Made by a program: the position numbers and the translations under genes. Source: Mytilus edulis (taxonomy: Eukaryota). Taken from it: 64,000 nt of DNA. The notes beneath the pieces are model-generated. The model ran no database searches. It worked only from the letters and a program-made list of their open reading frames with translations, and was not told the origin of the DNA. Location of the stretch: positions 46,500,001-46,564,000 of the forward strand of contig NC_092345.1 of assembly GCF_963676685.1 (NCBI RefSeq), written 5' to 3'. This document shows positions 1 through 64,000 of the stretch, in pieces; within the stretch, counting starts at the first letter, position 1, and each line of letters opens with the position of its first letter.

Positions 1-932
1 GTATGTAGATTCTTCATTTTTGGTCCTGTTTTCAAATTGGTCTACACTAAAGTCCAAAGGGTCCAAAATTAAACTTAGTCTGATTTTAACAAAAATTGAA
101 ATCTTGGGGTTCTTTGATATGCTGAATCCAAAAATGTACTTAGATTTTTTATTATGGGCCCAGTTTTCAAGTTGGTCCAAATCAGGATCTAAAATTATTA
201 TATTAAGTATTGTGCAATAGCAAGTCTTTTCAATTGCACAGTATTGCGCAATGGCAAGAAATATCTAATTGCACAATATTGTGAAATAGCAAATTTTTTT
301 TTAATTAGAGTTATCTTTCTTTGTCCAGAATAGTAAGCAAGAAATATCTAATTGCAAAATATTGTGCAATAGCAAGATTTTTTTTTAATTGGAGTTATCT
401 TTCTTTGTCCAGAATCAACTTAAATCTTTGTTATATACAATATACAATGTATATTCACTTTTTACTACCAACTGATAAATTAAAATAATCTTTACCATTC
501 AGTGATAACAAGCAGTTTTTTTACATCTCAATATTTTATGATGTATTTAAATGAGTAGTTATTGTTGCAAACTCCATTAGAAATTTTAATTGAGATTAGT
601 TTTGGAATAAGGGAAAGGGGGATGTGATTAAAAAAATTGGGTTCAATTTTTCTCATTTGAAATTTCATAAATAAAAAAGAAAATTTCTTCAAACATTTTT
701 TTGAGAGAATTAATATTCAACAGCATAGTGAATTGCTCTAAGAGAAAACAAAAATTTTAAGTTCATTAGAACACATTCATTCTGTGTCAGAAACCTATGC
801 TGTGTCAACTATTTAATCACAATCCAAATTTAGAGCTGAATCCAGCTTGAATGTTGTGTCCATACTTGCCCCAACCGTTCAGGGTTCAACCTCTGCGGTC
901 GTATAAAGCTACGCCCTGCGGAGCATCTGGTT
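1..932. mobile_element. 3' part of a non-autonomous interspersed repeat (HINE/Helentron-like) with internal short repeats; runs off the window start
   Basis: Internal imperfect repeats (tattgtgcaatagcaag; gagttatctttctttgtccagaat) and a GC-rich terminal segment ...agctacgccctgcggagcatctggtt ending in a T-rich site. Family assignment is from memory of bivalve repeats. Confidence 0.45.
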
Positions 933-942
933 TATATTTATT

Positions 943-1210
943 TTTATACCCCTCCGTAGCAGAGGGGCATTTAGATTGACCCTTGTCAGTACGTACGAGG
1001 GTACGTACGTACGTCCAACAGTTGTCTACCGTTCTCTAACTTAAGATTGTCACAACCAAATGTTATGAAACTGATACACATTTGTTATTACTACAAAACA
1101 CAGATCAAGTACCAATTTGGATAGCGTTACTATTACCGTTTTTCAGTTATGTCCCTATATAATTTTATATGATGATCAAGTGGGAGTACCTTCATGGACA
1201 TATTACTCAT
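943..1210. mobile_element. Short HINE-like repeat (related copies at ~27420-27820 and ~58170-58560)
   Basis: T-run start, short hairpin (cccctccgtagcagagggg), a gtac/ccgt microsatellite, and the shared core atgaaactgatacaca found in all three copies. Confidence 0.4.
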
Positions 1211-1354
1211 GTATTTAAAACAAATTTCATATATGACACCCCCTAGTTCTGCATTGCCAATTTTTAGGTGTTTTCTAACAGAAAAGTTTGTATTTGTATC
1301 CTTGATACAAGACATATCAAGAAAAGCTGAATTTTATTGATTATTTTTATATAG

Positions 1355-2521
1355 TTTACCCAATATGAGTAACCAGATAAGGTGGAGTCTAGACCTAAGA
1401 TGGCAGAAACCAGACCTTCCAGCAGGATTCTGGGGACTAAAAAGTTCATTATTACTACGCTCAGCAAAAGACCCTGATTATAAAATTGATTGGACCGAAT
1501 TTGATGGTGTAAACAGACGAGAAAAGCAGAGAGATGCTGTGGCTGATGTACTTCCAGTAAGTATTTGGGTTAAGTTGACTAGTCTTTTGTAAATTATCTT
1601 TAGTCACTTCAATCAAACAAGTCTTACGTAAAATTTCAACATGACCAGACTTTTTATAAACTAGAACAGAGATACTTGAATCAAGTGATTCTGAAACTCC
1701 CAAATGGTCTTATTGGTTTAAACTTCCTATTGCAAAATCAAAGGTTTGGTTTTACATTAATGAAAAGTCTTATTAAATCCTGATTTGATTACTGTGCAAA
1801 TGAGATGGTTCTAAGCTGGCGATTCTGAAAAGTTTCTTCCTCAATAGTGCATCATTTCCAACTAAGGAATTAATGTCATACAAGTGAGAGGTTTAAGACA
1901 AGGTTTAATCCACAATTTTCTACATGAGTAAATGCCACTGTTTCCCATTCATTTGATATGTTTGAGCTTTTGATTTTGCCATTTGATAAGGACTTTCCGT
2001 CTTGAATTTTCCTTGGAATCAATATTTTTGCTGTTTTATTTCTTTTGATGTTATAATCGACTCAAATAGACTATAAACATCATATACAAATAATAGTAGT
2101 AATGGACAAAGATTGCATAACACGAAACACTGACAGCTTTGTTGCATTATTTGTATAAAAAACAGGCGAAGATATGAATGGAAGGTTGTGCACCAAATGT
2201 TTGTTTTTAGTATTTGTTAGTCCACGGATATGTTTTGATCTCTGGATATCAGATTTAAATATTTATTCTCCCTTCCAATAGATGAAATACTGTCTTCTCT
2301 ATCGTATTTCATTTTGCCCAAATTATTTTTAATATTCTTGTAACTGTGCGTTCACTGTTCATAATGCTTGCATTGTTTTATAGCCATCAGAGGATTGGGA
2401 TTTTGAGACTGCATTGGAAGGACCTTGGATGAAGAAATGGGAGCTAACACATATGAACAGACATACTGATAAATTGAAAGATGGGATTTCTGTCAGTTGG
2501 CATAACATGACCAAGGCTTAA
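1355..2521 (+). CDS. Last two exons (1355-1556, 2384-2521) of a phytanoyl-CoA dioxygenase (PhyH)-like Fe(II)/2-oxoglutarate dioxygenase gene; 5' exons lie upstream of the window
   Basis: AG/GT-bounded exons join in frame: (S)LPNMSNQIRWSLDLRWQKPDLPAGFWGLK...VADVLP | PSEDWDFETALEGPWMKKWELTHMNRHT...NMTKA*. The (HxS)xxNxSxxxRxS pattern matches the C-terminal 2-OG-binding strand of the PhyH family. TAA stop at 2519-2521. Confidence 0.75.
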
Positions 2522-5179
2522 GACATTTTCCTGCAGCAATTTTATAAATGAAAATTTGTTGATTGAATAATCAAGAAGGAAATATATAATTATTGTTTAA
2601 AAAACATTATTGAAACTTATAAAACTAATTGTACCATATGCAAGCCTTATTTTTTTAGTATTTTTAATAAATATCCAATCACAGTTATTCACATCCCCTT
2701 GAACTTTTGATTATACTTTTATAATCTATGTTTAAATTTTAATACTGTATGCACTGATCAATAGCTACAAATTATTGTCTCAAACTCAAAAGCTATTTAG
2801 GGTGACCATGTTTTCTTGAGTATCAAATAGGAGTGAAATTTAATTGTTTTTCTCAGTTGGGCAATGTCTATATGTTACATAATTGTACAGTAGTAGTATT
2901 AATTACGGATACATAATATGGGTTCAGATTATAGTGTATTTTGCACAATATTTATTTGTTAGAAGACATAAAATGAAGGTAAAATGGATATGAAATGAAA
3001 TGAATTTAAATATTTATTAAATGTACAGGCGTTTGAATTATGAAAATAATAAAACCGGTCAGCCAATTCATTTTTTTTTCATTTCTTTTCAGTTATAAAT
3101 TCGTTATATGATAAAATTTGGAACTGCAAATAATTTGAAATTGTTTTTTTCACAAATGGCCCACAACCCTCTAAGTAAAAGAAGATTACTAATCTTTATG
3201 AAATTGCTATTAAAATTAATTTCAAGTGATAAAAGTTATCAATCTTTCTAATTAAGGCATGTTAGGTGTTCTTGTATCAGACAAATGTTTGATTTCCTCC
3301 TAAAGTTAGAGCAAATTATTATGTGTGCATTGATATCATTACATAACATAGGGCAGAGCGTGATGCTTGTCGTTTAAATGTGAATCTTGTTTTAAACGGA
3401 TAATTTTGTTATGATTTGTCTTTTAAAACTGATATTAGTTTAGTTGATGCTTTCTTAAAGCAGTTGTATGATTTTTGAGTACTTCACGTTGTATTTTCAG
3501 TTAAACATAACTGTATTTTACCTTTTGATTGTCATAAGCAAAATTATATGTCAAGAATCTGTCCGGTTGATGTTGTGCAATGTATATATATTGGTCAGGT
3601 TTATGTCAAATAATGCTCGTTTTATTGATATTATACATTACTTAATATATAGATTTGAGTTTTACAATATGGAAGACACAATACTCGCTATTAACATAAG
3701 TATCAATCAGTACATTCCATTCATGCATTCAGTTGTATAATTTATTAATTTCATTTAAATGTGCACGTAATACAATACTCTTTCTAAGCGGATGTAGCTG
3801 ATAGAACAATAAAAAAAATCAATATTTGTCTCATATTTTTATATTCTTTTTAAATTTTTTTAATGTATTTGAGATTTTCTTCTCCTTTCAAATAAAAGTG
3901 TAAATGTAAACAATTTATCACATGCATAACCTCATCAATATAAACATTATATGGTAGAGTATCATAATGTGTAAATGACAATAAGCCAAATTGTAAAGTA
4001 AAAAATAAATAAACTTTTTTAAGCAGAAAAAAATCAGTCTCCATCATCAATATTCTAAATTATATTTTTATACATTTTTTTCATTTATAAAACAAACCCC
4101 GGAGAATTTGCAAATATAAAAAGTAGAAAATGTCAAAAAAGGTTGTAGCAGAATTACTAAAATAAAAATAAAGTTTTTCCTGTATTTTTAATGAATATCT
4201 AAGATACCAATGTTGTAATTATTGTTTTATTTTCTATGATTAGAAAATAAGATGCAAAAACAATACCTTCTTATACTGTACAATAGTTCATTCATTTTAA
4301 ATTTATATTTAAATAAATGCTTTAAGACCAGAATATGTAATGTAAGTTAATGTACATATTTCAGTACATGACCACTTTGTACACTTGGAGTGGTCCACCT
4401 GTAAGTAGAGTATTTATGATTTACCTCAGATAAATTTGCTTTACTTACACGGTTGGTAGTAGTCAAGTTTTGAAAAACAGTCTTTTTGATCTGATCACGA
4501 TTGAGATATTATGATCAACGTTTGCAGATATTTCTCATGTGATGATTTCAGTTCTGTTCAGATTTTTCTCTTTGCAGTCAATTTCGATATTATTTTCCAC
4601 TGCTACGGACATTAGAATTTTTTGTTTAGGAATTGTTAATTTATTATGCAACTGTAACAATTTGTAAATATGAATTATAATTTAAAATTTGGAAAGGATG
4701 TACCATTTAGATTACAAAGAAGAGCTAGAGCAGTAATGACGTTATCACAAATGGAAATATCTGAATATTAAGTGAAATGTGGGGTAATGAGAATTCTTTA
4801 ATATTCATGGGATAGTAATATTCGTGGATTTCGTGGGTAAAAACGAATCAAGTATTAACATGCTTAATGAAACACAAAATACATGTACGTTTATGTTCCG
4901 ACTTTGTCTAAACCACAAAATTAAATATCCATGAAAGTACAATACGTGAAAGTTGGTGAAAATAAATGAATTCACAATAGATACTTTTGAGATGGAGGGA
5001 AGAAAGAATTACAGTTTTAATTCTTCATTAATTCTTCAATAATGATGGAGGAAAACTTGCAACTATGTCCTGTTCCAGGTTTGAGTTGAGTGTTGTGTCA
5101 TAGATATTAACAATAGAAATTTAACTTCCAAGCCTGCCTCCAAAAGTTCAGGCTTAAAGAAAGTTCAATGCAAGAATGT

Positions 5180-5900
5180 ATAAAGGCAACAGTAGAATAC
5201 CGCTGTTCAAACTCATAAATCCATGGACAAAAACAAAATCGGGGTAACAAACTTAACCTGAGGGAAACGCATAAATATAAGAGGAGAACAACGACACAAC
5301 ACTACAATGTAACACACACAGAAACGGACCAAGCATCAGAAAAAATCCCACGAGAATAACAAATATAACATCAAAACCAAATACATGAATTTGGGATAGA
5401 CAAGTACCGTGACACGTCTTATCGCAATGTCAATTTACACTCAAAAATAAGAGAAAACAAACGACGCAACGTTAAATTGTAACACACATAGAAACGAACT
5501 ATAATATAACAATGGCCATATTCCTGACTTGGTACAGGACATTTTTATAGGACAAAATGGTGGGTTGAACCTGGTTTTGTGGCATGCCAAACCTCCCACT
5601 TTAATGGCAATGTTAAATATAATATTGAAATGACAACATAATATTACAGGACTACAATACAAATAAATAGGAGAACGTATTAGACAAAGAAACACATGAT
5701 TAATGAATAACAAAAAGCATCAGGTTTAAAATTCAATACGCCAAAAACGCGCCTCGTCCACACAAGACTCACCAGTGACGCCCAGATATAAAAGATCGAA
5801 AGCGAGAAAAAGTGCAAAGTTGTACAGCACTGAAGATCAAAAGTTGAAAAAGGTTGTGTCAAATACGGCTATGTTTCTATGCTTGGGATAAGAACATCCT
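5180..5900 (-). repeat. Composite interspersed repeat: PLE-type 3' sequence plus a degenerate hammerhead-bearing unit (5740-5790)
   Basis: 5340-5440 recurs at 6470-6580 next to a PLE RT fragment. The minus strand of 5740-5790 reads cgtca-CTGGTGA-gtct-tgtgt-ggac-GAGG-cgcg, a mutated hammerhead core. Confidence 0.5.
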
Positions 5901-6656
5901 TATTATTAAAAACAATTAATGCTATTGCAAACAGTAAATATTATCAAATGAATATAACATGTATAACAGATATACATAATGAAACTGAAGTATTAACTCG
6001 AGCTCATTACATAAAACAAACACGAATACATAATGCAAATACCAACACAGAATAGACACACCCGACTCAGTCCAGGCCTCAACGCAGTAAATTATGAAAA
6101 TGACGTCACATACGATGGTGAAAAAGGCATTAAAAATTACGTCAATTTGAATATATGAAATTTCTGACACAGCAGAAAAATGACGTCATATATGAAAAAC
6201 TACTCAAAAGTAAGATAGAATTAGGATTGATTAAAGATTATAATAGAACTAAATACTGATATTGCATTTAAACACAATGCATATTGCAATACTTATTGAT
6301 AGCAATTAACTATAATATATATATATATGTCCAGTTTGTTATGAATCCAACTTCAAACGTAAATTATCGTACAGATTACGTTGACCAAAATTAAATCTAA
6401 TAAATGACGGCGGTGATTAATTTTTCTTTCCATAACACATAAATATAATAGAAAAGACGTCAACACATTTGACAAAATCCGATGAGAATTACAAATATAA
6501 CATTACACATTTAAACTAAATACATGAATTTGGGATAGACAAGTACCGTAACACGTCTTATAGTAATGCGAATTCACACTCGGCAAAACAGTCACAATCG
6601 GGAATAAGTCACGTTTGGTAATTAAAAGATTAGACGACATAATGACAAACCACAAT

Positions 6657-6945
6657 TTACCATGTGGTAAAAATGTCCTTAGCTAGTTTGGTTAAAGACA
6701 CATCGTATGGATCCACCAATTCGTGATGGTGTCCATAAAATTTACGGAGTGTCAATTTTAATCTGTCCTCCTCATAACTTTGTTTAAGAAGTTTCTGCGT
6801 AAGAAGCACACTCCTGTATATGAAGTCCGTATAGTGTGAACATACACGTGAATAACGTATCAATTGTGATATGTAAACACCATACGAAGGGGCAGATGGT
6901 ATGTTACTGCTGAGAAATGGAAAATTGATAATTGGGAAATTGATA
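6657..6945 (-). mobile_element. Penelope-like retroelement RT C-terminal fragment (5'-truncated)
   Basis: Minus-strand translation ...FPIINFPFLSSNIPSAPSYGVYISQLIRYSRVCSHYTDFIYRS..LTQKLLKQSY...LRKFYGHHHELVDPY; same family as 47552-48000. Confidence 0.75.
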
Positions 6946-7042
6946 ACTGTGAAATTGATAACTGTGAAAGGTGAGTTTGAAGTGAATCAAATTAGATAGT
7001 TAAATAACGCTTACAAATACAACCGACAAATTGTGCCTGTTC

Positions 7043-7204
7043 CGATTATCAGGTTGTCTGCGTATTGATATTGTAAAATATCAGCTGCGAGTCACAATAT
7101 GAACTTTTTGTCGGGTGAGCGCAGCGAACGAGATCTAAAAGCCTTCATATTGTGTCGAGCGGCTGATATTTTACAATATCAATATTCAGATTACCTGATA
7201 ATCG
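7043..7204. repeat. Long imperfect palindrome (~60-bp arms, ~40-nt spacer)
   Basis: cgattatcaggttgtctg..tattgatattgtaaaatatcagc..cacaatatgaa is mirrored by ttcatattgtg..gctgatattttacaatatcaata..cagattacctgataatcg. Confidence 0.85.
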
Positions 7205-7640
7205 ATTTATCGGGCTGTATTTGTGTCTTTTGGAAGTGTTTTTCTTTGTTTCACCAGCAAACCGGAAGATGACTTGATATGTTGGGGTCAAACTCATCAA
7301 CGTCAGTCCAAACATTATGACGTCGCTGATATATCCGGGTCAAAGTTATAAAGGCCGGGTCAACGTATTTGACGTCACAAAGCCTTGATGCAATTTTATT
7401 AAGAGCTGCGCAGAGTGATATAGACAGTTGGACGACCGATAAAGATCTAGATGGTTATAGTTCTCAAAAGTTTGAGAGTGTTTACAAGATATGTGACAAC
7501 CGCAATTGTCAAAGTGAAGATAACTTGGGGATGAATGAGACTTCTGTCAAATTACTCTAATGGACTGAATTGTGTTTTTTTTAAGGTATCATGGTAGTAT
7601 ATAAACTCATCATAGATACCAGGACTAAATTTTGTATATA

Positions 7641-7678
7641 CGCCAGACGCGCGTTACGTCTACAAAAGACTCATCAGT
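7641..7678 (-). ncRNA. Minimal type-I hammerhead ribozyme, mutated and truncated copy
   Basis: Minus strand: CTGATGA-gtct-tttgt-agac-GTAA-c-gcgc-GTC-tggcg. GAAA is changed to GTAA and the 5' arm of stem I is truncated. Confidence 0.65.
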
Positions 7679-8293
7679 ATACATGTGTTCTGAAATCTCA
7701 CAATTCAGGTATAAATAAAGGCGACAACAGCTACCGATAATAAAAAAAAGTCAGGAAATCAGATTGAAACTTAACGAAATATCACAAAGTTCAAACAGAA
7801 CGACACTTGGTGCGTCGATAGGTTATGTATCTCTTGGACATGCTCTGCATGCATCATACGCCACACGATTCTAATATCACATGAGGTTAATAAATAGATC
7901 ATATTAAACCCGGGAACATGGCAACGCCGATAATTGTGTGAGTTTACACATAAAACAGTATAAATTATGTCAGCACTAACATAATGTTATATTTGATATT
8001 AATATTAAAACTCTGTAAAGATAAACAAAAGTACATAATTGCAATAGAGATTCAAAGATGAGGGTAGATGAGCAGTCAAGAGATAATGACAGCTGAAAAG
8101 CAGAATATCACCATCTGTAAGTAATAATCATTTCTTCCGTGAAACCAGTGACTGTCAGAAAAGTCTGAATGGGTAAGAGCAGTCACGCTGAAGAGATAGC
8201 TGACAGCTTAGAACAGATTGGTTTGGGCACTCATGGTCAGCTACTCTAAGTGTGGTTTCCGTGAGAGGACACCAGAGACAGCTATAACTCAGA

Positions 8294-8620
8294 ATGAGGA
8301 AGTATTCTCACAGTCTCCCGAGTGGGGAGGATAAGAGGCTCAATCAAACAAATCAAACGACAACGGCTTGGTAACAAGAAACGACAAACGACACAGATGG
8401 TGCAAACAAAATTGAGTACAGAGAAAGATGAAGCTTAATGTAATTGTGGATAAATCTGCAAGAACAAACTAGCACTTACAGATACACTAGTCAAGGTATG
8501 GATGCAGTCTAGGGACAGTTACAGAACAACTCATATATGTATTTCGTTAGGAGCATGAGAATCCTAGCCAAGACACAAACCACAGCTCAAGGAATCTACC
8601 AACACCAGTGTCATCACACG
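8294..8620 (+). mobile_element. Decayed 5' ORF region of an R2-clade (HERO/NeSL-like) non-LTR retrotransposon
   Basis: From 8439, allowing stops and frameshifts: C-N-C-G-*-I-C-K-N-..L-x-I-H-*-S-R-(M)-G-C, resembling the CxCGKxCKNxxGLKIHQxRMxC zinc finger. Followed by ENPSQDTNHSSRNL. Locally higher GC. Confidence 0.45.
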
Positions 8621-9844
8621 ACAGCAGCCAAAGCTTGAATTATGAGGAGCTTTTCAATATCCATGAACCGATTTAACTGAAACAAATCTGAGTCACAACC
8701 GAGGGAAACACATGAACTTTAAAAAGAAAACAACGGAACAACAGAAACACTTTTACAAAAGAAAAGCTAACATACATACAAACGGACTCTATAACAATGG
8801 CCATATTCCTGACTTGTACTGGAGATTGTAGGACAAAGGGTGGGTTGAACCTGGTTTTATGGCTGACCAAACCTCCGTCTATATGGCAATGTTAACAAAC
8901 AGAGATGGCTCGCCCTCCTGCTATCATCAATAGTATATTTTGAAAGAGTTATTCCTTATGTTGGTTTTACCCGACTTTCTTGTCAAAGGTTAAATATATA
9001 ACAATTTTCTTAATTCACACTAGTAAACAATAAACATGTGAATGGCTATAAGTTTGTCCATTGCACCATCGGTCTCTGTCTGTGTCTATGGCCTGTACTT
9101 TTGTTTTAAATATCTTTAAATTTTGTAAGTCAAATACAAGAAGTTGTTATCGCGTATGCATTGAATATTTGGCCTTTCTCATTAGCAATTATACCACATA
9201 TTATTTTTCATATAAGCACATTATATTTTGCTCAGACGGGATGTTATGATCCCTTCCCATAGCATAAATACAGAAAAAACAACATAGAAAAGATATTTCC
9301 ACAATTGTTTTCTATCATGTATTCTTTTTGTCATGACAACCCCTTTACCGAACTGAAATTGCACTTTTCTTCAACCAGAATTACCTCAAAACATGGAGGG
9401 GTGACTTTCGGTACAGTCCTCCAAAAGAGTTTCTCATTATTTTGTTTTGTGTAGGCACATAAGCGATAAAGCTTGTTCTATACAATCTCAAAAGAGAAAA
9501 AAACAGAATTAAGTCATGTACTTGTGAAACCGTTATCTCTCATATCCCATTAGAATACATCATTTATAATTAATGACTTTGAAATGACAATGGATTCAGC
9601 ATTTGTATGCACATTTTTATTGTACCTTTTATAATTGATAAATAACGATTTGTGATTGGAATATAAATAATAGGGGTTAACATTATCTTACAAGGTCAAT
9701 GAAATGGCGAATTTCATCTAAATGAATATAAAATAAAATGTTATTATTTCATAAGGATAAGGTAATAGATAAGACATTCATTCAACACAATTGTAGAATG
9801 ATCGTGACTTATGAATTAAAGTTGGACGTGGATTATACCCAAAC

Positions 9845-12800
9845 ATGTAAGTCATTTACCTTTAGTACTCATTACAATATTGCAAATCTTATAATAAATA
9901 TCACTATTGCGATCACTTTTGTGATAATGATGGTGATCATTGTATCAGATAATAAATTATTTTTAGCACTACTTTCGTAACTGAGGAGGGACGGTTTGTT
10001 GAATTGTTTTTAATTTTAATGATAAATGCAAATATAGCTGCTTCATCTTACAGTAAATTGATGGCAAGATAAATGCTTGAAGGTGACGGTTAATAAGGAC
10101 ATCGATTCGAACGCGCACAATTAATAAAGTATTTTATTTTGTGTAAACACGACCTTTAAATTGCTACTGAGTGGAAACCATTTTATTCAAAATGCTGCAT
10201 TAGAGATTTGCTTCTACTTCCCTAATAAAGTGTACGAGTGCTTAAAAACTTGAATATTCTTCTTATAAATAACATTGCATAGCTATTTTCAATACGGATG
10301 ATTGTACAATTTTATAGTGCATTAAAAAAAATGTATTCATGTTCAGCCTTTATGTGACACAACAAAAGTATAATTTAAATGGAACCTAACTATTTTTATG
10401 TCTGCAAGGATCATTTTTTTAATCTTTACTTTTGTTTCCTCGAATCGTCAATCCTTTACATGTTTGATACTTTTGATTTTATTTTCTATTAAAAAAAAAA
10501 ACCCACAACGCCTCGATAGCCCCGTGGTAGTTTGTTTGCTTTATTTGCGATATTCAGTTTTTTTTTCTTTTTCTTTGAGAAGCTAAGGCAAGCATTTAAG
10601 GATATTAAAGAGCACGGTTTGCCAGCTAAGATTCACAATATTGCCATTGAATATATAGGAAGAGCGTCATGTAGTTCTATGGCCTGTTATCATGTGATAT
10701 AAAACGTTGTGAGACGCCTCCGTGTTTCGGTCTACTTAAATAATTGTTTTTATTTATATTTGTATCAAACTAACAGAAGGCTTGCTATATTTGCAACTAG
10801 ACGTTAAACAGTTATCTATTTGTTCATCTATTTTGAAATATACTCATGATACTGTTACAATTGAAACACATATAACAGAAACAAAAAAGTATTAGCAAAC
10901 ACAACTTAAAATTTTCCTTGATCATAAATCTTCGGGAGAAATGATAACTGTGTCAATACACAATGATAAGGATGCCTAAGTAGGTGCCACAAGTTAGGTT
11001 TGGTACAAATGGAATCCAAAACTTTTTTTTTATTTGTGTTTATATGAAACGTTACTTCTTAAATATATTTGGGTATCACTCGGTTCCTCTCGCGCATGTT
11101 ACACAATTTCTGGAAGTACTTTTAATCGTTTTAGTTAATGTCATTTTTACACCTTGACGCCCTGAAAAATATTTTGTGGACACTGCATGCTGGCAAGTAA
11201 ACCTTTCGTTGCCTTTGTAAGCTGGTCCCTGTTTTGCTTAAAGAGAGGATAAAAAATAAATATTGTGTTAAGAAATTCACCAACTTATCTTAGGAGCGTT
11301 TACCTCGATTACAATGTTTATTGCACGACTAAATGTTTTGTAACTTATTTCTTTTGGTTGTCTCCAGTACAAATCCTTGCTATAATTGCATACCAGTATG
11401 ATACCCTAAAATTAAGAACAACAATAAAAACGATATTAAGTTTTGCCAATATTTTCCCAAACTCCAATATATATGTGTTCGTACATTTGATGTAGTCCAT
11501 ATGATAAAACTGATTTAAAAACGTCTTCAATTCGCTTAATGAACTTAAAAATGTTTAAAATTGTCAAACTCTGGCTTCGTTTATTTTATCGTAATTCTGC
11601 CATCCTTGACTGATATCATACTTTCACCTTGGCACACATAACTTTGAAATAATATGTCAAAACCAGATTTCATTGATACTTATACAAGACTGAAATCTAA
11701 CAAGGACATTATGTTGTTAAGTCAAGAAGAAATCATCCAACAACATCATTATACAACATTCTTTGTTTACTATCTTTAATGAAAACTCTTTGCTAAAAAT
11801 TCGACAATAACAGTATTATTACTTTTGACAATTATAAATGACAACGCCGATAATACAAGTGAACTAAATAGGTCGGTACTTGGAAGTTTCTTAGTTGTTA
11901 TAATTTATTATTTTTTACAGTTTGTCCATGGAAGGGCGTTTGTTTAGGACGCTCACACACTCTAATGTAGCCTTAAGTCCAGTGGTAATTGTTGGTTGTT
12001 GTATGCTACAACTGTTTTATGTTAACTTAAACCAGGCCCTTTGTTTTTGTGGGGCCTACAAAGTTGTAGAAAATTAAACAGATTCGCTTTCAACATCAAA
12101 TTCTTTAAGTATCAAAAAGGAGGAAACTTAAAAAGCCAAACAACATTACAAAAAAAAACATTAAACAGTCAACCACTGACAATTTTACTGATTGCAGACC
12201 GGCACACATTTATGTGGTAGGATAAGATTGTTTTAATCTCACACCTCTCGATCAATGTCTAATAGTATGCATATACATGCAACAGTGATATACCGCAGTT
12301 CAAAAGTCACGTATCGATTAAGAGAAAACAAATCCGGGTTACAAACAATATCATATTCGTTATTGCATTAAACTATTTCAACTGCTTTGGTTGTGTTGCA
12401 TGCATATAAATAGTCATACTATAAAATACACAATCGAATTGTCTAGCAGCATTTATTTTAATTTTTAAAACTGAGGAAATAAAAAGTGTATGCATATCAA
12501 TCTTGGTTTAACTTCACTGATATTATGACAGGATTCTTATTTAATCAGTTCACTACCTTGGGTATTCTATTTTTTCAATATTAATAAGCAGGTTACTGGA
12601 TGAAATATGTATATATCGCGTTTGTGTATAAAAATTCTGTACCTTTAACTGAAGAAACATTTTTATCTAGTAATGTGCCCAACAGTTTTCATTGGCTGTC
12701 TGATTTCTTTTGGTTCTTTCATTATGTGTCATTTTAAACTTATGTAATTGTCATCATTTTTTGTCAGAATTTATTGAATTACAATTATTATTATAATTAT

Positions 12801-15800
12801 AAAAAAAACAGTTATTGTAACGCGCAAACCATAGATAACGTGAACTTTCTTATGTTCATTTAATAAGAATAAAGTATGCCTCTATAATATGCAACTTCTC
12901 ATTTATTTCAGGATGATTTACCTAGTTCTTATTACTGTAACATTAATTTCGTCAGCTGCATGTGAAAAACTATGTTTATATTGTGACCATGTACCTATTC
13001 CTCAGGATTGTTCACGTGTTGTGAGATGTGGAGCCCATGAAGTAAGCACTGATCTAGATTTGTTATTATACATGTCCTTCGATAATATACTTAAATGACG
13101 TTAAAACTGCATACCAATCAGATTTTGCAAGATACTAGGAATACAAAAAATAGCAATAACAAAAAATCGTTCTCGAAAATAATTGATTCCTTTTTAGAAC
13201 TTTTTCGCAATTTACAATGTTTAAGTACTGTCCTTACTGGTTATTAGCCATGTGCATTTCAGACTACTTACTAGTTATTTATGCCATTGCAATCCATGAA
13301 CTGTCAGTCAAAATACTCATCATAACTACGAACAAATAATTCAGATCTTAGTAAAGACTAAAATAAAACAGCAGATTAATCAAAACTTTACATTTTGATG
13401 AATTGAACTGCATTTAAGCTGACATTGTACATAATATTTTACAGGATTGTTATGTAGAAAAATTTGTTACACCTGATGGATATAAATATTATTCTTTGGG
13501 ATGTCGGGATATCGATGTAAGTTTTCATTCATTTAAATGATTGTATATTACTACCCTTGAATAACATGATCGCTGCCCTGAGGTGTTGATTTTGGTCTGG
13601 AGCTATGGTAACTCCTGTGTCAAACTCCTACTGAAGAGGAACGTTTATTGGATGTTTTTATAGATAAGCTGCTAAGTCCATTCGCATTTGGGACGTAAAT
13701 TTTGTAGCTAATATAACGATAATTTACAGATTGCCAACCACCAAACCAAATAACAACAAAATAAAAGGATCTGATCAACATGGAGTTACAAAAAACATTC
13801 GTGAGCAGGAGAGATCTCTTGTGATTCTTCCAATAGAAATTGTATGCAAAGTAAACATAGATACCAGCATGTGATACTTAGTTTTTGATGTCTAATTAAT
13901 TCATTTGCACACATACATGATGTCCTCAAAGATTAATATAATCTCAATATCAGATCATATCATTTGTTTTATGTGCACGTTTATAAATACTATCAAAGTT
14001 AAGTACTATAAATTAACCAAGCTTTATTCTCCACGTAGAAATGTTCTGGGGTATCGGCTATTGGTAAAAGGAGTTCCGGAAGCCTCGTGTTGAGGGACAA
14101 TTCACCTGTAGAAGAAGCTAACGATAATGGGGACACATCATTTTGCCGTGCATGCTGTAATGGAAAAGCCATCTGTAATGTTGACAATTTGTGTGGTTCA
14201 CCAGGTGAATAACAACTTATACCAGATGTTAAATGGAAAAAAAACATGATATAGAAAATTTAAGAAAACAAAAACAGTTCCACAAATCGATTAGATTATC
14301 TGACCTTCAAATTGATTTAACAGTATATATTACAATACAGTGTAATGGTTGTAATTCTGTAAAGATAAACTGTTTATAAGACAAAATTCGAGGCATTTTC
14401 ATTCAACACAAAGATACATACTTTAATTTCCTTTTATTCATACAGAACCAAACACATACGGCGGTCATATTTGTTTCCATTGTGAACAAGTGGAACATCC
14501 AGGAAAATGTAACAAGATAACTTTATGCGGCCAAGGTCAAGTATGTATTTTTTCTATTTTCTTGTTCTTCCTTTGCCATACTTGTAAAAAGTAAAATCAC
14601 AAAAGTACTGCACACTGAAGAAAATTCAAAACGGAAAGTCCCTAATCCAATTGAAAAAATCAAAAGCTCAAACACATCAAATGAATAGACAACAACTATC
14701 AAATTCCGGACTTGGTACACGCATTTTCTCAAATAAAATTAAGTCTGGTGTTTTTAACATTTTTTTTCCTCTATTAAGAATTTTGAGTCGAAACGAAAGT
14801 TTGTCGTATGATATTTTGATCCTGGTCTATGATGAATTTATTTACCTTATAATTCTACCTTTGAATATATGTAAAGCATTTTCTTTTAGAATTTGTTTTT
14901 TTCTAACATATCACTATTGACAAATAACATCAACTGTTTAATATTACGGACAGTATGATGTTAGAAATAGTAAATGTTTATTATTAATTTTACACTTGTT
15001 ATGCCATCATCACTTTGTAACCTCAATCACATGATCAATGGTATGTTCGACTTTGCGTGGCCACCTCATACTTTCAACGTTTTGTTAACAATACGTACTT
15101 CTCATTAACTAAGTTGTGTTCGTTATTGACAACACACCTGTTGATACTAGTGGCGCAAGGGTAAATTTTCCTTCATAAAATACGAGTTCCTCATTAATTT
15201 ACGCTGATATATCAGTAAAAAAGCCGATAAATAATTACACAAACAAAAATGAACTCGACGTAATCAAATAAATATAGTCCTAAATGGTGAGCGCCACTGA
15301 TGAGTTTACGTCGTATTGTGTTCAAAAATGCAAACTTTGTGTCCCTAGATTTTTTTATACCATTATGACTGTACATTAAAATTTGAATTGTTTTTCAACT
15401 CATTTGCAGTCTTGTAAAGTAGTCCAATACATCAACAGGTTTTCCAAGAGGCCGAATTACAGTTCCGGATGTGAAGAACGCGACGTAAGATTATACAGTC
15501 ACCTATTTGTTTTACTAAAAAGAACTGATTAGAATTCAGAATGAATTAACAAACTGACGATGCTTTATGTGAAATTAATTGTTTAGAAAGAGTTTGCTGA
15601 TAAGGCGGAATAGTATTATGAAGTCACATTGACTTCGCAATTGTTATTGGGTCCGAATAATGAAGTTTTCTGAATTGGTCCATTTTTATTGAAATAGGAG
15701 GCGAGAGATACAAAAGGGACATGTAAACGCACGTATAAATGAAGAATTTAAAGAGAATTTTCTGAACGACTAAGAAAGTATTCAGAAAAGAATGAATTGG

Positions 15801-18800
15801 ACAGGAACTACAATATGAAAAAAGCAAAAGATTCTGATACTTTATAGAAGTAGCATCATATAAGATTAACCATTTTTCGTAAAGCTTATGCTATATTGTA
15901 CTGCTTTCAAAACAGCCAAACCTTTCAAGGATTGCGTTCAATCCAGCATTAGAATGGGAATACATTAAGAAGATATTTATCTTTCATTTATAGTACAATA
16001 AAAACTGATAATGGAAATGGGAAATGTGTCAAAGAGACAACAACCCGACCAAAGAGCAGATAACAGCCGCAAACTATCAAGAAATGCACAACTTTTCCGA
16101 ATGATTTGAAATACAGACATATTGGTCGGGTTGTTGTCGCTTTGACACATTCCTCATTTCCTTTCTCGATTTTATAATGATATGATGCCCTAATGTTTTG
16201 GGTCTATTAAACATAACTAAAAAGACTTTAATACAAAAAACGGGGGAGAAAAACATACTGCGGGTATAAAGGCGATATAGTGTTTTTATCATTAATATAT
16301 TCACCTGATAATAATAGCTGCTATCACCTGATAATAATAGCTGCTATCTGTATTGTATCTTTTCAGGAGTGTAATTTACTAAATGACAGCACAGAATGTT
16401 GCGATTCAAATTTCTGTAATGATAACCTACGTACGTTTTCTTTTCCTTTCTTTATTATATTACAATTAATGTCTATTGACGTTTTATGTTGATTTTTGTA
16501 CATACGAATCGTTTTTGGTCAATACCGTTTACCATGTACTCAGCGATCAAATTTTATTATAACATTACACGTAAAACGTTAGCTAAAATATCTTTTAAAA
16601 AACGACTAAATTCCCTTATTGTGTTGTTTGTCTAACGAAAGGACTAGATTTAACAAATCAAAAGTACACATCATGAACGGCATGCATTGAACCAATTTTC
16701 TACATTATCTTTCATAATAGTTATCAAAGGTACCAGGATTATAATTCTTTACGCGTTTCGTCTACATAAGACTCATCAGTGACGCTCATATCAAAATAGT
16801 TATAAAGCCAAAAAGTACAACGTTTAAGAGCATTAAATACCCGAAATTTCAAAAAGTTGCGCCAAATACGGCTAAGGTAATCTATTTCTGGAATAAGAAA
16901 ATCCTTAGTTTTTCGAAAATTCAAAGTTTTGTAACAGTAAATTTATAAAATTGACCATATAATTGATATTCATGTCAACGCCTAAGTGCTGACTACTGGG
17001 CTGTTGATACCCTCGGGGACGAAACGTCCACCAGCAGTGGCATCGACCCAGTGGTGTAAATAGTTACATGTATCAAAGGTACCAGGATTATAATTTAATA
17101 CGCCACACGCGCGTTGCGTCTACATAAGACTCATCAGTGACGCTCAGATTAAAATAGTTATAAAGCCAAACAAGTACAAAGTTGGAGAGCATTAAATACC
17201 AAACATTTCAAAAAGTTGTGTCAAATACGGTTAAGGTAATCTATTCCTGGGATAAGAAAATCCTTAGTTTTTCGAAAAATTTAAAGTTTTGTAACAGTTA
17301 GAAAAAATCGTTTAAAACCGAATATTTGAAAGCAAAATATGTATAAGAAATAAGACAGTTTAAGCGCTTATAAATCTGTGTAATTCAAATACATAATTTC
17401 TTTGGATTTTTTTTAACTAGAGATTCCAGTTTTTAATCTCTATGCCCTCTATGGAAACTGATCTGGTTGAGGTATCTGTAAATGTTAGTATTCTGGTATT
17501 CATTTTAGCTTGCAAAGTAAGACTGAACGATAATCCAGTTCTAAGTATACCATACATAAACCAAGATGGAGATGTGAAATTTAACTGTACATTTAGGAGT
17601 TCAACATCTAGGATGGACGTTGTGTACAAAGTGTCATGGACTGTAGATGGTCACCCTTTAAAAAACAGAAAAGGAATTGATGAAGTTACTTTATTAAGTT
17701 CATACGAACGCGTTGCTATTTTAGATGCATACAATCTTAATGGAAACCTTAATAAAATGGTATATTATCACATTATAAAACCGTATAAGACACTTTTTAA
17801 ACAAGCATGCATCGTAAAGGTGTAATACCACCAAAATCATAGTATGTAACATCCAGTTGCAAACAACAAAGGGTTGAAAAATATTCTCTTTAACTTGACA
17901 TTTCGTTGCAATAAAACATTGCTTGGTCATAAACCTATACATGTTTCAAAGCATCATCTAAGTTTTAATTGTTGTTTCTATAGAATAATTTGGAAGCTTG
18001 AGCTAACATGGTTCATGAAGCTTCTTCAAAAAGTGCAATTTTACGAAGAATAATAGCGGAAAATAAATGGTGGTATGACACCTAAACGAATTAAACTTTT
18101 ATAAGCCTGGTACCTTTGATAACTATTAGTATGTCGAAATGACCTTTTGTATTGTTTATAGTGTATTTCTCTATCCTGGATGTTCTTGCATTTACTTTTA
18201 TTGTAATCCTGTCACGTAATGTTGTCATTTTAGTGTTAATTTAACATTGTTATGAAAGCGCGAGGTTTTCCTAGCCACAAAACCAGATTCAACCCACCAT
18301 TTTTTTTTTAAATGTCATGTACCAAGTTAGAATATGGTGGTTATTATCTTATAGTTCGTTGCCTTTATTTTTACCGAAAGTATGATATGAACACATCCAC
18401 GTCAATGAGACAGTCACTAAGCGATAGAAACTACTTTTATTGTCAATAAGAAATTAACACGTTGTCTTTGACAGCGGCTGGTATTTAAATTTTGACTTAA
18501 ATCGCACAATATGAATATTTAACAAATACTATTAGAGATCTACCATCATCTCCACATCTTGACAAAATTCAGTAAAATATTGTAAAACACTACCACTTAC
18601 GAGTTTCCTGATTTTGGACAGGTACATTCGAACTATAAGAAAATTGTTGAAATTTCAACCTATTTAAAAATAGATTGGTTGAATTGAAAATTGAACATAC
18701 CACATACCAGATATACAACAAAATCAAGGTTCTTTGATCAATGTGATTTTACAACAACAAAAAATTAGGATATTATGTAATTTTAAATATTGAAATCTAA

Positions 18801-21800
18801 AATTTAGCACTTTATCATCAATTCTCTACTACATATTGAATATAATTTAAGCTCCGGTGTAAGGTTGAACCACAGTGTAGTATTGGTGATCCCTTACCTG
18901 GATCACACAGTAATGGCTACTGGGTAGGAATAAAGGTAAATATTGACAAACATTTAGTTGATTAATTTATCTTCCTTGCTTAGCTGCATGTAGCAAATAT
19001 TAGGCGATATTTAGAACGACTGGGCATTACTAGTTTTGATAATAAAAAAATCGACTTTAAAAGAATTGGAAGAAAGCTATACACAATATGACAATATTTG
19101 AACAAATAATATTACGTTTCAGCTGTATGAAGTGAAGAGATTATGGGAGAAGAAAAGCAAGGAAATTAACACCAAAACGAAAACAATAATTGTAGACAGT
19201 TTCTACTGCTTAATTTATAAAGAACACAAACCTCTTACGTCGAGTACAATTAAGCAATATGAAAATATGTTCAGTTTATTTTCACTATCTTAAATGGGCG
19301 TAAGGTAAATTCTGTCCCATTACATTATTAGAACAAATTGATACCTTTCAATAATTTCAAACAATTTTTACTGAACAAATATTAGTTGTACACAAAGGCA
19401 ATGATATCTTGCCGGGTGTTGTAAATTAAGTACTCATTTCATTCATCATTTGCTTCTACAGGTATCCCCACAAAGAATATCTCATACAGTAGAACAGAAT
19501 ATAACACTGGTATCAACATTGCCAGTAGTCAGTAGTGATGGGTTACATAAACTATATGTTGGTCCACAGATAGAGAGTACAGGTATTAATGATTACTAGT
19601 TAAAACGTCGTAAAAATGTCAAATTGATAAGAGATGAAGGGATATAAGCCACTGAAATAGCGACACAACAACACAACAATACCAAAACGACATCAAGAGA
19701 TGATCAAATGATCAGCAACAACAAACATATGTCTATTTATTATGTTGGTCTCTAAATTACCCGGGTTTAATAATGAGATGCTACTCAACATGCTCAATAT
19801 ATTCCATTCAATGCCCTTTTGACCCTCAATAGAATTATAAAACTATAATAAAAATAACTAATGACTAGGTTCCTGTTTTGGAACCAGCCATTTAAATGAT
19901 ACGGAGTAAAAGATTACTAAATAAGTATACCAAACTTTTGATCTCTTGAACAAGATGTTTTTGTTCCCATCAGACTCATCAGTGGTACTCGATTTAAAAA
20001 GTGTTAAAGGCAAGATTTGATAATAATTCGAAGATCATTGCAACTTCAGGTAAAGTGAAGATCGTGTTGTTTTCCCGTTCTCTATGTAGCTTCATCTTGT
20101 AAAGCAATGGGTAAATTCATAAATTCACTTTCGATAGAAACAAAAAGAACAGAATTTCCATTTTAACAATTAAACTGATATATGAGGGAAACGATGAAAA
20201 ATAGCACCTTTAATCACTTTTAAGGCCATAAAATAGTGAATATAAAATTGAGAATAGAGTAGATAACAGCAGAAGGTCACCAATACATACTGTTTGTGTG
20301 GCACAAAAATGCTGCCTACAGTAAAATTCAGAAGCTAAATGAATTAGTAAGGAAATTAAAATAGCAAATTTCCGCTGCTGATGATAAACAAGTTATATTA
20401 TCTATTTCAGGTCAGAATTTAACTGCGTGTAAATACCCTTTTGAATGGGATCCGTTTACTAGAAAGTACATCAGTACGATACCTGTTCATATTCTGCCAC
20501 ACTCATTTTACAAGACTTCCGACAAGTTATTCTTTAGACAACTGAAGGATTTAAATTTTCCAATATTTCGGAACTACAATTTACCAATTGTTCAGATAGG
20601 AGTAAGTTTTCATTAACAATAACAATAATACAATTGAGAAAAATAACACTACAAAAAAGACTAAATGCATACATTTGTTCATCTTTATAACAATTAACGT
20701 TTTCGTATAACCTAAACAGAAATATTTAGCATAACAGAACAGCATACCACACCTGCAATATAAAAGAACAAACCATACTATGTTTGTTCCCATAGGCGAT
20801 AATCAAATACGTTTTTTAACATTTAACATAGAACTGACTATTTTTCGTAGTATTCTTGTATGAGATGAAAGTTAAAAATAAACATTTTTTAATTTAAATA
20901 TACACTCATACATATATTTTAAAAACAAACTAATCGAAAATACCATCATATTAGAAATTGGTACACATTAAGAGCCTAAAATTTCGAAAGATTTGGCCAA
21001 ATATAACTGACATTTGACAGATACTATAAATAAAATATTTTATATCATCTATGCATATTAATTTGAACTTTGGACTTTTCAAAGAGCTACATGGCCAACC
21101 ATGATGTATCCCATAGGTGTGAACTTAAGGAAGGACATGTAAACGTGTTTGACAACTTGTAAGCATTTACTTACCATTTTAGGAATATTACAAATAATTT
21201 CTTATATGAAGAGGGATATCATAAAGTCTATGCAAATACGCCGTTTTAGATTCAGAAGTGTCGGAAGTGTCATTGTTTGTATATGAAAAAGAAAATTACG
21301 TCATGACAGACGTTTAATTTCAAGTATTTAAGACGTTATTAGCTAATCCTAACGTTTTTGCATCATAATCTGAAACGACGATTTCATCTTAACAAATTAA
21401 TTCAATGAAACGAATTACACCATTAAACTTGAGGGTATGAATAGAATTACATATAAGAGTATAATGAGCGATACAAAATAACAATTAAAAAAGGATTTTT
21501 TAAAATGTGAAGAATACAGAAATAAAGAACCCATTATGACTCTCACGCTTAACAAGTGAGTTATTTCAGTAAAAACAAATTGCCGATCTGCCTATCTTTT
21601 AAACAGCAAAACTCAATATCTCCCCTTACAAAATTTATTATATGTAGTTAACCTGTGTCATCGCATTGTTAAGAGAAAAAACATGTTTGGTGTATTATGT
21701 AGGATGGAGGGTTATTTCGCTGTGTTAAGGACCTATTTGTTAACTTATGTTTTTTTTTTTGGCTCTTTGACATATATCCCATTTCCATTTTCAATTTTAT

Positions 21801-24800
21801 GATGATTCTTCATGTAGTACATTGAATAGCCAGTTGAAGGTTTTACATAGATATCTAAATACATTTGGAATAACCATTTACGCGTAGTTTTACATAAACT
21901 CACTTGAGTCTCTCCGACTAAGTTTAAAAAGACTTAAGTAAGGAAATACGAAAGGAACACGATCCTACATGCAGTACTTACAGTCATTTCAAATTGTAAT
22001 TTAACATCACTGTTTGCTAAATCAATTTTATTTGTGTTTTATTTTTTTTTTAATTTTTAGGAAAATAGATGAGACACTAGATGCCTCAGCATATTCATAT
22101 TTAGAACTTTACAAAACAACTTCCACACCCACGATTGAGGTAAGTATATTAGAACCTAGCAATAATTTACCATAGTTTTACGGATTTTTCTTTATATCAA
22201 GTACCACTGAAGCAAACATTACGTCAAGAACTTCGACTTTATCTGTTCCTAATTATTACTTTGATGTCACGGAATATTTATGTTTCAGTAACAAATAGGA
22301 AGAAAACATTTGCCAATTGAATGTAGCTTAACAACTGTTACTCATTACATCCTCCAGGGCATCTGAGAAGTAAAGAAAGTGGTTCCAATTACAAATCGTA
22401 AAATTAAGAGAATCTTAGATGGAAATATCAAATGTAGAACATTATAAATAATGGTTAATGCTAACGAATACAATTGTGTTAGTATTTATTATCAGCTGTA
22501 ACACTAAGCAATTACTTAATACACATGTATCCTTCATTTTAAATAAACGTTAGAACAATTTACTGTGACAATTCATTTATATATCACTTTGTCAGTAAAT
22601 GTATCTCATAAAATACACAGGTCCAAGTAAAAAGACAACCTTGTGGCAATAAAAACTGCTCTTGTGCAATCATTGTTCGTGAAGGGAACGACGCCGTACA
22701 AATAGATACCTGCGGGCAGACAACATCAATTATCCCAGAAGTTACGTATTTATCAAACACTTCGGAAAAACACATGAGCATGCACCAAACAGATGACGGA
22801 TTATTTTTTCGCGTGAGTAAACTATTAGCATTGTTTTGTCATGTGTATTTACAATTGCGGCAGTTTTACGAACGCTTATGACAATCTGAGTCGGTTCTTT
22901 ATATAGTACTTTCATTATGTTAAATATGCATTTACGCTGTGAACTAAACTTTCAAAAAAGTAATTAACACATAAGCATTATTCCTGTAAACTACTTGTAA
23001 GTACACTTTTTTTCCAACTGCTATGGTAGTTAATCGTATTTAATAAACTCATCATAGATACCAAGATTAAATTTCGTATTTAAGCCAGACGCGTGTTTCG
23101 TCTACAAAAGACTCATCAGTGACGCTCGAATTTAAAAAAGTTAAAAAGGCCAAATAAAGTACGAAGTTGAAGAGCATTGAGGACCCTTACAGTCCACTCA
23201 AAACCTTTGTTATACGAGACATGCTAATGTTAGTTTACTTTTTCTTTAACATTGTACATGTTATATAAAGGTTATCAAGCAATAGCATGGCAAAACTATT
23301 TAATTGCATTATTCTTCATCGAAAATGGCTTGAAATGTTTTTTGTAACATCCAATTACTAGTAGTATAGTACACTTATTTTCTTGTTCATTTAACTAAAA
23401 TTTACAGAATTTATTAAACGGTTATATATTAAAACTAGTGTATACATATGAGCACATATTTCACTTGAATAATACTCATTTGTTGGTTTTTGAGTTACGT
23501 TCGTCATAAATTACAGGTCACAGTATTGTCTGGTTCAAATATAACAGTAAATTTGACCGGGTCGGATCCAGACATGCATGTAGTGTTGTCGATCTTAGAC
23601 CAAGACAAGAATCCTCCTGGCGGGATTTGTGGGAATGAAACATGGTTATTTATACCTGGTATTGGAAATGTAGCAGCAAATGGTCAAAAGGAACCAGAAT
23701 TTCTTAAAGCATGGACGTAAGTATCTCATCATTACACCTTTCATTTTTTTCATTAAGTTTATTATGGCACTTGTTTTCTACATTTTTTCTACTCCTTATT
23801 TCATATATAAAGTTAAATCTTTGTTGTTGGACTTTACAAACCAGACTATTAAGGAAGTAGATTATTTATATTTTTTTTATATTATTTAATGGTTTTGTAC
23901 CGACCGAAAGCTCTGGGAAATTGTATTAACTAGGAAAGTCCCTTGTCAAATTGCAAAATCAAAAGCTCAAAAGTCGAAAATGGTGGATTAAAACCTCGTT
24001 TTAGAGCTAGCTATACCTTTCACTTATTTGACCATCAGATGAAGTATGCAACTTCTATGGATAGAATTTCATTATCTTGACAACCTTTTGTTAACAAAAC
24101 AAACAGAGATAACAGGAACAATGTCAAAAAGATGGGTACAGCAGTAAACGTTGTTTATTTTAATCACAATTAAAATAATTTAATATGTCAACAAAGAACA
24201 ACAAAATGGCATATAGACAAAACACATTAGCAAAAATAAAAAACAGGAATACAAAATATGACTATATTTTATTGGCGGAATATATAAGTACCTAGCCACG
24301 ACAACAGACTATTGCCAACAATGAACTAAACATTAAAGGTTATACTTTATAAATAAGACAAATAAAAGAACACTTTTACACGTTAGCAAGATAATACACT
24401 ACGTAAAAAACATATTTACTGAACTTCAATACCATCGAGTGTTATTTGTGAAGTTGATACGGAATATTTAAAAAAAGGTCTTCGTATCTTCCAAATAGTT
24501 TTACATAGTTTGATTATTGCGATTCATAACTGCATTTTAACTATATTACGAAATGTTAAACTTGGTATTTCGATATCCATGCCAAAGCTATAGGGTCATG
24601 TGGTATTTACAGACATTGTTGATTCGATTTTTTTCAAAAATATTAATCACAAACATTGTCTTCCAATCAGTGGAGCATACACTTCAGTGTTATCCAAAAT
24701 CTTCTCCCCTAAATGGGCCCTTCATGATGACGTGTTTTTATTTATTAACGAAATGTCCTATAAACGATATGATCAAATCAGTTGAGTTATTGAAGGTAAA

Positions 24801-25750
24801 ATATTCGGATCCTCTAATGAAATTTGAAAAAAAATACCGTCAAGGAATCATTTTTATAAGGTATTTGATAATGTTTCTTACATTTTTGTCACGATTAATA
24901 CGAAATGAATTTCGGATGGCTCATCTTTGTCCGAAAACTCAACACCGGTTATGCTATTACTGTCGATAGGGTAATAACAAATAATTGACTGTGTGTCCCC
25001 GCTGATGATAAAAATAGTAATTTGGTACTGGATTAAATGAAATTTATATCTCGTTATGAAATTTAGAAATTATTTTTATATTCCGCTGATGTTTAGATCT
25101 AATTATTAGTTTGGGTATGGTTATATTATTGATCCTTTTTAAAATCGGGTTTGGATTTTAATAAACAAAGTAAAGACATGTTTGTATGTCGACATACGCA
25201 TGTGGAGCAGTAACATTCATACCACGAAAGGCATAGTTAACTAAAACTTTGAAGTCGTTTGCACCAAACAACTGCACTTCATTATATTCTTCATTTATTT
25301 AAAGGTTGTTTGTATTTATATCTTAATTTATTCTAATTTTCCTGGTTGAAAAAGTTTTTTTTATCAAATTTGATCTTGCTAAATTATTAGAATTTTCAAA
25401 TAAAAATATGACACATTGAAGCTATTTTATATATACCTATTCTCAATATAAATCATTAACAAAACCAAAATGTGAATAAATCGTTTCAATCATTGTGAAA
25501 TAACAACAGCAAAACGACAAGAAATGAAGTTATTCTACGAATGCAGTTGGGTGAATAAGAAAGATGAAAGGTCATGTTATTTATCTATAGTAACTGAATG
25601 TAGTTTTGTTTTAAAATTTCTAATTTCAGTTTACCACAGAATGCAAGCATGTTCAAAACTGGTATTTCTTTTGATCAAAATAACAGCATAACAGATATTG
25701 GGTATTGTAAATGTGAAGGACCAAACATAACTTGTGGAACCGTCATATGA
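9845..25750 (+). CDS. Gene copy A: secreted protein, signal peptide + 2 Ly6/uPAR-like Cys-rich domains + VWDE-like Ig-like region + VWD domain (~638 aa, intact)
   Basis: Exons, all AG..GT and phase-compatible: E1 ..9846 (AT), 12912-13041, 13445-13516, 14039-14204, 14446-14540, 15410-15484, 16367-16430, 17509-17759, 18852-18935, 19462-19582, 20411-20601, 21085-21158, 22061-22139, 22621-22812, 23517-23716, 25630-25750 (TGA). Total 1917 nt with no internal stop. Motifs: MMIYLVLITVTLISSAAC; CLYC..CCNGKAICN; CFHC..CCDSNFCN; FNCTF..VSW; SNGYWVGIK; VQVKRQPCG..CSCAIIVREGND..IDTC; GGICGN; F..AW..NASMF..YCKC. Every exon has a conserved counterpart in copy B. Confidence 0.88.
16716..17300 (-). mobile_element. 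Non-LTR retrozyme-like tandem repeat (about 1.6 copies of a 358-bp unit) with two minimal hammerhead ribozymes, inserted in intron 7 of copy A
   Basis: Repeated unit (actcatcagtgacgctc at 16771 and 17129). Minus strand: gcgtca-CTGATGA-gtct-tatgt-agac-GAAA/GCAA-c-gcgc-g..tggcg. Absent from the paralogous intron of B (ctttcat|cagaatcgtttaaa at ~41887). Confidence 0.8.
23083..23125 (-). ncRNA. Minimal type-I hammerhead ribozyme with intact catalytic core (in a ~140-bp repeat fragment, 23045-23186)
   Basis: Minus strand: gtca-CTGATGA-gtct-tttgt-agac-GAAA-c-acgc-GTC|tggc. Stem I gtca/tggc, stem II gtct/agac, 2-bp stem III. Confidence 0.8.
23935..24520 (-). mobile_element. Degenerate Penelope-like 3' end plus common interspersed repeat (paralogous copy at 49585-50150)
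   Basis: The minus strand near 24420-24495 reads GRYEDL..KYSVSTSQITLDGIEV, similar to the RT C-terminus GRHHELVGRYGITVSQMILD at 47552-47630. Confidence 0.4.
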
Positions 25751-28700
25751 AAAATAAAAAATAAATGAACAAAATATAGCCATACTTATTATGGTCAGGT
25801 TACAGAAAATGGGTCAAAGATTTTGTTTTTGAATACACATGCCTTATGTTAATCTTGAACAAAGAAAAATAATGCATTTGTCTCTTTTATTTTTTGAAAT
25901 GTTGTCGTACCCATTCTTTTGAAATAGATTTGTTTTTAAAGCTCATAAAATGGGTGAAACGCGTTATCAAAATACACAAAATATGTATGTCTGCATGTCT
26001 GCATGTCTGTATTGCCGTCTTCTTTCATATGACATGATAACATGTAATATCACAACTTGCAATAGATGCTTGTATCATAAAACTTTACATAAGATTGCTT
26101 TCGGAATGAATGATTGCAAAAAGGTATAACAAAAATACCAGAAAATTTACATGAATGACAAGGTGACAACTTAAATTGCTAAATAACAAAAAAAACACGC
26201 TGCTCAACAATCATTACAACATAGAAAATAAACGAACTAATGCTATGAATTGCCTCTATGATTGTTTTTGATATACTAGCATTCGAAATAGATAGAAACG
26301 TTTGCGCGTACAAGTTGTGTCTGTATATTTCATATTTGAAATCTATGTTTAGAAATAAATTTCTAACTGTATTAAAATTCCGCAAATACGTTATAAATGT
26401 TTAGAGAATGATTATGATTTCATTATAGATACCAGGATTGAAAATTTTTACAACTAAGGAAGATTCATTAGTTATGCTCGAGTACAAAATGGTATTAACA
26501 ATATATGTATTCTTTAAAATTCTGCGGAACTTCTGGATAGTTTTTATTTCAGTCTGTTTCTGAAATTAACTCTAACATAACTTTTGATTTTTTAACCTTG
26601 CACACCACCATTCCCTGTGAAATTATAATTGTTTTGAATATACATTAAACGACAAAATTTCTTCATATGTAACGTTTACATTTTCTGACGCCAAACACGC
26701 GAAACAATGAATGTGTTTTTTTTAATTTGATAGATGCTTTTTTGTAAATGTTTGTTTGTTTTGAGATTGTAACACAGTGATGACTGCTGTAATTATTTTG
26801 TGAATATTTGATGATGCGACTGTCATATAAGTGAGAGGCTTAGCGCTATACAACCAGGTTCAATCCACAATTTTCCACATTTGAAAATGCCTGTACCAAA
26901 TCAGGAATATGACAGTTGTTGTCCATTCGTTTGATGTGTTTTATCATTTGATTTTACCATTTGATTAGGTACTTTCCGTTTTGACTTTTCCTCGGAGTTA
27001 AGTGGTTTTGTGATTTCACTTTTTAAAAGGTGTTTTAAATAAACGTTAGCTTTTCAATTGTTTAAATTCATCGTCTAACAAATTGACAAACGAGAAACAT
27101 AGGTAATAAGGTTATATACGGGGATCAAAAGTCGAGACAAGGTATGCTTTTTCCCACGGTGTCGATGGCATCGGCGGTTTAAGCGTAGTCAACCATGTAG
27201 TATGTTGTTTTGAGGTCAGTTAATGGGAACCACTAATTGTAAATCAATGATATTTATCATGCAGTTGTATTAGCATAATCTTGTCTCATTTTCATGGTGA
27301 TTATTTGGCCCCGCATCTTAGGTTTTCGAAAATACCGCTCTGCTCTTGTCATGTGAAATTTTAGTACAGAAATGTTGTCTTTTCGTGAATATTACAATTA
27401 CAATTTCGTGACTGAAGGCAATGAGACATTAAGATTTGCCTTGTACTCCGTCTGTTCTTGTATCTGTCTTCATTTCCGTCACTTCTTACGTCCGTTCGTC
27501 CAATTTTAGTTTCAGCACTCGAATTCAAGTTTTCCTGGTCTTTATTTTATGAAACTGATACACAATGATTGGAACCATAAGTCCGAATTTGGTCAGTGAG
27601 CTATATACCGTTTTATAGTTATCGTCTTTTTTAACTTAGCAAGTTTCGACATTGTAACTTCACATCCATATTTTGTGAAACTCATATTCTATGATTTGAA
27701 CCACGACAAGCAGACAGAGTTCGAATTTGGGCAGTGAGTCATTTACCGTTCATAGATCGTTCTGGACTTGTGCTTTATTTTGTTTAGAATATTAGGTTTA
27801 AATGGTGGTTTTCGTGTACTTAGACACATTATTCTTTTATATATATATACAATTTAAAGAAAGGATTGTCTCAATTTCTGCACATATATTACAATCTTCT
27901 TTAAAATCTATTCACATTCAGTGTTAAAATCGGGATAAGTTCCATTGAAATTGCTCACTTCATAATCGTTAATCTTTGCTGCATATCAATCGGTTCCTTT
28001 GGGAATTTTTTACATGAACTTTTCTGATGTAGATGCATTTATAAACGGATACGAATTCTAGAGATGTATACAACCAGCATAAACGTAAATTGAAGTAGCT
28101 ACTATAGGATTTTATTTGAATATCAACGTTTTTACACAAAGGTCATTCAACCATCAGTACTCGACGTTTGGTATTTCTGGAGGTAAATGAAAATATTACA
28201 TGGAAAATATGTTTTATTTCAATGAAATTTTTACTATGTATTGAAAAGAAAACAGGTTCTTAATAGGTAGAATATAATTTTGTCCGACAGAATTCACCTT
28301 ACCTTCTACATGTATCAATTTTAAGTACTCTACTGATCTCATAGTCGACACGTTCATTATGGAAGTTGTAAAAAAAATATCTAAAGAAAATTTATTAGCA
28401 ATTTTAATTTTTTCATTATCAAACATATTTTTTAAATGAATGACCACCTTAAGTAGAAGTTACATCCGTGGTTCAAGTTGTACTGCCAAGAATATTTTGT
28501 GCATGTGAGAAGGTTCCGATCGGCTTTTGTGACCGTTTAAAATATCTAATAATGTACTTAAATGTAGTTTTTTTTTCTTTCTCTTTCTTGAAAAAAAAAT
28601 GAAAAGAAAAAATCGTCTAGGTTCAATACATTCAATAACAAGCAACTTAAAACAACTCCCTCTGTGTTGTTTCGATGCGCGTTCTACAATACTGTTCATT

Positions 28701-30256
28701 TGAAAACATGTAGAACGAAAAACAAATAAATAAGCGTGCTCCCTGAGATCTGTTTCTGGTTTAAGGCACTTTGTTTGTGTTCGTGTTGTTTAGTTTTTTG
28801 TATCCTATGTCCATTATCATCAACATCAAATTATTGACTATCAACAAAGGTAGAATTTTCACTCTTGTCAACTGTCCTTGCAATAATAAGAAGTGTCAAA
28901 CTCTAAAGAGTAACACCCAACATTTTCAGAGACGCCTTAGCCAAGATTGCCAAGGCTGAACCTAATTTATTGCCTTAAATTTTGTGCTTAACAATTGTAT
29001 ATTATGTGCGTATCTGAAAATTCTTTCTCCTGGTAATAATCGTTTTTAAATTTGTAATTTACCTCTTCGCAACATGTACATCAGGATTTGCTTACCTTTC
29101 TGGAGACAAGAGATCACCCCCTTTTAATGGTTCGTGTTGCACAGTCTGTATAATATGTTTTGTGTACAATTGTTTGTTTGGTGGTCTTTTTCTTTTTAAG
29201 GCATGGCGTTGTCAGTTGTTTCGACTTATGAGTTTAAATGTCTCCCTGGTATCTTACGTCTTTCATTTCCTCCCATTAAGGATGACTTCACGTTCCATAT
29301 ACATATATATTTTTTAACAAACCAAAGCACGTTATAACCAGTGGAACAAGCTATTTGTTGTTGATACTGTAGAGGTCATGGCGATTCAAATGTACTTATG
29401 AAAATATTTTAAGTTGTAGCATAAAAAAACAGTAATAGGCAAAACAAATGGATTACCGCTTTCTTGCTTTCTTTATAACCTTTACACCGAGAATCAAAAT
29501 TTTGATATAAATAAAAATCTATAAAAAGATTTGTATGATATAATAGTTATGTACCGACCGTGCAAGAACTGTATAGTCAGTCAAGGTCGTTAAAAACTTC
29601 CATTTGTTGTTGGTAGTCATGTGGAAATCACGAACCATGCGAAAACGTTATACAAAATGTCTAGTTATATGTTAATAACTATAAGATAATTTACAGTTAC
29701 AGGAAAGACATTTTCTGTAGAAAAAGTAATCTTGAACACGAATTAGAATCATTGTATTATGTTCGACAACTAAACAATGTAGATGTGAGTCCTGTCAAAG
29801 ATCTTTTCATTATATGTATTTATACTATTTTAATATTGTTAGATGAGAGGAAACAGCAGTTGACCGATACTCAAATCTCAAAAACCAATTAAGAAGATAC
29901 ATAATATAGATACACCAAATAAAGAGCGAAATAGGTTTCGTCGACCTATTATCACTCAATTTCTTCCCGCGTCAGATTGAAGTTCTTACTTATTTGTATT
30001 ACGTCAAAACTTGTTCGAAGAAATCAATATAATCCCTCTAACCCACAACCATCTTATGCCACAACTGATTAAGTTATCAAAAACATGGAAAGCTGAACCT
30101 ATTTACTAAAGAAGCACTAAGTCAGGCCAGGCCATTCATATTTTTAAACAAAACAAAAAACGATTCTACACATGCTTTAACATTGTAAATAACTTATTGA
30201 CACTTTCTTTAATATAATAAAACAAATATATGAAATTAGAAACAGAGGTAATTGTT

Positions 30257-31364
30257 GCTCACCTGGCCCATAGGGCCAAGTGACCTTTTCTCATCACTTT
30301 TATTTGTTTACAAAAATCTTCTGGTCTGAATCCACTGGGCCAAATTTTACCAAACTGAGCCAAATTTATCATTGTGGTATCTTGTTTTAAAAAATGTGTT
30401 CAGTGACCCTGCCAACCAACCAAGATGGCCTCCATGGCTAAAAATAAAACATAGGGGTAAAATGTAGATGTTGGCTTATATCTTTAAAACCAAGAGCAAA
30501 TCTGACGGGTGAAAATTGTTTATCAGATCAAGATCTATCTACCCTGAAATTTTCAGATGAATCGGACAACCCGTTGTTAGGTTGCTGCCCCTGAATTGGT
30601 TATTTTAAGGAAATTCTGCCGTTTTTGGTTATTACCTTGAATATTATTATAGATAGTGATAAACTGTAAACAGTAATAATGTTCAGCAAAGTAAGATCTA
30701 CAAATAAGTCAACATGACCAAACTTGGCCACAATCATCATTAGGGTATTTAGTTTTAAAATTGTGTCCGATGATCCTGCCCGCAAAGCAAGATGTCCGAC
30801 ATGGCTAAAAATAGTTCCTAGGGTAAAATGCAGTTTTTTACTCATATCTCTGAAACCAAAGCATTTAGAGCAAACATGTCAAGAATAAAATTGTTCAAGA
30901 TCTATCTGACATGAAATTTTCAGACCATTTAGGCAACCTGCTGTTGGGTTGCTGCCCCTGAATTGGTAATTTTAAGAAAATTTTGCAGCTTTTGGTTATT
31001 ATCTTGAATATTATTATAGATGGAGATAACCTGTAAACAGCATTACTGTACAGCAAAGTAAGACCTAAAAAAAGGTCAACATGACCAAAATGACCCCTTA
31101 AGGAGCTGTTGCACTTTATAGTAATTTTTTAACAATTTTCATAAGTTTTGTAAATTTTTACAAATATTTTCCACTGTAACTACTGGGCAAAGTTCATTAT
31201 AGATAGAGATACTTGTAATTGTAAGCAGCAAGAATGTTCCGTAAAGTAAGATCTACAAACACATCACCATCACAAAAACACAATTTTGTCATGAACCCAT
31301 CTGTGTCCTTTGTTTAATATGCACATAGACCAAGGTGAGCAACACAGGCTCTTTAGAGCCTCTA
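30257..31364 (+). mobile_element. Helentron-associated non-autonomous element (HINE) with two ~365-bp internal repeats
   Basis: Sub-terminal inverted repeat gctcacct (30257) / aggtgagc (31333), 5' hairpin ggccc-ata-gggcc, 3' hairpin aggctct-tt-agagcct (31346-31361), and duplicated internal blocks (~30345-30720 and ~30716-31090). Confidence 0.7.
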
Positions 31365-32608
31365 AATCATATGTTTTTCAGATAAGAAGTGTCTTTTTTG
31401 TCATTGTTTTCCTGGAACTAGTTTGATTTCAGGCAACAAAAGACAGGATGCAGTATATTTGTAGTATTAAATGTCATCTTGGTATAAAATTGAAATTACA
31501 TAATTTAACATAGAAAGCAATGAGCTATGCATAAATAGTTAATTCCTTAAGTTTTGGGATCATTTATACGTACTACGATATCATTGAGATATTTGAGTAT
31601 TTGGTTATTTGTAAAATTTTTGAAATGAACTTTGTTTTCATAGGATAAATGTACACTTACAGAAGAACATAGTTAATGTCTTGATGTATTAAGCGCCATA
31701 CAAACATCAATGAAGAACAGAAAAATATAATCAACAAGCATCACAAAATATAAGGGTTATAGGGTGTAGTAGCGTGTATGTAATAATCGTGAATAAGATA
31801 TTGTTTTACGTTGAACGCTTTTATGGCAATATTGAATATACTGCTAAAATGACATAATTACATGACATGACAGGAATACAGTACAAAAAATGCAAGTACA
31901 TTCAGGACAGAGAAACACATAAATCACCCAATTATTGCATAGCATCAAATATGCATTAATCGGCTCCCATTATTATACATTTTCTTTCTTAAATTGAAAT
32001 TGAAAGTGCTATCATAAAAAAGTAAGGTTCAGAAAATGAATGAATCTTTCGTATGTTTTATATTGTCGATGAGTTAAAAGTACATATTCGTCGATTTTAC
32101 CGCTGAATGATTGATCTTTTACTATTTAGAGACAGAAGCTAGTTTACCAGTGTAGCGGTTGAAAACTTTTATGAATAATCTATGGCCCGACTCTGAGGTT
32201 CTAAGTAACAAGCAGAATATACCAAAGCCCGTCAGACGTAATAGCAACCTAGGGCACATAGTGATGGACTTTTCCTGCGAACTGTAAAAATAGTAAGGCG
32301 TTGTTGTCGACCTATATGATTTGTCTGTGAATCTGTTGATAAAAAATGGTTATTCTGCCTCACATCTTTAAAATGGACGAATGTAGTTGTCTGATAGGTA
32401 AATAACGTCATCATGATGAGGACCTCCTGCTAGGCTGATCCGGTCTTTTAACATTGCCGTGAAATTTTCAACTAGATTCACATGAATATAGGTTACTACT
32501 GTTTTTTTGTCAGTTATCTAACAAGGTTATTAGGTAATAGATAAAACATTGCACTAATGAAATGATCGTGATTTACGGATCAATGTGAGACGAAGATTAT
32601 AACCAAGC

Positions 32609-35600
32609 ATGTAAGTCATTCGCTAAAATAAGTACTGTGGATTCATTATTATTCGTTGGGTACCATTTTTTTGTGGGAACAGGTTAACCATGAATTCAAA
32701 TCTTCAACGAATAACAAATTTCCTATTGGTTTTTATGCAGAGACTGGACAAAGCACAAAACCAAAATATCAGTGCAAATGTAAGTTTTCATCAATCCACG
32801 AAATGTGATACCCACGAAAATAAATGAATACACAGTTCTAAACTTTAGTATTTTTGATGAGTTTTATTATTTCTAATTAAGGTAAACATTAAACAAATTG
32901 GAATGTATATTACATACGACATTTTAATGCTGAAAGGCAATTTTCAACGCGGCGTTTTCAAGTCTATATAATGTTACATTCCACATCACAGTTTTTTTCC
33001 AGTCAGTTTTATTTTTCACTCTATTAAATATATATATATAAAAAGTCCTTTAACAAGACCACGTTACAATTATCATCGAATGCAATTTCCGACTAATAAA
33101 CAGGTTTTAACTTTTAATGGACAAAACAAGAGGTTCCTAAAATGAAGCATTTCATCCTTCAGAGCTGGTCTTAGTTCATTTTCTGTATTTGTTAGAATCT
33201 GCTACTGTACATTTTAGTTGGTGGCTGGGGAAAGCGTTGCGTTTTCTTGTGATAATTTTTATAATTCGGTCTAATCTTCATTAATTAGACAGAAGAAAGA
33301 TTGTGCTTTTCATATCCGTATATAATGCACATTATCTTAAAAATAGCTTAACCTTATGTTCATACTAATAGAACAAGTAAGTTTTGAAGATAACAAACAG
33401 TATCATTCACTTCAGGAAAATATTCCGATTTCTTATTACTGTATCATTGATTTCGTCAGCGGAAGGTGGAAATCTGTGTCTATATTGTGACCATGCACTA
33501 ATTCCGCAGGATTGTGCACGTGTTGTTAGGTGTAAAGCTGACGAAGTAAGTACTATATACTAGTATACGTCTCAAAGAACCTATTTGATAATTGTCGGTG
33601 TTATATTTTGTTGACAGAAGTATTTCAAATCAATATCTCGCAAAATATAGTTGAGGTAATTTGAGTACCTTTTTACATTTGTAACACAAAAATATGAGAG
33701 TGTAAGTGGGGTAAATAAATGAGTCAAGAACATTGAAAAGTTTTTTTTACGATTAAAGTTAAAAGGTTTGATAAAACATATTCATATTCAAGATGTTATT
33801 ATTTTGAAAACTACCATTTATGACGGGCTTTTAAAACTTGTACATGTGATTGAAACACATGACAAGTCAAGATACTCAATGAGGCTAACGTCACTTAGTT
33901 CACATTTAAGTAAAGACTAAGATAAAACCAACAGATGATAGAAAACCATGACACTTTCATGAATTCCAACTGACAATAAACAATATATTTTACAGGATTG
34001 CTTTGTAGACAAGTTTGTTACACCTGATGGATATAAATACTACTCTTTGGGGTGTCTGCATAAAAATGTAAGTTTTCATTCATTTTCTTGACTATTTATC
34101 AACTTCCTTGAAAAAGTATTAAAAATCTTCATGTTTGCTTTGCTAATATGTGGTATGTTATAGAACTAAGGTAACTCCGGAACTTATAGCAGTAAAATTT
34201 ATACTGAAGAGGAGCGTCTGATTGGCCGTTCGGAATGGGGACGTTAATTGTGTACTCTATGTAACTAAAGCTAACTGATTGTAAGTCACCAGATTGGTAA
34301 AAAAGCAAAACGAAAAAGAGTATTCTGTTAACCAGGACCAAATATAAAAAAAAGAAGATGTGGCATGATTGAAAACGAGACAACTCTCCACAAGAGACCA
34401 AAATGACACTCAACTTTACAGCTATAGGTCACCGTATGGCCTTCTACAATGAGCAAAGCCCATACCGCATGCATAGTCAGCTATAAAAGGCCCTGAAATG
34501 ACAACAATTCAAACAAGAAAACTAACGGCCTTATTGGTGTACAAAAAAGAACGGAAGACAAAAAAGATAACTCATAAACAAACAATAATCACTGAATTAC
34601 AGGCTCCTGACCTGGGACAGGCACAAAGTATGGATTCACAAGCAGGCGACTTCTGATGTTTCTTTTAATGAATATGTCATGTAAAATAACACAGATACCC
34701 GCATACGATGGTTAGATTTTATGGCCTGATTCATTTGCACAGTTGCAAGATCCTGTCAGATATTTACATTATCGCGATATCTAATCCTGTTCCTAGTAAT
34801 CTGTGATCGTTTCTAAATACTGTAAAACAAATATGGTAGTAATATAGCCAAATCTTTATTCTCTGTGTAGCAATGTCCTGGAACTACGGCTATTGGAAAA
34901 AGGAGTAACGAAAGCATTGTTTTGAGAGACAACATTCCTGTAAATGCAAACGACACATTATTTTGCCGTGCCTGTTGCCACGAGAAACCCATCTGCAATA
35001 GTGACAACTTGTGTGGCTCACCAGGTGACTAACAACTAAAATAGATATAAGTATTAGATAAATGTGCATGAGATGTTGCCTGCTTGTGAATGCATACTTT
35101 GTGCCTGTCCCAAGTCAGGAGCCTGTAATTTAGTGGTTGTCATTTGTTTATGTGTTACATATTTGTTTTTCGTTCAGTTTTTGTACACAAATAAGGCCGT
35201 TATTCTGTGCTCGTTTATAACTACAGTCAACATTATATTAATAAATTAACCAAGTCGTCATTTATTCTCTACGTAGAAATGTTCTTGAGCTTCGGCTATT
35301 AGTAGACGGAGTAACGCAAGCCTTGTGTTGAGAAACAATATCCCCAACGACAATAGCGACTCATCAGTTTGCCATGCCTGCTGCAATGGGAAAGCTATCT
35401 GCAATGTTGACAATGTGTGTGTTTCACCGGGTGATTTACACGAATGTAGACGTACTTGATAAAGAACAAAAAATTATAAAAACCTAATTATTCCTCCAAC
35501 TGTTTAGGGTTTCTCACCTGTATAAAATTCAAATTGTTTAAACTTACTTATAAATTAAGGGACGGTGCATTATTTATCAAGCAGGGGGACCGGTGCAAAT

Positions 35601-38600
35601 GGTAAGGGGACATGTACTTTTTTCAACGTGCAAAGTAGTGGGACCTGATGATTTTTCATTATCTTAATGCATGGGACATACACTTTTTTCAAATGCTTAA
35701 GTAGTAAACATTTTATTTTAATTAGCCCAAAAATACACACAAGAAACATTCAAACAGAAACAGAATATGATAAACAATTTTAGTTTTGACTGGTGTAAAT
35801 CAGCTCATCTAACTAAATTAAATATTGATCTTACAAAATTCAAGCTTATTAGATAGTTTGATTTATTGCTGTGAAATGAAAGAATTTAATTTTACAATAG
35901 GTAAAAATAAAAATAATTATATAAATTCAGATAGGCATCTTTAATTTTTTTTTATAACTTTTTCAAATCAACTTGGTTTTTCATCAAACTATACAGCTAT
36001 CTTAGATATATATTAAGCTTACTGAATCCCAGGTCATTTTGTTTTTTTGTTGTATTGCTGTCAAATTCAAGAATTAAATCAATCTAGGTAAAAAAAAAAG
36101 CTAGAATTTGCATTTCGAACAAAATAGAGATAGTACACTTTAATTATTTTAATAACTTTTTCAAATCAACTTGGATTATCACCAAACTAAACAGCTATCT
36201 TAGATATATATTAAGCTTACTGAATCCCAGGTCATTTTGTTTTTTGTTGTATTGCTGTCAAATTCAAGAATTAAATTAATCTAGGTAAAAAAGCTAGAAT
36301 TTGCATTTCGAACAAATAGAGATAGTGCACTTTAATTATTTTAATAACTTTTTCAAATCAACTTGGATTTTCATCAAACTATGCAGCTATCTTTGATATA
36401 TATTAAGCTTACTGAATCCCAGGTCATTTTGTTTTTTGTTGTATTGCTGTCAAATTCAAGAATTAAATCAATCTAGGTAAAAAAAGCTAGAATTTGCAGT
36501 TCGAACAAAATAGAGATAGTACACTTTAATTATTTTAATAACTTTTTCAAATCAACTTGGATTATCACCAAACTAAGTAGTTATCTTAGATATATATTAA
36601 GCTTAATGAATCCCAGGTAATTTATTTTTGTTGTATTGCTGTCAAATTCAAGAATTAAATTAATCTAGGTAAAAAAGCTAGAATTTGCATTTCGAACAAA
36701 ATAGAGATAGTACACTTTAATTATTTTAATAACTTTTTCAAATCAACTTGGATTTTCATCAAACTATGCAGCTATCTTTGATATATATTAAGCTTATTGA
36801 ATCCCAGGTCATTTTTGTTTTTTGTTGTATTGCTGTCAAATTTAACAATTAAATTGTAAAGTGTACTATCTCTAACTTTTTCGAACTGCAAATTCTAGCT
36901 TTTTTTACCTAGATTTATCTAATTCTTAAATTTGACAGCAATTCAACAAAAAAACAAAATGACCTATGATTCAGTAAGCTTAATACATCTCTAAGATAGC
37001 TGCATAGTTTGATGCAAATCCAAGTTGATTTGAAAAAGTTATAAAAAAAATTAAAGATGCCTATCTGAATTTATATAATAATTTTTATTTTTACCTATTG
37101 TAAAATTAAATTCTTTCATTTCACAGCAATAAATCAAACTACCTAATAAGCTTGAATTTTGTAAGATCAATATTTAATTTAGTTAGATGGGCTTATTTAC
37201 ACCAATCAAAACTAAATTTGAAGGTCAAGACTAGTCGAGAATGTTAAAATGATTGTCAAAAACATTTATATCACAATAAATATTGTTGCTTTACGTTATT
37301 TAAGGTACAGATTGTGTTTTTATTCACTCAATATATTCATGATATTCATGGGACACATACTTTTTTTAATGAATAGAGGTCATGGGACATAACTGTTTTT
37401 CCTATCACATCAGCATGACACAATACTTTTTTCCAAACAGGTTTTGGGATTTGCACCGGTCCCCCCTGCTTGATAAATATTGCACCGTCCCTAACGAAAT
37501 CTATTCAGAATATTTCACCGATTTTAAAGTACAAATGTATATTATAAATGCAAACTACCTAATCATATTTAGGAGGCTGTCGTATAATAGTTACAAGTAT
37601 TCGAGTATTAGCAATAATAGGATTCAAAAATATTACACGACCTTGACATCATTTTTTATGTCATAGCCAAGAGTAAGATTTAAAGAAATCTTTTGCGTTT
37701 ACAAATCATAATTTATGAATTTTACCAGCAAGTTCTATTGCTAAGGTGTAACAGTCTCTATATGGAGGCATTTCGATAAAGAAAACGAAAAATTCAGAAA
37801 AAGGTTTGTCGGTTATATCTTGTACGTAAACCTGTAGGGGGAAGCGTTACACCCCAAACAGGAGTGTATCAGTATTAGTATCGGATGACTTCCACATGTT
37901 CCAAGGGATTAAAAGGGGGGAAATATCTGAATAAGAACTATAGATCTACTGGTAAAGAGGAAAGACAAAATAGTAAAAACCATATTACTATTTTAAATAA
38001 ATGACAGAGAGACTTATATTTTAGCATTTTACAGGGTCAGGCGTTTCTCTAACTTCTTTTGACATCTTAAATCTCGATCCATTTGAGGTGTACTGATTGA
38101 TAATTTGGTCTGGGAGAACATGATTTATTTGTTTTAGTTAAATTTTGGACATGATTTTAAAAGTTATGAGTACTTATATATCAGTGTTGTATAATTGTTA
38201 ATATATATGTTAGTTGCTCATCACAAATGCATCATTATACATTTGTCTGATAAAATCATTTATTCATTCATTTATTCATGTATAAATAATAATTCTAAGT
38301 CTAAAATATTAACCTAGTGTTTTATCAAAGGACAACGATGATTGTCCTTATCATGCTTACGTACGGTGACCTAAGTTGTTTATTTCTGTGTCATTTGGTC
38401 TCTTGCGGAGAGTTGTCTCATTAGTAATTAAACCACATCTTCCTATTTTTATAGTATGTGTACTAATTTTGTAAATATTGTAGTTTAGCTGGTTTGTCTC
38501 GAAAAAGAAATATAAAATAAACAGGATTGTTAATCTTTAAATGATTTTATTATCCTTGTTGTTGTTATATCTGTAAAATAAATAAACTCAGTAAGACAGT

Positions 38601-41600
38601 GTAACCTGTGAATGTTTCTATGGTACTAGAATACTCTTTAAATGCAAATGTCTAGGCATCTTCATTCAACACAAAGAATTTTTTTTTAGTCGCTTGCAAT
38701 AAAAATAAATCATACATGTCTCTCATGTTTCCTCGTTTATACATACATTAGAAACTGCAATGGTCCGTTTATTTACCTTAGCTTTGGATCATTGATGCTC
38801 TTCAACTCGTACTTACAGTGTAAGGATTGTATTTTATGAACTGTTTAAGACAAAACTTTAGACACCATCATTCTACACAAAGGTACATACTTTAATTCCC
38901 TTTTGTTTATACAGAATCAAAAACATACGGCGGTCATATTTGTTTCCATTGTGCACAAGTGGAACATCCAGGAAAATGTAACCAAATAACTTTATGCGGT
39001 CAAGGTCAAGTATGTAATTATTGGGTCTTTTGTTCTTCCTTTACCATGCTTGTTACTTCCCTCAATACATTTACAATTTAGCCTTTTTTATGTTTTTTAT
39101 TTGAACATCAGTGATGAAAATTTTTTGGCAGAAATGAAAGTATTTCGCACAATATTATAATCCTGGTATCTATGATAAATTTATTTACCTTATAAGTTCG
39201 ATCTTTGAATAAGTATTTCTCTTAGAATCGTACTAACGTCAAACCATTTACAATAATATCAACTGTTCATTATTACGATTCATTCAAAGAATATGAAGCC
39301 GTCTATCCAATTGAATCTGATACATACACATTGAAAATATTCATATAAAGCTTTTTCTACGTATGACCGATTGGGACATTCTATTGTTCAAATTTCTCAT
39401 TTCAAACTTGACACTTCTCTTTTCCATATAAAAATAAAGGTCACCGTATGGCCTTCAACAATGAACAAAATCCATATCAAATAGCAAGCAGTAGAGGCTC
39501 GAAATGATAAATGTTAAACAAAATCAAATGTGAAAACTAACGGCCTGATTTATGTATACAACAAAAAATGAAAAACAAATATGCTATACAGTAACAGATG
39601 ACAACCACTGAATTACAGTGTCCGGAATGTGGACATGCACATTAAGAATGTGACGGGGATAAACGTGCTTGTCGTCAGTTAACCCTTCTTCCGACATGGG
39701 ACTGTGGTGAAATAGCACAACATACGAACAAACTTAATAATTCGTTTGAAAAGGCCGTTACTTATCAGTTCGATACAGATAACTAGACAACTATAAGAAA
39801 AACGTAAAACACAAAGTACAGATCTGAGAGTAATGCCATAAAATTATTTTCAAGCTTAAAACAACAAATAAACACGTTCTTACGACTAATATATCATTTA
39901 GTTCACATCCAGCATCCAATATATGCTACATGACATCGTCTTATTGTCGCTAGAGCAATCAAACAGCTACCACTAGCTACCACTAGAAGAACGGCATATT
40001 TCAAAAGGAGTTTTCGGTAGTAAATATTCATTATTAATTTGACACTTTTTATGCCATCATACCTTTGTTTACCGTTCTGGAAAAGCTGTATCACATGATT
40101 AAAGGTATGTTCGATTTTTCGTAGCCACGTCCTACTATTTCTATGGTTTTCCTATCAATACTTACTTCTCATCAACGAAGTTTCACTTGTTATTGACAAC
40201 ACAACAGTTGACACAAGTGGAACAGGCGTAACTTATCATAGTGTTGTCAGTTTATTTTCAATCTTTGAGTTTGACTGTCACTCTGGTATTTTTCGACCCT
40301 CTTTTTTATCCTTCCTAAATTAATGAGTTATGAGTGTATTAATTTATATAGATATCTAGGTAAAAAATAACAATGAATAATCATGTAAAAATAATGAAGT
40401 TAAAGGAGTAGAATTAATATGGTATATGCGCCACTGATGATTCTTATGAAGATAAAACGAACGACGGCGTCTTGTGTATCGAAATGCAAGCATTGTATCC
40501 TTACTGATTTTGTTTACCATTATAACTGTACATTTAAATTAGAATGTTTTTTTAATCATTTTGCAGTCTTGTAAAGTGGTCCAATACATCAACATGTTTT
40601 CCAAGAGGCCGAATTACAGTTCCGGATGTGAGGAACGTGACGTAAGATCATACATCTATTTCTTTTTATTAAAAAAATTGATTGTTAGTAAGAACGAATT
40701 AAAACAATGATGATCTTTTATGTGAAATTTACTGTTTAGAACGAGTTTTAACTGATAAGTAGGAACAGTATTGCGAAGTCACATTGACTTCGCAATTGTT
40801 ATTGTCTCCGAATAATGAAGTTTTCTGAATTAGTTCATTTTAAACGTCTAGGAAAGAATTCAGAAATAATAGAATTGGAGAAAGACAAAGATCTGGAACT
40901 TCATAAATATTGCATCATATGAGATTAACCGTTTTTTTTGTAAAGCTTATACAATATTGTACTACTTGCAGTAAAAGCTAAACATTTCAAGGATTGTGTT
41001 CAATCAAGCTTTGGAAGATGATAATAACTTCAATGTATAGAACATACCCTCAAACTATCAACTTTTTTGAATGATTTAAAATGCAAACATAATAATATGG
41101 GAAAAAAACCTACTGATACTGGCTATATAGAGTTTTTATCATTAATACATCCACCTGATGATATTAGCTGCTATCTGTATTGTATCTTTTCAGGAGTGTA
41201 ATTTACTAAATGACAGCACAGAATGCTGCGATTCAGATTTCTGTAATGATAATCTACGTACGTATTCTTTTCTTTTCTATATTATAAAAAAATAAGTGCT
41301 GTGGTATGACTACCACATACATTAATTATCAAACGAATCGTATATTAGTACATATAGGTCACCGTATGGCTTTTCATAATAATAAAAAAAAGTCACCCTG
41401 AAGTGAAAAACGAAAAACAAATAAGGCCTGATTTATTAAAAAAAAACATTGGACTAAGCCATTGAATTTTAAGATCCATACTTGAAACAGACATAATTGT
41501 GAATGTGCGTGGTTCATCTTTTTGTGAGTGCTCATTCTACCCCTCAATCGTTCTAATATAAATACAAACGACAGAAAGAGCCAATCTGTGAATAATTACT

Positions 41601-44600
41601 CTTACAATATATTTCCAGTTAAATTAATGTCTATTGACGTTTTATGTTGATGTTTGTACATACGAATCGTTTATGTTCAATACCGTTTACCAATTATTCA
41701 GCGATCAAAATTTATTATAACATAACACGTAAAACGTTTATGTGAATCAATAGCTAAAAATATCTTTTAAAAAACGACTAAATTCGCTTAGTGTATTGTT
41801 TGTCTTCAGAAAGGACCAGTTTTAATAAATGAAAAGTACACATCATAAATGGCATGCATCGACGATATTTTCTACATTATCTTTCATCAGAATCGTTTAA
41901 AACCGAATATTTGAAAGCTAAATATGTATAAGAAACAAGACAGTTTAAGCGCTATCGAAACAACTTAAATCTGTGTTATTCAAATCCAAAACTTGATTAC
42001 TGTTTTTTTCTTCTTTGGAATTTGTTTAACTAGAGATCCTAGTTTTTAATCTCTATGCCTTCTATTGAAACTGATCTGGTTGAGGTATCTGTAAATATTA
42101 GTATTCTGGTATTTATTTTAGCTTGCAAAGTAAGACTGAACGATAATCCAGTTCTAAGTATACCATACATAAACCAAGATGGAAATGTGAAATTTAACTG
42201 TACATTTAGGAGTTCAACATCTAGGACGGACGTTGTGTACAAAGTGTCATGGACTGTAGATGGTCACCCTTTGAAGAACAGAAATGGAATTGATGAAGTT
42301 ACTTTATTAAGTTCATACGAACACGTTGCTATTTTAGATGCATACAATCTTAATGGAAACCTTAATAAAATGGTATATTATCACATTATAATATCTTATA
42401 AGACACGTATATGCGTCGTAAAGGTGTAACACCACCAATCATCAAGTATGTCACATCCAGTTAAAAACGACAAAGATTTGAAACATATTCTCTTAAATTT
42501 GACAGTTGTAGGCAATTAACTCTACATTTCATTGCAGTAAAACATTGCTGGGTCATAAACCTATACCTTGGGTGTTTCAAAGCATCATTTAAGTTTTACT
42601 TGTTGTTTCTATTGAATAATTTGAAGGCTTGAGGTAACATGGTTCCTAAAGCTTCTTCAAAAAGTTCAAATTTTACATTGACCAATAGCGGAAAATAAAT
42701 GGTGGTATTACACCTAAACGAAGGAAACGTTTATAAGCCTGTTACCTTTGATAACTATTAGTATGTCAAAATGACCTTTTGTATGGTTTATGGTGAATCC
42801 TGAATGTTTTTGCTTTTATTTGTACTGTAATCCTGTCACGTAAGGTTGTCATTTTAGTGTTAATTTAACATTGTCATGAAAGCGCGATGTTTTCCTAGCC
42901 ACAAAACTAGATTCAACCCACCTTTTTTTCTAAAAATGTCATGTCCTAAGATAGAAAATGGCAGTTGTTATCTTATAGTTTGTTTCTGTGTGTGTAAAAT
43001 TATCGTTTTTTTCATTGGCGCACTTCTATGTTTCTGTTGTTTCGTTCTTTTCCTCTTGTGTCTGATGTGTTTCTCTCGGTTTTGGTTTGTGGCCCGGATT
43101 TTTTTTCTCTCAATCGATTTGTGAATTTCGAACAGCAGTATTCTACTGTTGCCTTTATATTTACCAAAAGTATGATATGAACACATCCACGTCAATGAGA
43201 CAGTCACTTAGCGATAGAAACTGCTTTTACTTTCAATAAGGAATCAACACGTCGTCTTTGACAGTGGCATGTAGTTTAAATTTTTGCCTTAAATCGCACA
43301 GTATGAATATTTAACAAATACTATCAGAGATCTACCATCATCTCCACATCTTGATAAAACTCATTAAAATATTGTAAAACACTACCACTTACGAGTTTCC
43401 TGATTTTGGACAGGTACATTCGAAGTTTAAGAAGATTGTCGAAATTTCAACTTATTTAAAAATAGATTGGTGGAATTGCAGATTGAACCAACCACATACG
43501 AGATATACAAAAAAATAAAGGTTCTTTGATCAATGTGATTTCACAAAAAAATGAAAAATTAGGATATTATATAATTTTAAATATTGAAATCTAAAATTTA
43601 GCACTTTATCATCAATTCTCAACTCCATATTGAATATAATTTAAGCTCCGGTGTAAGGTTGAACCACAGTGTAGTATTGGTGATCCCTTACCTGGATCAC
43701 ACAGTAATGGCTACTGGGTAGGAATAAAGGTAAATATTGGCAAACATTCAGTTGATTAATTTATCTTCCTTGCTTAGCTACATGTAGCAAATATTAGGCG
43801 ATATTTAGAACGACTGGGTATTACTAGTTTTGATAATAAAAAAATCGACTTTAAAAGAATTGGAAGAAAGCTATACACAATATGACAATATTTGAACAAA
43901 TAATATTACGTTTCAGCTGTATGAAGTGAAGAGATTATGGGAGAAGAAATGCAAGGAAATTAACACCAAAACGAAAAAAATAATTGTAGACAGTTTCTAC
44001 TGCTTAATTTATAAAGAACACAAACCTCTTACTTCGAGTACAATTAAGCAATATGAAAATATGTTCAGTTTATTTTCACTATCTTAAATGGGCGTAAGGT
44101 AAATTCTGTTCCATTACATTAATAAAACAAATTGATACCTTTCAATAATTTCAAACAATTTTTACTTAACAAATATTAGTTGTACACAAAGGCAATGATA
44201 TCTTGCCGGGTGTTGTAAATTAAGTACTCATTCCAATCATCGTTTGCTTCTGTAGATATCACCACAAAGAATATATCATACAGTAGAACAGAATATAACA
44301 CTGGTATCTACATTGCCAGTAATCAGTAGTGATGGGTTACATAAACTATATGTTGGTCCACAGATAGAAAGTACAGGTATTTAAAATGATTACAAGTTAA
44401 AACGTCGTAAAAATGTCACATTGATAAGAGATGAAGGGATTTAAGCCACTGAAATAGCGACACAACAATACCAAAACGACATCCAAGAGATGAACAAACG
44501 CTCACCAACAACAAACATATGCCTATGTATTATGCCGGTCTCTAAATTACCCGGGTTTAATAATGAGATGCTACTCAATATATTCCATTCAATGCCATAT

Positions 44601-47600
44601 TGACCCTCAATAGAATTATAAAACTATAATAAAAACAAGTGATGACCAGGTTCCAGTTTTGGAACCAGCCATTTAAATCATACGGAGTAAAAGATTATTA
44701 AATAAGTATACCAGACTTTTGATCTCTTGAACAAGATGTTTTTTGTTCCCATCAGACTCATCAGTGGTACTCGATTTAAAAATATTAAAGGCAAGATTTA
44801 ATAATAATTCGAAGACCATTGCAACTTCAGGTAAAGTGAAGATCGTGTTGTTTTCCTGATCTCTATGTAGCTTCATCTTGTAAAGCATTTGGGTAAATTC
44901 ATAAATTCACTTTCGATAGAAACAAAAAGAACAGAATTGCCATTTTAACAATTAAACTGATATGTGAGGGAAACGATGATAAATAGCACCTTTAATCACT
45001 TTTAAGGCCTTAAAATAGTGAATATAAAATTGAGAATAGAGTAAATAACAGCAGAAGGTCACCAATACATATCGTTTGTGTGGCACAAAAATGCTGCCTA
45101 CAGTAAAATTCAGAAGCTAAATGAATTAGTAAGGAAATTAAAATTGCAAATTTTCGCTGCTGATGATAAAACACGTTATATTATCTATTTCAGGTCAGAA
45201 TTCAACTCCGTGTAAATACCCTTTTGAATGGGATCCGTTTACTAGAAAGTACATCAGTACGATACCTGTTCGTAGTCTGCCACACTCATTTTACAAGACT
45301 TCCGACAAGTTATTCTTTAGACAACTGAAGGATTTAAATTTTCCAATATTTCGGAACTACAATTTGCCAATTGTTCAGATAGGAGTAAGTTTTCATTAAC
45401 AATAACAATAATACAATTGAGAAAAATATCACTTCAAAAAAGACTAAATGCATACATTTGTTCATCTTTATAACAATTAACGTTTTCGTATAACCTGAAC
45501 AGAAATATTTAGCATAACAAAACAACATACCACACCTGCAATATAAAAGAACAAACCATACTATGTTTGTCCCCATAGGCGATAATCAAATACGTTTTTT
45601 AACATTTACCATAGAACTGACTGTTTTTCGTAGTATTCTTGTATGAGATGAAAGTTAAAAAAAAACAATTAAATTTAAATATACACCCATACATATATTT
45701 TAAAAACAAACTACTAGTAATCGAAAATACCATCATATTAGAAATTGGTACACATTAAGAGCCTAAAATTTCGAATGGTTTGGCCAAATATAACTGACAT
45801 TTGACAGATACTATAAATAACATATTTTATATCATCTATGCATATTAATTTGAACTTTGGACTTTTCAAAGAGCTACGCCAGCCATGATGTATTCCATAG
45901 GTGTGAACTTAAGGAAGGACATGTAAACGTGTTTGACAACTCGTAAGCATTTACTTACCATTTTAGGAATATTGCAAATAATTTTTTATATGAAGAGGGA
46001 TATCATAAAGTCTATGTAAATACGCCGTTTTAGATTCCAAAGAAGTGTCGGAAGTGTCATTGTGTGTATATGAAAAAGACAATTACGTCAAGACAGACGT
46101 TTAATTTCAAGTATTTAAGACGGTATTAGCTAATCCTAACGTTTTTGCATCATAATCTGAAACGACGATTTCATCGTAACAAATTAATTCATAGATTTTT
46201 TTTAAGTAAAAAAAAATGTTTTAAGTAAAAAAAAAATGAAACGAATTACACCATTAAACTTGAGGGTATGAATAGAATTACATATAAGAGTATAATGAGC
46301 GATACAAAATAACAATTAAAAAAAGATTTTTTAAAATGTGAAGAATACAGAAATAAAGATCCCATTATGACTCTCACGCTTAACAAGTGAGTTATTTCAG
46401 TAAAAACAAATTGCCGATCTGCCTATCTTTCAAACAGCAAAACTCAATATCTCCCCTTACGAAATTTATTATATGTAGTTAACCTGTGTCATCGCATTGT
46501 AAAGAGAAAAAACATGTTTGATGTATTATGTAGGATGGAGGGTTATTTCGCTGTGTTAAGGACCTATTTGTTAACTTATGGGTTTTTTTGGCTCTTTGAC
46601 ATACATCCCATTTCCATTCTCAATTTTATGATGATTCTGCATGTAGTACATTGAATAGGCAGTTGAAGGTTTTACATAGGTATCTAAATACATTTGGAAT
46701 AACCATTTACGCGTTGTTTTACATTAACTCACTTGAGTCTCTCCAACTAAGTTTAAAAAGACTTAAGTAAGGAAATAAGAAAGGAACACGATCCTACATG
46801 CAGTACTTACAGTCATTTCAAATTGTAATTTAACATCACTGTTTGCTTAATCAATTTTATTTGTGTTTTATTCTTTTTTAATCTATAGGAAAATAGATTA
46901 CCTTTCTTTTCACTTTAAAGACAAAGAAAATTTAACTCTATTGCCTCTCTTTTTCTCTTTTTAATAGGACACTAGATGCCTCAGCATATTCATATTTAGA
47001 ACTTTACAAAACAAATTCCACACCCACGATTGAGGTAAGTGTAATAGAACCTAGCATTAATTTACCATAGTTTTACGGATTTTTTTTTTATATCATGTAC
47101 CACTGAAGCAAACATTACGTCAAGAACTTCTACTGTATCTGTTACTAATTATTACTTTGATGTCACGGAATATTTATGTTTCAGTAACAAATAGGAAGAA
47201 CAAATTTACCAATTGAATGTAGCTTAACAAATCTTACTCATTACATCCTCCAAAAGAGGGACGAAAAATACCAGAGGGACAATCAAACTCATAAATCGAA
47301 AACAAACTGACGACACCATGGCTAAAAATGAAAAGGACAAACAGACAAACAATAGTACACATGACACAACATAAAAAACTAAAGAATAAACAACACGAAC
47401 CCCACCAAAAACGAGGGGTAATCTCAGGTGCTCCGGAAGGGTAAGCAGATCCTGCTCCATATGTGCCCCCGTCGTGTTGCTTATGAGATAACAAATCCGG
47501 TAAATAGTCCAATTCGGTAGGTCACATTTATGAAAGGGAAGTGGATTGTAGTTACGACGTAAGGAACATATCTAATATCATTTGTGAAACGGTTATTCCA

Positions 47601-50600
47601 TAACGGCCAACCAACTCGTGATGGCGTCCGTAAAATTTACGAAGAGATGATTTCAACTTCACCGTTTGGAACTCTTTATTTAATAGCTTCCTTGTGAGCA
47701 ACAACCCTCTATCAAGAAAATCATGATAGGAAATGCAAGCACGGGAATATCGTATCAATTGGGAGATATATACACTGTGCAGGTGCTGCTGGAATAATGC
47801 TACTTAGAAATGGAAAGTTCACAATTGGAAAGCTGAAATCCTCTCTTTTGTCGTAAAGTTTTGTTTTCAATCGACCATCATTGTAAATTTCTAGATGTAA
47901 GTCAAGATATGAGGCCGACTTAGCTGTATCTGTTGTATCCTTTATCTCTAGTTCAATGGGATAGATGCATTCGACGTAGTCACCAAATTTTGAATTATTT
48001 AGTGAAAGGCATCTGCGAAGTAAAGAAAGTTGTTCCAATTACCAATCGTAAAATTAAGAGAATCTTAGATGGAAATATCAAATGTAGAACATTATAACTA
48101 ATGGTTAATGCTAACGAATACAATTGTGTTAGTATTTATTATCAGCTGTAACACTAGGCAATTACTTAATACACATGTATCCTTCATTTTAAATAAAACG
48201 TTAGAATAATTTACTTCGACAGTTCATTTATATATCACTTTGTCAGTAAATGTATCTCATAAAATACACAGGTCCAAGTAAAAAGACAACCTTGTGGCAA
48301 TAAAAACTGCTCTTGTGCGATTATTGTTCGTGAAGGGAACGACGCCGTACAAATAGATACTTGCGGGCAGACAACATCAATTATCCCAGAAGTTACGTAT
48401 TTATCAAACACTTCGGAAAAACACATGAGCATGCACCAAACAGATGACGGATTATTTTTTCGCGTGAGTAAACTATTAGCATTGTTTTGTCATGTGTATT
48501 TACAATTGCGGCAGTTTTACGAACGCTTATGACAATCTGAGTCGGTTCTTTATATAGTACTTTCATTATGTTAAATATGCATTTACGCTGTGAACTAAAC
48601 TTTCAAAAAAGTAATTAACACATAAGCATTATTCCTGTAAACTACTTGTAAGTACACTTTTTTTTCAAACTGATATGGTAGCTAATCGTATTCAATAAAC
48701 TCATCATAGATACCAAGATTAAATTTTGTATTTAAGCCAGACGCGTGTTTCGTCTATAAAAGACTCATCAGTGACCCTCGAATTCAAATAAGTTAAAAAG
48801 GCCAAATAAAGTACGAAGTTGAAGAGCATTGAGGACCCTTACAGTCCACTCAAAACCTTTGTTATACGAGACATGCTAATGTTAGTTTACTTTTTCTTTA
48901 TTATTGTACATGTTATAATGGTTATCAAGCCATACCATGGCAAAACTATTTCATTGCATTATTCTGCATCGAAAATGGCTTGAAATGTTTTTTGTAACAT
49001 CCAATTACTAGTAGTATACACTCATTTTCTTGTTCATTTACGTAACTAAAATTTACAGAATTTATTAACCGGTTATATATTAAAACTAGTGTATACATAT
49101 GAGCACATATTTCACTTGAATAATACTCATTTGTTGGTTTTTGAGTTACGTTCGTCATAAATTACAGGTCACAGTATTGTCTGGTTCAAATATAACAGTA
49201 AATTTGACCGGGTCGGATCCAGACATGCATGTAGTGTTGTCAATCTTAGACCAAGACAAGAATCCTCCTGGCGGGATTTGTGGGAATGAAATATGGTTAT
49301 TTATACCTGGTATTGGAAATGTAGCAGCAAATGGTCAAAAGGAACAAGAATTTCTTAAAGCATGGACGTAAGTATCTCATCATTACACCTTTCATTTTTT
49401 TCATTAAGTTTATTAAGGCACTTGTTTTCTACATTTTTTCTACTCCTTATTTCATATATAAAGTTAAATCTTTGTTGTTGGACTTTACAAACCAGACTAT
49501 TAAGGAAGTAGATTATTTATATTTGTTTTATATTATTTAATGGTTTTGTACCGACCGAAAGCTCTGGGAAATTGTTTTAACTAGGAAGGTCCCTTGTCAA
49601 ATTGCAAAATCAAAAGCTCAAAAGTCGAAAATGGTGGATTAAAACCTCGTTTTAGAGCTAGCTATACCTTTCACTTATTTGACCATCAGATGAAGTATCC
49701 AACTTCTATGGATAGAATTTCATTATCTTGACAACCTTTTGTTAACAAAACAAACAGTCATAACAGGAACAATGTCAAAAAGATGGGTACAGCAGTAAAC
49801 GTTGTTTATTTTAATCACTTTTAAAATGATTTAATATGTCAACAAAGAACAACAAAATGGCATATAGACAAAACACATTAGCAAAAATAAAAAACAGGAA
49901 TACAAAATATGACTATATTTTATTGGTGGAATGTATAAGTACCTAGCCACGACAACAGACTATTGCCAACAATGAACTAAACAGTAAAGGTTATACTTTA
50001 TAAATAAGACAAATAAAAGAACACTTTAACACGTTAGCAAGATAACACACTACGTAAAAAACATATTTACTGAACTTCAATACCATCGAGTGTTATTTGT
50101 GAAGTTGATACGGAATATTTAAAAAAAGGTCTTCGTATCTTCCAAATAGTTTTACATAGTTTGATTATTTCGATTCATAACTGCATTTTAACTATATTAC
50201 GAAATGTTAAACTTGGTATTTCGATATCCATGCAATAGCTATAGGGTCATGCGGTATTTACAGACATTATTGATTCGATTTTTTTCAAAAATATTAGTCA
50301 CAAACTTTTTCTACCAATCAGTGGAGCATACACTTCAGTGTTATCCAAAATCTTCTCCCCAAAATGGGCCCTTCATGATGACGTGTTTTTATTTATTAAC
50401 AAAATTTCCTATAAACGATATGATCAAATCAGTTGAGTTATTGAAGGTAAAATATTCGGATCCTCTATTGTAATTTGAAAAAAAAATACCGTCAAGGAAT
50501 CATTGGATGTTATTTTTGTTAACTTTTCAACATTTTATAAGGTATTTGATATTCATACATTTTTGTCACGATTATCACGATATCAATTTCGGATGGCTCA

Positions 50601-53600
50601 TCTTTGTCTGCATAAACCAACAAATATGTTCATGCGCCAGGCCAATTCAATGACACACATATACAATTAACGTGTGACGAGAGTTAAAAAATAAATTCAT
50701 TATCTCTAATTTTAAAGAATCATAAGGATTAAACGCCATTTTAAAGGAATTTATTAGTGTATAAACTCGACCAATTCACTCACAAATAAATAAAAAATCA
50801 AAACAGTCATATTTATATAAAACAAAATCAAAGAAATAAGGTGTATAAGAATAACGTGTCAACTGTAAATCTGGCATACTGGCATGATAATGTTCCATTT
50901 GAGCCTACAGTTTATTACTTAATGAATTGTGTAACACACATGTATTAATAATTTCATGTTCCTTTTCTAATCATAAGTGTTTAAATTTAAATGAAAATAG
51001 TTTCGGTAGGTATACCCAAATGCGACAGACGGTCCATAAGTCGATACAGTTGTTACCCATATGTTTTGCGAGTAACGTTAGCCAAATATTATAAAGAATT
51101 GAACTGAAAGTGTTACTTAGTTCTGAACAGTTAAAAAAACTAAACTAATAAAATTCGGTTAATTCAGAGATTTATTTTTAAGTCAGTTAAGATCTCTTCA
51201 GTTTTATCTTCAGATTGTTTAGTAGGTTTTTTTACCTTTAAAAAAAATACTGAATGGTGTGAAACTTTTTTTATTAAAAGAACTGGAGTCACTGTAATCA
51301 AAACGGTCTGAGCAGAACTGAATTAAAACACAAAAATATTTAAAAAAAAACTTTTATCAAGACTATTGATTTTTAGTTTAAGAAATTTTAGATGATGTTA
51401 ATATCAAAACGAAGTTTTAGACTAAACTTTATCTTCTTGTAAGAGTGAACGAATAACATTCTTATAAGTATTTATCATCCGTAGCACCAGGCATTTACTT
51501 GAAAAAGTTAGAAAATATTTATATATCACTTAAATAAACAGTAAATGTATCTCATAAAATACACAGGTCCAAGTAAAAAGACAACCTTGTGGTTATAAAA
51601 ACTGTTCTTGTGCGATTATTGTTCGTGAAGGGAACGACGCCGTACAAATAGATACCTGCGGGAAGACAACACCAATTATCCAAGAGGTTACGTATTTATC
51701 AAACACTTCGACAAAACACATCAGCATCTACCAATCAGATGACGGATTATTTTTTCACGTGAGTAAACTTTTAGCAGTGTTTTATCATGTTTATAAAAGG
51801 TTGAGGTGGATTTATGAACGTTTAGGCCCATCTGTGTCGGTTCTTTATATATATTTTTTTTCATTATGATAAGAATGCATGTACGATATGAACTAAAATT
51901 TCAAAAAATTAACTAACAAATAAGTACTATTTTTGTAAACTACCAATAAGTACACTTTTCTTAAAATTTTATTTTAGTTCGTATTTAAAACCTTACAGTT
52001 TATATATCTGGTTCACTTTTCACAAGAAAAAAATGAAAAAATAAACAAAAAAACGCTCTTCAGAAATGCGAAAAGAACAAATTTACACATTATTAAAGAA
52101 CGTTTAATATTTTCTTATTTTAATGTTTATAACACGTTGACCGGGTCGGATCCAGACATGCATGTGGTGTTGCATTCAATTCTTTTCGTATACGAGACAT
52201 GCTATTGTCAGTTAAATGTATCTTTAAAATTGTAACGGTTATCGATCAATATAATGGCGAAATTACTTCAAAAATTTATTCTGCATTGAAAATGGCTTCA
52301 AAATTTTTTTCTGTAACATGAAATGACTTTTTTTTGTAACCAATGTGAACAAGATGGCGGCGATAATGTCAAAATCACTTCGCGTTAATCGTTTTTTTAA
52401 GTCAGTTAAGATCTCTTCAGTCTATCTTCAGATTGTTTAGTAGGTTTTTTTACCTTTAAAAAAAATACTGAATGGTGTGAAACTTTTTTTATTAAAAGAA
52501 CTGGAGTCACTGTAATCAAAACGGTCTGAGCAGAACTGAATTAAAACACAAAAATATTTAAAAAAAAACTTTTATCAAGACTATTGATTTTTAGTTTAAG
52601 AAATTTTAGATGATGTTAATATCAAAACGAAGTTTTAGACTAAACTTTATCTTCTTGTAAGGGTGAACGAATAACATTCTTTTAAGTATTTATCATCCGT
52701 AGCACCAGGCATTTACTTGAAAAAGTTAGAAAATATTTATATATCACTTAAATAAACAGTAAATGTATCTCATAAAATACACAGGTCCAAGTAAAATGAC
52801 AACCTTGTGGTTATAAAAACTGTTCTTGTGCGATTATTGTTCGTGAAGGGAACGACGCCGTACAAATAGATACCTGCGGGAAGACAACACCAATTATCCA
52901 AGAGGTTACGTATTTATCAAACACTTCGACAAAACACATCAGCATCTACCAATCAGATGACGGATTATTTTTTCACGTGAGTAAACTTTTAGCAGTGTTT
53001 TATCATGTTTATAAAAGGTTGAGGGGGATTTATGAACGTTTATGCCCATCTATGTCGGTTCTTTATATATATTTTTTTCATTATGATAAGTATGCATGTA
53101 CGATATGAACTAAAATTTCAAAAAATTAACTAACAAACAAGTACTATTTTTGTAAACTACCAATAAGTACACTTTTCTTAAAATTTTATTTTAGTTGATC
53201 GTATTTAAAACCTTACAGTTTATATATCTGGTTCACTTTTCACAAGAAAAAAATGAAAAAATAAACAAAAAAACGCTCTTCAGAAATGCGAAAAGAACAA
53301 ATTTACACATTATTAAAGTACGTTTAATATTTACTTATTTTAATGTTTATAACACGTTGACCGGGTCGGATCCATACATGCATGTGGTGTTGCATTCAAT
53401 TCTTTACGTATACGAGACATGCTATTGTCAGTTCAATGTATCTTTAAAATTGTAACGGTTATCGATCAATATAATGGCGAAATTACTTCAAAAATTTATT
53501 CTGCATTGAAAATGGCTTCAAATTTTTTTTCTGTAACATGAAATGACTATATACACACTCATTTCCTGTTAATTTAACGGAAATTGACAGAATGCATTAC

Positions 53601-56600
53601 TCGTTATATATATATAAAAAATAAAAACAAATGCTTCATAAGCAGTATACATCTGAGAACATATTTCACTTGAATAATGCTCTTTTGGATTACTTTCATA
53701 ATACATTACAGTCACAGTTATGTCTTGTTCCAATATAACAGTAAATTTGACCGGGTCGGATCTAGACATGCATGTGGTATTGTCGATCTTAGACCAAGAC
53801 AAGAATTCTCCTGGTGGGATTTGTGGGAAGGAAACATGGTTTTATGTACCTGGTATTGGTAATATAGCATCAAATGGTCAAAAGGAGCCAGAGTTCTTTG
53901 AAACATGGACGTAAGAATAAATCATTACATCTTGCATTTGTACCATTAAGTTTATTATGCCACTTTTTTATTTTCTCTACATTTTTTATACATTAACCCT
54001 ATATCTCATACAAAAAGATTTAAAATTGTTGCTGAATATTAAAAAGCAAATAATGATGGACCTAGAATTTCTGGATTTTTTTTATTATTTCCACATGGTT
54101 TTATACCAACCGAGCAAGACCTTCGTGTGTAGTCAAGGGTCGTTAATTTTTTTTTTTTGTTAGATGTTAATACACATAATATTTTCATATTATTGTATTT
54201 TAGCTGAAAGAGTAGCAAACCCATTCTTCCCCTTAAAATTCTTAAATCACAAATGTTTGAATTGTCCATGTTTTCTACCAAAAACATGTTGTTAGCAATT
54301 AAATATGTCAGTCTTGCGCATTTATTTTTTTAATTTCGTCTTAGATTTTAGCATAAGGGCTTCAAACTTTACAAACTTCCGCTAAAAAAAATTCAGACTT
54401 TGCATTTATATTCAGATATAAGCCTAAGCTTTACACGGAAAGATATTTACCAAAGACACTATGAATTTGTATAAAAAAATCGTTTATGTTAAGGCCTGCG
54501 CTCATTTTAACATTGTCCAAAAACTATGCGTGAAAGGCCCTTCTAGGTTTCGACTCCCGTTTCAATGACATCACATTGACCTGTGACCAATCTAAACAAA
54601 AATAACCTTGGTAATCAGTTTGTGTCATCTGGTCCACTTTTCACAAGAAAAAAATGAAAAAATAAACAAAAAAAACGCTCTTAAAGCTCTATCAAACTCC
54701 AGCTTAATGTAAGTCAACAATGTTCGTCAAAATATCCCTTTATAATTGAAAACTAGAAACATGTTTAAAATACACATGTTTCTGGAAATCCTTTAACAAA
54801 ACAAAACGTTAACTTTCAAATTCATTTATCAAATATCTTTCCTCAGAAATGCGAAAAGAACAAATTTACTCATAATTTAAGTACGTTTAATATTTTCTTA
54901 TTTTAATGGTTATTTGTATACCCTGTCTCAGACATACACGTATCGTTTGTTTGTCCAGTTTTATCCTTATATTACCTACTCCCAATGATGGTGTTTGTCC
55001 TTCATAATAATTAAAAGAACTTTCCTTAATTTTTAATTTTCAGTATATTAAAAAAAATCACATCATTCGTTATTTTTTTCTATTAAGTAAGAAGCTACAT
55101 TGTATTCGTAGTAAGTCGGTTTGAGATAACAAACACTACAGAATAACGACAGTAACTTATGTCTACAAAACACAAAACATCTAAAGCTATAATTTGAGCA
55201 AACACAAACCCCTACTAAGAAGAATAAGTGGCATTGCTCATGTCAGCAAAAAAATTCAAAACTCCCAGGAAATTTAAAAACCAAAAGTCCCTTTTCAAAT
55301 GGCAAAAGCAAAATATCAAACACATAAAACGAATAGATAACGGTCATATTTCTGACCTGGTACAGGTATTTCTTCATTCAGAACATGGTGAACTAAATCA
55401 AGTTTTAAAGCAAGCCAAAACTTCCAATTGTAAATGAACTGATAAGATTTTTTTTCGATGATGTCGTATTCGAGAAAAAGAAGATGTGATTGTGGGTAAG
55501 ACAATTGGAAACAACGGTCAATCAACTCGCAATGGCGTCTGTATATTCTTAAAACGATGGGATCAATTTAACCACTTGAAACTTTTTTAATGGTTGTAAG
55601 CCGCCATAAAAAAATCAAAAATCATGATAAGCTCTGGAAAATTGTATTATCTTCAAGTAATGGGAACTCAAATCGAAAAGGTCCTTTCTAAATGGCAAAA
55701 TGAAATGCTTAACCACATCAAACAAATGGTGACAACCGTCATATTCCTGACTTAGTACAGGCCTTTCCTTATGTCAAAAATGGTGGATTAAAACATCATT
55801 TTTAGCTAGCTAACTTGTGTGACAGTCGCATACAATACCATTTTATTGTTAACAAATTGTGAACAAAACAAACAGACATAATAGGTGAAATTGTCAAAAA
55901 TAGTGGTACAGTAGTCAACGTTGTTTAACTTAATCACAATAAAACAAACAAATATGTCAACAAAGAAAAACAAAATGACATATAGGCAAAGCATATAAGC
56001 AAAAAAAAAACACAAAATTTTTGCGGATGCAAATATTATTTAGATTAGTTGTTTTGCAATGCATAGTTGATCTACAACAAAGCATTTGTTCACAATTTAC
56101 ACATTTTCATTTCCCACTTTCTACCAAACTTGATAGAAAAACACTATGACCAGTCTGACAATATTTTATGTTCATAAACGTATGTGTAGGGATTGTGAAA
56201 TGACAACAGCAACCCAAAATTAATAGGCCTTTCCTTATGTCAAAAATGGTGGATTAAAACATCATTTTTAGCTAGCTAGCTTGTGTGACAGTCGCATACA
56301 ATACCATTTTATTGTTAACAAATTGTGAACAAAACAAACAGACATAATAGGTGAAATTGTCGAAAATAGTGGTACAGTAGTCAACGTTGTTTAACTTAAT
56401 CACAATAAAACAAACAAATATGTCAACAAAGAAAAACAAAATGACATATAGGCAAAGCATATAAGCAAAAAAAAAAACACAAAATTTTTGCGGATGCAAA
56501 TATTATTTAGATTAGTTGTTTTGCAATGCATAGTTGATCTACAACAAAGCATTTGTTCACAATTTACACATTTTCATTTCCCACTTTCTACCAAACTTGA

Positions 56601-56899
56601 TAGAAAAACACTATGACCAGTCTGACAATATTTTATGTTCATAAACGTATGTGTAGGGATTGTGAAATGACAACAGCAACCCAAAATTAATGAAATTATT
56701 CTACGAATGCAGTTGGGTATATATTCTATGAATGTAGTTGGGTGAATAAAAATATCTTTTTAAGGTGAAAGGCCATACTATCTATTGTAACCGAATGTAG
56801 TTTTCTTTTCAAATTTCTAATTTCAGTCTACCACAGAATGCAAGCATGTTCAAAACTGGTATTTCTTTTGATCATAATAACAGATATCGGATATTGTAA
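32609..56899 (+). CDS. Gene copy B: rearranged paralogue of copy A (possible ~613-aa product lacking the last three Cys; may be a decaying pseudogene)
   Basis: In-frame path: ..32610 (AT), 33416-33545, 33996-34067, 34871-35024, 38915-39009, 40567-40641, 41194-41257, 42122-42372, 43646-43729, 44256-44376, 45194-45384, 45872-45942, 46968-47034, 48272-48463, 49168-49367, 56827-56899 (TAA after an 8-nt deletion). Requires skipping 35277-35430, 51567-51758, 52785-52976 and 53711-53910. Confidence 0.65.
32633..32836. mobile_element. ~200-bp MITE with terminal inverted repeats (related decayed copy at ~4790-4978)
   Basis: actgtggattcatt ... aatgaatacacagt, starting at a TA dinucleotide (Tc1/mariner-like, inferred). 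Confidence 0.6.
35277..35430 (+). pseudogene. Duplicate exon 4 (4b) of copy B with in-frame TGA
   Basis: AG/GT intact, 154 nt: KCS*ASAISRRSNASLVLRNNIPNDNSDSSVCHACCNGKAICNVDNVCVSP; TGA at 35286-35288. Confidence 0.85.
35559..37491. mobile_element. PIF/Harbinger-type non-autonomous foldback element carrying a ~193-bp tandem array
   Basis: ~42-bp TIR gggacggtgcattatttatcaagcagggggaccggtgcaaat / atttgcaccggtcccccctgcttgataaatattgcaccgtccc; TAA on both flanks (35556-35558, 37492-37494). Inner ~360-bp inverted arms (35779-36141 vs 36857-37218) and about five direct ~193-bp units (35954-36850). Confidence 0.85.
47253..48007 (-). mobile_element. 5'-truncated Penelope-like retroelement (RT C-terminus + 3' UTR) inserted in intron 13 of copy B
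   Basis: YLDLHLEI..LKTKLYDKREDFSFPIVNFPFLSS.IP / LIRYSRACISYHDFLDRG.LLTRKLL..LRKFYGRHHELV, with one frameshift. Empty site in copy A at 22351-22365 (cctcca|gggcatctg). Confidence 0.85.
48735..48776 (-). ncRNA. Minimal type-I hammerhead ribozyme (paralogue of 23083-23125)
   Basis: Minus strand: gtca-CTGATGA-gtct-tttat-agac-GAAA-c-acgc-GTC|tggc. Confidence 0.78.
51175..53547 (+). repeat. Near-identical tandem duplication (offset 1218 bp), each unit with a divergent exon-14 copy
   Basis: agtcagttaagatctcttcag at 51181 and ~52400. Exon copies at 51567-51758 (open) and 52785-52976 (AGA>TGA at 52797-52799). Confidence 0.9.
51567..53910 (+). pseudogene. Orphan divergent exons 14', 14'' and 15' of an older paralogue
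   Basis: 14' VQVKRQPCGYKNCSC.. is open; 14'' has a premature TGA; 15' (53711-53910, VTVMSCSNITVNLTGSDLDMHVV..GGICGKETW..ETWT) has lost one G at the acceptor (ttacagtcaca vs ttacaggtcaca). Confidence 0.8.
55759..56690. repeat. Near-perfect 466-bp tandem duplication
   Basis: aggcctttccttatgtcaaaaatggtgg at ~55759 and ~56225; the ORF track shows the same translated peptide twice (55806-56015, 56272-56499). Confidence 0.9.
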
Positions 56900-57325
56900 A
56901 TGTGAAGGATCGAGACTATCTTGTGGAACTATCATATAGCAAATAAAACTGAATGAATAAAATATAGCTACACTTTTTATGGTCAAGTTACAGAAAAATG
57001 GCTCACATATTTTGTTTTGCATATAACTGCCTTAAGTTAATTTTGAACAAAGAAATTAAAAAAAGTGAACCTTTGTATGCAAATGGGTGAAAAAGTTTGT
57101 CAAAATTCATTGAATATGTATACTGGAATGTCTGCATGTCCGTTTTCTTTCTTTCTACGACATAAAACAAAACATGAAGTGTTTATGTTTTATGCAGATA
57201 AATTAACCCGATGATCCAAAACATTTGCTGCTCAACAATCATACCAACAATGAAAGTAAAGAGCTCATGCTATGATTTGCCTGCATGATTATTTTTGATT
57301 TACTTGCATTCAAAACAGATAATAA

Positions 57326-57556
57326 AAAAGGGGGAGAAAGATAACAGAGGGACAGGCAAACTCATAAATTGAAAATAAACTGATAACGCCATAGCTAAAA
57401 AAGAAAACGACAAACAGACAAATAATAGAACACAATACACAGCATAAAAAACTAAAGACTAAGCGAAACGAACCCCACCAAAAACTGGGGGTAGGGTTGA
57501 TCTCATGTGCTAAGGAATGGTAACCAGATCCTGCTCCACATGTTGCACCCATCGTG
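57326..57556 (-). mobile_element. Solo 3' end of the Penelope-like element (others at 62030-62345 and, inverted, 29080-29265 and 40220-40285)
   Basis: Matches 47253-47480: agagggaca..caaactcataaat.gaaaa.aaactga..acgccat.gctaaaaa..cagatcctgctcca.atgt. Confidence 0.7.
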
Positions 57557-60500
57557 AATTGTTAGCGCGTAAAAGATGTGTCTGTATATTCATATTTGAA
57601 ATAAATGTTAAGAAATGAATTTGAAACTGCATCAAAGTTAAGAGAAATTACATAGTTTATGTAAATAAGCGTTTGCTTGTCAATTGTTTTAATTCATGGT
57701 CTAACAAATGAACGGACGAGAAACACAGGATAATTAGGTAAATATACGGGAGTCAAAAAGTGAGACATGGGTATTTATATACTTTTAACTTTGTAATTTC
57801 GTGTATGTACGAACTTGTGTAGTTTTGTTTTAACATGTAAAGCGCTTAGAGTAATTGTAGTTTTATAGAATGCGCTATAAAAATGCCTTGTAATAATAAT
57901 AATAATATGTTGTTTCCGATGATGTCGGTGGCGTCGGCGTTTTCAGCACCAACAATGTCTTATGGTGTGGTGAAGTCAGTTTATAAAAACGACAAATGGC
58001 AAATCAATGATATTTAGTATGCAGTTGTATTAGCATTTGCATATCTCATTTCCATGGAGATTATTTAGCCTCACATCTTAAGTTTTCGAATATATAGGTC
58101 TGTAAAAATAAAAAAATAACTATTTTGATAATGAAATTATCCGTTAAAAGATTTTTACTATGTTTATGACCCAACTGTAGGCGGCAATGTGGCATTAAGT
58201 TTTTCCGTTTTTACTGCTGTCCGTCCGTCTTTCTGTCACTCTGTCCATCCATCGATCCGTCACTCCGTACTTCTTATCGTACCATTTTCGTTTCCGCACT
58301 CTTACTTAGGTTTTCCTCATCTAAATTTAATGAAACTGATACACAATGCTAGGAACCAAAAGTCGTACACAGAGTCCGAATTTGGTAAGTGAGCTATATA
58401 CTGTTTTTTTTTTTTTTTAACTAAGAAAATTGCATTTTTTTCCGTTTCCACACACTATATTATAATAAGTTTGTCTCATCCATATTTTATGAAGCTCATA
58501 CACTATAATAGGAACCACAACAAGCTGGCAGAGTTCGAATGTGGGCAGTGAGTCTTTTTTCTCAATTTTCTTTTTCGATATGCACGTCTAGACACGTTTG
58601 AATGGAATTGCATGCATGGCTGTACTTGTGTAGTGAAAAGGTTTACGTTTATTGAAAGCTGCACGAACATGTATATAAACAAGACAAAATCGGGCTACAA
58701 AAAATTATACCAGAAACCTTGTAGATACCCTTTAGCATAGCTAGTCTAAGTCAGTGCTTTTTTTAAATAGTAAATTAGCAAAATACCGAACTCCGAGTAA
58801 AATTCTAAACGTAAAGTCCCTACTAAGCAAATAGCAAAATCAAAAGCTCAAAAACATCAAACCAATGGATAACAACTGTCATATTCCTGACTTAGTACAG
58901 GCACTTGCTTATATAGAAAGTGGTGGATTAAACTTGGTTTATAACTTGCTTAAAACTCTCACTTGTATGAAGGTCGCATAAAATTCCATTATATTAACAA
59001 TGATGCGTGAACAAAACAAACATGACAGACATAATAGGTAACCATGTCAAAAATAGGGGTATAGAAGTCTAACATTGTTTTAAAATCTTAATCCCTATAA
59101 AACGGTGTTCAATCAAAATGGAAGACGATTCCACTTGGGTGCTTGTTGTTGTTGGTTGTGGGTAAACCGAAATGTATTCGACGGGAAAGGAATCAATATT
59201 ATTTACTTTTTAATGAATAAAAAAAAAATATCATTTTTTTATGAAAAGGACGGTTTCCAAAAATTATTTCGATATAATCTGATGGTAAAATTATATTTGC
59301 CACCCGTCACTAATCAGGAGTGTTATTATATCTGATATGGTTTGCTGTAAAATGTGATCTTTGTGTTGTTATATTCTTCGAATGTGTTCTAAACATTGGT
59401 TGATCACTAATATTCCGTTGTTGATTTCTGTTGCTGATCCTAAATATATCTCTATTGTCTTGTAAGTAATCTCGCTGTAAATGAGGGTTTTCAGGCCGTG
59501 TCTGGAATTCTGAATTTATCAGCTTATGTTGTGTTTGATTATTTGGCGTCAACAGCACTCTTACCTATACAAAAGCATTTAAAAGAAAATTAAATACTAG
59601 GTAAATTAATTAATGCATGTTTACTGTATTGTGTTATTATTATATGAAAAGAGTTATACCATTCAACGCATACCATTCAACGCTACATTCGATGATCATA
59701 TTGTATATATACAAATTAATTGAGATATGGTATGATTGCCAATGAGACAACTCTCCAACAGAACCAAATGACATAGAAGTTTACAACTATATGTCGTCGT
59801 ACAGCCTATTATACAGGGGAAAAAAGATGTTATGACAATCTGAAAGTAACTAAAAGCTTCAAAAAAATAAATAAACGAAAAACAAAAGATGCTTATTTCA
59901 TAACACAAATGACACAAATATAATATATAATGTTTAAAAGATATTTCAGCTACTTATATCATTGAAACACAAACTGAATGAGTAAAAAGTAAAATAAAAA
60001 AAAATACTGAACTCCGAGTAAAATTCAAAATGGAAAGTCCCAAATCAAATTGCAAAATTAAATAATAAAACACATTAATCGAATGTACAGCAACTGTCAT
60101 ATTTCTAACTTGATACAGGCATTTTCAAATGTAGAAAATGGTGGATTGAACCTGGTCTTATAGCGTTATACCGCTCACTTATATGACAGTAGCATTAAAT
60201 TCCGTTATTTTAACAACGATGCGTGAACAAAACAGACATAATCGGTAAAATAGTCAAAATATGACTACAGCAGTCATCACTCTGTTACAATCTCAAAACA
60301 TACAAACATTTACAAAACAACCCAAAGACTTTAAATTCCAAATTATCTAAGTTACTTATTTTTAGATTATGATATAACAGACCCAGACACATTTTTATAG
60401 ACTTCTACATAAACAGCGATACTATATATCATTACGCTGCAAATGCAAATATGAAAACGTATCTGCTGATCTTTTTTTTCTTCAGAAAAGACAATACTGT

Positions 60501-62816
60501 GTAGATAGATACATGTATGGTGTTGAAGCCTGAATGCATGTGTCAATGATAAGATGCAACATTTTCTGTAAAAGTCAATTATTTTAAATATGAGGATAGA
60601 TGTAATCGACTAATGGTTTAACACTAGTCCTTTTAGGGCCCTCTCGTGAGACCTGAACTGTACCTTCACTTTTATATTGAGAATGTATGTTTATTTTGTA
60701 CTCTACACTGATAACTCACGTTTAACTTGCATACATTTAAAGCCTTTAGTTTTAACTTACTTTTGTTTCTTTTAAAGTTGCACAACAGCAACACGCTATC
60801 GCTGATATGATACTGACAATAATTTCATTAAATGCAAAGAACGCTATAAGCAGTGGAACCAACCATTTGTAATCGGAACTGTATAGCCCATGGCGCTACA
60901 AATTGAAATTAATTATTATGTAATAATGAAAATAATATCAATTGTAAAATAAAAATTAAAAACAAAAAACTGCTTACTTTTGTTTCCATCTACCCAAATT
61001 GCACTTTTTTGTCATTTTTTTTTTTCACCTACGTTTATTTAAGATGCAAGCGAAAGTGTCCATTCTGGGTTTATTTTGTAGTCGAATATTTATTTACATT
61101 TAAGTTCCACCAAATTAATTTTGAATCCATATTGAATCCTAGAAAAAAAAACTAGTCTGAACCCACCTCTTAACGATCCATGTACTAAAATTGCATCCAT
61201 GCGTAAGAATAAATCCATAATAATCGAATAACTGTAACTGATGTTTTGATTTTTTTCTCTCCAAATTTTTAGAACAATTTAACAATGCACGTAGTCCAAT
61301 CGGCCTTGCTTACTTTTAATTATTATTTTTTTCAGATGTTTATGCCTGTAAAATATTCTAATACCTCATTTCTAAAAAAAAAAATTCGACATCGCATGGC
61401 GATATTGATTTTTTATGTCCAAATGAACACATCATCTGTTGGTATATTCTGAGAACGTTTGTGTATATTTGTATTGATTCAGCTAAGTTGAAAAACCTGA
61501 ATAAAGTCAAATCAGAAAAATACTTGTGTAGTCTATAAGAAAACATGTAAGATTTCCACTGCTATTTTTGTTGAATGAGTGCAATTTGGGAACTGTGAGA
61601 TTATAGAACGAAGATTTCAATTTGAAATTGAATTTAACGGCAATAACACTTGCGAAAGTGGATAGTTTTACTTTTAAATAACTATCAGATAAAATTACAT
61701 ATAGTCTATACCTACCAATAAAGCTTCATATGCATTTACACATGCACAAGCAGGACCAAACAACGCAGAACATAAAATACTCAATATCAGGAAAGACATT
61801 TTCTGTAAAAAAAAAAAATATCCATGAATATTTAAATTATGTAGACCTCATGTCTTGTCGAAGATCTTTTCATTGTGTTCATTATATTTGTATTTAATAT
61901 TCAAGTTAGGCGAAATATACCAAAGGGACATTATAAGACATTATAAATCTGACAACGCTATGGCAAATACACAAAGTACTCTGCAGTAAGAACCCACGTT
62001 AAATTTCCATACATTTCGAGCCCTTAGTTTCAAAAGAGGGATGAAAGATACCTGACGGACATTTAAACTCATAAATCGAAAATTAAACTGACAACGCCAT
62101 ACATAAAAAGGAAAAGACAAACAGACAAACATCAGTATTCAAAACACAGCATAGAACGCTAAGACTGAGATACACAAACCCTTTCAAAAGCCGGTGGTAA
62201 TCGCGGGTGGTCCGGAAGTGTAGGTAGATCCTGTTTAACAAATATCACCCGTCGTGTTGCTCATGTAAGTGCGAACACGATGATATATCTAGTTCGATAG
62301 GTGACTTTCGGGCAAAACAGGACAGTATTGTGGTCTTGACGATTGGACCATATTGTCATCGATTACATAAGTATGAATACGAAAAAGTGGTTTTATTCCT
62401 TAAGTTTTGGGGAACATAATATATAGTTTCCACAATTAGGGTGCTATGACGTTACGCACGATATTGCGTCCCAATTAGTAACGTCAAAATTTGACGTTTT
62501 ACGTCGGTAATCGAGTATACTTTGTTCGTTTTGTTTGTAATCATTTTTGATCGATATGGTTAAGCACGTCATTACGTGTTATCATATATATCTTGAAGTA
62601 TTTTGTTATTTGCAAAATGTTTGAAATCATTTTTTTTTTCTTCATAAAATACATATTTACTCACAAAGCAGAATATACTGGACTTCTTTTGTCTTGATAT
62701 ATTTAGTGCCATAGTACCACACATACAAAACTGAAAATATGTTTTCATATTTAAAGATTGAAATACTAGTATCTGGTCCATATTATTCTTTAAATGAAAT
62801 GCAAATACATGTATAA

Positions 62817-63772
62817 TGCGGGGTTCACACATTGCCGATAATTGCTCCCGTTTGAGATCAGACAGCGATATGACACGAAAAGTGAAAAAGTCGGATTAGT
62901 GTCCTCAATTATCTGGAATGTCCTATTATTGTCTGAACGCAGTCGTTTTAGTTCGTGACAGATTCCTACTGGTCGGGAAGGGTCCAAATAGTCCGGTGCG
63001 TCCCATAACATTCGAGGAAACTCAGCCGATTTTGTCTAGTCGGATTACAATCGTGCCTATGTCGTGACAGATTCTGCTGTATCGGATCGAATTCCTAACA
63101 ATGTTCTGTGTATTCGGGACGGTGTCCTGTGGAACGGGAATGATCTGGAGAAATTTTTCATTGCTGTTTTTCTGCCGATTGAGTCATGATTGCATCCAGA
63201 TCTTGTCGATTTCGAACCGTTCCAAAACAGTCCCGTTATTAATTCTAAATTCGTCAATGATACCCACGTCAGAGTCCCGACAATTACAGAATACAATACG
63301 ACTGAGACCAGACAAAGCCATTTGCAATGCGATAGAGCGGACCGTGATAGAATTATGTTCCGACAGTACCTGATCATCCCGAGTATGCCGACAGTTTTCG
63401 AACGGATAACTTCCGTCAGCGTCGGTTCACTGTCTTGTCACTATCTGATCTCTGTCGGATTACATTCAGTAGAATCGGGACGCAGTCGTGACAGACTCGG
63501 TCAAATTTGACCTGGCGAAAGATACAAATCGGATAAGAAGCGGATTTAGAACGGAATTATCGGAATAAATTCGCTTGGAAACGGTTGAATATCGACGCTT
63601 CCTGAACAATATCTGATTGTTGTCGTGATTAAATTATTTTTTTTACAAATTTTAATAAAGTTTGAATTTCCATCCACGATGCATAGGATCTTGATCAGAC
63701 TTTTAATAAATTTTAATCGGGAATGGTCCTGTCAAGGACGGCAGTAAAAATCGTGAATGTGTGACCCCAGCT
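62817..63772. mobile_element. PIF/Harbinger-type non-autonomous DNA transposon (956 bp)
   Basis: Imperfect TIR tgcggggttcacacattgccgat vs the reverse complement of the right end agctggggtcacacattcacgat (18/23 identical). TAA on both flanks (62814-62816, 63773-63775). Higher-GC, CpG-rich interior. Confidence 0.75.
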
Positions 63773-64000
63773 TAACAAATTAGAATAAAAGTATGGAGGT
63801 ATATTGCTTTGAAGGAAAAAAGTAAAGTATGTTTAAAAAAAAAATTTTTTTAAAAGATAAAAAAAAAACAGTAAGATAAATACAAATAATTATCATTCAA
63901 AATAAAAACATAAGAAACAAATAACAGAAAAATTGACTGATGCGTATGCAGAAAATAGTACTGCTGTTTTTCCGAATAGTGAATATTGCGTATCTTTATT

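Follow-up and report, generated by a model that had tools for sequence, protein, structure and literature searches.

An expressed 16-exon Mytilus gene predicted to encode a secreted protein with two Ly6/uPAR-type domains and a VWDE-like Ig-VWD module

Do two cysteine-rich domains of the Ly6/uPAR (LU) type and a truncated VWDE-like module belong to one mussel gene and, if so, how did they come together and what might their product do? These questions are raised by the window, a 64,000-nucleotide stretch of Mytilus edulis contig NC_092345.1, in which a sequence-only reading had placed a hidden gene of this kind. We find that positions 9846 to 25750 of the window (+ strand) are an expressed, functional Mytilus gene of 16 exons, and we consider it likely, overall, that this gene encodes a secreted protein with the order LU-LU-Ig-VWD and is of shuffled origin. 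Rebuilt from stop-free stretches and splice sites, the 1917-nt stop-free frame is spread over 15 coding exons and a 5' exon whose final AT, at 9846, directly precedes the donor GTAAGT, and it resumes at 12912. AG/GT borders are present at all exons, the exon lengths add up to 1917 nt, and the six split codons (ATG, GAA, CCT, GGT, TTG and ACT) include no stop. Moreover, all exon translations are found, exactly and contiguously, in the M. edulis RefSeq entry XP_071153517.1 (P0070; 638 aa, "uncharacterized protein"), with the single residues between them supplied by split codons. The exon lengths, the splice borders and this exact match uphold the proposed 16 exons in one frame. The gene does escape most of the ORF track, as had been stated, but pieces of exons 2, 8 and 14 appear there; likewise, it is hidden only in that sense, since the NCBI annotation already includes it.

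The start codon is split between the first two exons. The 3' part of exon 1 (9744 to 9846, + strand as for all features below) is 5' UTR up to its last bases, the AT at 9845-9846 that opens the ATG. The block from 9744 to 9856 is conserved in a tandem paralogue (32514-32620), where it likewise ends in AT before GTAAGT, and RNA contigs that extend 47-211 nt upstream of 12912 support this exon. A donor at 9976 was rejected because it ends in TC rather than AT, in contrast to the conserved block and perfect GTAAGT donor at 9846. Exon 2 (12912 to 13041; P0070 residues 2-44) completes the start codon with its G and encodes the signal peptide together with conserved cysteines 1-4 of the first LU domain (LU1). 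RNA contig pieces begin at 12912 in three runs, and an ATG at 12889 was discarded as the exon start because the contigs of these runs start the exon at the 12912 acceptor. XP_071153517.1 begins Met-Met; in the paralogue the split ATG is the sole start, because the next codon there is AAA.

The remaining LU exons are flanked by RNA joints. Exon 3 (13445 to 13516; residues 45-68, with joints on both sides) encodes the middle of LU1, and exon 4 (14039 to 14204; residues 69-123) its final third, with a long loop carrying a Gly-Lys-Arg site, a CCxxxxCN end and a phase-1 exon border. The second LU domain (LU2) follows on exon 5 (14446 to 14540; residues 125-155; its first third, CxxC..C..C), exon 6 (15410 to 15484; residues 156-180; the middle) and exon 7 (16367 to 16430; residues 181-201; the C..CCxxxxCN end, again in phase 1). 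Exon 8 (17509 to 17759), which lies in one RNA contig with the LU exons, encodes the main part of the Ig_VWDE domain, and exon 9 (18852 to 18935; residues 286-313), which is 100% identical in the tandem paralogue, the end of that region. Exons 10 (19462-19582) and 11 (20411-20601) jointly encode residues 314-417, a second beta-sandwich between Ig and VWD, a region that aligns with C. gigas VWDE. The VWD domain and its YCKC..C tail (residues 418-638) occupy exons 12-16 (21085-21158, 22061-22139, 22621-22812, 23517-23716 and 25630-25750), the last of which ends in the TGA stop at 25748-25750, with two AATAAA polyadenylation signals directly 3' of it (25754 to 25766). A short isoform as in P0002, which joins a donor at 20525 to 22061 and skips exon 12, is in frame but deletes the start of VWD. 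We prefer the long form because it agrees with RefSeq, with canonical VWDE and with the length of the RNA contig as broken down below; the exon 12-skipping form is possibly a minor isoform of the gene.

Are the LU and Ig exons transcribed together? Spliced contigs of RNA runs X3, X2 and X14 contain the GT..AG joints 13041>13445, 13516>14039, 14204>14446 (listed as 14201>14443 with a cut of +3), 14540>15410, 15484>16367 and 16430>17509, and junction support covers the first six or seven junctions, with all joints seen lying upstream of 17759. A single 2156-nt contig from X3 runs from 12912 through 17759 and joins the LU exons to the Ig exon; this contradicts separate transcripts and confirms that both sets of exons share one. 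Its length (211 + 1915 + about 30 nt) is consistent with the complete exon set and a 30-nt 3' UTR. Spliced RNA of the gene was found in runs of several studies at a modest depth on its exons of 10-35. Expression is not universal, because the raw reads of run X21 left the exons of the gene uncovered.

The 638-aa product has the expected order of signal peptide, LU1, LU2, Ig_VWDE, second beta-sandwich and VWD. LU1 (exons 2-4) and LU2 (exons 5-7) each occupy three exons with introns at matching positions. LU2 has the anticipated 10 cysteines with CCxxxxCN at its end, and LU1 the anticipated 12 conserved ones, also ending CCxxxxCN, plus one extra cysteine in this copy at the signal-peptide border. 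An alignment of five family members shows all 22 framework cysteines of the LU pair to be invariant across species. In the LU1 loop site G-(K/R)-R, the glycine and final arginine are invariant in all five, and outside this site both the length and the sequence of the loop vary. In a profile search of PDB the sole four LU2 matches at E<10 were PSCA (0.0025), GPIHBP1 (0.051 and 0.12) and SLURP1 (0.16), a specific set with borderline values, from alignments that each span the whole of LU2. Toxin_TOLIP (PF00087) reaches 18 bits (E 0.005) on this protein, below its cut-off of 21.2, and matches four of five family members (best E 0.0035); UPAR_LY6 (PF00021) gives E 0.13, also below cut-off. LU1 had no match to the Pfam LU family models, and hhalign pairs it with LU2 at a probability of 88.8% (E 2.5e-6). 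LU1 thus appears to be a duplicate that has 12 cysteines, against 10 in LU2, and a long loop, and both N-terminal domains are probably of Ly6/uPAR type, an assignment based on the cysteine pattern and sub-threshold profile matches rather than on a confident fold. The AlphaFold model of the orthologue P0019 places beta strands at residues 131-178 with pLDDT about 50 or lower, and the model is not to be relied on in the LU region, where pLDDT is below 50. Foldseek with this low-confidence full-length model returned generic Ig/FN3 tandem matches only, and a whole-family sequence profile against PDB gave only spurious polyubiquitin sums. Of the two folds proposed for this protein, structure searches therefore recovered VWD but no confident three-finger model.

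The Ig-VWD half was searched exon by exon, or with public proteins such as P0019 and P0024. On this protein the Pfam models, Ig_VWDE, Toxin_TOLIP and VWD included, all fail to reach their curated cut-offs. Ig_VWDE (PF25776) is nonetheless the top Pfam match every time, at 21.4-22.8 bits against a cut-off of 28.1 (exon 8: 22.8 bits, 8.7e-5); the exon 8 region has pLDDT 70-83 in the P0019 model, and the Ig region ends ..GYWVGIK, in line with the GIK ending noted before. The second beta-sandwich (P0024 model residues 25-135) resembles Ig V domains weakly (Z 6.5-7). BLASTP aligns P0019 residues 197-633 with C. gigas VWDE at 1e-41 (28% identity over 437 residues), and the VWD of this partner passes Pfam at 1.8e-10. 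A direct match to PF00094 (VWD) is absent from the mussel protein; P0019 residues 428-580 align with the Pfam-passing VWD domains of P0035 and P0037, and the modelled fold matches those of MUC5AC, MUC2, MUC5B, VWF and FCGBP (Z 12-13.8, rmsd 3.0-3.7 Å over about 150 residues; Foldseek probability 1.00). These alignments and the fold match indicate that the domain is a VWD, and the BLASTP result together with shared exon borders supports homology between the Ig-VWD half and bivalve VWDE.

Compared with the bivalve VWDE-like proteins, the mussel fusion retains a homologous Ig_VWDE, linker sandwich and VWD, the same Ig exon borders and phases, and the VWD cysteine framework. It differs at both ends and at one motif. 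In place of the D8C (uromodulin-like) head, PF23283, which is present in P0017, P0028, P0035 and P0036 and absent here, it has LU-LU; at the aligned columns at the start of VWD, their GDPH is replaced by KEGH (or its equivalent in family members); and it has no EGF/teneurin-type tail, stopping 13 residues after YCKC (YCxC) where relatives have PF23106, PF25024 or PF18720. With this stop and no hydrophobic tail, the protein ends just after VWD without EGF, TM or GPI tail, as had been claimed. Its only strongly hydrophobic stretch is N-terminal, in exon 2, and the whole protein has 37 cysteines (36 in the orthologue) and 13 N-glycosylation sequons; the product is predicted to be secreted, with neither a membrane span nor a GPI signal.

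Known LU proteins include PSCA, GPIHBP1, SLURP1 and CD59, as well as proteins with several LU domains, among them uPAR and the gamma-type PLA2 inhibitors, which have two. The mussel domains share with them the LU2 10-Cys pattern ending CCxxxxCN, the whole-length alignment with PSCA, GPIHBP1 and SLURP1, and a tandem arrangement flanked by phase-1 introns. In contrast, three exons encode each mussel LU domain, LU1 has 12 cysteines and a long loop, Pfam scores fall below threshold, and the pair lacks a GPI anchor and, instead of standing alone as a small protein, forms the head of a secreted multidomain protein. RGM, FCGBP and the MUC2 C-terminus use GDPH as a self-cleavage site. The mussel VWD has the fold of the mucin, VWF and FCGBP domains (and of the partial VWD of RGMB, Z 9.7), whereas its sequence identity to them is 12-19% and it has no C8, TIL or E modules and no GDPH. 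Vertebrate VWDE is required in axolotl limb regeneration, for blastema growth (PMC7390686). The Ig-VWD core family is probably shared with it, through the VWDE-like proteins of bivalves; the regeneration role is not transferable because the defining EGF repeats are missing.

How did the two halves come together? The intron between LU and Ig is in phase 1, as had been proposed, with exon 7 ending in that phase, a split codon at the border and a spliced RNA joint (16430>17509) across it. On contig C12 of this genome, the Ig exon of a canonical VWDE-like gene has its acceptor in phase 1 and its donor in phase 0, both at residues that correspond to those of the fusion gene, which strengthens the exon-shuffling reading because the recipient-type intron exists at the same residue and in the same phase. 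Relatives of the LU exons cluster on contig C11 at 55.8-56.1 Mb; canonical VWD exons were looked for beside this cluster and none were found. The repeat-rich introns had no match in Rfam. We infer from these exon structures that the fusion arose by exon shuffling: a two-domain LU cassette with a phase-1 end would have been taken from the expanded mussel LU family, spliced onto the phase-1 intron that already preceded the Ig exon in a VWDE-type gene, and have taken over the position of the D8C head of that gene; the EGF tail would have been lost, and the VWD would have lost its GDPH self-cleavage motif.

In the databases searched, relatives with the LU block are Mytilus proteins only, from six species, which bears out lineage specificity as far as these searches reach, and the fusion is modelled in M. 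edulis, M. galloprovincialis, M. trossulus and M. coruscus. The genome, in which at least 125 VWD exon matches were found, holds three loci of the fusion, including the tandem paralogue in the window (32514 to 56936), which tblastn and blastn of the first gene against the window show to have the same exon order. This copy is of the orthologue type of M. galloprovincialis LOC143063786, and its N-terminus reads as in P0019; a duplicated exon in it contains a stop, further exon copies are present, and the frame may be broken in the last exon. Between the tandem copies dS is about 0.5 in LU1, 0.18 in LU2 and 0.05 in Ig-VWD, a gradient suggestive of gene conversion in the 3' half. The corresponding dN/dS values are 0.30 (LU1, exons 2-3), 0.18 and 0.35; positive selection on the LU head was discarded as an idea, as dN/dS is below 0.5 everywhere and the contrast in divergence is synonymous.

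Could the locus instead be two neighbouring genes, one LU-LU and one truncated VWDE-like, joined by read-through, contig assembly or gene predictors? Models lacking the LU part do exist (P0021 starts with 23 unrelated residues, P0024 inside exon 9), and a contig that spans two genes is no proof of a single transcript. Yet three runs, from different studies, contain the 16430>17509 joint as a clean splice, which keeps the frame through a phase-1 codon, the border has no stop, start or signal peptide, and the same fusion recurs in four species and at three loci, which makes two genes highly improbable. We give equally little credence to a decaying or non-functional duplicate transcribed without a role: the family is young and lineage-restricted and the tandem paralogue carries the lesions described above, but the first gene has an intact frame, canonical splice sites, dN/dS of 0.18-0.35 against its paralogue, invariant LU framework cysteines and spliced RNA in several studies.

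For one functional gene, then, the reading that we tentatively favour, as a possibility, is a soluble, disulfide-rich, N-glycosylated extracellular binder, judging from its sequence features. The LU pair may form a ligand-binding head, the Gly-Lys/Arg-Arg loop may either act as a binding tip or be cut by a convertase to leave two disulfide-linked chains, and the conserved Ig-VWD block may be a non-cleaving scaffold docking the protein to matrix, mucus or a partner. A structural component of byssus, shell matrix or mucus, whose VWD block would assemble polymer or matrix with the LU domains as spacers, seems rather unlikely: the nearest VWD folds are those of gel-forming mucins and FCGBP, the protein is rich in cysteine and glycosylation sequons, and the many VWD exon matches suggest that such proteins are a common mussel building block, but the C8, TIL and CK modules and GDPH used by polymerising or cross-linking VWD proteins are missing, the even cysteine count of the orthologue leaves no obvious free cysteine for polymerisation, and RNA depth is modest. 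More doubtful is a precursor in which a convertase cuts the LU1 loop and releases or activates a fragment (an amidated peptide or a two-chain LU); the invariant glycine and arginine in an otherwise variable loop would suit this, whereas disulfides lock the domain around the site, so that cleavage would not free a peptide, and the conservation of the site fits a binding tip equally. Extending the binder reading, we consider it conceivable, if speculative, that mussels use a portable LU-LU cassette with this finger loop as an interchangeable recognition head, joined through phase-1 introns to various extracellular scaffolds, of which the VWDE core would be one; such proteins might be lineage-specific, diversifying secreted receptors or adhesion factors (putatively in immunity, byssus or mucus), with a diverging head and a scaffold kept uniform by gene conversion.

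Finally, what is new here is the domain combination, the gene and protein being already in public annotation. The literature searched yielded no paper on the LU-LU-VWDE architecture, and in this respect the claim that no such protein had been described stands, but the identical protein and its orthologues are already in RefSeq and UniProt as uncharacterized. For specialists in molluscan genomics the combination is new yet not startling, and it bears on no long-standing open question. It does offer a clean, datable example of probable exon shuffling, in which the recipient intron persists, at the same residue and phase, in a parental-type gene, many relatives of the donor LU cassette occur in the same genome, and the product is conserved and expressed in one genus. 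Moreover, it names a three-gene family of secreted mussel proteins now annotated as "uncharacterized" and provides handles on it in the form of its LU head, its Gly-Lys/Arg-Arg loop and a VWD that lacks GDPH.

The analysis places a 16-exon gene (gene 1) at 9846-25750 on the forward strand of the window, which is AT-rich (about 31% G+C) and lies on contig C2 of a 1.37-Gb genome. The gene yields a spliced, conserved and constrained mRNA, and its product is a secreted-type, Cys-rich, multidomain protein. Exons were reconstructed on the + strand from stop-free stretches and AG/GT sites. The 5' exon ends at 9846, where AT meets the donor GTAAGT, and is followed by exons 2 to 7 (12912-13041, 13445-13516, 14039-14204, 14446-14540, 15410-15484 and 16367-16430), whose borders coincide with RNA joints, by the Ig exon 8 (17509-17759), with an RNA joint at its acceptor, and by exons 9 to 16 (18852-18935, 19462-19582, 20411-20601, 21085-21158, 22061-22139, 22621-22812, 23517-23716 and 25630-25750). 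Splice borders are canonical at all exons, the coding lengths sum to exactly the 1917 nt claimed for the stop-free frame, and all six intron-split codons are sense. Moreover, all 15 coding-exon translations occur exactly, in order and without gaps in P0070 (XP_071153517.1, 638 aa; retrieved by cluster look-up under the title "uncharacterized protein [Mytilus edulis]"), and the residues encoded by the split codons (M, E, P, G, L, T) fill the one-residue gaps that separate these translations in P0070. The hand-built model of the sequence-only reading is therefore the same as NCBI's, and the gene it called hidden is so for the ORF track but not for the annotation.

The start codon is itself split, with AT at 9845-9846 and G at 12912, a placement supported by three observations: P0070 begins Met-Met, and the block 9744-9856 is kept in a tandem paralogue, whose exon 1 likewise ends in AT before GTAAGT; since the codon that follows there is AAA, the split ATG is the paralogue's sole possible start. 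An ATG at 12889 was rejected as the beginning of exon 2, because RNA contigs start this exon at the acceptor at 12912. Two AATAAA signals stand immediately 3' of the stop codon. Public models suggest alternative forms of gene 1: P0002 joins an inner exon 11 donor (20525) to exon 13 (22061), thereby removing the start of the VWD domain, and P0021 and P0023 lack exon 14 (22621-22812), which is symmetric (phase 0/0).

Roughly one tenth of the words sampled in a 10-kb stretch are present in many RNA-looking runs, about the share taken up by exons. Spliced RNA contigs from three runs (three studies), placed on 12850-18849, gave clean GT..AG joints at 13041>13445, 13516>14039, 14204>14446, 14540>15410, 15484>16367 and 16430>17509. 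A single 2156-nt contig from run X3 holds 12912-13041 at contig positions 212-341 and 17509-17759 at 814-1064, so that the three-finger and Ig blocks lie on one spliced RNA, and the proposal that RNA-seq might assign them to separate transcripts fails. Its length is consistent with a leader of 211 nt, a coding stretch of 1915 nt that runs from 12912 through the stop codon, and a 3' UTR of about 30 nt. Raw reads of X21, a run labelled as another species, gave no cover on the exons of gene 1. The same reads cover both strands of 15850-16250 and 16650-17450 in introns 6 and 7, where RNA contigs reach depths of tens of thousands, with many joints that go back about 340-360 (for example 17292>16933); the repeats here give rise to tandem or circular RNAs at a high level of expression. 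This unit, earlier labelled retrozyme-like, matched no Rfam family at E 0.01. A repeat in intron 5 (14450-14850) has an RNA depth of 80-2000 and further copies at 58761-58918 and 59982-60126.

With single exons or public proteins as queries, the C-terminal half came out as homologous to VWDE, in line with the VWDE-like (Ig-like plus VWD) module that had been proposed. Residues 197-633 of the orthologue P0019 align with C. gigas VWDE (P0037; E 1e-41), and residues 428-580 fall on the Pfam-passing VWD domains of P0037 and the VWDE-like relative P0035. The Ig exon alone matches Ig_VWDE in Pfam at 22.8 bits, under the 28.1-bit cut-off. With the same exon as query, an exhaustive search of 1.84 billion representatives returned only 18 proteins; those from Mytilus are nearest, and the remainder are VWDE-like proteins of bivalves. 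P0017 is one of these, and its own relatives go by the name VWDE-like and contain models for D8C, Ig_VWDE, VWD and EGF. The full-length AlphaFold model has a mean pLDDT of only 47.6 and is of low quality outside the Ig domain, which reaches 70-83. For P0024, a natural C-terminal fragment with 26 aligned relatives, the VWD core reaches 73-86 and matches VWD domains of MUC5AC, MUC2, MUC5B, VWF and FCGBP with a Foldseek probability of 1.00 and, in VIA-align, Z 12-13.8 and rmsd 3.0-3.7 A over about 150 residues. These rows far exceed Ig-type rows at Z 6-7 (P0024 residues 25-135), which suggest a second sandwich between the Ig and VWD domains. In contrast to the canonical VWDE-like family, the gene 1 protein has KEGH in place of the self-cleavage motif GDPH, lacks the D8C head, and stops 13 residues past YCKC, whereas its relatives run on into EGF repeats.

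The N-terminal half was filed as LU-like (Ly6/uPAR three-finger type) from its Cys pattern and from specific but borderline profile matches. LU1 (exons 2-4) has the reported 12 conserved Cys, and LU2 (exons 5-7) has 10 with a C-terminal CCxxxxCN. When the LU regions of five family members were combined into a profile, only four sequences in the PDB scored E<10; each is a Ly6/uPAR protein and covers LU2 from end to end (PSCA 0.0025, GPIHBP1 0.051 and 0.12, SLURP1 0.16). In Pfam Toxin_TOLIP was matched by four of the five (best E 0.0035) and UPAR_LY6 by two, all under the curated cut-offs. The AlphaFold model is unreliable over this region and does not establish a three-finger fold. LU1 and LU2 align over their first six Cys (hhalign, 88.8%, E 2.5e-6) and share two intron positions and their phases. 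The last third of LU1 carries a long variable loop with Gly-(Lys/Arg)-Arg, in which Gly and the final Arg are invariant.

The LU2-Ig intron is in phase 1, in agreement with the sequence-only reading, as is the LU1-LU2 intron. A canonical VWDE-like gene of the same genome (C12:29.25 Mb; C12:29244000-29253999, minus strand) has an Ig exon whose acceptor is in phase 1, nine residues ahead of the conserved Pro-Val-Leu, and whose donor is in phase 0, after ..G-K-x. These are the positions and phases of exon 8, which argues that the LU cassette joined a VWDE-type gene at a pre-existing intron. Genome-wide, the LU-pair profile gave about 45 exon matches, chiefly at C11:55.8-56.1 Mb (at least 25 at E<0.01 in C11:55780073-56118227), with others at C11:63.3 Mb and 70.2-71.0 Mb. 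This cluster represents an LU family expanded in the mussel and is likely the donor of the cassette; a search for canonical VWD exons found none in the cluster or nearby.

Three LU-LU-Ig-VWD loci occur in the genome: gene 1, the tandem paralogue (32514-56936, +) and C2:27.15-27.18 Mb, the last 77-98% identical to M. edulis XP_071155094.1. All LU-bearing relatives found came from M. edulis, galloprovincialis, trossulus and coruscus, in keeping with the suggested lineage-specific family, but "Mytilus only" is provisional because word-indexed searches have limited reach; the M. californianus relative is a model beginning inside exon 9. Synonymous divergence between the tandem copies drops tenfold along the gene, from about 0.53 (LU1) through 0.18 (LU2) to 0.05 (Ig-VWD), and the 3' halves (18358-24931 versus 43148-50608) are 94-96% identical across introns and exons, against 70-85% for the 5' halves. 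These sequence comparisons indicate that the 3' half was homogenised, either through gene conversion along a tract or through a partial duplication at a later time. The paralogue has a doubled Gly-Lys-Arg exon, of which the copy at 34871-35023 is intact and the one at 35277-35429 contains a TGA in frame. It also has extra exon 14/15 copies (51567-51755, 52785-52973, 53711-53908), an insertion of about 70 nt at the exon-13 acceptor (46898-46968) and a last exon whose halves (56828-56881, 56877-56936) match in different frames, which suggests an indel.

The protein is present, unnamed, in RefSeq and UniProt. A literature search on LU-VWD or LU-VWDE combinations found nothing; VWDE itself has been described in work on the blastema (PMC7390686), and only the EGF part of planarian Equinox is in common with VWDE (PMC9117669). 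Within the scope of that search, the claim that no such protein had been described stands for the domain combination, the protein itself being already public.

Among rival readings, a read-through artefact has to be set beside the single spliced X3 RNA, and a decaying duplicate beside a dN/dS between the tandem copies of 0.18-0.35 throughout, a sign of purifying rather than diversifying selection. Two further readings, a structural role in matrix or mucus and a processed precursor, concern the product, which has 37 Cys, 13 N-glycosylation sequons, a sole strongly hydrophobic window at its N-terminus and a polar last 20 residues. An extra Cys (12961-12963), exactly at the predicted signal-peptide end and absent from paralogue and orthologues, makes the count odd, so that a free thiol is possible if it is kept in the mature chain. 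For this secreted-type multidomain protein, we propose that the LU pair may act as a binding head, as LU domains do elsewhere, that the Gly-Lys/Arg-Arg loop might be a tip used in binding or a site for convertase cleavage, and that the Ig-VWD block would form a scaffold unable to cleave itself.

Follow-up and report, generated by a model that had tools for sequence, protein, structure and literature searches.

Introduction

Three-finger domains of the Ly6/uPAR (LU) type are usually treated as single-chain, protease-stable units. The main text of an LU review (PMC6600238) describes strand E as a flexible edge element of the domain and the finger loops as its usual interaction surfaces; the words furin and convertase are absent from that main text. 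In molluscs, the fusions LU-C1q, LU-fibrinogen, LU-Ig and LU-MAM are given in the main text of the invertebrate three-finger survey by Paramonov et al., 2026 (PMC13719153). That main text contains none of the terms cleav-, convertase, furin, amidat-, dibasic and Mytilus, and the first, second, third and fourth of these are also absent from a paper on starfish three-finger proteins (PMC11595613). Full-text searches of the openly accessible literature yielded no paper on cleavage or amidation within a mollusc LU domain.

Insulin and relaxin precursors are built from a signal peptide, a chain 1, a dibasic site, a variable connecting peptide, a second dibasic site and a chain 2 that is joined to the first by disulfides. 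The insulin A-chain carries the pattern CC-x3-C-x8-C within the helical insulin fold. The sodefrin precursor-like factors are secreted two-domain three-finger proteins of amphibians, one of which yields a peptide cleaved from its C-terminal end. In neuropeptide precursors, KR is preferred over RK, basic runs end in Arg, Pro is avoided and aliphatic residues are few after the run, and a hydrophobic residue stands before the Gly. Pro directly after a dibasic site disfavours the cut, and a cut after a single basic residue needs another basic residue at P4, P6 or P8. The X-Gly-basic-basic signal is processed by PC1/PC2, CPE and PAM, as outlined in passages of PMC6669573. Sepia SP-alpha and SP-beta, in the sections of PMC3484142 devoted to them, are secreted Cys-rich mollusc precursors with dibasic cuts and some amidated peptides, as shown by MS. 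Oyster hemocyte peptides are convertase-processed and bear pyroglutamate, with which the oyster big defensin also starts (excerpts of PMC3182236). Among the other candidates considered for comparison, Cragi-GSWN and CCCGS, two precursors of the oyster, fall outside the LU proteins (passages of PMC8398477), and the two-finger toxins of PMC12236594 have a different fold.

The window analysed here is a 64-kb stretch of Mytilus edulis DNA. It is AT-rich and holds a multi-exon gene in two tandem copies, A and B. A previous sequence-only reading had proposed that the first LU domain of gene A carries a prohormone-style site in a long loop, with cleavage into a disulfide-linked two-chain form, amidation and possibly the excision of a short connecting peptide, as an activation switch.

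Structure of gene A

Gene A, whose introns all have AG/GT edges, gives an open protein of 638 residues (Table 1). The closest proteins come from M. galloprovincialis and M. edulis, and 560 of the 638 residues are identical in the orthologue P0003. The protein comprises, in this order, a signal peptide, the 12-Cys domain LU1, the 10-Cys domain LU2 and a tail with a weak VWDE-like resemblance, and it is predicted to be secreted. Its most hydrophobic 19-mer starts at residue 1 (KD 1.86), the model places a helix at residues 2-17, and beyond residue 30 no 19-mer lies above KD 0.95. The layout of the split start codon is matched in gene B at 32609-32610. One RNA contig has 75 extra letters upstream of 12912. 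The exon at 14039-14201 is present in the spliced contigs of three of the four RNA runs compared, out of 24 listed (0, 0 and 2 differences), at contig offsets that agree with the exon model; the fourth run, taken as raw reads, has next to no depth over it.

The Pfam match of LU2 is weak (Toxin_TOLIP on P0003 133-198, E 0.039). Its finger 2 includes at 15446-15454 a second KR (FSKRPN), where a cut is disfavoured because Pro follows. For the C-terminal region, a Pfam Ig_VWDE match below the cut-off and a VWDE-like Atlas cluster (score 0.82, 175 features) serve as leads only. A candidate exon at 17421-17471 was rejected, being skipped in the RNA (joint 16430-17509). At 22061-22139, an acceptor region seen in copy B is absent from copy A. 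Between 20601 and 22621 the RNA contigs have 141 letters and the in-frame model 153, so that either the acceptor at 22061 is used in this allele, adding 4 residues, or its frame is shifted.

Table 1. Features of gene copies A and B, in window coordinates
Feature	Position	Strand	Basis or remark
Last letters of gene A exon 1, AT of a split start codon (inferred)	9845..9846	+	AT followed by GTAAGT donor; gives the M ahead of exon 2
Exon 2, coding for the predicted signal peptide and for Cys1-4 of LU1	12912..13041	+	Gene model, RNA contigs
Exon 3: LU1 finger 2, Cys5-6	13445..13516	+	Gene model; 72-letter gap in run X9 RNA contig
Exon 4: Cys7, long loop and C-x2-CC-x5-CN-x4-C end of LU1	14039..14204	+	Gene model; spliced contigs of 3 runs
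33-residue loop of finger 3 (residues 71-103)	14045..14143	+	Gene model; between Cys70 and Cys104
Ile76 (predicted amidated residue), Gly77 (predicted amide donor) and Lys78-Arg79 (predicted convertase site)	14060..14071	+	Sequence, family statistics
SSGSLVLR, possible connecting peptide of the earlier proposal; no support for a second cut in gene A	14072..14095	+	Single Arg87
LU2: 10 Cys, 8-residue loop, no GKR (exons 14446-14540, 15410-15484, 16367-16430)	14446..16430	+	Gene model, RNA
C-terminal region: 9 exons, VWDE-like (lead only), stop at end, no membrane anchor	17509..25750	+	Gene model
Exon 4a of copy B: 29-residue loop, GKR at 34895-34903	34871..35024	+	Sequence
Exon 4b of copy B, with an in-frame TGA (35286-35288) and SRR replacing GKR	35277..35430	+	Sequence

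Predicted fold and disulfides of LU1

The Cys residues of LU1 at positions 22, 25, 34, 40, 46, 64, 70, 107, 108 and 114 form the ten-Cys LU pattern that ends in CC-x5-CN, to which Cys104 and Cys120 are added. All 12 are invariant in 78 aligned proteins. In the wider family these additional residues, Cys8 and Cys12 of the 12-Cys pattern, are both found in 232 cases, neither in 26 and one only in 5. Since they are gained and lost together, Cys104 and Cys120 are likely a pair; LU2 of gene A lacks it. By the canonical pairing (1-5, 2-3, 4-6, 7-8, 9-10), Cys70-Cys107 would be the 7-8 bond.

A search by sequence for a solved structure found none. AlphaFold, given P0001 with 78 sequences, produced a three-finger sheet at pLDDT 82, and a single-sequence fold of P0003 (pLDDT 31) was set aside. 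The best structural matches of the P0001 model are GPIHBP1 (Z 9.2, rmsd 2.5, 78 aligned), CD59 (Z 8.1), LYPD6B and PSCA; the top 39 VIA rows are all three-finger structures and the best Foldseek E is 0.003. Residues 67-75 of the model form a helix and 76-100 a coil, with pLDDT 58 and 49 for residues 71-90 and the lowest values at 80-85. An LU fold is predicted from this model, with the site in coil where strand E and the finger 3 tip lie, and the loop appears to replace strand E.

The GKR site in copies A and B

The letters of the two copies agree with what had been read from them. Positions 14063-14071 are GGTAAAAGG and 34895-34903, in exon 4a of copy B, are GGAAAAAGG, both coding for G-K-R. 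AIGKRS and VLRDN are common to exon 4 of gene A and exon 4a, which are 71% identical in DNA, while the flanks and the loop length vary around the retained GKR; the loop, given earlier as about 30 residues in gene A, measures 33 there and 29 in exon 4a. At 35301-35309, past its in-frame stop, exon 4b reads S-R-R instead. The second domain had been described as lacking this loop. LU2 of gene A indeed has neither the long loop nor the motif, and among the paralogues in the own genome the same is true of 20 of 21 second exons, but in the wider family the motif is present in 47 of 93 second domains.

An N-glycosylation sequon lies two residues past GKR in the orthologues P0001-P0003 and in exon 4a, as it does next to 6 of the 128 family sites, and could hinder the cut. 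The furin consensus R-X-K/R-R is absent: P4 is Ile in gene A, and Arg occupies P4 in 2 of the 128 family sites. Consequently, PC1/3- or PC2-type enzymes would be needed in the same cell.

Comparison of the two copies (12912-14204 with 33417-35024; 17509-23716 with 42122-49367) gives identities of 71-83% for the LU1 exons, 92-95% for the LU2 exons and 95-100% for the 3' exons. This gradient may reflect either a fast diversification of LU1 or a 3' part that was recently converted or duplicated. Copy B has, at 51205-53900, extra duplicates of the exons 48272-48463 and 49168-49367 in a 1218-base tandem unit, some of them apparently truncated. The intron after exon 4b contains at 35775-37220 an array of a ~192-base repeat with an inverted copy.

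The mollusc family

With the orthologue P0001 as query, a full HMMER scan returned 170 clusters at 50% identity, the best 150 of which were taken; word-index protein searches reached 3, 3 and 12 proteins. Eighteen of 20 checked members could be named (14 bivalves, 4 abalone). The bivalve carriers of the family are mussels, oysters, clams, a scallop and freshwater mussels, and the named carriers of G[KR][KR] are mussels, oysters, clams, a freshwater mussel and abalone. A chiton relative has a loop with RRR and without the Gly. The 12-Cys pattern occurs in 237 domains of 131 out of 152 proteins; the 21 proteins without a match stand outside the count, and P0001 and P0003 were excluded as orthologues. 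The partner domains among 78 scanned members are Ig (14), C-type lectin (11), ShK (3), fibrinogen (2), VWC (2) and VWA (1), and Pfam UPAR_LY6 is recognised in 28 of these 78 relatives. A Pfam search with P0001 found no family, and its best Atlas match (0.84), a 62-member mollusc cluster, is a lead only.

In the own genome (G000), a 24-residue exon-2 query matched 36 places, several of them clustered. Clusters of family genes with several near-identical copies lie at C11 55.77-56.09 Mb and C10 52.1-53.1 Mb, and many of the clustered genes continue into Thr-rich mucin-like stretches. In one paralogue (L065 2860-3050, C11 ~21.60 Mb) the loop is internally duplicated with two IIGKRQ sites, an arrangement from which a spacer peptide starting with Gln and ending in an amide would be set free. 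The closest paralogue outside the window (L046, C2 ~27.18 Mb) has three basic sites in its loop (GRRK, NKR, NKR).

Conservation and sequence grammar of the site

GKR had been noticed as a feature of one gene and turns out to be family-wide. G[KR][KR] is present in 128 of 232 unique loops (127 proteins), compared with 8.4±2.8 and a maximum of 18 in 2000 within-loop shuffles, and in 3 of 232 finger 2 segments of the same domains. In the 50,818 residues of these proteins that lie outside the loops there are 34 Gly-basic-basic triplets, a chance level of about 0.02 per loop of the size found in gene A. Loop length varies from 10 to 61 residues, the motif lies 2-22 residues from Cys7, and the six residues following the site are 8% alike. 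On the other hand, the Gly form is absent from 104 of the 232 loops, 34 loops have KR or RR without Gly and 70 have no dibasic pair, so that the family works without the site in many domains.

Because the query of the wider set itself holds GKR, a blind set was made from own-genome loci picked by exon-2 likeness alone, with the loop unseen. It controls for that query within one genome only. In 30 of its 33 loci a terminal exon was present within 10 kb; the other 3 had none there. The motif is found in 26 of 28 unique first loops (1.6±1.2 when shuffled), in 17 different codon spellings; one of the two misses, L054, resembles a second-domain exon. All these counts are of related sequences and not of independent trials, and p-values therefore overstate the significance. 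A FastTree tree of 233 loop-free cores (66 columns), uninformative for counting events and without a shuffled control, gave 52 Gly-site changes, 41 swaps among KR, RR, KK and RK and 23 second-site changes, with only 2 independent pairs on supported branches.

The basic runs follow the neuropeptide-precursor rules. KR and RK stand at 138:25 in the loops and at 98:85 elsewhere, and Arg is the last residue in 196 of 212 runs (64% expected). Directly after the Arg-ended runs, Pro is found in 0 of 196 (8 expected), Ile, Leu or Val in 8 (46 expected) and Gln in 30 (11 expected); such a Gln would allow a pyroglutamate start like that of oyster big defensin. Gly precedes 125 of 162 first runs and 5 of 49 later ones, and Ile, Val, Phe or Leu precedes the Gly in 97 of 128 (22% background). 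Since Gly is tied to the first run only, the first chain would be amidated and the discarded spacer would not. A second KR or RR occurs in 31 of 128, a threefold enrichment over the expected 10.1±2.7. The blind set repeats the pattern: a Gly precedes 26 of 27 first runs but 1 of 15 later ones, and a second site occurs in 12 of 26. Family statistics and the AlphaFold coil agree in presenting the X-Gly-basic-basic signal as conserved and exposed. The genome has 33 exon matches to copper monooxygenase PF01082 on several chromosomes, suggesting an expansion of such genes; PF01082 also covers dopamine beta-hydroxylase-like enzymes.

Proposed processing and its alternatives

The recurrence of GKR across a large mollusc family makes it likely that these domains mature by a cut into two chains that stay joined by disulfide and include an amidated end, and we regard a convertase cut followed by amidation as probable. 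The earlier proposal to this effect agrees with the conservation of the site in homologues, where it also shows the grammar of a processing site; the cut itself is a prediction from sequence. In this scheme, a prohormone convertase would cleave behind Arg79, Lys-Arg would be removed by a carboxypeptidase and Ile76-amide left by an amidating enzyme. The first chain would have 58 residues (6549 Da, ~6.5 kDa), include fingers 1-2 with Cys1-7 and end in Ile-amide; the second would have 559 residues (62,024 Da, ~62 kDa). The shared sheet and one disulfide, presumably Cys70-Cys107, would hold them together, and the extra pair Cys104-Cys120 would lie wholly within the second chain. The suggested excision of SSGSLVLR finds no support in gene A, where Arg87 is a single basic residue and P4, P6 and P8 are all non-basic. 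Gene A reads VLR at this place, and three M. galloprovincialis proteins read VLRK or VVRK. The release of a connecting peptide is supported for a part of the family: at about a quarter of the sites, the second KR or RR would free it and give an insulin-like B-C-A layout in a different fold. Finger 3 would also be opened by the cut, and a short hydrophobic tail with its amide (xx-I/V/F/L-amide) would be exposed as a binding epitope; the LU module that bears it stands ahead of lectin, Ig, fibrinogen, VWA or VWDE-like domains. As the least certain step, we infer that this opening and display is the most likely purpose.

The same residues could serve in an uncut loop as a finger 3 tip motif, hydrophobic-Gly-Lys-Arg, that binds an acidic receptor, a glycan or a lipid; RGD is such a finger-loop motif in dendroaspin. 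The strong hydrophobic bias before the Gly fits this idea, as does the fact that the predicted cut rests on sequence, and finger loops are the usual interaction surfaces in the LU review's main text (PMC6600238). A binding motif is, however, hard to reconcile with a distance from Cys7 that drifts between 2 and 22 residues and with the importance of residue order, and it leaves unexplained the Arg ends, the protease-rule residue that follows and the enriched Gly-less second sites. It is considered quite unlikely. Cleavage of another kind, in which the loop is a bait or release segment for extracellular trypsin-like or microbial proteases or for constitutive convertases and the Gly gives flexibility and no amide, is unlikely. 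The exposed coil of the model, the recognition and matrix partner domains and the loops with KR or RR without Gly would all suit it, but the Gly belongs to the first site only, trypsin-like enzymes need neither a pair nor the KR order, and the furin consensus is rare.

For gene A itself, the site might be real in the family and yet an unused leftover. The fast divergence of the LU1 exons of A and B and the sequon adjoining the site in orthologues lean that way. Against this, GKR is kept in A, in exon 4a and in the three M. galloprovincialis proteins while the flanks change, and the single case of loss is the exon with a stop, which makes a leftover very improbable. The convertase cut with amidation is thus retained as the preferred reading: the family-wide LU-domain variant is a real trait, and the cut is a strong prediction. 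A broader and tentative proposal, which may well prove wrong, is that these are a large class of mollusc three-finger prohormones, LU modules matured in secretory granules into two-chain, amidated and often pyroglutamate-capped forms whose tail is a tethered ligand on lectin, Ig or matrix domains. If true, they would connect innate immunity or matrix signalling with processing of the neuropeptide type.

Comparison with known systems

The mollusc family shares with the Ly6/uPAR proteins GPIHBP1, CD59, LYPD6/6B and PSCA the ten-Cys pattern ending in CC-x5-CN, the predicted fold and a variable strand E. It differs by its loop of 10-61 residues that bears a dibasic site of the amidation type, its extra Cys pair and its mobile N-terminal module. 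Each domain has three exons with phase-0 inner introns, whereas two exons are typical in the main text of PMC6600238, where extra disulfides near loop 3 are also known in LYPD6 and type II receptors. The fusions of Paramonov et al., with LU ahead of Ig or fibrinogen in molluscs, probably overlap with the present family (main text of PMC13719153). The Sepia SP-alpha and SP-beta peptides, as listed in PMC3484142, lack the LU Cys pattern and form a separate family. The sodefrin precursor-like factors release their peptide from the C-terminal end, whereas LU1 would be cut inside finger 3.

At least 170 clusters from bivalves, abalone and chiton are apparently built for a finger 3 cut and an amide, which, if true, is a new maturation mode. 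The prediction is sharp and cheap: an amidated chain of 6.5 kDa under reducing conditions. When made recombinantly and left uncut, these abundant 'uncharacterised' proteins of molluscs may not be in their active form. The layout of the LU1 family is like that of insulin and relaxin, but the fold and the Cys spacing are different, one interchain disulfide is predicted, chain 2 runs into further domains and the second site is found in a minority of cases. With C-x2-CC-x5-CN and a beta three-finger model, the family falls outside insulin/relaxin and would be prohormone-like in its working only; if the cut is true, it would have arrived independently at the insulin-type two-chain layout.

Follow-up and report, generated by a model that had tools for sequence, protein, structure and literature searches.

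An RNA module common to mussel retrozymes and Naiad Penelope-like elements: a candidate signal for internal initiation of reverse transcription

The DNA analysed here (the window) is a stretch of 64,000 nucleotides from Mytilus edulis (contig NC_092345.1, positions 46,500,001 to 46,564,000 of the forward strand). Its minus strand carries a retrozyme insertion in which a compact structured segment of 64 nucleotides, referred to in the following as the module, lies between two hammerhead motifs. The features are given in the order in which this strand is read, with the empty site last:

17305..16716, minus strand: whole retrozyme insertion of family A, 590 bp or ~1.7 units, delimited by alignment of the filled against the empty site and by the self-match of two units
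17143..17100, minus strand: type I hammerhead, damaged, with the GAAA box and the cleavage triplet each changed
17059..17057, minus strand: phase of the family's insertion ends, the last copied base lying 2-4 nt before the module
17055..16992, minus strand: Naiad-type RNA module, positions 1-64 (position p = 17056 - p); from fold and pair counts a nested stem of helices P1 (4-10/55-61) and P2 (12-17/45-50), then a bulged and conserved core (19-29/37-44) ending in hairpin P4 (27-31/35-39), with tract 51-54 unpaired
17037..17012, minus strand: core of invariant or near-invariant columns in alignments A1 and A2, with GC and U bulges; apical loop variable; likely surface of protein contact
16993..16974, minus strand: hairpin P5, 8 bp, with double changes in four of the eight pairs
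16788..16750, minus strand: second hammerhead, core intact, 3' arm of stem I and cleavage site deleted
41891..41887, minus strand: empty site in the duplicated segment, without target-site duplication, 3 bp replaced

The insertion is 5'-truncated, and its 3' end at 16716 stands in the phase that is fixed for the family. The hammerhead at 17100..17143 reaches 22.6 bits with the Rfam model RF00163, below the gathering score of 34, and Rfam locally recognises only the two flanking hammerheads, both under threshold. The pair of intact hammerheads that is a feature of retrozymes is thus lacking, as both are damaged, and the window copy is a decayed passenger. It lies in one copy only of a segmental duplication (17398-24245 versus 42011-49896, offset 24.6-25.7 kb, 91-99% identical). 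Related repeats occur elsewhere in the window: solo 5'-truncated copies of family B at 23040-23180 and 48703-48830 (minus strand), which have a hammerhead and an end in the fixed phase and are devoid of the module; an older hammerhead repeat, family F, at 5713-5949 (minus strand; also at loci L063 and L182), which continues into a different 3' sequence and not into the module; and fragments resembling the 3' end of the Naiad element N1 described below (47252-47357, 57326-57427, 62032-62131, 29169-29268 and 40243-40305). In addition, 35924-36869 holds five copies of a ~195 bp unit that are 71-96% identical to a reference copy.

The sequence and coordinates of the motif given in a preliminary description of this DNA (minus strand, 16992-17055) proved exact, and its portrayal as a GC-rich island was borne out, with 59% GC in the module against 31.5% in the window, a value reached by 0.03% of 64-nt windows. 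The minus strand folds at -28.7 kcal/mol (z -3.38; none of 200 shuffles was as good), and the minimum-energy fold contains the closing stem, the GAUGCC/GGUAUC helix and the GGACG/CGUCC hairpin that had been proposed. Since the plus strand folds equally well (z -3.51; one of 200 shuffles), energy alone cannot choose the strand. Reading the plus strand as a hammerhead (CUGUUGA...GAAA) was rejected because GAAA is found only in the loop of family A. Just 3' of the motif lies a second hairpin, P5, which the preliminary description had missed; its loop is UUAG in the window copy and UUCG in most family copies, and it is confined to retrozymes, being absent from Naiad N1. The word CAUGA follows it (16974-16970) and recurs downstream of the module in Naiads. 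No Rfam family matches the motif, either in the whole window at the gathering score or locally at E <= 10, and searches with the module of the window, of four related loci and of N1 gave only noise (E >= 0.88). Viral contigs yielded no match to one module pattern. What had been described as a conserved structured RNA of the retrozyme unit, on the hammerhead strand and absent from Rfam, can thus be upheld as such.

The module recurs in five related families, of which A, B, C and E were obtained by searches of the source genome together with one metagenome scan and G from other records. They consist of tandem units of 341-369 bp with low GC and a type I hammerhead (matches to RF00163), and each unit carries the module 37-51 nt after the hammerhead. 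We take these families to be probable mussel non-LTR retrozymes on the basis of unit size and ribozyme type, a comparison made at the level of such features rather than of direct identity to published clones. In a comparison of families A, B and C, conservation along the unit peaks in the module (20-nt bins 0.65-1.0 identical), with 0.7-0.8 in the hammerhead and 0.3-0.65 in the rest. A covariance model run over 1 Mb of arbitrarily placed stretches in search of diverged families gave 27 matches. Hammerhead arrays of family D are without the module, as are tandem arrays of ~545 bp with a family C-like hammerhead (L181:5300-9960 and L219:2000-5930); the latter are probably served by another helper. 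At loci L226, L238 and L256, parts of the module are repeated internally in tandem, which may reflect slippage on the template at this structure.

Transcripts of such units are present in RNA run X24, in which 6,804 reads fall on one unit and 568 reads join unit end to unit start, a kind of read in which circle and tandem are indistinguishable. The strand bias over the module is 4-5 to 1 (a Naiad 3' UTR has about 1 to 1) and would, for a library of the usual dUTP kind, indicate the hammerhead strand. Read beginnings and ends did not pile up on the retrozyme in X24, nor did they at the known hammerhead site, and the run is hence uninformative on cleavage.

The preliminary description regarded the motif as part of the retrozyme unit; it is not specific to retrozymes, being common to Naiad Penelope-like elements (PLEs). 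In the mussel genome the element N1 forms tandem units of 3370 bp with frames of 1000 codons, many copies of which keep the frame open at 96-97% identity to the query; N1 is thus a very young family, and an active helper is probably present. One frame encodes an N-terminal GIY-YIG domain (135-172, E 0.04) and a C-terminal RVT_1 domain (645-854, E 8e-5), both under the Pfam cut-offs, and the protein has a Zn-finger-like motif and the CxC, GPKY (GxKF/Y) and DKA motifs that are diagnostic of Naiads. No hammerhead core was found by pattern on the sense strand of the 3370-bp unit. In nine arrays the module is present behind every one of the 11 internal tandem junctions, where it begins three bases after the fixed 3' end, and behind none of the nine terminal ends. 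It is identical to the window module at 55 of 64 nt, and a model built from retrozymes only (R1) scores the N1 junction modules at 81.5-82.1 bits. Indeed, when five monomers were compared with the N1 unit, the module was the only strong similarity (E 7e-12 to 5e-20; next best E 0.001), which in family A extends ~20 nt upstream of the junction. RNA reads over the module of the Naiad junction number only 2-3, with one pile-up of seven molecules at 1751 that probably comes from retrozyme reads.

The module can likewise be recognised in published Naiads. In the available part of the supplement of PMC8557442, which holds 54 Naiad families, a word search followed by pairing by eye placed it in at least 12 of the 54 consensuses, from bivalves, hemichordates and a fish; the search covered close versions, diverged ones in another 39 of the 54 lying outside its reach. 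An 11-nt word of the core occurs 11 times in these records, ten times at the record start (two oysters, an ark clam, three mussels, three hemichordate elements and one fish) and once behind a pseudo-LTR, while a shorter word adds, among the matches listed, at least a third oyster and three Acropora corals, whose versions share the core and have an enlarged P4 loop. The 5' core word, as the search word, is invariant in these Naiads by construction; a 9-nt word of the 3' core, searched apart from it, occurs nine times. In the 11 Naiads paired by eye, P1 keeps 6-7 of seven pairs and P2 5-6 of six, with many double changes (one record starts inside P1), and an extra hairpin sits at the 18-19 bulge in three of the published elements. 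Judged from these sequences, the outer helices P1 and P2 carry compensatory changes.

Variation among retrozyme copies was compared in two alignments, both hand-chosen across families: A1, with 73 of 117 parsed copies (65 distinct), and A2, with 32 rows; 12 overlapping or self loci were left out of this comparison. In A1 double changes affect one pair of P4 and four pairs of P5, and N1 adds further ones in P2 and P4. The changes that A1 records in helices P1 and P2 are one-sided; they create or remove G.U pairs and so speak for the hammerhead strand. Based on these pair counts and on the published Naiads read by eye, the fold is a nested, bulged stem and not a pseudoknot. RNAalifold preferred a third pairing (columns 21-26 with 59-64), which was rejected because it shows no double change and conflicts with P1, a helix that covaries in Naiads.

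The preliminary description had instead seen a pseudoknot, in which GCUG pairs with CAGC across the GAUGCC/GGUAUC helix. The complement itself exists, but 4 bp are no more than chance would give (42% of 20,000 linker shuffles), and in the window the closing stem takes up the last two of its bases. A knotted fold, be it an HDV-like start, an exonuclease block or a new catalytic knot, could draw on the commonest family form, where the crossing complement reaches 7 bp (P about 0.004 in linker shuffles), on a C-to-U change at position 52 that keeps a G.U crossing pair in families E and G, on G9-to-A in 8 of 23 E copies, which breaks a P1 pair that the knot leaves open, and on a double change at 25:52 in one copy (overlapping loci L004/L005). 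In A1, 92.6% of the crossing cells are paired. None of the six crossing pairs, however, shows a double change in the 65 distinct rows of A1 or in A2, and the helix is broken in all seven family G copies, in N1 and in the window copy. In the 11 published Naiads read by eye it is complete in one, retains five of six pairs in four and 2-4 of six in six. Moreover, a G-to-A change at position 55 in five published Naiads keeps the pair with U10 and breaks that with C22, and position 56 changes together with position 9 in oyster Naiads. Since positions 55-56 follow the closing stem and the crossing helix is rarely complete, these data argue for the nested stem rather than the knot, to which we give only the slightest chance.

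The classes of RNA that the knot had called to mind fare no better. HDV-like ribozymes form a nested double pseudoknot with P1.1 between a conserved L3 and a GG after P1, and exonuclease-resistant xrRNAs have a conserved pseudoknot that forms a ring. In the module the counterpart of L3 is a freely variable loop, the helix is not followed by GG, and the crossing helix expected of either class is not conserved; the HDV clan of Rfam gave no match at E <= 10. The HDV-like, nuclease-block and new-ribozyme readings of the preliminary description thus found no positive support.

Retrozyme insertions have a fixed 3' end next to the module. Ends were surveyed in 100 arbitrarily placed 10-kb stretches (1 Mb) with a filter of >=80% identity and >=60 bp, which drops the hammerhead-only matches of family D and those of family F; 16 overlapping or self loci were also left out. 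The 3' ends fell between -9 and +3 from the first base of the module in 42 of 50 filtered and 54 of 89 unfiltered matches, against an expected 3.7%, and in 70 of 96 motif-queried loci, while the 5' ends did so in 0 of 50 and 6 of 96, respectively. Measured from the module, the median offset was -2 to -4 in nearly every family and set (A, B, C and E, with G taken from motif-queried loci); measured from the hammerhead cut, it was 34-49 nt across families. The insertion end tracks the module, not the hammerhead. No clustering of ends was found at the 3-7 other TATT words per unit. The loose ends that X24 reads show at the junction are heterogeneous, at -4 and -2. Of the motif-queried copies 77 of 96 exceed one unit, as do 9 of the 50 random ones. 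For N1, 29 of 42 3' ends in the random sample lie in the same window of -9 to +3. An RNA cut, or a cue at the DNA level beside the module, might also determine where the fixed end lies.

The retrozyme unit can thus be described as a hammerhead plus about 90 bp that match the Naiad tandem junction, and copies of both elements end just before the module. We consider it probable that the module is an RNA signal which lies 3' of the start site, loads the Naiad reverse transcriptase (RT) for internal initiation and was captured by the retrozyme. As expected of a cis-element for RT recognition, it is common to an autonomous and a non-autonomous element at the insertion end, and its structure is conserved. 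Of the three guesses in the preliminary description, an RT-recruiting or priming signal accordingly fits best, in view of the shared module, the shared fixed end and the conserved helices. The Naiad endonuclease would nick AT-rich DNA, and the Naiad protein would hold the module while cDNA synthesis starts internally on the U-rich stretch 5' of it, 2-4 nt upstream (17057..17059, presumably the start phase, which is read through in this internal copy). The module would thus not be copied at first and would reach the genome only when the enzyme runs round an RNA circle or through a multimer. Such entry would explain why most solo copies are without the module and why Naiads need a tandem or pseudo-LTR arrangement to stay mobile; the mechanism also fits the 5'-truncated solo copies that lack it (e.g. 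23040-23180) and the copies longer than one unit. The RT of Poseidon PAc is a direct precedent: it initiates internally at sites that match genomic 3' ends, and it depends on RNA located about 55-60 nt beyond the start in the 3' direction (available text of PMC11167929).

Other functions must be weighed against RT loading. The stretch could mainly be an internal DNA promoter at the start of the Naiad body, e.g. a Pol III B-box, kept by the retrozyme for its transcription, which otherwise lacks an explanation. The module indeed stands at the Naiad 5' start, where PLE promoters sit (PMC8557442, in part), a B-box-like word occurs once per monomer and inside the module in all five families, and Schistosoma hammerhead repeats, which are SINEs, appear to be transcribed by Pol III (PMC6765202, in part). 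We nevertheless hold a promoter to be unlikely, as compensatory pairs in P1, P2, P4 and P5 together with tolerated hairpin insertions point to a structure in RNA, the B-box-like word is absent from six of the 11 Naiad versions read, an A-box is by eye not conserved in families E and G, each monomer contains 1-5 sense-strand runs of five or more T, ARAGORN called no tRNA gene in six loci, and the fixed 3' end would go unexplained. A tRNA-derived SINE head with a Pol III type 2 promoter was rejected on the B-box, the tRNA calls and the T runs.

An RNA cut just 5' of the module, by self-cleavage or by a host nuclease such as RNase P and followed by ordinary target-primed reverse transcription (TPRT), would place the fixed end where it is and replace the hammerhead that Naiads, in the available text of PMC8557442, do not have in canonical form; a near-invariant core with bulges and a P1 of 7 bp would suit it as well. 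Yet full-size retrozyme circles are abundant in mussels and only the hammerhead cut is reported in vitro (PMC7229834, in part), the 5' ends of copies show no excess at this phase, many copies exceed one unit and so run across the junction, and the ends scatter over about 8 nt, so that we find such a cut quite unlikely. The more specific proposal of a new class of small self-cleaving or protein-assisted ribozyme, distributed from corals to fish, which would cut just 5' of itself, replace the Naiads' hammerhead, define their 3' end and stay inactive in retrozyme circles until the Naiad protein binds, appears very unlikely to us. Finally, the retrozyme may have inherited the Naiad junction as a relic in which the module has no current role. 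The decay of the window copy and the resemblance of retrozymes to PLE pseudo-LTRs by descent (bioRxiv 10.64898/2026.07.22.740005, in part) could be read in this way, but across three families no other part of the unit is as well conserved as the module, whose bins lie above those outside module and hammerhead, and retrozyme ends still track it, which renders a relic highly improbable.

RT loading by a shared RNA has parallels elsewhere. The 3' recognition structures of LINE/SINE pairs and of R2, the epsilon element of hepatitis B virus and telomerase RNA are cis-acting RNA structures that recruit a reverse transcriptase. As in the LINE/SINE partnership, the RT-recruiting structure considered here would be common to an autonomous element and its parasite. 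The LINE/SINE and R2 signals, in contrast, lie 5' of the start and are copied first, whereas the module would lie 3' of the start and work on circles or multimers; unlike telomerase RNA, which has a conserved pseudoknot, the module has none. Binding of R2 RNA is also treated in PMC6765202 (in part).

Among hammerhead elements, the non-LTR retrozymes of Mytilus galloprovincialis (Cervera and de la Pena 2020, PMC7229834) have units of ~350-390 bp, and PLEs were proposed as their helpers. They are alike in forming several related families of tandem units of similar size with a type I hammerhead, and the available text neither describes a second conserved RNA module, a fixed 3' end or a specific helper nor contains the word 'pseudoknot'. 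Naiads as described by Craig et al. (2021, available text of PMC8557442) agree with N1 in the N-terminal GIY-YIG, the Zn-finger-like, CxC, GPKY and DKA motifs, the C-terminal RT, the tandem units (of 3.4-4.4 kb) and the lack of a hammerhead; in that main text neither 'stem-loop' nor 'hairpin' occurs, and the module or a link to retrozymes is not described. Poseidon PAc (Frangieh et al. 2024, PMC11167929, in part) is similar in starting inside RNA downstream of a hammerhead and in its AT-rich targets, but it belongs to another clade, starts in an AC-rich stem-loop inside the ORF and has two start sites versus the one cluster seen here; its binding element is neither defined nor shown to be conserved in the available text. 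Retrozymes have also been viewed as non-autonomous PLE derivatives that share sequence with PLE termini and hijack PLE enzymes (Li, Clavereau and Pollet, bioRxiv 10.64898/2026.07.22.740005), in a work that is centred on vertebrates and on Xenopus pLTRs and leaves the mechanism open; the terms mussel, hairpin, stem and secondary structure are absent from its available text. The borrowing of PLE enzymes by retrozymes has therefore been suggested before, as a proposal in PMC7229834 and with arguments in the latter work. In the literature consulted we found no mention of the module, of a fixed end in mussel retrozymes or of a Naiad helper for them; such a mention may exist in subscription journals, in Repbase notes or in supplements. 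What would be new is an RT-recognition RNA that an element shares with its parasite and that, unusually, lies 3' of the start.

These observations bear on two questions: the identity of the enzyme by which animal retrozyme circles are copied into genomes, and the way in which a Penelope-like RT, a relative of telomerase, chooses a start inside the RNA. With a helper and a 64-nt signal both become testable using one protein and one short RNA. The helper named is a hammerhead-free Naiad and not one of the hammerhead-bearing clades that one would guess. A signal that lies behind the start and is lost from single copies would also offer a simple reason for PLE tandems and pseudo-LTRs. In practical terms the module can serve as a marker of the 5' boundary in Naiad annotation and, if portable, could program insertion from circular RNA.

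Some minor observations concern the Naiads and their surroundings. In a distant family, N2 (loci L310-L339), which has a fixed end of its own, this end is followed by a closing stem together with a GGA...UCC hairpin and, behind the latter, CCG; the example at L325:1452-1530 folds at z -3.1. This look-alike was detected neither by the HMM nor by the covariance model and is misplaced by plain alignment, and the pattern that matches it (0 of 20,000 shuffles) was chosen post hoc; we treat it as a lead. The YAUGA word stands after the module in retrozymes (window 16970-16974) and in most Naiads read. It is followed in Naiads by a GACGTC word and in several of them by a TATA-like box (in N1 129 nt after the junction; L301, about 1800-1860), which are not seen in retrozyme units. 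In the 3' UTR of N2 (L270, about 2860-2940) a GC-rich stretch is conserved among copies and is possibly another structured RNA.
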